NCBI GenBank assembly: GCA_003971905.1
Contig: RSEE01000022.1
Coordinates: 62,001 to 126,000 of the forward strand
DNA length: 64,000 bases
Origin: Moniliella sp. 'wahieum'
Lineage: Eukaryota
Reading direction: 5' to 3'
Positions 1 to 64,000 of the stretch are shown piece after piece; the stretch's first letter is position 1, and each line of letters begins with the position of its first letter. Made by a program: the position numbers and the translations under genes. The notes under the pieces were generated by a model, which searched no databases, was not told the DNA's origin, and saw only the letters and a list, made by a program, of their open reading frames with translations.

Positions 1-14
1 CGTGATGCTACGCG

Positions 15-612
15 CTGTGACATGTGATGCGGGGTGGTGGGTGTGACATGTGAGGTGCATGTGACATGTGAGGCCTCACCGGCACCTGGCCTGAGGCCTG
101 AGGCTCAGGTCTCATTCTGCGGCTTTGGGGCAGAGTGCAGCTGGTTAGGCTCCCTCTTCGTGTATTAGGTGGTGCCAGAATTATCTTTCTCGCTAAGGTG
201 GCGACGGGGAACAGTGGCTAAGGTGACCGGTGATGGCGAAGGGGAATGGAGCTGACCGGGCCGTAGGCCGGTGGTCTCCTCTGTGACATGTGAGATGATC
301 GATGTCGATGAGGGCGATCATGTGGTCGACGTGCAAGAGAACTTAACGTTTAACGTTTAACGTTTAACGCAGCACAAACTCTAGAACAAAAATATTGGAG
401 CGATGCATAGGTTCATTCGTCGTCCCCTAGTAGTACTCCCAAGTGTGTTGAACGCGTTTATTGCGTGAACGCGTGAACGTAAAACGTTAAAACGTTAAAC
501 ACGTTAAACGTTGAAGCTTGAAGCTTGACTAGCTTGACTAGTGACTAGTGACTAATGATTAATGACGCATGGTGCATGATGAACGATGCACGTGGTGTAG
601 TACTCACATCAT
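15..612. repeat. Cluster of 7-bp-period TNA-palindrome-TNA micro-arrays
   Basis: TGA-CATG-TGA (several), TGA-GGCC-TGA (~92), (TTA-ACGT)x3 at 343-368, TGA-AGCT-TGA-AGCT-TGA..CTAG-TGA-CTAG-TGA-CTAA-TGA-TTAA-TGA at 512-565. Confidence 0.85.
190..280 (+). mobile_element. Degenerate copy of the Helitron-like 3' terminal segment found at 50058-50148
   Basis: Shares GCTAAGGTGGCGACG, GGAAC(A/G)GTGGCTAAGGTG and AGCTGACCGGGCCGTAGGCC(C)GGTGGTCT with 50058-50142; terminal CTAG not retained. Confidence 0.5.
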
Positions 613-1372
613 GAATCCATCTCAGACTGTGAGTGTGTCGACACGTTTTTGTAGGCGAGGCGGGGAACAGCAGGGAACACATGCAACACATCTCTCCCTG
701 GTTTGCCTCTTCCCGCCTCTTGATGCAGATGCTCTTCTCTGATCGATCTGAACGGATGAAGGGGGCCAGACACCATGGGCAGTGCTGCCACCATGCATCG
801 CACATGTCACATGCCCACCAAACGACGCCAGCCGGGCCATCGGCCAGGCCAGGCCGTGTGAAGAGAGCGGGAGGACGATGGGAGCGTGTGGGAGCGGCTC
901 TGCGGTCGCGATGGCGTTCTGAGCGGCACGTGATATGGCTGGGGAGTGTAGGCGGGTGTAGGCGAGTGTAGCGCCCCTCGAGGAAGAAGGGGTCCCGGTG
1001 CATGATCGGCGTGATCGGCTTGAACTTGACTTGATCGCTGTGCTGCGAGTGGCCCCGGGGCTCGCTGTGGGCTGCGCTGTGCTGCGCCCCAGCGCAGGCA
1101 GGCCAGGGCACAGCCGCCTCCGAGCAGCCGCACCGCGCCAGCGCTGCCCCCGTGCGGGGCCACCCACTTCGGCCGGTCTCAGCCAGCGGCCTGGAATGTC
1201 TGTGCTGTGGTGCTGGCGGGTGGCAGAAGTGCGCAGGGGGGCAGTGCCCGGATGTGCACAGCTCCGAGAGCATGCCGCTGGCACAGGGGCAGTGTCCGGG
1301 CGTGCTGGACGGCGTTCGGCTTATAACGCGTAACGCGACGCAAGGATCGTCTGCCCAGGCCACCCAAGCGAT

Positions 1373-1441
1373 GCCCTGCTCTGCCCTGCTCTGCCCTGCT
1401 CTGCCCTGCTCTGCCCTGCTCTGCCCTGCTCTGCTCTGCCC
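1373..1441. repeat. Decamer tandem repeat (CCCTGCTCTG)n
   Basis: About 6 direct copies. Confidence 0.9.
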
Positions 1442-1699
1442 TTACGCCTTACGCGTTACGCTCTCCCACAGCAGCACCGCCTCGTCGCCCGCCGCCGCAC
1501 CACGCTGCACACCCTGCACAGACCACACACACGCGACATAAACCTAAGCTCAGTATTCAATCTCAACTTGCTTCGCCGGCCTTGCCACCCGTCTTCCTTC
1601 TGCCTCTTCTTCCTCCCAGCTCCTGAGCCCCCCTCCACGCTCCCTACCCCCCCACGTGCTGGGCCGTGCGCCCCTGCCAACCCCATAGCTGTCGCTCCC

Positions 1700-4244
1700 A
1701 TGCCCCTCCACCACGCCCCGCTGCCCACCCGCCGCCACGCCGCCTTCGCATCGGCTCGTCCCGCATATGCCCCTCGCGAAGACGGCGATGCCCACCACCA
1801 AAACGCCGGCGACAACAGCGCCCCATCTTCCTCGTCTAACGGCAGTGCTACCGGCAGCAGCGGCAGTACCCGCTCCTCTGGTGCTGATGCCACCGGCCGC
1901 GGGGCTGCCTCTGATTCCTCAGCTGCGTCCACCGGCGCCGGGTCCGACGCGTCCGCCCACGACTCCTCCTCGAGTTCGGATTCGGACGCGGGCTCGGGTT
2001 CGGGTTCGCACTCAGGCGAGTCCTCGAATGCTCCCTCTCGCAACGGCGGGCACACGTCCGCAACAAGCACCGACTCGCAACGCGGTCGCTCTTCTGCTTA
2101 CGCCAGCTCGTCCTCCGCCTCGTTTTCCGGTAGAACTCATTCCAGCTCGGTCTCGGGATCTGGCTCGGACTCGGGATCTGAATCCAAATCAAGTGGGTTG
2201 TCCAAATCGCAATCCTCTACTGGCTGGTCCGAATCGTCCAGTGCGGATGGGAGATCGAGCAGTGCGTCCTCGAGCGCTTCTATGTCAAGTATGTCCCTCT
2301 CACCCCTCCACCTCTCTACCGTGGTTTGATGCGCTTGTTCTCACATATTTCTCTCAGGCCTCTCCGCCGCGTCTGGCTCCTCCGGGTCGTCGACCCATCG
2401 TGGTCTTCTTCGAGCGAGCCATCTTCGTCATCGAGTTGGTCCAACTCCCTCTCCTCGTCCACGACACGTTCTTCCAGCGCATCCTCTTCTGCATCCACCG
2501 CATCCTTCTCTAGCGTATCGGACCAGATGTCTTCTTTCTCCTGGAACTCTTCCTCCCACTCGTCGTCCTCGTCGTCCGTCTTCTCATCTTCTTCTTTCTC
2601 GTCTCAAGCCTCGTCGTCATCCACGTTTTCCCTTTCTTCCTACTCCTCTTCCACGAGCCTGTCTGTCAGCTCCCTCGCGTCCTCCTCCCTGGAAAGCAGC
2701 AGCAGCGCCATACCCACTTCCCTCTCTTCGAGCGACTCCACCAGTGACACCAGTGACACCAGTGCCACCCCCGTCCCCATCCCCACCTTCACCATCTCCT
2801 CCACCGTGACTTTGACGCCGACGGTAGCCGTACCCTCTTCGCAGGCGGCCCAACCGGCCTCCGCTTCGGTGGAAGATGGGACCGATCCCACCTCGGCCGC
2901 GGGAGACGGAGGAGGCGGCACCGACGCGGTCAAACTCTCGTCGCTCAACACGCATATTACCACCGGTCCCTTTGCCAGCTTCTCTGCCCCCACCATATCG
3001 CAGCGCACCGAGACCGACATGGCTCGAGCCACGGGCGGACCGAATGGGGCGGGCTACTTGCCTCCCACCGCGGTATCAGCACGGCGGGACTGTGGGTGCG
3101 GCGGTGGGCGACGGCAGGGGCGGTACTGATGGTGGTGCTGGCGTGGCTAGTGTGGCGCACTTGGTTCCGTGCTCCCGAGGCGGAACCGATGGCATTTGAT
3201 AAGGACCCGCATCGGTCCCAGTTGCTCGACGCGTTTGATGAGAACGATTTGCTCGACGTGCCGGCGGCCAACGCTACCGAGGGGGGAGGCATGCACTCCC
3301 CGGACCAAAGCAGCTCATCGGGCTTCCCCGGAACCGAATTCGTCTCGTCTGCCGAAAGGGGATCGGGGGCGCGGTACGTCTTGCCTTCCTTGCCGACGTT
3401 GGGGTCCGACGCTTTCTCTATCCCCAGCGTGGCGCACGACCCGTATGCCCACCTGGACCGCGGCCGGGAGCCCTACGAGGACAACGACGAAGGGTACGCG
3501 ACGCCGGCCGACCTATCTCACCACTCCCGCTCCGCCAACGAGGGCGAGTATGGTCACGTGAACCGTCGCGAGGCGTACCCGCCGGAACGCTATGCCTACA
3601 CGTCCGACCTGTCACTTATCTCGCGTTCGGGAGCGCACGAGAGCTTCGCCGAGAACCCTGCGCGGTATGCTGGTGCGGCAGCGGGCGCAGCAGCGGGCGT
3701 GGCAGGGGCGCGGAGAGACTGGCTCGACTGATCGCTTGTCCGGCTCATCCGGCACGCATGGCAATCGTGTTTCCCACCGTCGTCTGGCCACGGCTTCGGT
3801 CGAGTCGATGGAGAAGAGTTCGGCACAACCTGCATCTTCGGTGGCCCCGCTACACTCGGACTGGGACTTTGGTTGGCACCCCACCAGCTCCGATCGCAGT
3901 CCTGCGCTGGCAGAGGAGCTGTGGACGGCGGCATTGCTCTGTCCCCATCGCCCGGACTGGGGAACGAGATGGCCCAGTCAACCTCAGGCGCGCCTACGTG
4001 GGGCCACTGGGGGCAAGGGGGCGGGGCGGGGGCAGCGGTGGTACATGCGCCGTCGTTGCCCACTGGTTCGGTAGCCGAGGAGATGGGCTACTGGATGCCG
4101 ATGGAGATGCCGCCTGGTGAAAAGGCCGGCGGTCGGGGACGGACTGCTGGCACTGGCGCGCACACCGCTCCCAACCCACATGATTCCTATGATGCCGAGT
4201 CGGTCTTGGATGGCTATCTTGTCCGCCATGGCCAGGCCGAATAG
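1700..4244 (+). CDS. Ser/Thr-rich single-pass membrane protein (Mid2/mucin-like sensor), frameshifted in assembly
   Basis: ATG 1700; long Ser-rich tracts; GTATGT..CTCAC..CAG intron 2289-2357; hydrophobic segment AGAVLMVVLAWLVW followed by basic RTWFR; low-complexity tail across consecutive + strand ORFs. Confidence 0.6.
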
Positions 4245-5081
4245 CCCCTCCCTCCCTCCCTCCTTTTCTCCCTTTCTCCGCTCGAGAGGGCTCCACCCTT
4301 GCCTTTTCTCCTGCCCCATTCTGATAGGTATTCCCTCTCCCAGAGAAGGATGGGACGCCCCTCCTTCTCTCCTTTGCGCCTTCCCCTCTGCCCTGCATGG
4401 CCAACACACTCTCTCAGTTCGCCCCACCGATTCAACACAGTATTTCTTTTTGTTGCCACGGCCAACCTCTCTCGATCTCTATGCTTTCTCTCCTTCCTGT
4501 CGCGTTTTGTCTCTCTTTCCTCTCCCCACCACCACAACGCTCGTTTGGCGCATCGATTCTCTTTTGGCTCCCCTATATCAACCATAGCATATCCGCAGTG
4601 TCCAGGGGTTGAATAGTATGCCAACAGACGATGCTAGATGAGCTCCAGCCTCTCGAGATATTCACGTCTCCGGCGTTTGTTCAATTGGTTGCGGTAATTT
4701 CTCCCTTGTCAGGCCGCCAGCGGCGAGGGTGACCGGTGAGCGGGCGGGCGCGACCTGCGGTGCGTGATGTGGATGGCGCGCGCGCCTGCACTCTGTCTGA
4801 GTACTCAGTGTGCCTTTTGTGCTTGGCCTTGGCCCTGGCCCGCCTGTCCGCCACACGAGCGCGCGGCCATGACTGGCGGATGGCAGTCCGACGCCCATCG
4901 CGCCCCCGAGGGTCGGCACAACGACCACGGCACAGCATCCTGGGCCACCTCCCCCTCAGCCGCGCTCTTCGCGCACGCCAGCGTCGATGGCGCCGACCCA
5001 GCCCGTTCCCTAGCGCCGTCAGCACCCTGTCGCTCCACGCCCGCCCGTCCGATCTCTCCTGACACAGGCGTGAGCATCGGC

Positions 5082-6216
5082 ATGGACACGGACACGGACA
5101 CGGAAACGAACACGAACACGAACGCGAACACGAACGCAGACACGGACACAGACACGGACACGGACCCCGACCCCGTCTCTGCTTCGGCTTCCTCGTTTAC
5201 CGCCTTGGGCGCCTCTGCTGCTGGTGTCACACGGACGCGGCCTGGACCTCCGCCGCACCGCACCTACCTCCGTCCATCACGCCCGGCCATAAACCAGGCA
5301 GCATCCGTTTCTGCGCTTCTCTTCTGACGCGCCTGTGTCCCCGCCCATCAACGCACAGAGCCCCAACCCAGACCCTTGGCCCACCCGAAAGGGACCAGGA
5401 ACGCGAACGGGAGACGGCGAGGCCTGTCCCGAATACGGCAGCCGCGCCTGCGGGGGGTGTGCTGGACGCGCGCGAGGAACTCCCAGGGGAGGGAGGGAGG
5501 GGAAAGGGACGGAGACGATACTTGAAGCTGTTCCGGGCGGCGCGTCGCACCGTGCCTTTGCACGGTTCAAGCCTTCGCCCTACGCTGCGTTTTGCGCGAA
5601 CAGCAACGGCGAGGCAGGGTGGGGCGGCAGGATCTAGCGGCGCAGGCAAGCGAGCATCCCGCCCACCACCGCAGTCCTTGCGTCGCAGGCGCCTAGCGTC
5701 GCTCGCACGACGGCAGCGGCAGAGCGCGAGGACAGCGCGGAAGAAGTGTATGGGGTACCGGAGAATTTCTTGGAAGTCGAAGTGCGCAATCCGCAGACCC
5801 ATCGATCGGGCCGGACGCAGTTTACAGATTATGAGATTGTGACGCGGTACGTGGGGTTCTGTGGTGCGGTGGTACGTTGGTGGGGGGGGAGAAACTGATC
5901 CTTCTCGGTTTGATGCTCTGATCAGACCAACGTTCCAGCCTTCAAGATGCGGTACAGCAGTGTGCGACGGCGCTACCGTCAGTTTGAGTCGTTTCGCACG
6001 CTCTTGGAGCACCAAGGGCGCCGGGTCACGCTACCCCCGTTGTCAGGCAAAGTGTTTACCCACCGGTTCAGCGACGAGGTGATCGAGACCCGACGAGCCA
6101 GTCTCGAGCGCTTTCTGCGAATTGTGGCAGGCCATCCGTTGCTCCAGACTGGCTCGTCCGCCCTCCTCTCTGCGTTCCTTCAGGACCCGGGCTTTGACCC
6201 GACCCATTGGCGTTAA
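5082..6216 (+). CDS. SNX3: Sorting nexin-3 (PX domain); start uncertain
   Basis: [29 protein letters not shown], intron ~5847-5925, [59 protein letters not shown]. Confidence 0.9.
5085..5166. repeat. Hexamer microsatellite (GACACG/AACACG)n
   Basis: Direct tandem copies; would encode DT/NT dipeptides if translated. Confidence 0.85.
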
Positions 6217-7149
6217 GCTAGACGAACGAGACTTGTCGTTGCCTCTGCTCTCTGGCCTCTGGCCTTCTCGTTTTCATTTTTTCACCCTTTTGGCTCGCTA
6301 CTCGTCCCACCACGAGCGGCATTCGCCTGCGCAGCGTCGGCTCGCAACGATAAGCTAAGCGTGCTGCTTTCTTTGCACGGAAGCGCAATCCCCTGAGGAT
6401 ACCACTCTGTGCCTGGTACCTGGTGCCTGGTCGGTAAAAAGACGGGATGGCGAGAGCTTGGTGATGTCGGACAGGCTGATGCGCCTCCCATCTTCGTCCC
6501 GCTGCGCCTACTCCCGATCGACCCACGTTTCAGGCCGAGTCGGTGCGCACTTAACTTACCCCCCCCCCTCTCTGTCATGGCGTTCTGTTGGACCTAAGCT
6601 GAGGCGAGGGTGACAAGTGGACGATGAGTGAGGCTGATCTGGGGAGAGTCCAAGGCAGTGGCCGCAGCGCGTCCTGCGGCTATGAGCAAAATGGGCACGG
6701 GCTGCTGAAGGGGGGAGCGGAGGGGGCAGAGGAGAAAGCAATTTGCGGTGCATACTGCCTTGGATTCTCGGCTTGGTTCCATCTCCCTCAGGGACACGAT
6801 CAACACAATAACAGGCCAAGGTATAAGCTGAAGGGAGAGGCAAATAAGAAAACGATCAAATTGGAGCGGTCAGGGCCGAGGCCATAGGCCAAACGGCTGG
6901 GACACAACGGGTAAAGACACGAGGGCAGACTGGCCGCGACAAACACACGGCGCAGGTCAAAGCTGAAGGAGGGGGGGGGGTCAAGGAATAAGGCACCTGG
7001 ACAAAGAGGGGAATAAAGGTGGGGTCCAGAGGATAAGAAACACAGGGTTTGATGTGAGGTGGAGGACACGAGGGTCCTCCTTGTCTCATTGGGTCTGCAA
7101 CAAGCGCATGCGAGCCAAAGGCGGGGGATCAGAACCGTTCTGAGGCGGC

Positions 7150-7425
7150 TTACTCGTCGCGGAGCACAATGTAGAGGGCGTGGATGAGACCAGGGAAGTA
7201 GGCCAGGCACTAGCGAACCAGCAAAGAAAAGGGAAACCAGGGTCAGTCGGTCGGTCGGTCTGCGTGGGAAGGAACACGGCAGGAAGGGGGGGGGGGGGGC
7301 AGAGGACGTACGGTGAGGACAACGTTGATCCAGAACTGAGCCGTGCAGCCGACCTTCATGAACACGCCCAGAGGCGGGAGGATGACGGCAAGGATAATGT
7401 CAAGGCAAGTAGCGCCGCCGCCCAT
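7150..7425 (-). CDS. PMP3: Pmp3/RCI2 family plasma-membrane proteolipid, 57 aa, 2 exons (7425-7312, 7209-7150)
   Basis: MGGGATCLDIILAVILPPLGVFMKVGCTAQFWINVVLT|CLAYFPGLIHALYIVLRDE*; GTACGT..TAG intron splices in frame. Confidence 0.93.
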
Positions 7426-10400
7426 GGTGAACGATGGATGGATAGATGGAGGGAGGGAGAGGGATGGATCGGGGGGAGGGGGTTATGAGGTGGTGGGGAG
7501 AACACAAAAGAGAGGCAAACGAGCCAGGCGAATACAAGACGGTCGAGCGGCTGGGCAATGCCGGCCGTACGGGGTGCTCAAACTGCGCCTGCAATATACG
7601 GTCCTCGGTACTCACACAGTACTCCATACTCCATTGCGCAGTTCAGACGGGAGGCTGACTGCCCCTATGCTGGGCGCGGGTGCGAAGCAGCTGGTCTCAG
7701 ATCTCACCGCTGATGCGTGACGCGTGGCGGGCGCGTCCGGGCAGGGGACCGGTGACATTGGCCTCGCACGCACGGCGCCAGCATACGCATCATGCATCAT
7801 GCAGCGCCTGTCCCCGGCCAATGCGCAGCTCCCATGACACACAGGCGCTGTGCTGGGGATGGACGTGGGTGCTGTACGTCATGAGGACATGGATGACATG
7901 GATGACATGGCCTGGACAGCTGGGCGCTGTCAACTCAGCAACTCAGCCACGCGCAACTCGTCAGACTCATCGTCATCCATCGTCGCATCCCACGCGTTGT
8001 TGCCAGCGTGTTGCCGTCGGCCATCTCAGTTGCCGTCGCGCATCGCTTGCACTCGCGTTACTTACCACTCGTGCAACGGCCGCACCACGCGCAGCATTCC
8101 ACTCCGGACCGAGGGACTCATACTCAGGCCCCAGGCCCTTTCGCGCAGCCCTCAGCTGAGGCCTCACGAACAGTATATACTCCCAGCGCGCTCTCCTTCA
8201 GCGCTGAGGCCGAGCATGATGGCCTGCGCGTATGTGCATCATAGCGTCTTGGCGTTCCGCGGCGAATACACGGACCAACGGCATCTTCCGGTGCACAACG
8301 CCCGGTTGGGGCTCGCGCAGCCCTCAGCTCAGCCCGGAGCCACCTGAGCGCGCTGAGCCTCAGCGCTTAGCCAGCGTTGGTGGTCAAGTGCTAGATGACA
8401 GGGTCATTGAGAACAGGTCGAGCCTATGCTTGCCACGTCCTCTTGAGGCCTAGGGCCTGATGATGCTCCTGAGGCCCTGAGGCCTGACCCGCCAAGACAG
8501 ACAATGCCAAGAGCAGCCCCGGACCGTGCCCACCCGTCGTGTCGACGCACCAGTTGGGCGCGAAGAGAGAGAAATGGAAGTATTGCCCTGGTTGTCTCCG
8601 TTGTGCACAGTCCCGCTCCACGAACTGGAACGAAAAACCAACCCCATCCTTAGTAGTACGGGTCGGAGGCAAGCAGGTCATGCACAAGGCAGAAGAATGT
8701 GGAGAAGAGGAGCTGGACTGACAAAACCCAGTGAGCGGAGGGACGCGGACAAGGATGATCGATGATGGACCTGATTCGGGTCTAAAGCAAGTTTCGCTCC
8801 TCTGTCGTCTTGGCCAAGGCCGTAGGATGGATAGGCGAAGTCGTCTGCAGCATCATAGTTGGTTCCTCACACCAACTTTCAACAGTGGGTCTTTTTGGTG
8901 CAACGATCGATGAGATAGAACGCAAATCGAGACCCTAGTTGGAAGGATGGGTGGATGTGTCCAATCACCATTTGGCTACCAGATGAAGAGCGCACACGAT
9001 GAGCAACCGTATTATATCAATCTGCATTCCCTCCGAGAACGGATCCGTCGTCAGATCGACGTCAGATTTGTTAGGTCTTCATATGATCTCCCAACTGACC
9101 AGCGGCCCATGCCAAGTCGATCTCCAAGCACAGGGGTGTTGGGATCCGCGGTCCTGTACATAGGCCAAGGCGCCCTATCGATTTTCTCTCTTTGCCCCCT
9201 AAATGACCTCCGAGAAGCGTTCACGTGTATACCCTGGCTTGTTCGAAACCTTGTCTCCTCAAGGTGTGGCGTATGGCTTAGAGCTTAGGCCTTATTAATC
9301 ACCACCACCGCGATTGCGTTGCTCTATACATTCACCAGTTTTTGTTCTCCACACAAATCCTTGGGTTCCTCCGGTCTTAGTACAAGGGGCCCTGTTAAAG
9401 GGCGCAATATCAAACCTTCAGCCAATTCGACCAGGCGGTGTGGTCGTCCAGGAATCGTCAAGTCGCCTTGCCCCTGCGCGTGAGGCAGCCCCCAAGAACC
9501 CGAGCGAGGTGCGTTTGGCTCCGAGTGAGATGTACATAGCTCGGGCCTGGATGAATTCTCCCGCCCCTCGGCGAGGGGGAGAGAACATCGGGCCCGGAAG
9601 ATACGCATCCAAGTTTCTACTGCTCCAGTGTGGCCTGTAAGCCTCTAAGAGCCCGCCCTTCCGATTTTCATGAGGCTCATTCGTCATATATCAGTTTCCA
9701 TTGGAGAACCACCAAGCTCTGCACAGCAGTCACCACATGAAGCTTCTGATTTGCACCTTATGTTTGGTTACCTTTGTGCTTCCTGACGACGGGCAACAAC
9801 TTGTACTAGCAGCTTGTCAACGAACGTGCAGCCCGTCCCTCACGATGCTGCTCTATCGGTTAGATATGTATGGACACGGACGTTGAGCGATGGAGGCTGG
9901 TACCTGGATGGACCTCTCCTGAAGAATGAATCCGTTCCGCCTCGATTCGTTGCCGAAAGACCTTTGGGATATGCAGTCGGGGGTGCATCAACCTGAACGT
10001 GAAGAAACAGCAATACCAATCCCTACCCATGGAACGATGAAGACAAGCTATAAAGTACAGCCAAACAAGTCACAACTTGGCAAAAATCAATTGGGGCAAG
10101 CAGGACCACAAGGGTCACTTGCGCAAGGGCCTGCCCCATCCCGGAGAGGGCGCGGGGACAGCACATTGTCATGAAGAGGCAATGGCGAGCAGAGCTTCAA
10201 GCCATTGGTACGCTCATCGCAAGCAGAGCGCTTACTTGGAGCGAGCACGCATCTTCTCTGCGTTTGCGGCGCAGACGGCGCATGCGTTTTTTTCCTCCAC
10301 TTCGCTCTCACTGCACAAGACGAATGGTCAGCACGGGCTTCTTTGACTGGATAGGGGGAAGAGCGAAAGGCCAAGCCAAGGGAAACAGGAAAACAAGAAC

Positions 10401-11094
10401 GCACTTTTCGGTTGACCGGTACTGAGAACGCTGGTGGAGAAAACTCACACGACGAACACCGCACGCACCAGCATATGAGCCAGGAGGGCTGCGTAGGGTT
10501 AGATATTCGGGCGCATTTGCCGCAGCACATCAAGCTGCTTGGCTTCAGCCGAGAGCGAGATCATCGATCATCGACACCAGCCACAGGTCACATGACGGGA
10601 TAGTCACCTGACCAGGACCCCCCAACATCACGTGATGGCCTGCCTGGAGAAGAAGCAGGACGGCACCTTGGAGGCAGCACGGAATGTGTCGTTTGCCACT
10701 GCCATGCCACGCTCCACGCTGGGCTGGGCTGCCTTGCTCCCATCCATGACTTGTGACCGCGCTCCCATCCCGTTGGTGCCGCGTATCGATTATCCTGGGT
10801 CTGGGGAATAAGCCAGCCATGCTCGGGTTCCCGCCGGAGCCTGAGGTGCGCCAGCTAGGCACTGGCGATGACCACATACATGTACATCGTACCCTGTCCA
10901 ACTCACGCGTGGCAACTATAACGAGACACAATCCAAAAGACGTAACAGCGTAGAGGAGATGCCACAGGTGGCAGGCATGCAATTGTCATACCTTTTGGGT
11001 GCGGGGCAGCCCAGGCAGCGCCGCCCCTGGGTGCGAGGCCGTCGAGCCGAAGCGCGAACACAAGCTCCCGACCAACCAGGCCAAACAAACCTTC

Positions 11095-11715
11095 TTAACG
11101 GTTGCTCTTGGCCACACGTTCCAGCTCGTCCTTCTTCTTGATGGCGTACGAGTTGGACGATCCCTTGGCGGCGTTGATCAGCTCGTCCGCGAGGCACTCC
11201 GAGATGGACTTGACGTTGCGGAAGGCCGACTCGCGCGTGCCAATGGTCAGCAGCGAGATGGCCTGGTTGACGCGGCGCAGTGGCGACACGTCGACGGCCT
11301 GGCGGCGAACGGTACCGCCCGAGCCAATGCGGGTCGAGTCCTCACGCGGGCCAGTGTTGATGATGGCGTCAACCAGGACCTGGATCGGGTTCTGGTCGGT
11401 GAGGAGCGAGATGATCTCGAATGCGTGCGCAACAATGCGGACCGCCATGAGCTTCTTGCCGTTGTTGCGGCCGTTCATCATGAGCGCGTCCACAAGACGC
11501 TCCACAATCGGCATCGAGGCCTTCTTGAACGCCTTGGAAGCGTACCGCCCAGCCGTGTGGGGCACGTACACAGCGTTGCGCAGCGAGATGTAGTCCTGCA
11601 GGGACAGGTCCTTCACCTCAACGTCCTGCACGTCGTACTTGCCAAAGAGAAGCACGGCGCCCTTGGGGGCGGCCACAGCCGCGGCCTCCTTGGGGATAGT
11701 TTGCACGGTCGCCAT
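11095..11715 (-). CDS. RPS5: 40S ribosomal protein S5 (uS7)
   Basis: Intact 206-aa ORF with [31 protein letters not shown] and [14 protein letters not shown]; 5'UTR intron 11867-11729 (GTGAGT..CTGAC..CAG). Confidence 0.98.
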
Positions 11716-12037
11716 CTTGGGTTGCTAACTGGGCAAAGAAAGGAGGGTCAGTCGCCCACCCACATACAAACGCAAGACCACGAATTTTCAGCCGGCGAGG
11801 GTAAGGCTAACGGGGGCCGTCCCCTGCACCCGCTGAGGAAGCCGACAAGGACTGCGTATGCACTCACCTTGCTGGGCCGGACCGTCGAAGTAGAGTTGCG
11901 CACGGAGTCGAGCCAGGTGGTAGGAGGGCCAGGCGGAGCACCCTGCTGGCGGCCGGGCGGAGGCTGCGAAAAATCCGCCAGCCGCAGCACAGGCCGCCGA
12001 AAACTTCCCCGCTGCCTGTCGACCCGCCAACAAAAGG

Positions 12038-12058
12038 AAGTAGGGTGTAACCCTACTT
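12038..12058. promoter_or_regulatory. Palindromic ACCCTA (Homol-E/telobox-like) element in the RPS5-RPS28 bidirectional promoter
   Basis: AAGTAGGGT-GTA-ACCCTACTT perfect inverted repeat; GTAACCCTA also upstream of RPL13 and RPL18. Confidence 0.6.
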
Positions 12059-12136
12059 GTGCTGTGCGTCCCAGCAATGCGTCCGTCTGCGCGCTGGCCG
12101 TTGATCTGTCTCGTATCCCCCCCACCCACATCCACA

Positions 12137-12401
12137 ATGGAAGCCGTCTCGAAGCAACCCGTCAAGCTGGCCAAGGTCACCAAGGTTCTCGGGCGTACTG
12201 GCTCGCGCGGCGGTGTGATCCAGGTGCGCGTCGAGTTCATGGACGACTCGACCCGCTCCATCATCCGCAACGTCAAGGGCCCTGTCAAGGTGGACGACAT
12301 TCTTGCCCTTCTCGAGTCGGAGCGTGAGGCGCGGTATGTCCTGTGCCAGTCCTGTCCCAGTGGGTGCGTTGTACTGACAAGCGAACAGCCGCCTGCGTTA
12401 A
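12137..12401 (+). CDS. RPS28: 40S ribosomal protein S28 (eS28), intron 12334-12388
   Basis: [62 protein letters not shown]. Confidence 0.97.
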
Positions 12402-13184
12402 GCTGTGTTTGGGTCCTTCCCTCCTGGGCGAAACTCTTGGGGACCACACCCTGCTTTTGGTGTCCGGTCGTGCTCGATCGTTCGCCACCGCCTGGATCCG
12501 AATCCCTTTCCGTACCTGTAGTGCCTTTCGAGACTGCTGGGTTTCCCAAAACGCATCTCGCCTATGGCATTGCATGCTCGCACCCGCATTCCTCTTGTTA
12601 TAGTCCCCAACCCAGGTGGATCATCGCCTTCCTGTATTTGGTCCTGTGGCTAGAACTGCCCTCGAATGCAGCTGAACATGAGACCGCCCGCCTGCCTGTA
12701 AGTCAAGGTATTGCTAGCAGCGAATTCAACGCAGTGCACCACTTTGAGGACACGGGACTACGTGATGCGTCGAGAAGGCCAGACGCGTAGCGCTTCGAAA
12801 GTGGGCACGCCCAGATGCGTTGCAGCTGGACCTGTGAAGTGACGACGAACGCGGCCAGCGGAGATCCGTAAGGGGCCACAGAGCTACTGTTCCGCTTACT
12901 GGCTAGCAACAGGAACATGGACGTTCATGCGTTCATGCCAGCACCAGATCATTAAGATCAATGGCAGTGGCCAGCACGCCAAGCCACTGGAGTACTGATT
13001 AAATACTGACTCCAGTGACCGGCAGGGAGACGCTGTAGACTGGATTGGATTGGCAGTCGAAAACACGGCGGAACCCATGCATTTCCGCTCTTCTTGCTCC
13101 TTGCCATTCCCGTCCTAGAGCGAAGCGACCTGGCTAGTGCTAGTGCGTCTCCACCGCATTGGCCACCTCCTCCACTCTCCAGCC

Positions 13185-13510
13185 ATGGCCACCACGCTGA
13201 GCGAGACGGACCAGAAAGAACTGCAGGGTTTCCTGGAGGCCGAGAAGGCCAAGGCCCGTGTCCAGAGCTCGGTGCACCAGTTCACCGACATGTGCTGGGA
13301 CAAATGTGTCACCTCCATTGGCTCGCGTCTGGGAAAGGAGGCCAGCTGTCTGTCCAACTGCGTTGAGCGTTTCCTCGACTCTTCGCTGTACATTGTATGT
13401 GATGACCGCTATCTACTGTCTGCCCGAACGTTCTCGACTAACTGCTCTCTTTCGCTCCAAAGGTCAAGCAGATTGAAGCCCAACGCGCTCAGGCCGGCTC
13501 ATTCGAGTAA
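13185..13510 (+). CDS. TIM8: Mitochondrial intermembrane-space small Tim chaperone Tim8, intron 13395-13462
   Basis: Twin CX3C motif (CWDKC..CLSNC), ELQGFLEAEKAKARVQSSVHQFTD, VERFLDSS; exon 2 VKQIEAQRAQAGSFE*. Confidence 0.92.
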
Positions 13511-14379
13511 TCTGGCCTTGTTCCTCGACAATCGCATTCTGTACTGCTTCCGCCCGGCACATGCCTCACCTGACTGGGAGATACAGGGGCAACATGCCTC
13601 TTTGAAGATAGACCACCAACTGATTTCTAATCCGCCCCAACCACCACCGCCACTGCGTCCCTGCACTTGGATTCAGGCAGGTTGGGATCTTGGTCCGGTG
13701 GTGTATCTTCGATCGATCAACGAGACGTGGATGGGACTAGGCATATACGGTTTATCCACCCAATCAGAGGGGGGGCGAACGGAGGACTATGGCGTTGATT
13801 TCTTCCTACATTGCTCCTATGGGGAAGGGTCGCCTCCGAAGTGATGTCTCAGGGAGCGTAGCCGCAGCGTTAAGCGCTCATATAAACGAGATAACGTGTC
13901 ACCTGGGGAACTCTCCAAGCTCCAAACTCCTTGAAGCATGGCTCTATCGTTGCAGAGAAACTCCCTTGTCACGCTCGAATCAGTAGAACTTCTGCTGGAC
14001 ATGATGATCATATCTCTTTCACTGCTCATATGATGGAATGCACACATCTTGAGGTACTAGGAGGAACCGCACGGAAGTTCAGAAGTATAGGGTTTCTTTA
14101 CCATGCTAAGCGCAACTTCTATAATCACACTGGCAGTTACTAGGTACTACATTTGTGGGTATACTAGGTAGTGTAGAACTATCTCGAACGGTATTCCACT
14201 CCAATAAACGGTCTAAGTGATGTATGTAGGTGCTGCCAATGAAGGACCGAACCGTATGAGAAGAGATGGCACAGCAAGCAATCAAAGCCCACACCTGACC
14301 ACAAGGACGAGCGTTAGCGTGCTGCTCAAACGCATATATATACGTATGCCGCAAGATAACGGGATGATGGGGAACGAGA

Positions 14380-15533
14380 GTGACGCACAGGGGACCCGCA
14401 GAACCTTGGCTGATTTGCACCTTCACCGTAGCCTTGCCGTCCGGTCCTTTGCCCGTCGCCGTCGTCTCAAATGCCTTGATGGCGTCGTCGAACGAAAACC
14501 GATGCGAGACAATCTTGGAGATGGGCAATTTGCCCGATGCGACCAAGTCGATCGCGGTACGGTACGTGCCTGCTCCGTAGCGGAACGAGCCAGTGACCAC
14601 AACCTCGCGCGCATTAATGTAGCTCAGGGGGATGGTCACATTGTCTACGCCCATGCCGACTTGCACGTAGCGGCCCTTGGGCCGAGCGGCCAGGATGCCC
14701 ATTGCGACGCAGGGGGGTGCCCCGTACACTCGAGCACCAGGTCAAACCCGCTGTTAGCAACTACCTCGGCTCCGCTGGCTGCCACCACAGCCTTGGCGTT
14801 CCTCTGGGCTGCATCAGCCGCCGTCTCGCCCTCGTGCGGGCGCGTGGACTGGTAGGTATGAGTGGCGGCAAACGTCTTGGCAAACGTGAGCTTCTCCTCT
14901 ACAATGTCGACCACGGTCACCACCGATGCGCCCACCCACGTGCCACGCCGGCACATCCCAGTCCAACCGGGCCTGCTCCCAGCACCAGCACATTTTGCAG
15001 GGGCGCCACCTGGCCACGGTTGACTGTGGCGTACATGCTACCGACAGGGGCTCCATCAGGGAAGCCTCTTCGAGTGACATGCGGTCCGGGACCTTGTGGG
15101 CAAAGGAGGCATGGAGGTTGTAGTATGTGGCGAGCGTACCATCGTAGGGCGGAGTGGCAGCAAAGACCATCTTGGGGCATTGGTTGTAGCCGCCCAAACA
15201 TTGCTCGCATTGGAAACAAGGCGTTCCGGGCTCGAGGGCAACACGGTCACCTACCTTGAGTTGGGTCACCTGGGCCCCACGGCGGGTAACGATGCCAGCA
15301 GATTCGTGGCCCAGGACCATGGGCTTTTTCAGGACAAACTCGCCAATGCCCCCGTGCTTCCAATAGTGCACATCGCTCCCGCAGATGCCTGTCTGGCGAA
15401 TGTTGATTTGCACTTGCTCGGGGCCCGGGGGGACAATGGGGCGTTGTTCGAAGCGGAGGTTGTTGACGCTGGCCAAGACCAGGGACTTGTTCCCTGACGC
15501 AGGGGGCACGGCGATGGAGTTGTCGGTGGGCAT
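14380..15533 (-). CDS. Zn-dependent xylitol/sorbitol dehydrogenase (MDR family); frameshifted, 3' end approximate
   Basis: GICGSDVHYW, LGHESAG, VGDRVALEPG, structural Zn cysteines, VLVLGAGPVG Rossmann motif, GSFRYG. Confidence 0.92.
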
Positions 15534-16737
15534 GGCGGGTTGGCCGGATGCAGGGATGGTGCGGTGGACAGACAGACCGAGCACGCAGCCGCAGCGAAGG
15601 CAGGGCTTTTTATAAACGGTCTTGGTCGGTGATGCAGGGGCGATGAAGGATGGAGCGGGACGGTGCTGACAAGCAGCAGAGGGCGCGGGGGCGCGCAGGG
15701 CCCGTGTCATGCCATAGCCTCTCACTCAGCAGCAGCACGAAGCTCTCCAAGCTATCAAACAGAGCTGCTGGGAGGCACCTATGTGCAAGGCCTACGATCG
15801 TATATACCCCTACACATCGCCCATCCACTGGAGAGGGATCCATGCCCACGCCAGAGCCGCAGCCACGCGCGCCCACCGCTGCGCCCCGCACGCCCCGCCT
15901 TTACCCACACTCTCACCCACCGCCCCCGCCTTGAAGCTTGGAGCCCAATCATAAGCTTCCTACAGGAAGCTTGAAGCTCCTCTCCCCTCCATGCACGTCA
16001 CGATGCATGATGTCCTCACTTAGTATGTGTCAACACGTTACCGTCGGCCGAGGCGCTTCTCTCTGATCGTGGAGCTGTGAGAAAAGTTGTGATGTTGCTC
16101 CCAATGCGTGCTTGCCAATGGTCAAGGCCAGGCCCAACTTGAAGCGCATCATGTCTGTTGAGCACGCGACGCTTGCTGGGCCGCAACGCCCCCCATGCCA
16201 CTTATGATGTGGATCAGCCATGCTCATCAACGCCTCGGCTCCCCAGCAGCACGTCACCAGGACGCGTGACATGTGACAGCACTTGGATTCGGACTGGATG
16301 CGGTGAGGCGCGGCTGTGTGTAACCCTACAGGCGAATTGCGGCACGGCGGAAGAAAGCGAGCAGGCCCAAACACTGCGCCTGCGCCACGAGGGTTAGGAA
16401 ATCCCCGGGCTGCTGGCATGCTGCATACTGGGTAGCAACCCTATCCTGCCCCCGCTGCCCGCGCGTAGGTGGCCTATGTGGTTGCCGGAGGGTGCTGGAC
16501 ACCATCAGCCAAGCAAGGTCGCCAGCCAAGTGCGTATGCTGCCCCCCCCCCCTCCCCCCCTTTCCCGCCGCTCCTCAGGGCGGAGCGAGGCTCTTCTATC
16601 GAACGCGCGGTTGCTCGTTGATCTCGGTGCGAGTGGCGAGTCTGCGTGGCGCCGCCGTGCTGTTTCTGCGGGCGTGTTGCGACTGGTGTGGGACGCCAGA
16701 ACGGAAGGCTGACCGTTTTACCTGGGTGTGGTGCAGG

Positions 16738-17358
16738 ATGGGTTTCCGTCACAACAACATCCTTCACAACAACCACTTCCGTAAGGACTGGCAGCGCCGG
16801 GTCAACGTTTGGTTTGACCAGCCCGGCGCCAAGAAGCGCAGGCGCAATGCGCGTGCGGAGAAGGTGGCCCGCTCGGGTCTCAAGCCCGTCGACTCGCTCC
16901 GCCCGGTCGTGCGCTGCCCTACGCTCAAGTACAACCGCAAGCTGCGTGCCGGCCGTGGGTTCACCCTCGAGGAGCTCAAGGCTGCTGGCATTCCCCAAAA
17001 GCTTGCTCGCGTGATTGGTATCGCGGTGGACCACCGCCGCAAGAACCGCTCGGAGGAGGGTCTGCGTCTCAACATTGAGCGCGTCAAGGCGTACCGTGAG
17101 CGTGTGGTTGTCATCCCGGCCAAGGGCAAGGGTGCCAAGCTCGCTGAGCTTGCCTCGGCGCCCAAGGTTGAGAATGTTGCTGCTGCGTTCCCCATCCCTG
17201 CTGGCACGGTCGCCGAGAAGCCCCGCGCGATCACGCAGGAGGAGAAGGACTTTGAGGCGTTCAAGACGCTTTGCCACGCGCGCAACACTCACCGCCAGGC
17301 CGGCTTCCGCGCTGCCCACCAGGCCAAGAAGGAGGCCGAGGAGAAGGCCAAGAAGTAA
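16738..17358 (+). CDS. RPL13: 60S ribosomal protein L13 (eL13)
   Basis: MGFRHNNILHNNHFRKDWQRRV..WFDQPG..LRPVVRCPTLKYN..GRGFTLEELK..VDHRRKN; 5'UTR intron ~16530-16736. Confidence 0.97.
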   Translation: MGFRHNNILHNNHFRKDWQRRVNVWFDQPGAKKRRRNARAEKVARSGLKPVDSLRPVVRCPTLKYNRKLRAGRGFTLEELKAAGIPQKLARVIGIAVDHRRKNRSEEGLRLNIERVKAYRERVVVIPAKGKGAKLAELASAPKVENVAAAFPIPAGTVAEKPRAITQEEKDFEAFKTLCHARNTHRQAGFRAAHQAKKEAEEKAKK

Positions 17359-18554
17359 ATTGCTCCTCTGCAGTTTTTTGGCCGAGGGCAAGGAGGCAGG
17401 AGCGGCAGTGTATTTGTGCGGGCGTTGCTGCTTCTTTGTCTCCTTGCAACAAACAATACGAACACCAAAATTATGGCTTCTGGTCCCCAATGTGGGGCGA
17501 GCTGGCCACACCCGCTCCCTTGCCCGGCGGACTGTCTGTTGGCGGACCGTTTGGGATGGGCTGTGCTCTCGCAGAGCTTGGGGGGTGGGATGAGGGGCTG
17601 AGATATGCGTTGGATTCTATGCTTACAGCCCATGCTGTGCGTAATACCTGGACTGCCTACTACTTAGTCCTTACCGATAGCACATAGATACACCTCGACT
17701 GTCGATTTGTTAAAAGAAAGGGACCTCTGGGGATGCTGATTGGACATGGGAATGGAATGGAATTGGCATTCTTCATTCGATGGGCTGCACGCCACCAGAC
17801 GAGAGAGCTATTTATTCGGCGTCAATGGGAGCGCGCCCAGGGGCAGCAGGGGTAGGGGTGGTGGGAGAGACGCAAAACGGAGAAAGAGTGGGATGGTGAG
17901 AACCGAGAATAGACAACGCGTGAGGCGGCTCGCATGTGCCTCATGGATTCCGAAGGGGATGGCTGGATGGAAGGGCCAACACGGGTCGGGTACATCGGGC
18001 CGCGCAGAGCGTTTCCTTCCGTGTCTCTTCCGCCTGTTCGTGCGGAAGGAGGACGCGCAAAGGGTTATGCATCTGCTCGCCCCACACTGGCGCGGTGCGG
18101 GACCCCCAGCTGCGCAGTGGCAGCCGCAGCGTGGGGACAGCGGGGGCTACACTGACGCGATGCGCGCCCGATTTTTTTCTCGGCTGCTGGGGCACCGCGA
18201 ACGAGGGAAACATGGGCAGAAAAAAAGGACGCCCAGCCCACAGTCTTCCCCACCACCCGTCGCCACCGTCCCCGCCCTTCCCACCACCGTTCTCTCTTCA
18301 CCAGAGCACGCCCTCGAGACGTCTGCCCTGGCTTAGAGCGCAAAAAGAAAAAGTACGTTGCGTGCCGGTTGGTGCCCCGACTGGCCGTGGTCGGTACCGC
18401 GGCCACACACGACGGTTCTTCCTCGCTTGCTCCCGCTCTGCCTTTTGTCGCCGCCACAGGCAGCTAACCTCGCTTTTGCTTTGCCCAGCCCACAAAAAAA
18501 CACAGAAAATCTCTGAAAACCCCCAAGAACCCCCCCGCCACTCACCCTTCCTAA

Positions 18555-20482
<1,928 letters not shown>

Positions 20483-21742
20483 GTGCGTGTTGGCCTTTCG
20501 CTGCCCTTTCCCCCTCGCGTCAAAAGGCAAAAAAATGCACTGGTCTTGCCGTGCAGCAACGATGACACCGACGAGTGCTATGGATCTCGGTTTCTTCTGT
20601 ACCCCCGTTTCCCCGTTTCCGTTTCGCGTGTTTCCCTTTCCTCCTCCTTAACCTTAACCTTAACCCCCTTGCCTTGTCGTCTCCTCGATGTCGATGAGGA
20701 GACGCGTGAGTCTACTGTTCTCCCCGCTCCCCTCTCGCTTGGCGAATGGGAGCGGGGTTGTGACTGTCGCTGGCGATGCCGTATGGATTGGTGGCGATGC
20801 GGCACGCGGTCATGGTATGTTTCGATGCTGGATTTGGTCCGCGGCGTGGATGTGGTTGGACAATGGAACGGCGGTGGCTCTTGCTGGACTACTGGGAGTG
20901 CAGGCCGGGCGGGCGTAGGCAGTGGATAGGCATTGGTATGGGCGCAGCAGGCGGGGGCAGGCGAGTGTGGTTGAGTACTGAGTAGATGGGCAGGGAAAGG
21001 GCCGCGGAGCAGGAAGCGGCGTCGCGGATAGCCGGGGTATAAAACGCCGTTCTCCGACGGAAGTGAACGTTGAACACGGCCCGATCCTCTGATCAATCTG
21101 TGCTCGGTGCACATGGCGCAGTCCAGTGGACGACACTGCCACGGCGCACATGCGCGGGTGTGGTGCTGAGTCTCTACAAGTTCGGGGCTCAGGCTGAGCG
21201 CGTCGCCTAGCGCCTCCGCAGCTGCCGGGGGGGGGGGGGGCTTCTGGCCCTTCTGGCCATCTGAGCCGCCCGCTGTTCACGGTCTTTGGCCGCTGAGAAG
21301 ACTTTGTCCGTCACCGCGTCACCTCTCTCGTTTCCCTAAACAGCCACCTGTCCAGCTGTGGCTGTCCGCGCCCCACACTGCACCGAGCCGCTTCTGCTCC
21401 AGACGCACTGCGAGGCCCGCGCTGAACACCCAACGCATCCCCAGCCTGGAGGACAAGTGTGCGTGCGGGACAGAAGAGCCCGTGTGTTCGAAGCGAGGCG
21501 TCGGATGGGCAGGCTAGGGTTGCGGGGCATAACCGACGGTGCCGCACGAAGGATGCATGATCCATCACCCACCATGCCGATCGTGGGGGGCGCACACTGG
21601 CGCCCTGCGCGGCCCAGCGCTCGTCCCCGCATGGTGCCTGGGCAGTTGTGAGGCTCACATCCAAGCGCAAGCAATCCAACCCACGCGGGCCCACGCGCAT
21701 CCGCGCCGCCGCCATCTCTCCTCGGCCTGCTGTCTGCTTGGC

Positions 21743-23148
21743 ATGCGCCACCCCGCTCGCCCTCCTCCTCGCCGCCCTGGTCCTCGTGGCCAGCACCACA
21801 CGCCAGCCGCCACCGCCACTGCCCCCTTCCCCTGCCCGCCATCCACCCTCCCCGTCCGCGCTGGACAAGCGTTGCTGCCGCCTGGGTTTGGAGGCGCGGC
21901 GCCCCCAGCACCACCAGACCAGCCCCCACCATACTCCCCACTCCTCTCTGTTCTCAAACCAGGCACCTCCACCGACTACGGTACCAGCCTCACACTCCCT
22001 CCCGACGGGTCCGGATCCAACTCGGGCCTCGGCTCTGGCTCTGGCTTCTGGCTCTGGCTTTGGCTCGTCTGACGTGGGACCTAGCTTGGGTCGAGCCTGC
22101 TTCCACCTCACCCTCCTCAGCTCGAGCACACTGGACCGGCTTCGGCTGCATCTGCTTCGGCGGCATCGGCTTCGGTGGCGAGCCAACTGTCGGCATCCGA
22201 GGCGAGCGTCAGCGCCTCGCTGGCATCCATGTCACTGGCCTCGGTCGCGTCGCAAGCCCAAGCATCGCAAGCGTCGCATCGGCTTCGCTGGCTAGCGTAG
22301 CCAGTGCGCTGTCTTCCGCTTCGGCCGCCGGTCGCATCCCAGTCTTCGTCCGCGGCCGCGGCCAGTGCTTCGTCCGACACCGTCTCGTCCGTCTTGGATC
22401 CCACCAGTTCAGCTGATCTCCCGTCTACCTTTCCCTCCCCCACCTCTTCCGCTACCTCTGTCCCGACCGCCAGCCCCAGCACGGCCAAAAAGTCCTCGAG
22501 CCATACGGGCGCGATTGTCGGCGGAGCGGTGGGCGGGAGCGTGGGTGGAGTGTTGCTGCTTGCCGTGGTGATCTGGATGTGCTGTCGTCGTCGTGACAGT
22601 GTCGATCCGGAAAAAGTGCGCTGGCCCGAGATGTCTATGACTCTCGGCCCCACTCAGGGCCCGTCACGGCCTCGGTCCCTGCCCGCCGCACGGCCGGGCC
22701 GGATTCGCAATGGGCGACTTGGCGGAGGAAGATGGCCCGATGAGACGGGGGGCTGGAGGCGGAGCTTACCCCTCCGCATCGAGTGGGTACCGGCGCAGGA
22801 GTTCACAGCGCTTCCATCCTAACCCTTCCGATCCGTCCTGGGAGCAGCAGGACACCATGGCGCCCGTCCCGTCCGGGCGAAACGAAGTGTACCCCCGTCC
22901 CCACCCTCCTTTCCCCGCCCGGCGACGGCACCGTCGATCCAGGGCGGCAGGCGCCCAGCAGCATTGTCTCGGGCGGCTATGGGGCGGCCGGGATCGGCGC
23001 GGGGGGAGCGGGGTTGGTGCCGGTGGAACTATATGCGGGTGGGTATGACCCAGCGACCGCGGGCCCGGAAGCGTATGGTCCCACAGGCTATGGCTTACCT
23101 TTCAACCCGGCACCGCAGCCCAGGAGGGCTACCAGACGCGCTTTATGA
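21743..23148 (+). CDS. Signal peptide + Ser-rich + single-TM protein (Mid2/Wsc-like); frameshifted
   Basis: MRHPLALLLAALVLVA-like signal after a 1-nt correction; Ser/Ala-rich stalk; GAIVGGAVGGSVGGVLLLAVVIWMCCRRR TM with basic stop-transfer. Confidence 0.7.
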
Positions 23149-23791
23149 ACCCACAATACACTGCCTGCCGCTGACAACCATGGCTTTTCCGATCCTTATG
23201 GACGCACCACCTCGGCCCCGCTGGTCGTCCCCAGTCGCCGGCGATCTGGGAGACAATGAGACTGGGAGAGACGGGAACCTTCCCGGGCAAATGCTTGAGC
23301 CGTCAGGAGCTCGGTTTGGGTGGCACCGATTGCATCCCACCTACTCCCTCCTCCCCTTCCTCCCCTTCCTCGTCTCCCCCCCTTCTATTCTCCGTCTTTC
23401 CCGTTCCGGTTGCCACGGACACGGGGATGTGTACCGAGTATCCTCCTCTCTCTCTCTTACATTCATCCATTATCTCTCTCTCTCCGTGCGTTCGAGTGCG
23501 CATTTCGACTGTCCTGCCCTGTCCCTGCTCCCTGTATATTCATGCATGCCGACGGTCGCTGTGACCCCTAACTCCCCCCCCCTAGTCTGTTTCTTTGCAA
23601 TGCCCAATCACGATTTGGTGGCCCGCTGCTAATGGAAATGCAGCTGGACGTCCGTCGAAAAAAGTAAACCATACGAAAGATATAACTGGGCTGGCTTTGC
23701 CGCGGCACAACGTAGCAAGGGACCGGAAACCTGGGTCGGGTGGGCCAATCCACCACACTAACGCCGCACCGCCTCGGACGCAGCAAAAAGG

Positions 23792-23888
23792 TGCTTCCAA
23801 GGGGAATCGAACCCCTGTCACATCGACGTCTTTAGGGCACTGGCGCCCTGCTTGGCAACGATGTAGTATACCACTAACCCATGAAAGC
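23792..23888 (-). tRNA. tRNA-Gly(GCC) with 26-nt intron (23827-23852)
   Basis: Acceptor GCTTTCA/TGGAAGC, anticodon arm CATCG-TTGCCA^T-CGATG, GGTTCGATTCC T-arm, downstream T-run. Confidence 0.93.
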
Positions 23889-24299
23889 TCCATGCAAGGG
23901 TCCTTTCGTATCCTCCCTCGACAGCTTCCCCGGTTCATAATATCCTCGAGGAATGGATGAACAACTAGCTACAAAGCATTGTCGGATGGTGCCCCTGCGT
24001 CCAGCGACACTAGCTAAGAGAATAGTTGCACCTTGCACCTCGCCAAACCGTAGCCCACCTTGAGGTGTGTTTTTATGTCTTTGTGCATCAAGAGTAATCC
24101 GAATCGGTAGTGCTGGCATGCGTGCGGCTTTGGGCTATGGTTCCCGTCGAAAGGGGGAAAGGAGATGGGAACCAAATACGAGAAAAGGGAAATGAGACCA
24201 TGGCTCGACTGGGGGGTGGTGGGGGGGGGCGGCAAAAACCAAGGTTACAACAACGCAAATGAAGCGAAGCTGCCAAATCGGAAGAAACAAAAAAAGACG

Positions 24300-24371
24300 T
24301 GGACGAACAGGGAATTGAACCCCGGACCTCATGCATGCTAAGCAAGCGCTCTACCCCTGAGCTATCCGCCC
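24300..24371 (-). tRNA. tRNA-Ala(AGC)
   Basis: GGGCGGATAGCTCAGGGGTAGAGCGCTTGCTTAGCATGCATGAGGTCCGGGGTTCAATTCCCTGTTCGTCCA; oligo-T Pol III terminator follows. Confidence 0.95.
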
Positions 24372-24822
24372 GCTTGTGGACAGCAGGGACCTGCAAGGCA
24401 CAAGACAGGCCAATGAAATGATTACTAGGAAAAGTTCTTCCTTGTCCCTCTCCATCACAACAGTCACAACCCTTCCAGTCCCCACCCACCACCGTAGCTT
24501 ACCATGATAAAGGGCAAGCAGAAGAACAGAGAACACGATACAGACGATACAGGCAGTACGCCAAGTCCACCGGCAGCCCGCACTCCGCCTCGCTGCCCTA
24601 CGCCAACTGAGAAACAAAAGCCTATGTTGCCGTTTGCCGACAACGAGTGGGCATACAGAACTAAGGCCAGACAGGGCAACGCTGAGGTCCAATCTCACAC
24701 TGCCCGCCCGTCGTTGCCTGATGGGCACAAGGGCACAAGGACACAAAACATGGGGACAAGGAGGATTTTTGGCAGTAGAAGTACAGACACGCGAGGGGAG
24801 CCAGAGCCCGAGGGCGAGAAGA

Positions 24823-25078
24823 CTACCGCGCCTCAAAGTGCAGCTGGGGTCGCACAGAAGAAGGGGACCAGTCAGTGGGCAGAAGCAAGACAAGGAGCAA
24901 CGAACCAACGTACCATCTTGGTGGTGCGGGGCTTGTAGACGATCCGGTGGCCGCACTCTTTGCAGCGGATGGGCTCCTTGGGCCGGATCTCTACCTTGGC
25001 CGAGCACGCGCCGCAGATGTACTGCGGCACAGTCTGTGGCTTCTGGACGTAAGGCGCACCGCTAGCGTAGCCGCTCAT
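24823..25078 (-). CDS. RPB12: RNA polymerase I/II/III shared subunit RPABC4, intron 24913-24844
   Basis: YICGACSAKVEIRPKEPIRCKECGHRIVYKPRTTKM|LHFEAR*; C4 zinc ribbon. Confidence 0.95.
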
Positions 25079-25406
25079 GGACGAGAGAAGGGGCGGAGGA
25101 GGTGGTGGGGGTGGGACGGCCGACTGGGCCCAGCTGCCGCGGCCATTTTGCTCAAGCCCAGGCCCAGCTAATAAGCCAGCAAATTTGGCCGGGGGGCGGA
25201 ACGGGGCGGAATGCGGCGGAACAGCGGGCAGCCACCGCTGGCCGCTTTTCTGGGCTCAGCCTGAGCGCTCAGATACGGGAAGACCCCGCCAGTGCGCTGC
25301 CGCGGGTGGAACCCCACTGGAACCCCACTGGAACCCCCGCAAAACGTACCTTGCCTCGCCTTCATCCCGTCATCCCACCTCCCTCTTGACTCGCGTCCCC
25401 GTCCCG

Positions 25407-25700
25407 ATGTCTTTCCGTGGCGGTCGTGGTGTTTGGGCGGTCGTGGTGGCCGTGGCGGACGCGGTGGGTTCCGCGGCGGGCGGGGGGGATACTAAAATAC
25501 CCGCTGGGCCGCTGGCTCGCCCGTTGGTGGAGCCGGGACCCAAGGTCAAACGCTCCTACGAGCCAGGGGGAGGGTGGGTGGGTTTCTGTCCTATCCTATC
25601 CTGTCCTGTTCTGTCCTGTCTGTACGAAACCTAGTTCGTTGTACTTTTCTTTTTCCTCCGGTACGCTGTGTGCCGTAGAAACGGTCCTGAGAGCCGAGCA
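25407..25700 (+). CDS. Small RGG/GAR-rich protein (putative; 3' end uncertain)
   Basis: MSFRGGRG..GGRGGRGGRGGFRGGRGG across a frameshift, then TKIPAGPLARPLVEPGPKVKRSYEPGG; divergent from RPB12. Confidence 0.45.
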
Positions 25701-25818
25701 GGGTGCTCATAGGATGAATCCATAGTCTGTATATGGTAGAAGAACAAGTGGCCAGGGCGAGGCCGTTCTCGAGAAATACAAACGCATGCGCAGATGCAAC
25801 GCAGGCGGGGGGGGGGGG

Positions 25819-28800
25819 CTATACCACCTCCCCTTCCCACGTGACTGTACGCTCATGTTGCGCGTCCCACTTGCGTTCCGTGTCTCTCCGAATCGCGTGC
25901 AGGCCAAAGGCGATCGCAGTGAGCATGACGACATAGGACAGGTCCCCCCAGGCTAAGGGGATGGTCTGGAAGATGGCTTGGAGAGGGGGGAAGTAGATGA
26001 GCGCAAGCAGCACGGCATAGGACACGAGGATCGTGATCGCCATCGCAGTGTTGGCCCAAAGACCCACATGCAATCCACGACATTGGACGGCCGTGATGAG
26101 GTCGAGTGAGACAAGGTAACAAACGTGATGGCCATGTCGCGCTCATTCGGCGTACCATCCGGATCGGCTTCGTGGAGATAAACAAAGAGTGTACCGCCAA
26201 GAATGATGGTAGCAGAAAAGAGGATGTGAAGTCCGACCCGGGCATCCAAGACCGGCTTGCCCTTTGGCCTGGGGGGCTTGCGGAAGACAGATGCGTCGGC
26301 CGGATCGACCCCGAGGGACTGGGCGGGAGGTCCGTCACAGGCAAGGTTGATGAGCAGGACCTGCATCGCATTGAGCGGAAGCGTCATACCCGACATGATT
26401 GAGAGCAGGATGAGAAACAGGGCAGCGATGGACGTGGAGAGTTGGGAAGGAAGGAAGTTCTGGATGTTGCCAAAGATGGACTTGCCCTCCTCGACGGCAT
26501 GGAGGATGGTGACAAAGTTATCATCCACCAGAATCACATCGGCCGCCTCCTTGGCCACATCCGTCCCGCCCCGCCCATGGCAATCCCAATATCAGCCATC
26601 TTGAGAGCGGGCGCATCGTTGACTCCATCTCCAGTCATGGCCACCACCTGCCCAGCCTTTGGAAAGCAGCGACAATGGCCATCTTGTGGCGAGGCGTGGT
26701 ACGCGCAAAGACGCTGATCGAAGGCGCCACCTCGCGCAACTGCTGTTCCGACATTTGTTCCACTTGGCTCCCCGTCATTACACATGGAGGAGAGGCTGGC
26801 AGCAGACGAGGTGGGTGCCGAGTGGTGAAGGATACCCAATTGACGTGCGATGCCCACAGCCGTTGCAGGCGCATCGCCGGTCACCATGACAATCTGCACG
26901 CCCGACCCGACTGCGACAATTCTTCAATCGCCACCTTGACGCCCTTTCGGGGGGGGTCCTGCATGGCAACAAGCCCACAAAAGGTCATGTTGGTCCGCAC
27001 CAACTCGGGACCGCGTCATGGTCAGTCTGGGTAAGCGCAGGCCCTGTGGCAGCCGCCAGGACGCGAAGTCCTTTGGAAGCGAGCTGCTGGGCCGTTTGCT
27101 GAATCTGTTGCAAGAAAACGTCGTTCAAAGGGACCGTCTTGCCCTGCGGGCCTACCACGTGGCTGCATCGCGACAAGACCACCTCGGGTGCCCCCTTGGT
27201 ATAGCCGTGTCATGCTTTTCCCATCCTTCCCCCGCGGCGCCGCCCTCGACGCGACCGACGACCGTCATGTACTTCCAGTTGGTATCAAACGGTACCTCGT
27301 CCGACTGCCGGAACCAACGCCGCCGATCCTCTTGTCCAAACTTCTCCAGCACGTCCACCATGGCCACTTCGGTGGGGAGCCGACCAACACGCCGTGCCGG
27401 TCCGGAGACGCCCGATTGCACAAATTGCCCACCAGTAGGGTCCTCCCCAGTGCACGAGAAAGATGGCCAGAGCGGTGTGCTCGTGGCTCACGCCCTGATC
27501 GAGGGACACCACACCATCCTCCAACGTGTAAAGGGAGACCACGGTCATGTGGTTCTCGGTCAGGGTACCCGTTTGTGTCAGTGCAGATGACCGAGACGCT
27601 ACCGAGAGTCTCCACCGAGAAGACGTTTGACATTGCGTTTTTTGGCTCATCCTCAGCACACCCAAGGCCAGCGTGACGGTAACGACAATGGGGAGGCCTC
27701 GGGGATGGCGGCGACAGCCAGCGAAATCGCAATGGTGGCCAGTTCGAGGAGAGGAGCGGCGCTGAACAGCGCCAACGAGAAGATGACTCCGATCACGCCA
27801 AAGCTGGCCAGCGTTAGCTTCTTGGCCAGATCGTCCATGCTGCGCTGCAGGGGCGTGCGTTTCTCTCAACATGTCCACCATATAAAGACAGCTCCCAATT
27901 CGGTCTCCAGCCCTGTGCCCACCACCACACCACGACATAGCCCGCCTTGACCATGGTACCCATAAAAACCATGTTGTCCTTCGACTGCTCCTTGTCCGAT
28001 GTGTGCTCCACCTGCATCCGCGCCAGGTGGCCTTCAACCTCATCCAGCCCCCCAGGCGGGCGCGACCACATTGGTAGTCTTCTTGCGAGGCGGTAATTTC
28101 CCCAGTCAGCGTCGACTCGTCCACTTCCAGGTGTGAACCGCTGAAACAGGCGAATGTCAGCAGGGACGCGATCGCCCGTAGAAAAAGTGACCACGTCGCC
28201 CGGGACCAGCTCATCGGCCAATACCTTGGCGCCCGGAGCGACACCGACTGGGCTCCGGGGGGAACCAACGGAGCCGCCAGCGGAGCCACACACGGCATTG
28301 GCAGTGGGAAGGAGGCGAGGGGTTGCATGGGCGGAGGCGTAGGGCGGAGGAGAGTGACAAAATGGGGGAACGAGACTGTTGAGCGCATCCAACGATTTTT
28401 CCGACCGCTGTTCTTGCACCCACCCCACTGTCACCACAATCGCAATGGCCGTGTGATGCTCAGCATCGTCCCGTCCCCAATCGAAAGCTCACCACGGCCG
28501 ATCCGAGCAAGAGGAGAATCATCGGTTCGCTCAGCTGCTCAATCAGCTTGTCCAGTGGCGACTCGCGCTCGCGCCGGCAAACGCATTGCGGCCACTGGTG
28601 GCTCTTGTGGCGACCTCCTCGGGCGTAAGCCACTGCTCGAGATGAGCAAAACGAACGCCAGGCTCGGAGGGGGACGGGGGAACGGGATGCAGTCCTGGTG
28701 ACGGCCGCGTCGGACCCCAGCTCGGTGGGAAGACCGAGACGACAGAGCGTGTCACGGTCAGATGGCAAAGATGGTGGCGGGGGTGGCGAGGGGGGGGTGG

Positions 28801-29067
28801 GGGGGCCGAGGGCCCGCGGCGACGCGGCCTCATCTCCATCTCGTCGGGCGTGTAGAGCGGAAGGCTGGCCCCGTGCGGGATGGGCAGCGGGCGCAGCGGC
28901 AGGTAGGGCGCGGCGCGGGCGACCAGGCGGTTGTAGAGCCATAGGCAGTGTACACGATCCGCCCGAGCCGAGCGCGGGGGCGGGTGGAGCAGCGACGGGA
29001 ACGCGCGCCGCTCGCCCAGCACGTCGGACATGGCCACGCCAGTGCCCTCCAGCGACGCCGAGGCCAT
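25819..29067 (-). CDS. PMR1: Golgi Ca2+/Mn2+ P-type ATPase (SPCA/Pmr1); frameshifted
   Basis: [46 protein letters not shown], garbled [48 protein letters not shown]. Confidence 0.94.
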
Positions 29068-29394
29068 GCGGGCGATGGAGCAGGAAGAGGCAGAAGGTGG
29101 TGGCTGCCCACGCGCTGATCGACTGATTCGACGGGCGCCCGCCGCTGATCGCCCGACGACCGGTGACGCCCCGCCACTCGCGCCATGCCGCCCACAGCAC
29201 ACTGCCGCCCTGCCGCCCGGAGGGAGGGGCGCGCACTAGGGTTGTGCTCCACTTGGCCTCCCCTCGGCTCTGTACCCATCCATCTCCCCATCCACCGCCT
29301 CATGGGATACGCCGCCCTCCTCTTCCTACCATCGCGCGGATCGCGCTGCAATGGGAAAGGAAGGCCTGCGGCGGGTATACACTGTCCAAAGAAA

Positions 29395-29479
29395 CGCCCC
29401 ACGTGGGACTCGAACCCACAACCGTGAGATGGATCTCCACCGTAAGAGTCTCAAATTCTACCGATTGAAATAGCGAGGC
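29395..29479 (-). tRNA. tRNA-Lys(CTT) with 12-nt intron (29431-29442)
   Basis: Acceptor GCCTCGC/GTGGGGC; TGAGA-CTCTTA^A-TCTCA anticodon arm; GTGGGTTCGAGTCCCAC T-arm. Confidence 0.9.
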
Positions 29480-29637
29480 GAATGAAATCCAACCCAGGCA
29501 AGCTGTCACGGCCGCCCTCTGCGGTCTTCGAATCGGTGCAATCCGCCCGTGGTTCCGGTTGGTGGTTGGTGCGTGTTTCTACCACCTGGGCAACCGTCTC
29601 GAGTGGCGACACGATCTCCACCACCACCGCACCACGG

Positions 29638-31325
29638 ATGTCTGTTCTGCTAGAGACCTCTCTGGGGGACCTTGTGGTGCGTACGATGACGTTTCCCGGC
29701 GAGTCGATTACGTGCTTTGTGCTGACCTGCTGCTCTGCCTCTCCTTCCCAGATTGACCTCGACACCGAGACGTGCCCCGTGGCCTGCACCAACTTTCTCA
29801 AGCTCGCCAAGGTGTACCAGTACACCCACAATGTCTTCTTTTCGGTCCAGCGTGACTTTTTGGCGCAAACGGGCGACCCCACAGGCACAGGGAAAGGCGG
29901 CAGCAGCATCTGGTCCCAGCTGCCTGCGTCGTCACGAGACAAGACTGCTTCGGCGCTCTTTGCCCCCGAATCGTCCGGTTTGAAGCACGATGCAGTTGGG
30001 GTGGTCTCGATGGCGTGTGTACCCGGCCCCGACGGCACTCGCCTGGCCGGGTCCCAGTTCTTCATCACGCTCGGCACAGACTCGAGCTATTTGGATGAGA
30101 AGCATGCACCGTTTGGAGTGGTGGTGGAAGGCGCCGAACCGGAGGGTACGTTGAGCAAGATCAACCGCGTGTTTGTGGACAAGGAGATGCGGCCATTGCA
30201 GGATGTGGTGATTCGGCATGTCGAAGTACTTGGTACGTTTTGCATGGTGACGTGCTCTTTTTCATGAAAGTGGCTAACCTGCCCCCCCCTTCAGACGATC
30301 CGTTTGACGATCCCGACGGCCTCGTCGTACCTTCACGTCCGCCCACTCCGGTTGGGGAGCCAGGCCCGATCCGGCTGGGCGCCGACGAGGATTTGGATGA
30401 TGCGCGTACGGCCGAGGAGAAGGAGTTGGCGCAGCGTGCGTCGGATGCAAAGGCAGCCGCGTTGACGTTGGAAATTGTGGGGGACTTGCCGTTTGCCGAG
30501 GTGCGGCCGCCAGAAAACATCTTGTTTGTCTGCAAGCTCAACCCTGTCACACGCGGCGAAGACTTGGAGCTGCTGTTCAGTCGGTTTGGCGCAATCCGCA
30601 GTTGTGAGGTGATCCGGGATGCCAAGACGGGCGATAGCCTGCAGTATGCGTTCATCGAGTTTGACCAACGCGACGCTGCCGAGACGGCGTACCTCAAGAT
30701 GCAGAATGTGCTGATTGACGACCGACGGATTTGGGTCGACTTTTCCCAGTCGGTTTCCGGGCTGCACGACCGTTGGCTTCAAGGCCGCCGAAGGCGTGCG
30801 GGCGCCAATGCCGAGCTGCGTGTGGTCGGGGGCCGTGGCGGAGCCGGGAGCAGAGGTGGAAGCGGGAGCGGCAGCCGAGGCGGGGGACACCGTTCCCACT
30901 CACCACCTCGGCGTGAACACCGCGACCGAAGTCGCAGTCCGCCCCCTCGTCGGAGACACGACGAACGGAGGTCGGGGTCGGGGCACTACGACGACCGTCG
31001 GCGGCCAGACGAGCGGCGCGAGTACCGTGACTCGCATGGCAGCAGCCATGACGAAGCCCGTTCTTCGCGATCCCGTGACGAAGCCCGTCCTTCGCGATCC
31101 CGTGACGAAGCCCGTCCTTCGCGATCCGGGGCTCCGAGGAAAGGCATCGGTCCAGCCGATCACGCCATGCCGAGGAGGACGACCGTCGCCATCGCTCCTC
31201 GCGCGGACGGAAGAGGAGCGCGGAGGCACCGCGAGCATCGCCCTCGCTCGGGGCAGGAAAGGGACGAGCGGACCGGGGGAGAGGCGCGCTCCTCAGACCG
31301 CCGCGATGCACGTGATGATCGATGA
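29638..31325 (+). CDS. PPIL4: Peptidyl-prolyl isomerase-like 4 (cyclophilin + RRM + RS/RD tail; PPIL4/Rct1 family), introns 29677-29751 and 30233-30294
   Basis: [84 protein letters not shown]. Confidence 0.95.
31050..31128 (+). repeat. 27-nt coding tandem repeat x3 (DEAR(P/S)SRSR)
   Basis: GACGAAGCCCGT(T/C)CTTCGCGATCC(CGT) three times in the PPIL4 tail. Confidence 0.85.
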
Positions 31326-32232
31326 GCGGGGTTAGGTGTAGCAGTACTCACCGTTGCCTGTCGCATGTGCACGTGTGTTCGGGTGTGCTGGGCCAAAACA
31401 CCAAGAGGACTGGGGATGTGGGGATGGATCGGCGGTTGTGATTGATGAGTGCATTGATGGATGTGCGCCCTCGTCGACACGCGACGGGGCAGCAGGAGAC
31501 AGACGAGGCGGTTGGGAGAGGCAATGGGCGGATGGGGGGATGGACGAGGTCAGGTGTGCTTGCGTCACATGTCACATCACAAGTGATGTCACAGTGTGAC
31601 TAGTGCTAGTGACTAGACACGAGACACCAGAGTCACTTGCGTATAACCCTTTGCTTGAAGCCTGAAGCTTGGAGCTAAGGGTGTCCCAAGCTAGGCCTGC
31701 CCCCACACAGGAGGACACAGAAGAGCAGAGGGTACAATGGGGCACTCGGACACCGCAGCGCCCAATGCGGGCTGCATGGGGGGGCTGCTGCCATCTCAGG
31801 CAGCACGGGAGCGCCAGACGCAACGCAAAGCACCGGCACGCACGCTGCCTGTGTGTGACATGTGATGCAGCCGCGCCTGGCTGCCAGGGTGCCGGGGCGC
31901 CGTGGGCATGGGGGCAGTGGGATGTGACGGGTGGCGTGGCGCGGGCTGCGCGGCGGCTGCAGCGCGGGCAGCGCTGCAAGGGGCTGGCAGGGGCCGGACG
32001 CAGGACATGCAGGGGCAGGACGCAGCAGCGCAGCGCTGGCGCCACGCGCGGCGTGTACACTGGCGCTGTGCCGGTGGGGCGCGGATAAGCTTCGACGAAT
32101 AGCAGCAGCCGCTCGGCCGGTTGTGAGGGCTGCAGCCCCGACAGCACGCCGGTGCGCTCGCTGGCGGGGATGCGCATCCAGCGCATCCGCATGGCCGTCG
32201 CGAGGTCGAGCACGGTGGAGGTGGTCGGTGGG

Positions 32233-32313
32233 CGATGGCGATGGCGATGGCGATGGCGATGGCGATGGCGATGGCGATGGTGATGGTGATGGTGATGGTG
32301 ATGGCGATGGCGA
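32233..32313. repeat. Compound hexamer microsatellite (GGCGAT)n(GGTGAT)n
   Basis: About 13 tandem units. Confidence 0.92.
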
Positions 32314-32833
32314 TACAAATGAATGACATGAATGGAATGGAAATGATGATCCCCATGGCCTTGTTGGATGACAATGTCGATGACCCTCCAGACTCACACC
32401 GAGTGGCGCCCACAGCCCAAAAAAGCCGCATCTGCCTTCTCCCCACCACTCTCTTCTGTGTGGGCGTGCAGCTGCCCGTCTCTGTCCTCCACTCGCCTCT
32501 GCGTTGCGGGCATGCTCGCTGCCGTTGCCGCCACCCCCCTCGCCCCACGCCGACGGCCTGCTCCCTCCGTCGTCGCCCCCTCCGCCAGCACCAGCTCCGA
32601 CTCCCGTCCCTCCTCTCCCTCTCCCACACCCGCGTCGACGCCACCCTCCCTCGACCGTCTCCGCCGTCCCTCGGCCGACGGCGAGCGGCCCTGGGCGCCC
32701 CCGTCACCATCTCCTCCCACTCTCGCGACCGCACCAGCTGGACTGCCGCCGCCGCCGCGCTTGGCGAGCGCCCGCCCGATGGCGCCTCGCAGAATTCCAT
32801 CAGCCACAAGCTCAATTCCTTCGTTCGGGCCAG

Positions 32834-34531
32834 TATGGCCACGGCGCCCGCTTCCAACGCCGTGCGTCCCCTTCCACCTCACCCCCTCTGTCGGCCCCTG
32901 CCGCTCCCAGTACGCCAAGCGCCAACGTCAGCGCCAGCATTGGCATCAACACCCTCCCACCCCTCCACGGACAGCGCCTGTCTCCTCTCATCCACCGCCG
33001 CCGCCGCCGCTGCCGCCGCCCCGGGTCCGTCTCCTTCGCCCGGGCCTCACGCTCGACCCAATGCAGCCGCCATCCTGGCCCAAGCTGCCCTCGCCGCCAA
33101 GCCCAGGCCAGCGGCGCCGACGTACGCCGACGACCCCACGTACTATCCCGTCACCCAGCACGCATGATGCCCACCTCGCCACCTGCCCCGGCCGAGCCCC
33201 CGCTCCCCCGCTCCGCACCCGCTCACTTTTCCCCCCACCCCCGCCCCGTCGACAGCGGGCCAGCCCAAGACGCGCCGCCGACGCGGACAATCTTGCCTGT
33301 ACATGCATCGGCCACGCCAGAGGAAATGTCCCCGTCGGACGATGCCGTTCCTCCTCGCCCCCCACGCGCCAACGCAGTGTCATCTATTCTTCTCCGCCCC
33401 AGTACCACCGGCCCTCTTTTGGGTGGCGCCGAGGCGGCTCCGCTCGCTCTGCGCCTCGAGACGGTGCAGGAACCAGGGGCACCGCTCGGTAGTTCGACGC
33501 AACCCAGTGCGCCCTCCCCCTCTGCATGGTCTGAGGGCCCGGCACGCGCCGCCTCCCCGGGCGCCCGCAACAATCCCTCCGCTCGCCTCCCCCCCGCTCC
33601 AGCGCAGAAGTGAGCCATGTCGCACTGGCTCTCGCCGTACACACCAAAGGAAGTTCGCGCAGCTCGTCGTTATCCTCGTCCTCCATCTCCTCGCCGACCC
33701 GGGGCGATGCGGCAACGGACTTGTCCTACCCTGCCCCCCAGCGCTTCGGCGCGCGCAACCCAGCACCCGGTCCGAACACCAGCACTCTCGTTCCACCTCG
33801 GTCCACCCTGCCACCGAGGCTCATCACCTGCGCAACCGGTCCGCTCTGTCGTCCCATCGGGTCTCGTTAGTCCCAGCCGAGCCGACGAACGTCGCACAGC
33901 GCGTCGTCCAACCACCGCGCCGACCCCAAATCCCCCAGCTTAGCCCGTCGGTCTCTCAACCGAGCCTCGATGCTGCTGCGTCGCTCGGTGGGCAAGGTTC
34001 TGCCCTCGTTTGGGTTGGGAGCGGAAGAGGGTAGCGACGCTCTTGCCCCAGGCAAGGACGCGCCTCCTCCCCCCGCCCCCCGCCTACCGACGGCATGGAG
34101 CTGGTTGAGCTCGCGCGCCCGCCGCCTGCACCGTATGCGGCGCACATGCGGCCCTATCCCAATGGCGACCGCGGTGCGTTAACGGAGCATCCGCGTGCGG
34201 AATGGGCCGAGTGGAACTTGACCCTGCCGGACCTGGTGCGCGGTTCTGGCACCGCTTTTCCTTGGCGCTGCAGCACGAGTCGGAATGGACCGCGGCGCCT
34301 GGTTCTTCTGTGGGGGCAGCTTCGGCTCGGCCGCCAGCGCGCGCGGCGCGGCAGCGGACCAAGAACGTCCCTGTCCCATACTGGCTCGGAACCGAGAAAG
34401 CACGCAACAAGCGCCTCAACCCTCACCCCCTTCTTGCCCTCTTGGTAATTGTCGTGGTGGTCGCCGCCACGTTGGCGGGGACATTGACGCACTCGCATAC
34501 GAGCCACGACGACGCGTCTTCCTCGGGATGA
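32834..34531 (+). CDS. Hypothetical Pro/Ser-rich protein with C-terminal TM anchor; frameshifted, start uncertain
   Basis: Chain of + strand low-complexity ORFs ending in LLALLVIVVVVAATLAGTL..DDASSSG*. Confidence 0.45.
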
Positions 34532-35837
34532 GGGTGCCTTCGTGCTCGTGCGTTCCTTTCGCGCCAGCCTGTCTGCGGCGACGCAAGTTGGCTACGGGGT
34601 TGGATCTCCCTTTGTGTGTTTTGTTCCAGGGAAGGAACATACCCCCTGCCCCCTCGCCTCTCTCTTGTTCCGATCTACCTACCCCCATACCCCGTCTCTC
34701 TTGTTGGCTGTGGTTTATCCCCCCCCTCCCCCCCCCCGGCCCCCCCCCCGTGCCTCCCTCCCTCTGAGAATCTGCTGGAATCCGGATGAAGAGGCTATCT
34801 GTCGCTTCTATCCCTTTGGATCGGATCGGATTGGATCGGATTGGATCGTGCCGTTTCCAGTGCCTAGTCCTAGCCTACGCTCTCGTCCAAAGTGCATCTC
34901 ACATTCCTTTGCGTTGCCCCCTTCAACACCCGATCCTTTGTGTGCAATTGTTCTCGGCGGATGGATCTAGGCTGCGGAGCGCTGAGATAGGGCTCTGTCT
35001 TTCTGTGTAGTGGGGTTCGTTGCCTGCTCTACTCTCACTCTCGTTTGTTGTTTGATGATTGTGTTTGTGTTGCTTTGTTTTGATGCTCTGTTTTGTTTGG
35101 TTTGGATTGGATTGGGTTGGTTTCGGTCGCTCGTTTCTCTGAATGTCGCTCCCTTTCCACAACCGTGGATCCTGCAGTGAAAATCCCACCCCACCTGCGC
35201 ATTCAGCCACGACCACCACCACCACCGTGGAGATAGAGTGCACGATGACTGTTGCGTACTATAGAAGCACACAAGGACTTTCCCGTGCCCTCACATACAC
35301 AGCACATATCCCAGTTGGAACCGCCGCGGGAATACCCATACCCATTGCTTCTCGTCGTGGACGCCCTATGCTCACGGGGCACAATGGCCAGAATGACTGT
35401 CTCATCCCTATACTCTCGCGTCCTCGAGCGCAGGAGCCGTGTTCGCGCTTTAGCCTAATCCCACGGCTTATAATCAAACGAACCCAGACACCTGCTCTTC
35501 ATCCCCAAAGCAGGAGGCTGAATCCAGGCCTGTGCGGTGCCTCTTGCCCGAATGAGAAGGAAACTGGGGGAGGGGGAGCAAGTCCATGGGCGCGGAAGGG
35601 AGAGGAAAGGCGTCGAAAACGTCTCGATCGCTGTCTGTCGTGCCATAGGGCGGAGAAACCCCAGCGGAAAAAAACTGTGCAACTGGCGCCCAAACGGCCC
35701 ATCCTAATGTATGGTCACCCATCGGGGCGCAGGGCGGAACGCGGGTTGAAATACACTGGCGCCGCCAGTCGAGCGACTAGAGCTTGTTGTCTCCACCTCC
35801 GCCTCCTCTCCCTCCCGCCTACCCAACTACCGACCGC

Positions 35838-36702
35838 ATGTCAGCTGCCACCAAGCCCACCCGCACCGTGTCGGTCCGTGAGGCCACACCGGCCGACATC
35901 CCCACCATCCTTGGCTTTGTGCTCGTGCCCCCCCCCCGCGCACGTGTATGCCGTGTCCTGCGCCTGCTGCTAACCACCCAACCCCTTGTGGCCTTCCTTG
36001 TCTTGTCTTCTCTTGTTTTGCCTGGTCGTGGCTTGGGCAGATCAAGGACCTGGCAATCTACGAAAAGGAGCCCGACGCGGCCAAGGCCACCCCCGAACTC
36101 ATCCAGACCAACGTGTTTGACAAGGAATACGCGCATGTCATCTTGGCCGAGCACGAGGGCAAGCCCGTGGGCATGGCGCTGGTACGTTGGATTTGTCGCC
36201 CGTGGCCCGTAGCCTGTGGACTGTGGCCTGTGCTCAACTCGGAATCCAGCCAACTGACCCTCTGCTGCAGTACTTCTTCACCTTCTCTACCTGGACGGGC
36301 AAGCCAAGCCTGTACCTGGAGGACCTTTATGTCGGTGAAAGCGAGCGCAGTACGTCTGCTTCCTCCCCCTCTGCTCTTCCTACGACGTGTGTGGTTGGCG
36401 AGCCGCTGCTGACCTCGTGTGTGTGTGTGTGTGTGTGTGTGTATGTTTTGGTGTTGGTTTTGGTTTTGGGTTTGTCTGTATCGTTGTGCTCAGACCTGGG
36501 GGTGGGCAAGACGCTGTTCCGGCAGCTGGGCAAGATTGCCGAGGCCAAGGACTGCCAGCGGGTGGAATGGTCGGTGCTGACGTGGAATGCGCCCGCGCTG
36601 GCATTTTACGAAAAAGTGCTGGGCGCAACGCGCATGGAGGAGTGGCGCCAAATGCGCCTCGAGACGCAGGGCATCCAGCGCCTCCAGACGCTGGGGCTGT
36701 AA
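35838..36702 (+). CDS. GNAT N-acetyltransferase (diamine/SSAT-like), 4 exons
   Basis: VREATPADIPTILGF|IKDLAIYEKEP..VGMAL|YFFTFSTWTGKPSLYLEDLYV..|LGVGKTLF..VEWSVLTWNAPALAFYEK; (GT)n in intron 3. Confidence 0.92.
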
Positions 36703-37199
36703 CGTATAACGTGTAAAACGTGTAACATGAACTGCGTCCATTCGTGGATCATGCACATGCGCCCGCGAGGCGGAACCGTCCTCACATGTCACACCAAAAT
36801 GCATCGGCACGGCCGTCGCGCTGCCACGCCACCGTGGGGACCGAGGAGGAAAGGCAGACAGAAGACACAGCGCCAGCCGCGGTAGAGGCGGCCAGCGGCA
36901 GACGGCAAGCGGCAGCACCAGCAGACCCATCCCGATGGCTGCGAAGGCACGGGTGCACGGGCCAGGTGGGGGTGCGAGTGAATGTTTCAAGTGGATAATC
37001 AGGGGGTTTTGGGTGCTGCGCTCATCGACACTCAGGCCGCTGCCATAAGTCACTAGTCATCGATCATCTCTGCCACGGTCAGGCGAAAACGAGGCGGGTG
37101 GTGTTTGGGCGCACCAGACAGATCTCTGCGTTGCGGCCCCCTCACCCTCATCTCCCCCACCCCCATCCCTGCCGCCTCCTCGCTCCTGACGCCTGACGC

Positions 37200-40100
37200 A
37201 CCCACGCCTCACCCTGCTGGGAGTCTACGTTGCGGCCGCGATGAGCCTCCCATCTCGCCCCGTTGCTGCGCAAGCGACCGCCAGGCACATGCGCCATGAA
37301 GGGACTGTGCGGCAAGACGAGCTTGTTTGCCCCCGAGCTTCCGTGTGCGGTGGACCAGGTTGCAGCCGAAGAGGTATGTAGTTCTCGTGTGTTTCCCCCC
37401 CTTCTTGATGTGACGTTCGCCGCGCTGACTGAGGGGACCGTGTCGTGCCTACGCCGTCTGGCCAGCCCGACAGTGCGCTGCGCGCGCTGTTGGTGGACGT
37501 GTGTGGCGCCGAGTTTGCCTCGGGCCCCGTGTGCGTGAGCAGGGCCAAGTGGAGACCTTGGCGGGCAACCTGGAGCAAGCTTCGCCTCTCATTTCGTCCT
37601 GTCCGGCCTGCAGCAACAACTTTCGTCAATTTTGGTGCGCGTTTACCTGTTCCCCCTCGCAGGGCCAGTTTCTCACTGTCGCCGAGGCAGGCGATCGAGG
37701 GCCGGGACGCGGTGAAGCGGGTCAACTATTTTGTCTCGGATCAGTTCCGTCAGGGCTTTTACGAGTCGTGCAAGAACGTGCAGTTCGGCGCGACGAATGG
37801 GTTTGCCATGGACCTGATTGGCGGCGGCGCACGTAGTGCCGATGAGTTTCTCGCGTACATGGGGCAGGAACGACCGCTTCTCGGGTCCCCCTTCCCAAAT
37901 CGACTTTCCGCATCACGCACAGCACCTTGTCTCAGCGTTCAACTTGACCACGGCCTTGGCCCAAGCGCCCCCCTCGCCGTTTGACCCCCCAGCGCGTAAC
38001 TGTTCCAGTGGAGATTGGGCTCGCGTTTGTGCCTGTGTGGACTGCCCCGATGTATGTACCTCGCTCCCGGACGTGCCGGCTCCTTCGGAAGAGCAAGAGT
38101 GCAAGTTGTTTGCCTGGCCTTGTACCCAATTGGCAGTGACGATGGTGTACTTTTTCCTTCTCTTTCTCTTCTGGGCTGGGTTCCGCTGGACACGGTCGGG
38201 CACGCGCGCTACCAAGTCTGTGGTACGAAGCGAGCGCGAGCGCGACCGCAGTGCGTCCCCGAGCAGCACGGGCCCTCGCTGCCTCCTCCTCCTTTGAGCC
38301 GGGACGAAACGGAAGACTCTTGCTCCAGTGCGCTTGGCTCCGACGAAGCCGACGGACGATCGAGTGGTCTTGAGCGTCCGAAGCCGGCGCGTGGTTGAAC
38401 CCGCTTCCGTCGCAGCAGCCGGCGGTCGATGCGATTCAGCGCTGGCTCAGCGTGCCATGTACACTGTCGGTCTCGTATCGGCGAGCCACCCATGGTCGAC
38501 CATGGCGGTGGCGTGTGTCTTGCTCGCGGTGGCCAACCTGGGCTGGTTGCAGTTCGCGTCGAGACGGACCCGGTCCGGCTCTGGGTCGCGCCCAACTCGA
38601 CAGCCAAGAATGAAAAGGACTTTTTTGATGCCCACTTTGGTCCGTTTTACAAGACGGAGCAACTGTTTGTCACGGACCAAGCCGCCGCCGGATTTTACCG
38701 CCACACCCGACCCGCTGGAGCCGACAATGCGATCGAAGACTTGCCGCGCGTGCTGACCTGGGAGCGGCTGCAGTGGGGGCCGACGTCGAGGCGGAGATCC
38801 GGGCGCTGCGGGCCGGCCGAACGGGACGAAGTGGGAGCAAGTATGCTTTGCGCCAAGTGGAGCGGGAGGGCGTGTGTGGTGCAAAGCATCCTGGGCTACT
38901 TTTCCGACGACCTCGCCCGAGCGGGCGTGACCAAGCACAACTGGCCCCACATGCTCAACCAGTGCGCCTCGCACCCGGCCGGTGCTTGCCCGCGTTTGGC
39001 CAGCCACTCAAACCCAATCTGGTTCTGGGCGGCATTCCCATCGAAGCGCCGCCCTCGGAAGCGCGCGCGTTGGTTGGCACCTGGGTCTGGCCAACAGTCT
39101 CAACCAGACCACGCTCCACCGCGCCGAAACGTGGGAACGTGCACTGCAGGCGTTCCTGCTCGACTTGTCGGGCAATGTGCCAACGGTACCCTGCGCCATC
39201 CCTTGGCTCGCGCGCCGAGCAGCTGGGCTTGCACGTCTCTTTTAGCACGGGTGTCAGCCTCGAGGAGGAGATCTCCTCTAGCACCAATACCGACACGGGC
39301 ATCGTAGCACTGAGTTACGTTTTGATGCTTTTGTACGCCTCGTTCGCCTTGGGCGGCGGGTACGTGCCCGCGCACACGGTGGATGCAGCGGGCCAGATGG
39401 TGCGCACGACCTGGTGGGGTGACGTCAAGGCGGCGGTATCCTGTCGCCCGGGCGGCATTCGTCTCACGGACGATGCGCTAGACGGGCAGGATGCAGAAGC
39501 GGATGCACGGGCTCGGCTTGTGGCTGTTTCTTGTTCGTTCCAAGGTGATGCTGGGTCTGTTTGGCATCTTGATCGTGCTGGTTGCGATTTCGTCGGCGGT
39601 GGGAATCTGGTCGGCGCTGGGGGTGCAGGTGACGCTGGTGATTGCCGAAGTCATCCCTTTCTCGTGCTTGCCGTCGGCGTCGACAACATTTTCCTTCTCA
39701 GCAACGAGATGGACCGCCAAACACATTGGCCAGTACCAGCAACCCGTACTATGACACGGTGCGGGACGAGGAAGATGCGTGCCAGTTGGGGGGGGAAATG
39801 AGGCGGATGCGACGCAGTCGGGGTACGCACCTGCGGAGCCCATGCCGGCCTACCATCTCTCGGCGGAGGAAAGGGCGGCACGAGCCTTGGCACGCATTGG
39901 ACCGTCGATCGTGTTGAGTGTGTCGATCCAAGTGAGCGCATTCTTGTTGGGCGCACTGGTGCCGATGCCGGCGGTGCGAAACTTTACCCTGTACGCCGCC
40001 GGCAGCATGGCGATTGCCGCCGTGTTGCACTGCAACTGTGTTTGTCGCTGCGCTTGCGCTGGATGCGCGTCGAACCGAGAGTGGGCGGGTGGACTGTTGG

Positions 40101-41780
40101 CCTTGTGCGCACGCGCGCAAGCCGTTTCCCCGCCGCTCGCTCGAAGCGCTCTCCGTGAGCTCCAACACGGACCTGGTCCAGGAAAGTTGGCTGGCGCACT
40201 TTATCCGAGAAACGTATGCTCCCTTCTTGTTCGGCCTGCGGTCAAGCGCATTGCGCTTGCCGTGTTTGTCGTGATGGGCGCCAAGTCCATCATGCTCACG
40301 CACCGAATCAGCATGGGCCTCGACCACGGCTGGCGCTTCCGCCGGCCTCGTACCTGCGCGAGTACTTTGATTCGGTCGATACCTGGCTCGATGTCGGACC
40401 GCCGGTGTACTTTGTCGAGTGGCGGGCGGATACCAAGTTCCGTTATGTGCAGCGCCAACTGTGTGCTCGGTTTACGACGTGTGCGCCGTTTTCGGTGGCC
40501 AACACGTTGGAAGGCGAGCGGAAGCGGCCCGAGTCGTCCTACCTCATCGAGCCGGCGGCCAGTTTTGACGATTTTTTCCAATGCTCAACCGGCGATTGAC
40601 AGCTGCTGCCGCGTGCGGATCAATGAGCCGAGCCGGTTTGTTCGCCGCGCGACTCGGAGTTTGCGTGCCGGCCGTGCTTTGAAGGAAGAGAGTACAACAC
40701 TACCCTCCAGGGCCTGCCCGAGGGGGACGAGTTTATGATGTTCCTACGCCACTGGCTCAGCAGCCCCACCACCGCCGAGTGTCCCCTGGCCGGCGCGCCG
40801 CGTCCTACTCGTCGGCCATCAGCCTCAAGCGCAGCAACTTGACCGTCAAAGAACCGCTGTTGGACCAGGGCCTGAGCGCGCCCCTGCTGGACCTGACGCC
40901 GGGGGCATGGACCGGCCCACAACCGGACCGCGAGGACCGCAAGTTGAACGTGTATGCCTCCCACTTCCGCACCTCGCACGTACCGCTTCGGTCGCAAGCC
41001 GACTTTATCAATGCGCTCAAGGCCGCGCGTCGGATTGCCAAGGCGACGAGCGAGCGGTCGGGGGTGGGCTGTTTGCCTACTCGCTCTTCCACCCGTTCTT
41101 TGACCAGTACCTGCACCTGGGCTCGTTGACAGTGCAAGTGCTGGGCTCGGCGGCGGTGGCCATCTTTGGGATCAGCTTTGTGGTGCTGGGGTGCTGGCGC
41201 ACGGCGGCGGTGATCCTGGTGTGTGTCGCCTCGACGCTGCTGGGCGTGGTGGGCGCGATGGGCCGGTCGGGGATCGAGTTCAATGCGCTGACGCTGGTCA
41301 CTTGAGTGTGTGCGCGGCGATTGGGGTCGAGTTTTGTGCGCACGTCGCCAAGGCATTCATGCGTGCGCCGGGGCCGCTATTGGGCGCGCGGACGCGGGCC
41401 GCAGCGACGCGGCGCGGGCGCAGAAGGAGCGCGACGCACGCGTGCAGGCGGCGGTGGGGGATGTGGGCGCGGCGGTGATCACGGGCATCACGGGGACGAA
41501 GCTGGTGGGGCTGTCGGTGCTGTGGTGTACGCATCGGAGCTGCTCAAGCTGTACTATGCGGATGTGGATGGCGCTGGTCCAGCTGGGCGTGGTGCATGGG
41601 CTGGTGCTGCTGCCGGTGCGTGCTGCTGTCGTTCTAGGGGGTGTGGGCTATGCGGGTGCGGAGGACGAGAGCGAGGTGCGGCGGCGGCTGCTGCGCGCGC
41701 AGGACAGCAATGCGTGCCGCCCTTTGCCGACGACGGCGGGGCGGAGGAGGAGGAGGCGAGGGGGGGGCGTAGCAATAAAT
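37200..41780 (+). CDS. NCR1: Niemann-Pick C1-like sterol transporter; heavily frameshifted, ends approximate
   Basis: Cys-rich NTD (CAMKGLCG..ELPC; SSCPACSNNFRQFWCAFTCSP), ETDPVRLWVAP..FGPFYKTEQL, sterol-sensing FLVLAVGVDNIFLL, DVGPPVYFV, IGVEFCAH, GITGTKLVG. Confidence 0.93.
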
Positions 41781-42088
41781 GCGTCCTGGGGCAGCGTGGG
41801 AAAATGAAACGTGTATGTAGTGCGTCCCAGCCGGTTCTGCCGGCTATCTCAGATCTCAGATCTCAGATCGCACCCCCAGCTGCCCCGCAGCCCCAGGGGC
41901 GGCACGGGCCAGTGTGCGTGCGCCGCCTCGCCAGTCCCTGCTCGGCCCACCCGGCCCACCCGGCCCGTGCCACGCCAGCCCAGCCCCCTGGCCGCAGCAC
42001 TCGGGCAGCGCCGGGCCTTTCACCTCTGCGTTGCTCCTTCTCCACCTCCATCTCCATCCCCCTCCCCCTCCCCCATCCCTCCCCCACC

Positions 42089-43087
42089 ATGGCTCCCCCC
42101 CAGCAAGGCGGCGCCTTCTCCTGGTCCAATGTCGCCGTCGGCGCACGATGAACATGTTCGAGGTCACCACGCTGGGCCAGCCGTTCGAAGATCAAGACCC
42201 AGATGGCCTCGAACCGGTCCCAGTCGATGGCCCAGGCGCTCAAGACGGTGTGGTCGCGCGGCGGCGTGTTTGGTTTCTACCAGGGCCTGATTCCCTGGGC
42301 CTGGATCGAAGCGTCGACCAAGGGCGCCGTGCTGATCTGGACCTCGTCCGGGATTGAAACCTGCGTCGCGCTCGGCTGGCCTGGCGCCCGCCTGGGCCGG
42401 CCTTCGGCGGCATGGGCGGCGGTGTGGCACAGGCGTATGCCACCATGGGCTTCACCACCAGTATGAAGACGGCGAGATTACGCGCAGCAAGCAGGCTGCT
42501 GCCGGAGCCCACCGCCTCGACCTGGGCGCTCTTTGCCGACATTTACCGCCGCGAGGGCATCCGGGGCATCAACAAGGGTGTCAACGCGGTCGCCTTCCGC
42601 CAGATGACCAACTGGGGCAGCCGCATGGGCTTTGCCCGTCTCGCCGAAGCTCCCGTACGCTCCTTGTCGGGCAAGGGCCCCAATGACAAGTTGACGGCCG
42701 TGGAGCGGATTGCCTGCTCGTCGATTGGCGGCACGCTGGCCACGTGGAACCAGCCGATCGAGGTGATTCGGGTAGAGATGCAGTCGATGGCCAAGGACGC
42801 CAATCGCCCAGCAACATGACCATCGCTAGCACGGCCAAGTACATTTACAGCCAAAACGGTATCCTCGGTCTGTACCGCGGCGTGACGCCCCGGATTTGCT
42901 TGGGCATCTGGCAAACGGTCCGTCTCCTTCCCTCTTCCCTCTTGCCTCTTCCCTCTGTCGCGCTGCCTGCCGCCTTGGCTCGTCCTGACCCCCTGACCCT
43001 TTCCCTATTGTTTTTTGTCTGGCTCAGATCTGCATGGTCACGCTCGCGGACTATGTCAAAGAGTTTATCGCGGCCAAGAGCCCGTAG
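42089..43087 (+). CDS. YHM2: Mitochondrial citrate/oxoglutarate carrier Yhm2; intron ~42918-43027; frameshifted
   Basis: [89 protein letters not shown]. Confidence 0.93.
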
Positions 43088-45019
43088 ACGCGCCCGACGC
43101 TTTTCCCCGGGACAGGTTGGGCCGCACATGCGTCGCAGCCAGCTGTCCCTGAAAAGTGCCCCCCCCCTGCTCCCTTCCTCCCGGTAATGGTCACTCGTAC
43201 CCCAGCCATCCACGCGCCCTCGGGGTTGGCCACCAGGCTTGTGCGCAGTGCCGGCCAGAGTCGTAGCAGCACACACGGTTGCTCTCTATATCACGCTTCG
43301 GCCTTGTCTGCTGGAGGAAACGCGGGTGAGGCAAGGAGCGGAGGTAGGAAGCAATGATAGAGACTAGATACGCGGTACCCTGTGCCGCCCATCGACCCAT
43401 TCCTGTACTGGCGCTGGGCTTGCTTGGCCCAGCATGTTGAGCGACATGGGTGGCTGGGGATTGGGGCCCAACGTGCCTTTAAACTCACGCTTGCACCCAC
43501 GGACGGGCACGTGTACCCCGCCCCGCCGGGCCCGGGCGCACGGCACGCCGGAGAGGGGCACAAGGTGGCTCGGTCCTCAATTCAGATCCGGGTTGCCAAT
43601 GCCTTGCGGTGGGGGGTGGAAGGGGAGAGCGTAGGACGTGAGATGGCCCGTAACCAGCAAGCGGCTTAGGCCGGGTCGCAGGTTTGACGTTTGCGGTGCT
43701 TGATGCTTGATGCTCTTGCAGCTACGAAGCGGATGAAGTACGTGAAGTGCGCACAGTGCGCATGGGGGGAGGCATGGGGAGACAGGTAGAAGGGCAAGCG
43801 GATCGGGTGGGCACGCGATGAGCAGCACGATCGCGCGTCTGCCATCTGCTCCGGAGGGCATCTGCGTCCCGAGTGCCGAGTGCCGAGTACGGGGCGCTGA
43901 GACCGAGTCGAGGACTCCGAACTCCGCTCCCGCAAAGTGGTACGTAACGCGCCAGGCATCCAGAGGATCAGCGGAACTGGATCTTGGGCACCGCAAGGGC
44001 ACGCTGTCACCTGCGAATCTAAGAGGACTATGGCTGGGCCGGCAGCTGGTACCTGGGACCTGGGACGAATGACTAGTGAGTTGGTGCGTTGCCAGCGGCC
44101 CACATACCAACGGGATCTCGTCCCCCACCCCAGGGCCTGCAGCGGAGCTGAACCCGATCCATTGCGCGCGACGAGCCATCTGCGTCCGGTGGGCCGGCCC
44201 GGGCGTGCGGGGAGCGAGGGCTGGTGTGCCTTCCAGGAGGTGGGTAGGCAGGGAGGTAGGTAGACAGGTAGACAGATGGGGAGGTGGGGAGGTAGGGAGG
44301 GGAGGAAGCAGTGGGAAAGCACCCGCACCAGTACCAGTACCAGCACCAGGTCCGCTGGCCATACGGGCCTAACCCAAAGCCATGCCGGGTCTCGCTTGAC
44401 TCTCCGCGTGGCCAACTGCCGAGTGGAGACACGCCCCTGGGCTCAGCACGAAAATGAGTTGCCATGGGGAAATTCGTTGCGTCCGACCTGATCCACTCGT
44501 CTCAAAGTGCGACGAGGCAGGGGGAAAGCGGAGGGTGGGGGAGCAAGAAGCGGAAGAAGAGAGAGTTCATGAAGGAGATGGGGATGGGAAGGCGAGGAGA
44601 GTGAGAAGGGGGAGGGGACTGGAATTGGGGGTAGGGGATGGAGGGGGGGTGCAGTGAAAAGCGGGCGAAGTACCAGAATGGGGGAATGGGGGGGGGGCTA
44701 GCTAGCTGGCACGAACGGATGGCGGACGGCGGAAGGCGCACTGACCCGACCCGTGCCGGGAGGGAAGAGGGCCAGGTTGCTAGCGCCCCATCCTGGGTCC
44801 TCCCAGGTCCCTTTGAAACAGGGTCAGCTTAGGCGGGAGAGGTGGTGAGGATGAAGGAGAGGAATCAGAGACGCCAGGGACAGGTGGTAAGGCTCATCCA
44901 TGCCAAGCAATGAGGGGTAGGGGGGGGGCACGAGGGAAATGGAGGCGGAGGCGGAGACAGAGGTGGAAGTGGAAGTGGAAGTGGAGGTGGAGGTGGAGGT
45001 GGGAGCGAGCGGGGCGACC

Positions 45020-45667
45020 TTATAGAATGCGGCAATTGTTCTTCTTTCTTTGCTTTCGCGGGGCCGGTGCGAGGACGGAGCGGATGGCCTCGTCAAACAC
45101 GCCTTGAGACCCTTTTGGGTCAAGGCGGAGCACTCCATGTACTTGATCGCACCAATCTCGCGTGCCAGCTGGGAGCCCTGGGCAAAAGTAAGCGGCGCCA
45201 TGCGGCGCTCGCGCAGCTTGACAATCGTCTCTGGATCGTCGCGCAGGTCGAGCTTGGTGCCGACGAGCAAGGCCGGCACCTGGGGCGCATGGTGGGTGAT
45301 CTCGGGCCACCACTTGGTCTTGACATTCTCAAACGACGGCGGCGACACGAGGCTAAAGCAGATCAAAAACACATCGGTCTGGGGTAGCTGAGCGGGCGCA
45401 GGCGGTCGTAGTCCTCCTGCCCGGCCGTGTCCCACAGGCCCAGCACGACGGGCTTGCCGTCGACCATGACCTGGGCCGAGTAGTTTTCAAAAATCGTGGG
45501 CAGGTACTCGCCGGGAAAGGCATTGGTGGTGTAGGAGATCAGCAGCACGTCGCACGTCTTCCGACCGCGCCGTCGCGAGACGACGCCTGGCGTTGCGGGG
45601 GGGGGGGGGGGGAGTCAGCGGCACAGGGGGGGGCGGGCGGGAGGCACGCACACTTGATGGTCTGCAT
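45020..45667 (-). CDS. RAC1: Rac-type Rho family GTPase, intron 45651-45587; frameshifted
   Basis: MQTIKC.., [66 protein letters not shown], polybasic RKQRKK + CAAX CRIL. Confidence 0.9.
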
Positions 45668-46438
45668 CGGGGCAGTGGGAGAGGGGGGGGCGGCGGCGGC
45701 GGTGGCGGCGGTGGCTGGGGGCGGCTGCTGGCGGGCAGAGCAGAGCAGAGTGTGCTGTGTGCTGCTGTGTGTGCGTGTGTGCCCCCCGCCGTCTGGGCCG
45801 ACTGGTGCGCGCGCCGCATGCACGCCCTGGGCCGCCACAGGCGCCATGCGTCCGCCCGCGCCCTGCCGCATGGTGCAGGCACCGCGACACTGGCCCTGCG
45901 CCACGCCCCCCGCGCCCAGCGCCCCCCTGCCCCGCCATCGCCGCCGGGGCAGCGGCACGGCGCCGTGTGTGCCGCATGCGGACGCTCTGCGTGGTTTCCA
46001 ATGTTTCATGGGCGTGGTATTGGGCGCAGCGCTCTGGCTGAGCTCAGCCACCCGCCTGGCCTGCGGTGTATAACGCGGGGTGTACGAAAGACGTCTGTGC
46101 TCCACCCGGCAACGTCGTCGACGCGCTCCCAGACGCAGCGGAGCCCATGGCCAGGAGGGGAGGCGTGTGTTGCGCTGTCGCTGACAAGGGCTGGAGAGGC
46201 AGCCCACTCGAGACGGGCAGGAGGCGCGAGAGGGAGACGCAGAGGGCGGGGCAGAATGCATGCTCGCTGTGTGGGTTGTGGGCGGGTTGGTCCATCAGGC
46301 GAGGGCGGAGGCGGGCATAGGACACAACCGATATGTGCTGCAGGGGGGCAGGGGCTGTTCCATGGCGTTGGCCAGCCGCAGAGCAGAGAGGCGTTAAGGA
46401 CCAGAGCGCCGCCGCCTCCAGCGCCGCGCCCCCCCGCC

Positions 46439-49341
46439 ATGCCCGCCTCCCCGCCCGCCGCCCAGACGCTCGCCGCCCTCGCCGCGCTCGCCCCCGCCCT
46501 CAGCACGCCTACGGCTACTTTCCCCCCCGCCCCACCGCCGCCGTCCTCCCGCTCGACCCGCGCCCGCGAGCAGGTGGTCGCCATCTGCGCCGCCGCATCC
46601 GCCGCACGGGCTGGCCACTCCCTTCCTCTTCTCCTCCTCGCGCTCGACCAGAGTGCATCTGGGTGCCAAGCCCTGCCATGCCTACCTCGGCCTGCCCAAC
46701 CGCATCCGTGGTGGATGGCCTCCACCCATCCTCACCGCAGCCCGCACCGTCCGCCTTGGCCCGCGAGGCCAGCTATGCCAGCCCCAGCGATCTGGCGCCA
46801 TGATCAAATGGGCCTCGCACACCTCGTCCGTCCAACCACCTCCCCGCCACGGGCTGCTGGACATGGACCAGTACGTGCGTGGCGTGCTGACGAGAAGCGT
46901 ATGTACCCTCTTGTGTGTGCCCCCACCCAACTCGCTGCCACGCCCTCCGGCCCAATGAGAGATCCGCCGGGGAAAGGAAGAGGAGCCAGTAGGAGAGGCC
47001 CGTACTAACCCTCCTCCGCATCTTCCACCACCGTCTCTGTTGTCCCACAGGCACGGGGTATCCGCCCAGTGCGTTTTGTTCATTCCAAGAGGCGCTTGAG
47101 CCGAGCGAGAGGACGTGCTCGGCACCCTCTTTCGCTCCTCTCGTCCGTCATGGCGTATGCCCGCCAAACAGGCACAACGCCCTCCCGTCTCGCTCGCCTT
47201 CTTGGTCCGCTCCTGTTTGGGCTGCCTTGCAACGACACGTTCCCGCGCACCTACGACGCCTATGTGGCCAGCAGCAACGCCACCGAGCACCTCCTCCTTG
47301 CGTACCTACGTCACCTCGCCACCGAAACCGCTCTGCCCATCCGACTCGCCGAGCTGGTCCAACGCTATCCGCAGTGCCTTGCGCCCGATCCGTGCCAGCT
47401 ACCCACCACATGCGCTTGGAGCCCGTGACGATCATCGAACGCAACGTCAAGGTCTACAGCCCGGACCTGATCCTCACCGCGGCCGACATGGACGTGCCCG
47501 CACCGGAGTGGAGGGCGTGCCAGCTGCCTCCGCCGATGGAGGGCAAGCCAACCGTGTCGGAGCTGCAGCGCAAGTTGCTCAACCTGCCCTCTGCACCCGC
47601 GTGCGCTCGCTAGCCAGATCAGTCCGGAACGTCATAATACCACCTGGGGCCAATTTGCGTCGTTGGGGTTTGCCGATCCCGACCCGCAGTACCTCACCCT
47701 GGCTTCTGCGTATCCGTTTCCCAAAACCCCGGCGCCTCTGCCTCTGCCCCACCCTCCGGTCGCTCGGCCGCACACAATGCTCTGGTCCGACTTTGCTTCG
47801 GGCGGGTTTGACAATGGCACGCTCGCTCCGCTCCGTCTGTCACTGGATGCCGCCCAGTCGGCGCCGATCCCACCTGCCGCAACCGAGCAAACCGAGGCGA
47901 ACGATCGGTGGGACAAGCTGGTAGACCAGCTGCCTGCGATCGACCAAGACGTCTCGCCCGTCGCCCGGACCGGCGTAGCCGCAACGATGGACCCCACCAG
48001 TCCAATCGACTGGGCCAAGTACAGTAAGTTTGACCCGCTCTTTGCCGAAGTGTGGGCAGACTATCTGATGGTGATGGGCCGGGAACCCACCCGCCACTCC
48101 TCCACCGTCCAGCCAATTGGATTGTGGTCCAGTACCGCTCCCGTCCGCCTCGGCCCACGTTTGCTCTCCCGCCCAAGTGCGAGCCGGGCCCGGTCCCCCC
48201 GACCCCGACCCCGACCCACGCACGGCCACCGCATGGTTTGTCATTTCGGAAACGGTGCCACTCGCCTACCGCGCCTTGCTCCAGCCCCCGAGACCTCCCA
48301 TCCGCTCTGCTGCGCCCGCTTGCGCTGTTTCGCCGCCCGCGGCGGGACCCGGGCGCGCGCGGCCCGCTGCCCTCGTCCAAAGCACTCACAGTCTTGTGCC
48401 TTCCCACCCCCACCCCCAAGCCCAAGCTCAACCCCACGCTCAACCCCCAAGCCCAAGCCCATCTACCTCCCCCTCCCCCGCTGCCGGTGTCAACAGTCGC
48501 ATGGGCACAGCCAAAGTCATGCACGCCTTGCTGGGCCGCCACCGGCTCGGATTGCACAAGGATCCTCGCCTGCACGCTCGGGCGGGACCGAACGATTGCA
48601 CTAGTCCCTCCCCCCCCAGCCTGCCCGCGACCGAGCTCGGACGAGAAAACGGAGCATGGGAAAACGGCGCGTCGGACTGGGCTCGACGGAGGGACTGGTG
48701 TCGGGCCAGAATAACCACAGACAACCCCGGGGCGGGCGTGGCGATGCGGCGGCTGGCGTGCCGGCGCCCGTGCCGGCGCCCGTTTCTTGGTGGCCCAAAA
48801 GCGCCGTGCTCGTGCGTCCAGCTTCGATTCAGTTCCGTTTGACGTGGCGAGCGTGTTGCTCGACGCGACGGAGAGACGTGGGTCGAAGTGCGACGCATGT
48901 TTTCTGCGGACCATCAGATCGGCCCGCCCGCGCCTCGGAGCCGAACGTTGTCGTTGGATGCGGCTGCACCAGTTTTCTTCCCTCGGGCTGGACCGGCCGC
49001 TCCTCCCCGCGCAATCGGGGGTAGGTTTGTCTTCTTCCTCTTCCTCGCTGGGAGAAAGAGAGGAAAAGAAACCGCTACCCATACCCATACCCATACTCTT
49101 CGCAGCATGCCACGGCTACCAGCGCGTCGCTTGTCCCGCCTTCGTCCGAGACGGTGCACCACACCGGGCCGGCAAGCGGGTCCAACGGCGCTCGTCGTCG
49201 TTCCGCTCCAGCCGACCGCCGTCGTCAGACACGCTGACTGCCCGCGCTCCTGGTTCCCTCTTACCGCCTTCCATCCCCTCCGACAACGCCCCTTCCAGTC
49301 CAGGGTCCCCGTGCCTGTCCATCCTCAGGACTAACATGTAA
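46439..49341 (+). CDS. Msb1/Mug8 (DUF1708)-like protein with long disordered C-terminus; frameshifted
   Basis: TPSRLARLLGPLLFGL..TYDAYVASSNATEHLLLAYLRHL..LPIRLAELVQRYP resembles the Msb1/Mug8 domain (recalled similarity, not searched); intron ~46899-47050. Confidence 0.55.
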
Positions 49342-50057
49342 CACACGAGAAATCCGGGGGTTCGTCCCGTTGGGTTGTGTCACCGTGCCATGCCTTCATT
49401 GCCATCATCGATCATCGATCATCTCTCTCTCGCCCTAGGATCTAAGATTTGATCCACTGGTTTCCCTTTAGCGAGCCTTCATCGATTCATCATATTCATC
49501 TACCGCCCGCACCGCATCTTCTTTCCTGTGTCTTACCTTGTACCATTCTGGGGGCTCTCTCACGATCCCATCGCACCACTTCTCTCGGACCTCCGATCTC
49601 CGATCTCAGTTCTCAACTCTCAACATTCAGCCCCCCAAAAGATCTCTGATACATCATGTACATGTCCCATACCCCCGTTTCCTCCATCTGGGTCCTCTCC
49701 TTTGCACCATATGTCCCTTTTTTGTACGACAGAAGACCATCACCATCGTCCTCTCTTTCCTCCCTTTCCCTTCCTTCCCGTTTGTTCCTAGGACTCTGGA
49801 AAAATCTGTTCATACAAACATTCAACTTGAATTCACAGGAGTGGGCAGGACTAGTGGCTATACCCTTCAGCGCCTCACGCCTCAGGCTCAGCCCCCCCAC
49901 CTCCCACTTGATCTCCCTTTCAATAAAAGAGCGGCGGCTTATTTGCCAGCTGCAGATTATGTGGTAAGCGTGCCACCGCCACGTTCCAGGCCGGCGCAGC
50001 CAGGCCGATGCACATGGGTGATAAAATTCGCCCCTCCAGCGTGGAACGGTGGACCGG

Positions 50058-50148
50058 TGGAACGGTGGCTAAGGTGGCGACGCAGCACCAACACCAAGCT
50101 GGGGCGAAGCCCCAGCTGACCGGGCCGTAGGCCCGGTGGTCTTCTAGT
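50058..50148 (+). mobile_element. Helitron-like 3' terminus: two GNA-loop hairpins then CTAG|T
   Basis: AGCTGGGGC-GAA-GCCCCAGCT (50097-50117), ACCGGGCC-GTA-GGCCCGGT (50119-50137), CTAG 50144-50147 followed by T; second copy near 190-280. Confidence 0.6.
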
Positions 50149-53100
50149 TGTTATAGTATAAACGAACGTTGAACGATGGCCCCTTGCTCTCGCCCCACTG
50201 AGCTAGGATGGGACCACGTTTGTCTCGCCACTATAGTATAGGTGTTACATGGTACCGGGTACGTGGTGCCCCTGCCCTCCACTGTCCTTTGGGGGCGCGT
50301 ACGACGTACGCCTCGATGGAGAAGCATTTGGTATTCAGTCCTTACCATAGTTGCTGTGGGTAGACCCACCGCAGAGAAGTTATGCTTTCTGCTGCTCCCT
50401 CCTCACCGTTCTGTCCCTACTATTACCATGTGCTTATGCACCATGTGCACAAGCGTGCAGAAGCAGCATTCTTGGCCTCAGCCTGAGCCTGAGCGCTCCG
50501 CCGTATAATCCTCACACAGGCCTCAGGGGCGTGGCCCTATTCTCTCCTCCGTTACGCGTTACGTGGTACGCGGTACGGGTTGCACGTTACATGGTATGCT
50601 ACCCACATCAACAGAAAAGCTTTCCATGCTGTTCCACGACCCTATTCCTATGTACCCACCGCTCGCTCGCTCGCATGTCATTTTGTCTTCCTGGGTATAT
50701 CCGACGTTGGAGTGTTGACCCGTGTTTGGAGGCTAAAAAGTGCCAAGCGAAGACTTGCACTCTACCCAGTTTTGCCGCCGTGGGTATCGCGTCACGCGTC
50801 AAACGTCATGCGTCACGCGTCAAGGGGCACGATTTCTTCAAAATGGGGCTCTCGGAACCTTAAAACGATGGAGACTTCAAAGCGGGCATATATTAGTTTT
50901 TCCTAGATTCGCTTTGTTTGGTTTCCCTCCTCTCAGATCTCGGATCTCACGTCTCATATTTCGGAGGTGAGGCCTGAGGCCTGAGGGCCTGAGGGCGTGA
51001 GATCTGAGATCTCATCAATCTCATCCATCGATCCTCTCGATCATCTCGATCGTACCTGTGGTAGGACTGCCTAGCGAATCGCGCCCTCCTGAGGTCTCAG
51101 GTCTCAGGGCTTCCCATTGCAATTCTTCTCTTCTGTTGATCTCCCAAAGAGACCTGGAGTCCTGATGGTCCTGGGGGGAGATGCGATCGGACCAGTTGTA
51201 GTGGATAGCAGTGCAGGACTAAGCCATCGAGCAACACCGCTAAAGGGACATCATGCATCAAGCCGCCAGCCCCGCCGTCAAGGAAAATCGGAAAACAACG
51301 GAACTTCCTAGAGGATGCTCCACCCTCGATGAGAAAGAATGAGGTTAATGAGGCTTGAGGCTCAAGTTGAGCCCTGAGGGGGTCTGAGGGCTAAGGTGGG
51401 AGAAGGACCTGGTATTAGCCAAACACAACATGGAGTTGCGCGTTGGGTCAACTTGCAACTCCCCTCCTTCTCCCAGTTTCTTCTCCCACGGCCTCATCTT
51501 CGATCATCATGCATTGCACGACGCCTCCCCCCCCCATTTGTGGTGCCCCCAAATGTCACAAGTCATTCACCCTTTATCCATTATAATGGGGACCTCAGAC
51601 GCTCCGGCCTCGCCGTCTCACTGGCTCACCCCTCAGGCCAGGGTCACCTGCAGTCCCTCCTCCATATATGAAGTCATATTTGGTACGTTAGTATGTAGGG
51701 GATCAGTTCTCAACAGATATTGGTCCTGTAGTTCAATCGGAAGGTCAGGTGGACATGCCAAATACATAATGCATAACAAATACACACAGGCAAAGGCCCA
51801 ATGGGCCTCTGGATCTTTCCCTTTTTTCTTGCTCACAATCCGCCTCTGTGGCGGACAAAGTGCGTTGTCGCGATACAAGCCTTTGAGAATCGCGGTATCG
51901 GCGGTAAGCAACAGTAACTGTCATAGTTTGACTGATCTCGCTCCTATTTCCAATTTCTTCTCTCGTCTCGAGCGTCTCGCTCCTTCCCTGTTTCTTCCAC
52001 TTCGCGCCATATCCTCTGTTCTTGCTTCTTCCCCACGAACGATTGCTACACTCCTTGCCTAGTTCGACTCTGGTCTCGCTCGCCTTAGCCCCGACTGTGA
52101 CAGTAACTAATAGGAACTGGTAACTGGTAACTATAATATTGACCGCGGAAACCGCTAGCCGCTCCTAAACCGACCCGTTCTTCTTGCGTCGCTTAAGGAA
52201 CCAGGGAAATCGCCAGCAAATCAGCAGGACCCTCTGGTGCTCGCCATCTGTTCCCATACCCGAGGAAGCGTGTGTGGATACGAACGAACGTGGTAGACAC
52301 ATTTTTGGGCGGTGAACCATCTCCATTGAGAGTCAGTTGGTAGACCCTTCCTGTGCCCAGCATCTTGCCCGTTGTCTTGGTGGCATATATCCTTATTGCG
52401 TCGTCCAAACGAAGGGGAACAACGGTTTTTGAGTGCATCCCTGGAACTTGGCATTCTTGTCGCATTCTGCTTGTTCCAGCAGCCGAAACAGCTCCTTTTC
52501 CCTCATTCCAAAAGCGTCGCGGTGCTCTCATGTACCACCCTCTACAGTATAACCGACGGATCCGTAGAAACGCGCCGTTTTCGTGCTTTTCTGTCCACGT
52601 GCATGTCGTCTGTCTCACATCCCACATCTCAATATCAAGGCCAACGTTCAACTGTTTGCAAAAACAAGCTTCATAGTGATCGTCGGGATGAGTCGATGAG
52701 GGGAGAGAGAAGCTGTACACATGATGCGCTGATGAAGGATGTTAGATGAATAGAGCTTGTTACTGCACTTACTGAACCTTGAAGTTGAGTTTGAGGGTGG
52801 TAGCAACAGAGAGATCAAGCTTCAAGCGTCAAGAAGAATTGAGAATGTGTCCTGAGTACACTGAGTACGTATATGGCACTTACACAACATTCTGTGCGAA
52901 AACAACGGCGGAGAGACGAGGGACTGCGTGGTTAGCCAAAAAACGAAACGAGATAATAATGCGACAGACCACTGTGACATGTGATCTCGGTAGCTCGGTG
53001 AAGCTTGAAAAGCTTGAAGCTATGAAGCGAGGAAGCTTATAATGCTTGTAGTAGCTTTTGAAGCTTACCATGCAAACGTAACGCGTAACGCGGACCACGT

Positions 53101-54669
53101 GAAGCAGAATGCGTAAAGCTTGAAATTCTGTCCAGACTCTCCCACAGGCTCTGGAGTGACTAGCTTGAAGCTTGTGACTAGGGACGAGTGATTACTGAAC
53201 CTTTCCGCGTCAGATGAAGACTCAACGCCTCAGCCCGAATTTTTCAGTGCCAAGTACACTCAGATCTCAGAAGAGGAGCGCAGGCGCCAATCGCAAGCAT
53301 TTGCCAGCGGCTATAGGCCGTCGGCGACCAGCGATCCCGATTTCCTCCCACAGGAGCTGGCGGAATACTGGCGGGGTAGCCCGGCAGGAAGTTGGTACAT
53401 AGTCCCTGGCCAGCACTAAAAGCGCTAAACGCGTTTGTTACATGTTTGTAGCGCTAAGCGCTAAGCGCTTATATTATAGGCCACACAAGCCAAGTGCTAA
53501 GCCGTCTTCGCGTGTGTTTCACGGGAGTAGACGACTTTTACCCGCAGCCTCCACCTAGCACCTACCACGCTGCCAGACCCTGCCCCACACCACCTCGTTT
53601 GTTTGTTGGTTTCTCGTTGCTAGTTACTATTAGTTACTAGTACTAGTTGAAGGCTGTGGTGGTTAGTGGTTCCTGCGACAAATGCATGTGAGACATGTGA
53701 TCTGAGATCTGACATGTGACCGGTGACCGGTGACCTCGTTCTGACGTCCACGAGTGGGTGCCATGCCCCAGGCACTCCGCGGGGCAGACCGGGTGACCAA
53801 TCACAGTGCCCCCTGGCTATGGAAGCAGATCTCAGATCTCGGATCGCAGATGTCCCATGCCACATGTCACATCTAGATCTCAGACTGAGTTCTCACATGT
53901 CCGACGATACATAGGAGGCGGGAATTTGAAATGTAACATGCAGAACATGTAACGTACGTAACGAGCATCATATAATCTTGTGAATGTGAAAGTTCCAGTT
54001 GAACGTTGGACGTTGGACGTTGACCACGTTGTCCTGTGACATGTGACCGATGAGATCGATGACTAGATTGGTGATCAAACAGTGTGCCTGAGGGATCTGA
54101 GACGTATTAGGCGTCGCGTCAGGGCCTCCGAAAGGAGATTGCCATGTTTCACCTGCAACTTCAAGCCTCAAGGTTAGCTTCCCTCTTCAAGCTCCAAGCT
54201 AGCTTCAAGCTTCAAGCTAAGCTTCATTGTTTTCATCCTATCACCTGTTTACTAATGCACTAATGCCTCTTCTATAGAGATCCTCACATGCTCACAGTCA
54301 GGTTTCGCGCAAGCATAGAGCTTCCCATGGTGCAGCGGATATTAACGTACCGAGGAGCAACCCGGCCATGTTGAGCCACATCGAATGAGACGCGTGTTTT
54401 GGCCAATGTCCCTTCAGAGTAGTTTCAGCCCCCTTCTCTTCTTGGGCTGAGGCGCTGAGGCCGCCTCAAGCCTATGGGAGTTCCGTTGTTTTCTCGCTTC
54501 TGTTTTCCTTGTTCCGCAGCCTCCTGGACCTTCTCTCTGCCACGTGGCTCGACGCCGCGCGCGTTGAACAGGCCTCCCCTTCTTTCTTCGGCCTGCAGCT
54601 TTCCCAGAAGGCTAGCGAGTGTCCGTGCAGCGGTTCTCCTAATGCCATTTCCATTGCCTACTGCAGCCT

Positions 54670-55385
54670 GTAACATGTAACACATGTAACACACAGAGAA
54701 CATAATGAAAACGGGCCGGATGATCGAGATCTCGATCGATGACCGATCAATTATTATAAGTGTCGATTATCTCGATTCAGCACTTGAAGCTTATGGCGCT
54801 TGGCTTTTTTAACCTTGCCCTTTTCTTGAAGTTTGAAGAAGCCTTAGACAATCAATCTTAGACCTTCGACCTAACATTAGGCCTTAGGCCTACCTTAGGC
54901 CTACCTTAGGCCTAAGCCTTAGGCCTTATTGGGGTTAGCGCGGTTAGTTCGAGGCTTAATGCCCTTAAGGCCTTAAGCCTTAAGGCCGGCCTTAGAGGTT
55001 GGTACGTTGAGCTTTGAAATTGAGTACGAGTAGTACGTTGAAGCTTGAAGCTAGCTTGAAGCTTGAAGTTGAACATGTTGAACGTTGAACGTTGACCGGT
55101 GACCGGTACATTGACCGTTGACTGAAAGCCGGATGTTCCTCCCCTTACGCCGACTTGACCTGTGGGACTATGTTACCGCCCTGGTAAAGGCGGCGTTACG
55201 CGTTACGCTTCGACGTTAGGCCTTAGGGCCTTAGGCCTTAGGCTCCTTAAATGTCTTAAAGCTTAAGGTTCTAAAGATGTGACATGTGACATGTGACATG
55301 CGACATGGTTAGGGAACCTGCGACCTGTGACTAGTGACTCGTGCATGTGACATGCGACGCGTGACGCGTCAAGGTCTTAAGATCT
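54670..55385. repeat. Densest cluster of TNA-palindrome-TNA micro-arrays
   Basis: TTA-GGCC, TGA-AGCT, TGA-ACGT, TGA-CCGG, TTA-CGCG, TGA-CATG, TGA-CTAG and TGA-CGCG arrays in succession. Confidence 0.88.
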
Positions 55386-55518
55386 AACAAGCAATGCGAC
55401 TGATCTGTACGATCTAAACAAAGCTATACCACCTAACGTCTACGTGCAAAAGGCGCTTAGGTCTACATACATCCAGACACCCTCGACCTTGCCCGCGGCC
55501 TGCCCCCCGCTCCCATGT

Positions 55519-55590
55519 CCACCGTCCAACGGCCACCGTCCACCGTCCACCGTCCACCGTCCACCGTCCACCGTCCACCGTCCACGGTGG
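55519..55590. repeat. Heptamer tandem repeat (CCACCGT)n
   Basis: About 7 consecutive copies, ending in an inverted unit ACGGTGG. Confidence 0.9.
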
Positions 55591-56440
55591 CGGGTATGGT
55601 CAAGGAGGGTCCAAATAACCCTACAGCGCCAGCGCTGCATATATTTTTAGCATCCGTTTTAACGCTCGATTGAAAACGTTGCCCCACACGGCCACAGAAA
55701 ATACGCACTGGAGCAGATATATCCAGGCACCTTTGCCCTGCCCCTGCTGCCTGTCTCTTCTATACAATGGCCACGGGGCATTCGGATTGGTTGGTATATG
55801 ACACGTTGGCATTTCTGCTCAACGTACGCTCAGCGCTCAACTTGAGCGTTCAACGTCAACGTCAACGTCGTTCAACGTTCACAACATACAAGTACGAATC
55901 GTCGATCACCGACAACGTTTTTCAGGGAGCCCTGTTGCACAGCAGAACCGCAGCGAGCAAAGCAAGCGGCGAACACACATGCCATGGGCATGGCATCGTC
56001 CCCGCCGCAAGAGACGCACATATGTTTTTCCCTTGTCTCCAGTCGTTTGCATCATGCATCATGCGCATCATGCATCCAGTATAATATCACACCACCCACC
56101 TCATCTCCGAGGCACTGTCGGAAAACCCTTAAAACGGGGCTCACCTACTCGGTACTTTCTCTTCTTGCCCCTTCTCCCACTCCCATATAGGGGGTCTCTT
56201 CAACATCCCACCCCTTCATCGAGCACATCCCCCTTCAATAACGTTCAACCTTTTGTGATCGCACCCGCCTCATCACTCCCCTGCATCCTCCCCGCCGCTT
56301 CTTTTTTCCCTGCTTCCTTTCACCACCGCCTTTCGCGGATGCTCATCTCGATAAACGACGGCAGACCATACCACGCCCCAGTTGGATTGTGAAGACTCGA
56401 TTGCTGCCCCCACCTTATTGACTGCGTCTCAACGGCTGAC

Positions 56441-57766
56441 ATGCTATATCAAGATACGGCCGGCTGTGGCCTGCGGCCACCGGGCCTTCTTTCTCCTTCT
56501 ACCGCTCCATTGCAACCGTCGGAAATGCACATGCCCGATGCTCTCCCTCTCCGATTGACGCCATGGCCCTCTTCAGCCTTATTGGAACCAGCCCAATTCT
56601 CATATTCTGTCCAGGCCCCCCCAGGTCACACCAAGCTCGATGCTGCCAGGCAGCCGGCTGCCCCTGCCCACGTGCCGCTTCCATCTGCGCCTCCTCCCCC
56701 TCGCTCTCTCGGGGCCTCTGCGGACGCTCCTATCCGCCCCCCTCGCCCTTTGGCTTAGGCCTTTACAGACCCAGTTTTGGCCCTGGTGGCCTGGACTTAG
56801 TCGATAGTGTCAACACCCCCCCGCCCAGCACTGATGCCTGGTCCCAGCTGACCACGTCGGCTCAGTTGGGTGGCCCCTATAACCTTCTTCCGCTCTCCTC
56901 TCCGCTGGACAGCACCGCCGTCTCCCCTTGGACTGCCAGAGAGCAATTGGACCCCTGGGGATGGCCTTTGGGATTACTCTCCTCGCCAGATATGGAACCA
57001 TCGGCAACGAATGTACTGGGTCTCCAGCTCCAGGATCATTCCTACTTTTCTGGTGATCTCTCTGTGCCAACATTCCCTCAGGTACGATCTTTCTTCCCCC
57101 CCCTCCCCCCCACCCTCCTCCTCCACCCGCTTCACCTACATTTGTTCAGTTGTTGGAGAAATATGAGACTGACAGGTTGAGGTACAGCTTACGACTGCAG
57201 CACTTCCCCCTCCCCTGTCCAACCCGAGCGAGTGGCAGAGGTGTCCAGCTTTCCCCCCTCGGCCAATATGTTTAACTTGTTTAGTCCTATCGCTGATGGC
57301 ACCCCCAACCTTGTACATTCGCCTGAGACGAACAAATACGCGACAGGAAGGAGGGTGACTCTCGCCACCCTTCCTCCACATACGACTGCATGCCCCAACC
57401 CATGTCGATCAGTTCTACTGGGACGAACACTGCCTTCCTGCCCCGTTGGCCATGCGAGTGGGAAGGTGGTATGACACCCAAGCGTCCTGCCCCGGTCCGC
57501 CGGCGCAAGTTCAAGAGAAGCAAGGCGGCTGCCTCGTGTGCCGGAGGCGCAAGGTGCGTTGTTCTCAAGACGGCCTGCCCTGCCGACAATGCAAGGTCGG
57601 TAGGCTGGAGTGCCATTACATGAAGCCACCCCAAAAGCCTCCGCCATCATCCCACGAACAAAAAGGTGCGAGTACCAACGCGTCGGCCTCGGAGGCTCCC
57701 TCGTGTCTGCCTGTGCCTTTTTTGGCAGAGGAACCGTCCCTGAATGAGGCAAGCAACACTGGATGA
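56441..57766 (+). CDS. Zn(II)2Cys6 transcription factor with C-terminal zinc cluster; intron ~57082-57175; start uncertain
   Basis: RRRKFKRSK, then after a 1-nt shift GGCLVCRRRKVRCSQDGLPCRQCKVGRLECHY (CX2CX6CX6CX2CX6C); preceded by a Pro/Ser-rich region. Confidence 0.8.
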
Positions 57767-58163
57767 CCGTCGCCTTTCAGCATGCCATCTTTCCACCTGA
57801 GTCGATGCAATGGACATTTCGATCACAATTCCTCTCTCGCGCCTGTTTCAATTCCTCTCCTAGCATCGTTTTTGGCCCCTGCACCACCATCGATGGGCCT
57901 ACTGCTCGTCTAGTAGGCTCCACGCTCCTCTCTTCTTTTCCCTCTTGTTTTTCGCGCAAGATCCCATCACAGCCCTCTCTCTCCGAATGATCCCATGTGC
58001 CCTTCTCCCAATACAGAACCGGTAATTATAAATGTGCATGCCATGGCGCAAAGGCACAGAAAGCGTATGAAGTACACAAGAGTAGAGAATGCATGGCCGA
58101 TCCACTGGAGGGTAACGAGGACAGGCCTTTTGAGATGGTAGGGGAATGCCCCATAGGCACCAC

Positions 58164-60685
58164 TTACTTCCTGCTCTTCTCCAGCTGCTTCTTGTACTCG
58201 TCGTCCTCCATCTCCTTTTGGATAGACATGAGCACAGGCTCGTGCTTGCGGTACTCCATCGAGAACTCACCCTTGCCCTGGGTCAGACCACGAAGCGTCG
58301 ACGAGTATCCAAACATCTCGTTCAACGACACCTCGGCAGTGACAGTAAAGTCATCTTCGCGACGTCGGTGTCCTCAATCATACCCTTGCGCTGGTTGAGC
58401 GAGCCAATGACAACACCCTGGAATTCCATAGGAGCCGTCACCTCCACCGTCATACGCGGCTCGAGGATGACGGGGTTGGTTTTGCCGTAGGCTTCGCGGA
58501 AGGCACCCATGGCCGCCAGCCGGAAAGCCAATTCGGACGAGTCGACCGAATGGGCAAGACCGTCTTGGAGTACAAAGCGAACGCCCTGGACGGGGTAGCC
58601 CGCCAAAGCACCTTTCTCCATTGCGTCCTCGAACCCCTTCTGGACAGCGGGGATGTACTGGGCAGGAATGTGGCCACCACAACCAGGCTCTCAAAGGCGG
58701 AATCCTTGCCCGTTTCCTTGTCCATCTTCATCGGTCAATGTAGCCCATAACACGACCGAACTGGCCAGCACCACCGGTTTGCTTCTTGTGGGTGTAGTTA
58801 AAGTCAGCCCGCTGGCCGATCGTCTCACGGAAAGCGACACGTGGCCGGCCAGTCGTGCATCCCACACCGTACTCACGCCGCATGCGCTCCACGTAAATCT
58901 CCAAATGAAGTTCACCCATGCCGCTGATGATGGTTTCCTTCGAGTCGCGGTCCACGTGGACGCGGAAGGTGGGGTCCTCCTTTTGGAAACGGTTGAGCGC
59001 ACGGCTAAAGTTGGCACCCACGTCTTTCGAGTCGGGGTGATGGACAGCGAGATGACCGGTTCAGGCACAAACATCTCTGTCATTGTAAGCTCCGTCTTGC
59101 CGTCGGTGAACGTGTCGCCGGAAGAGCATTCGACACCAAACATGGCACAGATTTCACCGGGGCCCACTTCGTCCACTTCCCATGTCGTCCGAGTGCATGC
59201 GCACCAGACGAGGGACCTTGACGCGCTTACCGGTACGGATGTTGATGATCGAATTGCCACGCTTGAGCGTACCTTGGTACATACGCATGTACGTCAGCTG
59301 TCCGTATCGCCCTTCCTCCAGCTTGAAGGCCAGGCCCACAACGGGCGCCGCCGCGCCGGGGCAAGCTCCACAACGGGCGCTGCTGCAGCTTGACGAGCCG
59401 CCTCAATCTCATCTTCGTCCTCCAACCCTTCCGTGGCCTTGGCCACGGCGACCTTCATGGCCGCAGCGCTCACATCAGAAGCCTCCGCCTTGACCTCCGC
59501 GGGGTTGGGCAGGTAGTTGCATACACCATCCAACATCGACTGCACACCCTTGTTCTTGATGGCCGATCCCATAAAGACGGGGGTAAACTTGCAGGCAATG
59601 GTGGCGCGACGAACGGCCTCGCCCAGCTCCTTCGGTGTAGGGTCCTTCTCCTCAATGACCAAGTTGGCCATGTCGTCATCCACATCGGCCAGAGCCTCAA
59701 TGAGCTCTTGGCGCTTCTCCTTGGCAAAGTCGATCAAGTCGGCCGGAATCTCGTCAGATTCCTTGACGATAACTTTCGAGAAAAATAAGTTAGATGCATG
59801 CCGAGCACAGACAAAGTAGAACGAGGTCACGTACCCTTTGGCACCCTCATTGTACACCGCCTTCCAACGAATCAGGTCGACGACCCATTAAACTCCTCGT
59901 CGCGCCCAATGGGAACTGGACAGCGCCGCATTGAGCTTGAGCTTTTCCCGGATCTGGCCGATCACGCGCCACGGGTTGGTGCCTTGGCGGTCCATCTTGT
60001 TGATGAAGGATGCGCGGGACGTTGTACCGCTTCATCTGCCGGTCGACAGTGATGGTCTGCGACTGGACACCCGACACAGCGCACAAAACAAGGACGGCAC
60101 CATCAAGCACACGCAGCGCACGCTCCCTCAATGGTAAGTCGACGTGACCAGGGGTGTCAATGATATTGATCTTGTACTCCTCCTTGCCCTCGCCCTCGGC
60201 AAGCATGGCCGTGTCGCCGGACACACTGCCTGCTCCCAAGGAGGCGTGGCACGCCAAGAGCAGTAGGTGGCGCCGACTGGATGGTGATACCCTTCTCACG
60301 CCAGCTCCATGTGGTCCATCTTGGCCCCCACATTGTCCTTGCCACGGACCTCGTGGATCCTTATACGGCCAGTGTAGAAGAGCACACGCTCCGTTAGCGT
60401 CGTCTTGCCCGAGTCGATGTGAGCGGAGATACCGACGTTGCGCTGGCGCAGCAGACGAGCACGGTCCTCATCCGTGATGGGGGGCTTGACAAAGACGCCT
60501 TCTGAGGTCGGGGCGGCGCGGGCGACGGGGGCCGAGAAGAAGCGGACCGAGGGGGCGGCAGCAGCGACCCGGCAGGGCGAGCAGAGGCGGCGAGGGGCGT
60601 GCGCGCAGCAAGAGACGGGCCGACGTGCGGATGGAGCGCGCGGAAGGAGCGGCGACGAGCGCGCAAGGAGGGTCCGCGAGGCCAT
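58164..60685 (-). CDS. MEF1: Mitochondrial elongation factor G1; intron ~59780-59834; frameshifted
   Basis: Arg/Ser/Ala-rich presequence; [75 protein letters not shown]. Confidence 0.95.
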
Positions 60686-61189
60686 GGCGTCCAACACAAG
60701 CGAGCAGGCAGGCGAGGCCGGGCGGGCGGGAGGTGTGGAAGGAGAAGGCGAGGCAGTCCGCGCCACTTTCTTGTGCTCGGGAAACGCCGGATCTTCTCAA
60801 CCCCGTTCCGCCCCCGCCCAAATTCCGGGCGTCGCTCCCGTTCAATATTTCACGTGGGGTTGCAGGGAGCGCATGAGTGCTTGAGGCTTGAGGCTCATGT
60901 GGGGTCCATTCGCCCCCGCGACATGGCCGAGGAGGCCGCTTGCCGCTGCTGGCGCCAGCCGTCGGGCCGCGAAGGCAGGGCGGCATGGACAATGATGGAG
61001 GGCGAGGGTGCTATGTGTGTGTGTGCAGTCGTCGCCTGTATGCCACGCATGCGGGTAGAAAGGGTGGCCCCAGTGGGATGCGTGCCTGTCGCTGTCGATG
61101 CAGAAGAGAACACATGCTAGTACATTGACAGCTTGAACTGGGATAAGCTTATCATTGCGGCCGAGACCAGACCTGTCCGTTTTGCCGCC

Positions 61190-61712
61190 TCAGAGCGCTG
61201 CACACCCATCCGTCAGTCAACGCCATCCACCACCACGCACGCAATCAGAACACATACCTTGGGGCACCGACTCGACATAGTCGATCATGTCCTTCACCGT
61301 CTCGATCATCAGCACATCCTCGTCCTCCATCGCAAGGTCAAACTCAAACTCCATCTCCATAATAACATCGATCACGTCGAGGCTATCAAGGCCCAGATCG
61401 GCCTCAAGGTAGGATTCGGGCGCGATCTTGGTGTGGTCCCTTTTCAAACCCTTGCAAAAGGTTGAAGATGCGTTCGGTAATCTGCTCCCGCGAGGGAGGG
61501 CCAGCATCGCTATAGCAGCGCACCATCATGGCAGCCGATACAGGTGGGGGGAGAGCAGTGCGCGCTGATGCAAGAAGCATTGGCCGTGGCGGGGCGAGCA
61601 ACGGTGTTCATCGACACACGGCTGGCAGCCACGCGTGCCGCCATGGGCGCACGAAGAGCGCAGTGCGCAGTGCGCTTGTAGCCGATCGGGAAACGGACAC
61701 GGTCGGCAGCAT
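61190..61712 (-). CDS. ACP1: Mitochondrial acyl carrier protein (divergent), terminal intron ~61258-61198
   Basis: Mitochondrial presequence ending ..VRCYS; DLGLDSLD phosphopantetheine site; acidic EMEFEFD..ETVKDMIDY. Confidence 0.85.
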
Positions 61713-62619
61713 GATAGAGATGGACAGGCAGGCCGGCAAGTTGATGGACTGGGCGGTTGGCGGAGCACCCTCGAGCTTGGCTGCCGTGCGACTATGGCTG
61801 TCAGACCTGGAAGAGCAGCTCCACTGCTTCAATTATTAATGCCGCTGCCCCGTTCCGCCCGCACCGTTCCGCCTCCTTGCCTGTTGGTTGTTGGCAAACA
61901 CAGAGCACCGAGCACCCCACATCACAGCCATGTCGTTTCTCCTTTCTGGCAGGCCCGTCTACTGGCCTACCTGCTGTTACATTGTTGGTCAGACAGTTGC
62001 CACGCGGTTTGTATACAAGGTCGGTAAGCAGAATCGCCACCTACTCGGCCCAGCGACAGTGCTATCAGAAGTGTCAGCCGCTAGCACTCCTTAGTGAGCA
62101 CAGGTGCGCACTCGACTGCCTCCTGCCCCGGGAGAGGCCAAGTAGTCACAACGCTCACGCTGTTGAACGTGCCGCCGAACAGCACAAGATCGCGGTTGCA
62201 AAAAACAGAATCCCACAGTGTAGAACGAGCATGTAGAGCTGAAGCAATTATACCACAAATTCCACAAATCTTCAACGCTACTTCCCTGTGCATGGCATTC
62301 CCCAGCCACCTGCTAACAGCGGCGGAAAGGTCTATGATCCGGCCAGGAGGCGGTGTGGTTCGCAAGTGCATGCACTGGACCAAAGCAGGCAATTGATAGC
62401 TTGCCCTGTCCTCTTTCATAGCGAGCATAAGAGGCATCCGACCGAGCAGGACTGAGTCCGGCTCGTGGAAGAGCATCATGTCCCGTGTTAGCGGGGCAAG
62501 ATGGAGAGTTTTGGGGAGGGGGGTGGACGCTGCCACTCGCAGCACATCCAAAAGGTTCAAGACAAAATCAACACTAGTTTGCTCACACAGCCATCAACGA
62601 AAACTGATCCCTCGGCAGT

Positions 62620-63265
62620 TTACACCTTGAAGCCACGCGACTTGCGGCGGCCACGGGCCATCTCACGCTTGCGAGACTTGCCGTTACCACGAACATAGGG
62701 CTTCGCGTTCGAGTGAGGGCCCATGCCAAAGTGCTTCACAGCCTCGCGGGCGTTCTTAGGGCCGCGGATGAGCACCACGTTCTTGCCCGTGGGGGCACGG
62801 AGAGCGAGCTGGTCGAAAGTCAGGGCTCACCGCCAGCAGCCAAGATACGGGCGCGGGCAGTCTTCGTGAAGCGCAGGGCGCAACCGAGACGGGGAACCTC
62901 GAGAAGGCGGTTGTCATCGGTAATGGTGCCCACCACAGCGACAGTCTTGGCATCAGCGCCAGTCGTGCCGCGTTGCGCGTCAGGTAAATCAGACGCGAGA
63001 GCGAGACGGGAGGGCGGTTGACTTGCTCATATACAGGCGCTTGAGGATGGCCTTGTTGAACTTGCTGCCAGCGGCGGGCAAGATAGCGGTAGAGCTTGAC
63101 CAAGAGGAGGAGGTAAGGGTCCTCCGACTTGGGGGCAGTGCGGTTGCCCTTCTTGACGTGCTTCTTGGCGATGTCCACACCCTAGTAGGAAACCATGTCA
63201 GTCCAAATCTTTCCTGTCTGCGGGGATGCGATGCCTGGTGCTGACGCTGCAGCACGACTTACCAT
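62620..63265 (-). CDS. RPL18: 60S ribosomal protein L18 (eL18), intron 63262-63182; frameshifted
   Basis: [68 protein letters not shown]. Confidence 0.96.
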
Positions 63266-63534
63266 CTTGACGGCTTGGTGGTGCTGCAATGGTAACCGCT
63301 GGTTCCCTCACGGACTGATCGGGCGAGGACGGAAATGAATAGGGTTACGGTAGCGCTGCGGCATGCAGTGCCGCCATGCCTACTTTATGAAGAGTTTAAT
63401 GTGAACTAGCGGTGAAATGACGGTTAGGGTTTGGTTATGTCACAATTGCACCGGGCTGAGGAGCAGGTGTGATGTCACAGTGACATGTGAGCGCGTGAGG
63501 CTGAGGCCTGAGCCTGAGGGTCGCAGCACTCATC

Positions 63535-64000
63535 ATGTCACAAGGAATCATATACCTGCCTCTCCGGATGGGAGGATGTGGCAGCCCGCTTTACTCGTAT
63601 ATTGCGCCCCACGCCCGTGCCGCGGCCAACGAGGTCAACGACTTCCTTATTCCCACCTATGTTGACCGGTCGGGACCGCAAACGACTACGGCCAACGCAT
63701 TTACGAAACAACGCCAGCGTTGCCGGGCGATGTGGGAGCAGAGTCGACAGGAGCTGCTCCAGAAGCTCGACGCTGCCGATGGACGCCATGTGGTTGAGAG
63801 CGCAGCAACCCGCTGAGCCACAATTGGCTCTCCGTCATTCCGTCCACCCCGTGCCTCAAGCTCTCTGACCAGCAGGTTCAGGTTGGTCTCCAGCTCCGCA
63901 CACTGTGCCGCTCCACGCGCAGCACGTGCAAGTGCGGCGTTATGCCTCGCTGGAGCACATCATGGCTTGCACCAGCTCCCAGGCCAAGTTTAGTGCGTTG
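63535..64000 (+). mobile_element. 5'-truncated non-LTR retrotransposon, CRE clade (Cnl1/MoTeR-like): RT thumb to zinc knuckle; continues beyond the window
   Basis: IYLPLRMGGCG (LPxxxGGxG post-RT motif), HNWLSVIPSTP.LKLSDQQVQVGLQLRTL, TCKCG..LEHIMAC (CCHC knuckle) across two frameshifts. Confidence 0.78.

Follow-up and report, generated by a model that had tools for sequence, protein, structure and literature searches.

What process could have filled the intergenic DNA of Moniliella sp. 'wahieum' with short arrays in which TNA triplets alternate with palindromic tetranucleotides? Such arrays had been noticed in a sequence-only reading of a 64,000-nt stretch of contig RSEE01000022.1 (the window, to which all positions refer), in which they were ascribed to repeated insertion and excision of a cut-and-paste element at 7-bp nnTNAnn targets as the main proposal. 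The arrays claimed at 54670 to 55385 were present at those positions, where 24 junctions were counted and 36.5% of the bases belonged to recognisable junctions. These and other arrays are collected in Table 1.

Table 1. Positions and structures of TNA arrays and joints in the 64-kb window
Positions	Array or region	Remarks
343..369	TTA-ACGT x3	Terminates in TTA-AC; core from right flank
463..566	Joint run: TGA-ACGCG-TGA, TAA-AACGT-TAA, TAA-ACACGT-TAA, TGA-AGCT x2, then TGA-CTAGCT-TGA, TGA-CTAG x2, TGA-TTAA-TGA	
7886..7910	Period-9 array ga-TGA-CATGGA-TGA-ca	Per unit, full 7-bp TSD copy plus 2 P nucleotides
49000..56100	Hot zone	Lower G+C, no Pfam-supported gene; 65 of 126 recognisable joints
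53699..53735	Mixed chain tc-TGA-GATC-TGA-CATG-TGA-CCGG-TGA-CCGG-TGA-cc	Outer cores agree with flanks; middle core unexplained under simplest model
54669..54694	tg-TAA-CATG-TAA-CACATG-TAA-ca	One 4-nt joint and one 6-nt joint (2 TSD bases plus 4-nt palindrome)
54670..55385	Core types TAA-CATG, TTA-GGCC, TGA-AGCT, TGA-ACGT, TGA-CCGG, TTA-CGCG, TGA-CATG, TGA-CTAG, TGA-CGCG-TCA	
54877..54930	TTA/GGCC array, unit CCTTAGG	Joints with 4-6 P nucleotides (GGCCTACC twice, GGCCTAAGCC once) at 54884, 54895 and 54906
54965..54997	TTA-AGGCC-TTA-AGCC-TTA-AGGCCGGCC-TTA	Joints of 5 nt and 4 nt plus 12-nt palindrome
55038..55068	TGA-AGCT array	Sole joint retaining both 4-nt palindromes, ct-TGA-AGCTAGCT-TGA-ag; inverted copy of 54185-54215
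55077..55107	TGA-ACGT x2 adjoining TGA-CCGG	Two palindromic cores with a common TGA, each matching its outer flank
55193..55243	TTA-CGCG with TTA-GGCC / TTA-GGGCC joints	
55255..55268	ct-TAA-AGCT-TAA-gg	One joint, core from left flank
55277..55300	TGA-CATG x3 array	
55326..55373	tg-TGA-CTAG-TGA-ct joint and TGA-CGCG-TCA	The latter a 10-nt perfect palindrome of the complementary-N class

Palindromic cores in the TNA frame

The sequence-only reading had suggested counting palindromic against non-palindromic cores and comparing the result with randomised sequence. In the 64-kb window this count gave a strong enrichment, with a palindromic core in 95 of the 188 TNA-N4-TNA sites, while 100 third-order Markov simulations contained a mean of 4.15 palindromic sites (maximum, 13) and 60 non-palindromic ones. 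In the 15 other XNY frames, only 2.3 to 8.2% of the cores were palindromic. The palindromic TNA arrays are real and lie far beyond chance. All 13 cores listed in the earlier reading were recovered, together with TATA, so that 14 of the 16 palindromic tetranucleotides are represented; AATT and ATAT were absent from the palindromic TNA-N4-TNA sites of the window. The window had 64 exact runs of period 7 that were 14 nt or longer, and 34 of them had an odd-palindromic rotation, of which 32 were counted as TNA-centred. The window also holds period-7 repeats without any palindrome, such as (CCACCGT)x7.6, and a repeated non-TNA unit, (ACGT-TGG)x3, at 54003-54022.

The central N was identical on both sides in 80 of the 95 joints, as is required of a target site duplication (TSD); in the other 15 it differed, being complementary in 10 of them, which a deeper opening of a flank hairpin would predict. 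Among the same-N joints, TGA/TCA centres prevailed over TTA/TAA centres (61 vs. 19), and TCA and TTA forms were found on the same strand.

Chains of three TNA triplets with two different cores distinguish a palindrome located in the core from one that includes the triplet. Both cores were palindromic in seven of these chains, and none was palindromic around TNA only. The primary palindrome is the core, rather than a 7-bp palindrome. A plain duplication of a palindromic 7-mer target was ruled out by this test (7 vs. 0) and by arrays with a length of 5+7n.

Dependence of the cores on the flanking bases

In the few cases originally traced by hand, the core equalled a flanking dinucleotide plus its reverse complement. 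This relation proved true for 62 of the 76 maximal chains, compared with about 12% expected by chance. The core matched both flanks in 16 chains, only the left one in 26, only the right one in 20 and neither in 14.

For an original site abTNAcd, the spacers can be written as a prefix of cd+rc(cd) followed by a suffix of rc(ab)+ab, a rule that fits spacers of 4, 5, 6 and 8 nt. It explained 82 of 133 same-N 4-nt spacers (13.6 with permuted flanks), 13 of 46 5-nt spacers (0.78), 7 of 60 6-nt spacers (0.1) and 1 of 33 8-nt spacers (0.02), and in other frames it fitted 0 to 4% of the 5- to 6-nt spacers. About 20 of the 51 same-N 4-nt spacers left unexplained were estimated to be chance co-occurrences. 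With 3-nt spacers the rule fitted 16 of 54, no better than in other frames, so these were not taken as evidence; the 2-nt spacers (7 of 22, compared with 3.8) were likewise not counted. The sequence TNATNA, which would correspond to the loss of both overhangs, occurs at 87 sites in the window, and a clear excess was not judged to be present.

The 12-mer signature abTNA-b'a'-abTNA, or its mirror, was found 95 times, compared with 0.25 in simulated sequence and at most 12 in any other frame. Similarly, a 2-nt direct copy of the flank followed by its 2-nt reverse complement was present at 70 of 184 sites in the TNA frame and at 226 of 4,370 in other frames. The lengths of the direct copies were enriched at 2 to 4 nt, without a sharp peak at 2. 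One-sided P-type joints (39 exclusive plus 10 partly ambiguous) were more numerous than plain direct 7-bp duplications (5 exclusive plus 5 ambiguous). The joint at 7894 (Table 1), one example of several, comprises two whole 7-bp copies with 2 P nucleotides between them. A 5-bp offset TSD with 2 P nucleotides was ruled out, since joints of 5, 6 and 8 nt retain both cd and ab.

The spacer rule corresponds to a hairpin/P-nucleotide joint that links two 7-bp TSD copies, nnTNAnn. Because of this correspondence, the main proposal of the sequence-only reading, repeated insertion and excision at a 7-bp nnTNAnn target, gains support; the element, like the insertion step, the hairpin, its 2-nt opening and the joining pathway, is something that we infer, whereas the grammar, its flank dependence, its TNA specificity and its exclusion from coding sequence are shown by the DNA itself. 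Predictions that go beyond the pattern originally noticed also held: the cores follow their flanks, spacers of 5, 6 and 8 nt fit, and complete 7-bp copies occur.

Location of the joints and search for an element

The junctions were concentrated at 1-700, 8-9.7 kb and 49-56 kb. Lag-7 identity reached 0.377 in 52.8-55.45 kb, over a baseline of about 0.24, and the arrays showed a graded decay through point mutation. None of the 126 joints fell inside Pfam-matched coding sequence (5,995 nt), where 11.8 would be expected under a uniform distribution.

No pair of terminal inverted repeats (TIRs) bounded by 7-bp nnTNAnn repeats was found in the 64-kb window, either at ≥12/14 or at ≥9/10; ten simulations served as the control for the looser threshold and gave 0 to 1 matches each, the stricter scan being run without a control. 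A scan of the window for TNA plus a 15/16 TIR gave a single match, itself consisting of two arrays. Dispersed repeats of the transposable-element type were not found in the window, which contained only simple repeats and two array-to-array inverted pairs. Transposase families were matched by none of 187 open reading frames (ORFs) of at least 140 aa and by none of 113 ORFs of 60 to 139 aa from the hot zones, so the earlier observation that no transposase is visible in the window agrees with the 300 ORFs scanned.

A footprint model for the arrays

The arrays have probably built up from footprints left by the excision of a cut-and-paste DNA transposon, itself absent from this window. Integration would proceed through a 7-bp staggered cut centred on T-N-A, converting the target abTNAcd into abTNAcd[element]abTNAcd. 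On excision, a blunt hairpin would seal each flank end, and its opening about 2 nt from the tip would leave self-complementary overhangs of 4 nt, namely, cd+d'c' at the left flank and b'a'+ab at the right one. End joining would mostly retain one overhang whole and lose the other, yielding abTNA-cdd'c'-TNAcd or abTNA-b'a'ab-TNAcd with a net gain of 7 bp. More rarely both overhangs would be retained, partly or fully, giving spacers of 5, 6 or 8 nt, and a deeper opening of the hairpin would produce TNA-core-TN'A palindromes. Every footprint would double the local TNA targets and create a perfectly symmetric 7-mer; at such a 7-mer the two overhangs are complementary, and further cycles would thus add exact units. 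Growth of the arrays would combine repeated cycles with some slippage, and point mutation would later erode them to 7-periodic spacer DNA.

Some observations do not follow from this model. The 14 chains of 76 that agree with neither flank count against it, as do the three different cores in the chain at 53703, which in the simplest version one original site cannot give. Within the 64-kb window no element, TIR pair or transposase was found, and the model does not by itself account for the prevalence of exactly one kept overhang. The array of ACGT-TGG repeats a non-TNA unit, so that slippage or another duplication process also acts.

A narrower version, which we regard as possible but rather doubtful, is that the scars come from an undescribed hairpin-forming transposase combining a 7-bp stagger on the T-N-A dyad, a blunt RAG/Transib-like flank hairpin in place of hAT geometry and a kind of target 'farming'. 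In this process, each excision would yield two TNA sites and a symmetric 7-mer with re-annealing overhangs, so as to form self-propagating tandem arrays, and footprints would eventually make up one third of some spacers. Such a transposase might be a host-retained (domesticated) enzyme.

Comparison with known elements and footprints

Members of the hAT superfamily have an 8-bp TSD, although subgroups with 5, 6 and 7 bp exist, and their target consensus is nTnnnnAn, which does not fit the 7-bp duplication of the window with T as its third and A as its fifth base. By reasoning, the odd-centred hairpin of hAT with an 8-bp TSD could not be reconciled with the majority class of joints, those with unchanged N. 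Transposase domains of hAT (BED finger, DDE core, hAT dimerisation) were absent from the 300 ORFs of the window. Of the hAT/RAG-type hairpin invoked in the earlier reading, the hairpin/P-nucleotide grammar stands, whereas the link to hAT is weakened by the even-centred palindromes and the target. According to PMC5499845, hAT, Transib, RAG and MULE form flank hairpins and leave P-nucleotide footprints. The general feature of this class, a joint in which two TSD copies show short deletions and P nucleotides that are reverse complements of their ends, was recognised here; no resident element that has defined ends and encodes a DDE transposase was found in the 64-kb window. Flank-hairpin footprints of Ac/Ds are described in fungi (S. 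cerevisiae and Candida albicans) as well as in plants (PMC5873905). As with Ac/Ds, most of both TSD copies is retained, but the Ac/Ds palindromes are odd-centred on the complement of the element-adjacent base, while those of the window are even-centred at the TSD end (PMC5873905). In addition, the TSD is 8 bp for Ac/Ds and a putative 7 bp here, where the footprints are iterated into arrays.

The P nucleotides of V(D)J coding joints are typically about 2 nt long and the two ends are variably trimmed. The joints of the window would resemble them, and those of RAG/Transib, in a blunt flank hairpin and even-centred P nucleotides, features deduced in our case from assembled DNA. RAG and Transib produce a 5-bp TSD, unlike the 7-bp duplication displayed by joints that keep both cd and ab. 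A further difference is that the window contains no RSS-like or Transib-like sequence or protein and belongs to a fungal genome, not to an immune locus.

Two groups of DNA transposons with a 7-bp TSD, hAT7 and Kyakuja, are described from Basidiomycota (PMC12730594), the phylum to which the host apparently belongs. Within hAT, the proposed 7-bp TSD would fit only the hAT7 subgroup described from rust fungi (PMC12730594). For Kyakuja (7-bp TSD, 5'-CA..TG-3' ends, KDZ transposase) the TSD length fits as well, with no such element or KDZ domain in the window. The likeness to both lies in TSD length and host phylum. The text consulted of PMC12730594 gives neither a TSD consensus nor footprints, and in it hAT7 comes from Pucciniomycotina and Kyakuja from Agaricomycotina. 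The present host, as placed by an S5 search, is apparently a member of Ustilaginomycotina.

An earlier proposal for rDNA spacers likewise derives spacer DNA from short direct repeats that insertion and imprecise excision leave behind. It is founded on such repeats in the rDNA, whereas the present case offers a statistically testable joint grammar at ordinary intergenic loci. No description of this grammar (7-bp TSD plus P nucleotides, TNA arrays) was found in the literature searched.

Alternative explanations

PIF/Harbinger elements share with the window a central T-N-A in a symmetric target, and TNA is their TSD; excision of mPing/Pong, which belong to this group, is mostly precise and not footprint-forming. 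Canonical Harbinger TSDs are 3 bp long (PMC12730594), unlike the direct copies seen here, which reach 2 nt on each side, and TSA centres exceed the TWA of their TNA/TWA duplications. The alternative offered in the sequence-only reading, a 3-bp TNA TSD with retained element ends, fails because the 14 different cores follow the local flank and not a fixed terminus. A variant in which a PIF/Harbinger-like element or other nuclease makes the 3-bp TNA duplication and templated repair synthesis (polymerase-theta-like, snap-back) adds the extra bases would account for the fact that every inserted base is taken, directly or as a reverse complement, from the nearest bases of the flank, and two TNA copies would supply the priming microhomology. 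We nevertheless consider this variant unlikely, since no joint that the model explains requires more than 2 nt copied directly from the flank, in line with a fixed 7-bp stagger, whereas templated synthesis should give variable copy lengths (although the enrichment observed at 2 to 4 nt has no sharp peak). The preponderance of TGA/TCA centres also speaks against it, and neither a Harbinger transposase nor its Myb-like partner was found among the ORFs of the window. Replication slippage with quasi-palindrome template switching, which would make and expand hairpin-capable heptamers with no transposon at all, appears quite improbable. It is in agreement with exact-unit arrays of 2 to 4 copies and with the ACGT-TGG and (CCACCGT)x7.6 repeats, and (TGACATG)3 occurs in at least 120 metagenome stretches of varied DNA, so this heptamer can act as an ordinary microsatellite. 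These unrelated loci (492 kb), which are ordinary microsatellites, yielded no relatives and were used as a negative control, lacked the multi-core grammar, with other cores (18 of 756) and 5- to 6-nt joints (7 of 886) at background. Most chains have a single core, which holds two new bases that slippage cannot derive from non-repeat sequence, and a template switch at TNA would, by reasoning, have no microhomology for its return step. Single-strand folding was weak (-5 to -6.7 kcal/mol; z, -0.9 to -1.7), the longest heptamer array showing no folding. An ordinary microsatellite was rejected, given that P-type joints outnumber direct duplications and the effect is restricted to the TNA frame; slippage may still lengthen existing arrays.

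That the arrays are selected functional motifs, such as binding sites of dimeric factors, terminators or three-frame stop arrays, seems very improbable to us. They do adjoin gene ends, and TGA or TAA at period 7 places stops in three frames, but there is no shared motif beyond T-N-A, because the 14 cores are each dictated by the adjacent bases; TCA and TTA on the same strand and the decay by point mutation are also contrary to this view. An assembly or sequencing artefact of low-complexity DNA deserves equally little credence. The arrays are seen in assembled sequence; however, no known error mode would generate a flank-dependent grammar with several joint classes in one trinucleotide frame, excluded from Pfam-matched coding sequence, nor is the graded decay of the arrays expected of an artefact.

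Significance of the arrays

If the footprint model is true, 64 kb would contain more than 120 readable hairpin/P-nucleotide joints, which are normally gathered singly in excision assays, and the whole genome could provide a large natural sample of hairpin opening and joining, including the 2-nt offset, the retention of one overhang and the rare opening at a deeper point. The pattern points to an element that is, or recently was, very active and whose target, a TNA dyad duplicated over 7 bp, would be unusual; for the fungal group of the host, no description of such an element was found in the literature searched. It would also mean that spacer DNA can be built, and heptamer repeats seeded, by the visits of a transposon rather than by its copies. 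Such arrays would escape repeat annotation based on element copies and may pass for microsatellites or regulatory motifs. Should an undescribed 'farming' transposase be responsible, the arrays would reveal a new way in which tandem repeats originate and would preserve a natural record of the outcomes of hairpin repair.

Palindromic cores between TNA trinucleotides

As the sequence-only reading had indicated, arrays were dense in the 54670-55385 region, where 24 recognizable joints (TNA-spacer-TNA) covered 36.5% of the bases. Throughout the 64-kb window, 95 of the 188 TNA-N4-TNA cores were palindromic (XYY'X'), compared with a mean of 4.15 and a maximum of 13 in 100 third-order Markov simulations of the window, confirming the suspected excess over chance. 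The palindromic share in the 15 other XNY frames was only 2.3 to 8.2%. Fourteen of the 16 palindromic tetramers were used as cores, and spacer length between TNAs peaked at 4 nt. N was identical in 80 of the 95 palindromic-core joints, 10 of the 15 exceptions being complementary pairs. Exact period-7 runs of 14 nt or longer numbered 64; an odd-palindromic rotation existed for 34, and 32 of these were counted as TNA centred.

Two palindromes can be read in the repeated unit: A-XYY'X'-T, which is even, and Y'X'-TNA-XY, which is odd. In three-TNA chains with two differing cores, both cores were palindromic in seven cases and the TNA-centred 7-mer alone in none, thus pointing to insertion of a 4-nt palindrome between two TNA copies; four further such chains resembled point mutants. 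The core had been proposed to derive from a flanking dinucleotide, and of 76 maximal chains, 62 indeed had an outer dinucleotide identical to the closest half of the core beside it (both sides, 16; left only, 26; right only, 20; neither, 14), for a chance level of about 12%. Matching flanks mostly stopped at 2 to 3 nt (31/42 left, 26/36 right), and 4-nt matches were in excess where the neighbouring TNA had decayed. The minimal structure, abTNA-b'a'-abTNA or its mirror, occurred 95 times, compared with 0.25 in simulations and at most 12 in any other frame.

A single rule for joints

For an original site abTNAcd, the rule tested was that a same-N spacer is a prefix of cd+d'c' joined directly to a suffix of b'a'+ab, with permuted flanks as the control. 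It explained 82 of 133 spacers of 4 nt (13.6 expected from permuted flanks), 13 of 46 of 5 nt (0.78), 7 of 60 of 6 nt (0.1), 0 of 18 of 7 nt (0.02), and 1 of 33 of 8 nt (0.02), and performed no better than controls at 2 and 3 nt. In the other 15 frames it explained 0 to 4% at 5 nt and 0 to 3% at 6 nt. Among same-N 4-nt spacers, 24 plus 15 fell exclusively in the class with one overhang kept (see below), with 10 more partly ambiguous; 23 lay at symmetric sites where all decompositions coincide, 5 were plain direct duplications (plus 5 ambiguous), and 51 had no explanation under the rule.

After a 2-nt direct flank copy, the following two bases were the reverse complement of that copy in 70 of 184 cases, compared with 226 of 4,370 in other frames. 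When longer reverse-complement tracts were allowed, the TTA-GGCC array contributed three more joints (54884, 54895, and 54906), and 4 of 68 spacers at 8 and 10 nt were then explained, compared with 4 of 2,859 in other frames. Some (TGACATG)n microsatellites in unrelated metagenome DNA (loci L020, L043, L045, and L116) carried variants fitting the rule, e.g., tg-TGA-CACATG-TGA-ca and tg-TCA-CATGCATG-TCA-ca, too few to separate from ordinary microsatellite variation.

Gene content and distribution of joints

The window has a G+C content of about 61% and is intron-containing eukaryotic DNA. Its ribosomal protein S5 showed 91% identity to that of Tilletiaria anomala and 83 to 85% to those of other Ustilaginomycotina; given these values and a fungal Zn2Cys6 domain, the host was treated as a basidiomycete of the smut/Exobasidiomycetes alliance. 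A green-algal reading based on TGTAA strings was rejected, those strings being the TAA-CATG arrays themselves. Translation-related genes were tightly clustered at 10000-20500.

Features, joint examples, and joint density in the window
Feature	Position	Strand	Remark
Ribosomal protein S5	11.1 kb	-	
Ribosomal protein S28	12.0 kb	+	
Tim10	13.1 kb	+	
Ribosomal protein L13	16.3 kb	+	
Poly(A)-binding protein	18.5-20.5 kb	+	
tRNA-Ala (AGC)	24299-24371	-	single gene
27-bp tandem repeat, x2.9	31049-31127		98% matches; in or near open frames; no relation to TNA grammar
(GGCGAT)x14	32231-32314		in or near open frames; no relation to TNA grammar
Zn2Cys6 domain	57.36 kb		
Ribosomal protein L18	62.8 kb	-	
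Region	1-700		22 joints; 31% of bases covered
Gene-rich region	10-49 kb		19 joints; 0.7% of bases covered
Region	49.0-56.1 kb		65 joints; 11% of bases covered
ct-TGA-CTAGCT-TGA-ct	526		two overhangs, 2-nt overlap
ga-TGA-CATGGA-TGA-ca	7894		two complete 7-mers separated by 2 reverse-complement bases; iterated, period-9 array
tg-TAA-CACATG-TAA-ca	54678		obeys the rule
ct-TGA-AGCTAGCT-TGA-ag	55046		both overhangs retained
(ACGT-TGG)x3	54003-54022		centre TGG, not TNA; TGA units on flanks
AGCT arrays	54185-54215, 55038-55068		31-nt inverted copies, 97% complementary, 822 nt apart
(CCACCGT)x7.6	55533-55585		directly adjoins footprint arrays

None of the 126 recognizable joints in the window overlapped a Pfam-matched coding stretch (11.8 expected); such stretches contained 197 of the 2,058 TNA sites. 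Lag-7 identity across 52.8-55.45 kb was 0.377, compared with about 0.24 at neighbouring lags, which suggests that much of this spacer consists of eroded arrays. About 7 kb (49300-57300) with lower G+C (50 to 53%) and no Pfam-supported gene held half of all joints, a long noncoding stretch for an otherwise compact-looking fungal genome; its ATG-started ORFs of 110 aa or more resembled chance frames. The inverted AGCT arrays both contain the uncommon double joint AGCTAGCT and enclose most of the left half of the 54670-55385 region, no TSD flanking the pair; they could stem from inverted duplication or inter-array conversion instead of two separate origins.

Proposed mechanism and alternatives

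As read from the sequence, the joint grammar is that of two putatively hairpin-processed ends, each bearing a copy of a 7-bp duplication. Integration would involve a staggered cut of 7 bp around a central T-N-A, excision would seal each flank as a blunt hairpin, and opening 2 nt from the tip would yield 4-nt self-complementary overhangs. Joining would usually retain one overhang whole and remove the other; the trimmed side would lose the last two bases of its TSD copy, and the locus would end up 7 bp longer. Where the site is symmetric (cd = b'a'), both overhangs would be complementary to each other, and thus each further cycle would add one exact unit; every footprint would also double the local target number. 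We infer that both effects caused singles to grow into arrays and joints to cluster. Deeper hairpin opening would explain the TNA-core-TN'A palindromes.

The cut-and-paste reading with hairpin excision at a 7-bp TNA target was supported by internal tests, the element itself not being seen in the window. No transposase was visible there either, as had been noted (no domain in 187 ORFs of 140 aa or more and 113 shorter hot-zone ORFs), and neither a TIR pair with a 7-bp nnTNAnn repeat nor a dispersed repeat of TE type was found in the 64 kb. Counting against the mechanism are the 14 chains matching neither flank, the chain at 53703, whose middle core is not given by the simplest model, and (ACGT-TGG)x3, which copies a non-TNA unit. 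The latter seems to be a mutated unit that got copied, and slippage or unequal exchange therefore contributes to array growth. Overall, we consider the hairpin-excision mechanism as a whole somewhat probable.

Hairpin-favoured slippage or template switching could instead have made the arrays. However, most chains hold a single core with bases absent beforehand, direct duplications are in the minority among same-N 4-nt spacers, and the effect is limited to the TNA frame. Besides, the arrays fold weakly as single strands, the window's longest heptamer array, (CCACCGT)x7.6, is nonpalindromic with no single-strand fold predicted, and other cores and 5- to 6-nt joints were at background in 492 kb of unrelated metagenomic loci chosen because they carry a (TGACATG)3 array. 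The alternative raised from the sequence, a 3-bp TSD plus element ends left behind, was excluded because 14 cores depend on the flanks. The same TSD with templated repair is possible, but leaves unexplained why the direct flank copy in explained joints need never exceed 2 nt before the sequence turns to the reverse complement. That the arrays are functional motifs is unlikely, as is an artefactual origin.

Relationship to known transposons

By analogy, the putative excision process may resemble footprint formation by hAT elements or in V(D)J joining. Artemis prefers to open hairpins 2 nt from the tip, the hAT target consensus is nTnnnnAn, and the TSD of RAG and Transib is 5 bp. The window joints are like those of RAG/Transib in their even geometry, but unlike them in the inferred 7-bp duplication. 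Of the suggested hAT-type link, the resemblance in footprint process stood, whereas membership was unsupported. The T and A positions differ from the hAT consensus. The palindrome centre differs as well: in Ac/Ds footprints it is described as lying on the complement of the base that adjoins the element (PMC5873905), whereas the window joints are even centred at the TSD end. Host enzymes open the flank hairpins of hAT, Transib, RAG, and MULE, and the subsequent joining leaves footprints (PMC5499845). P nucleotides are present in Ac/Ds footprints from three fungi and from plants, and Pso2, which is Artemis related, cleaves hairpins in yeast (PMC5873905).

Basidiomycota lineages with 7-bp TSDs include hAT7 in rusts and Kyakuja in Agaricomycotina, the latter with CA..TG ends and no TIRs (PMC12730594); no Ustilaginomycotina record of either was found in the portions of the literature searched. 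Families of hAT annotated "7-bp TSD" also figure in an example given by Repbase (PMC4455052). For rDNA, transposon visits have already been proposed as what builds the spacers (PMC10319768), and no description of the TNA joint grammar was found in the literature searched. What would be new here are excision footprints of the hairpin type that contain a 7-bp duplication centred on TNA and are repeated to form arrays, which may account for much of the spacer DNA.
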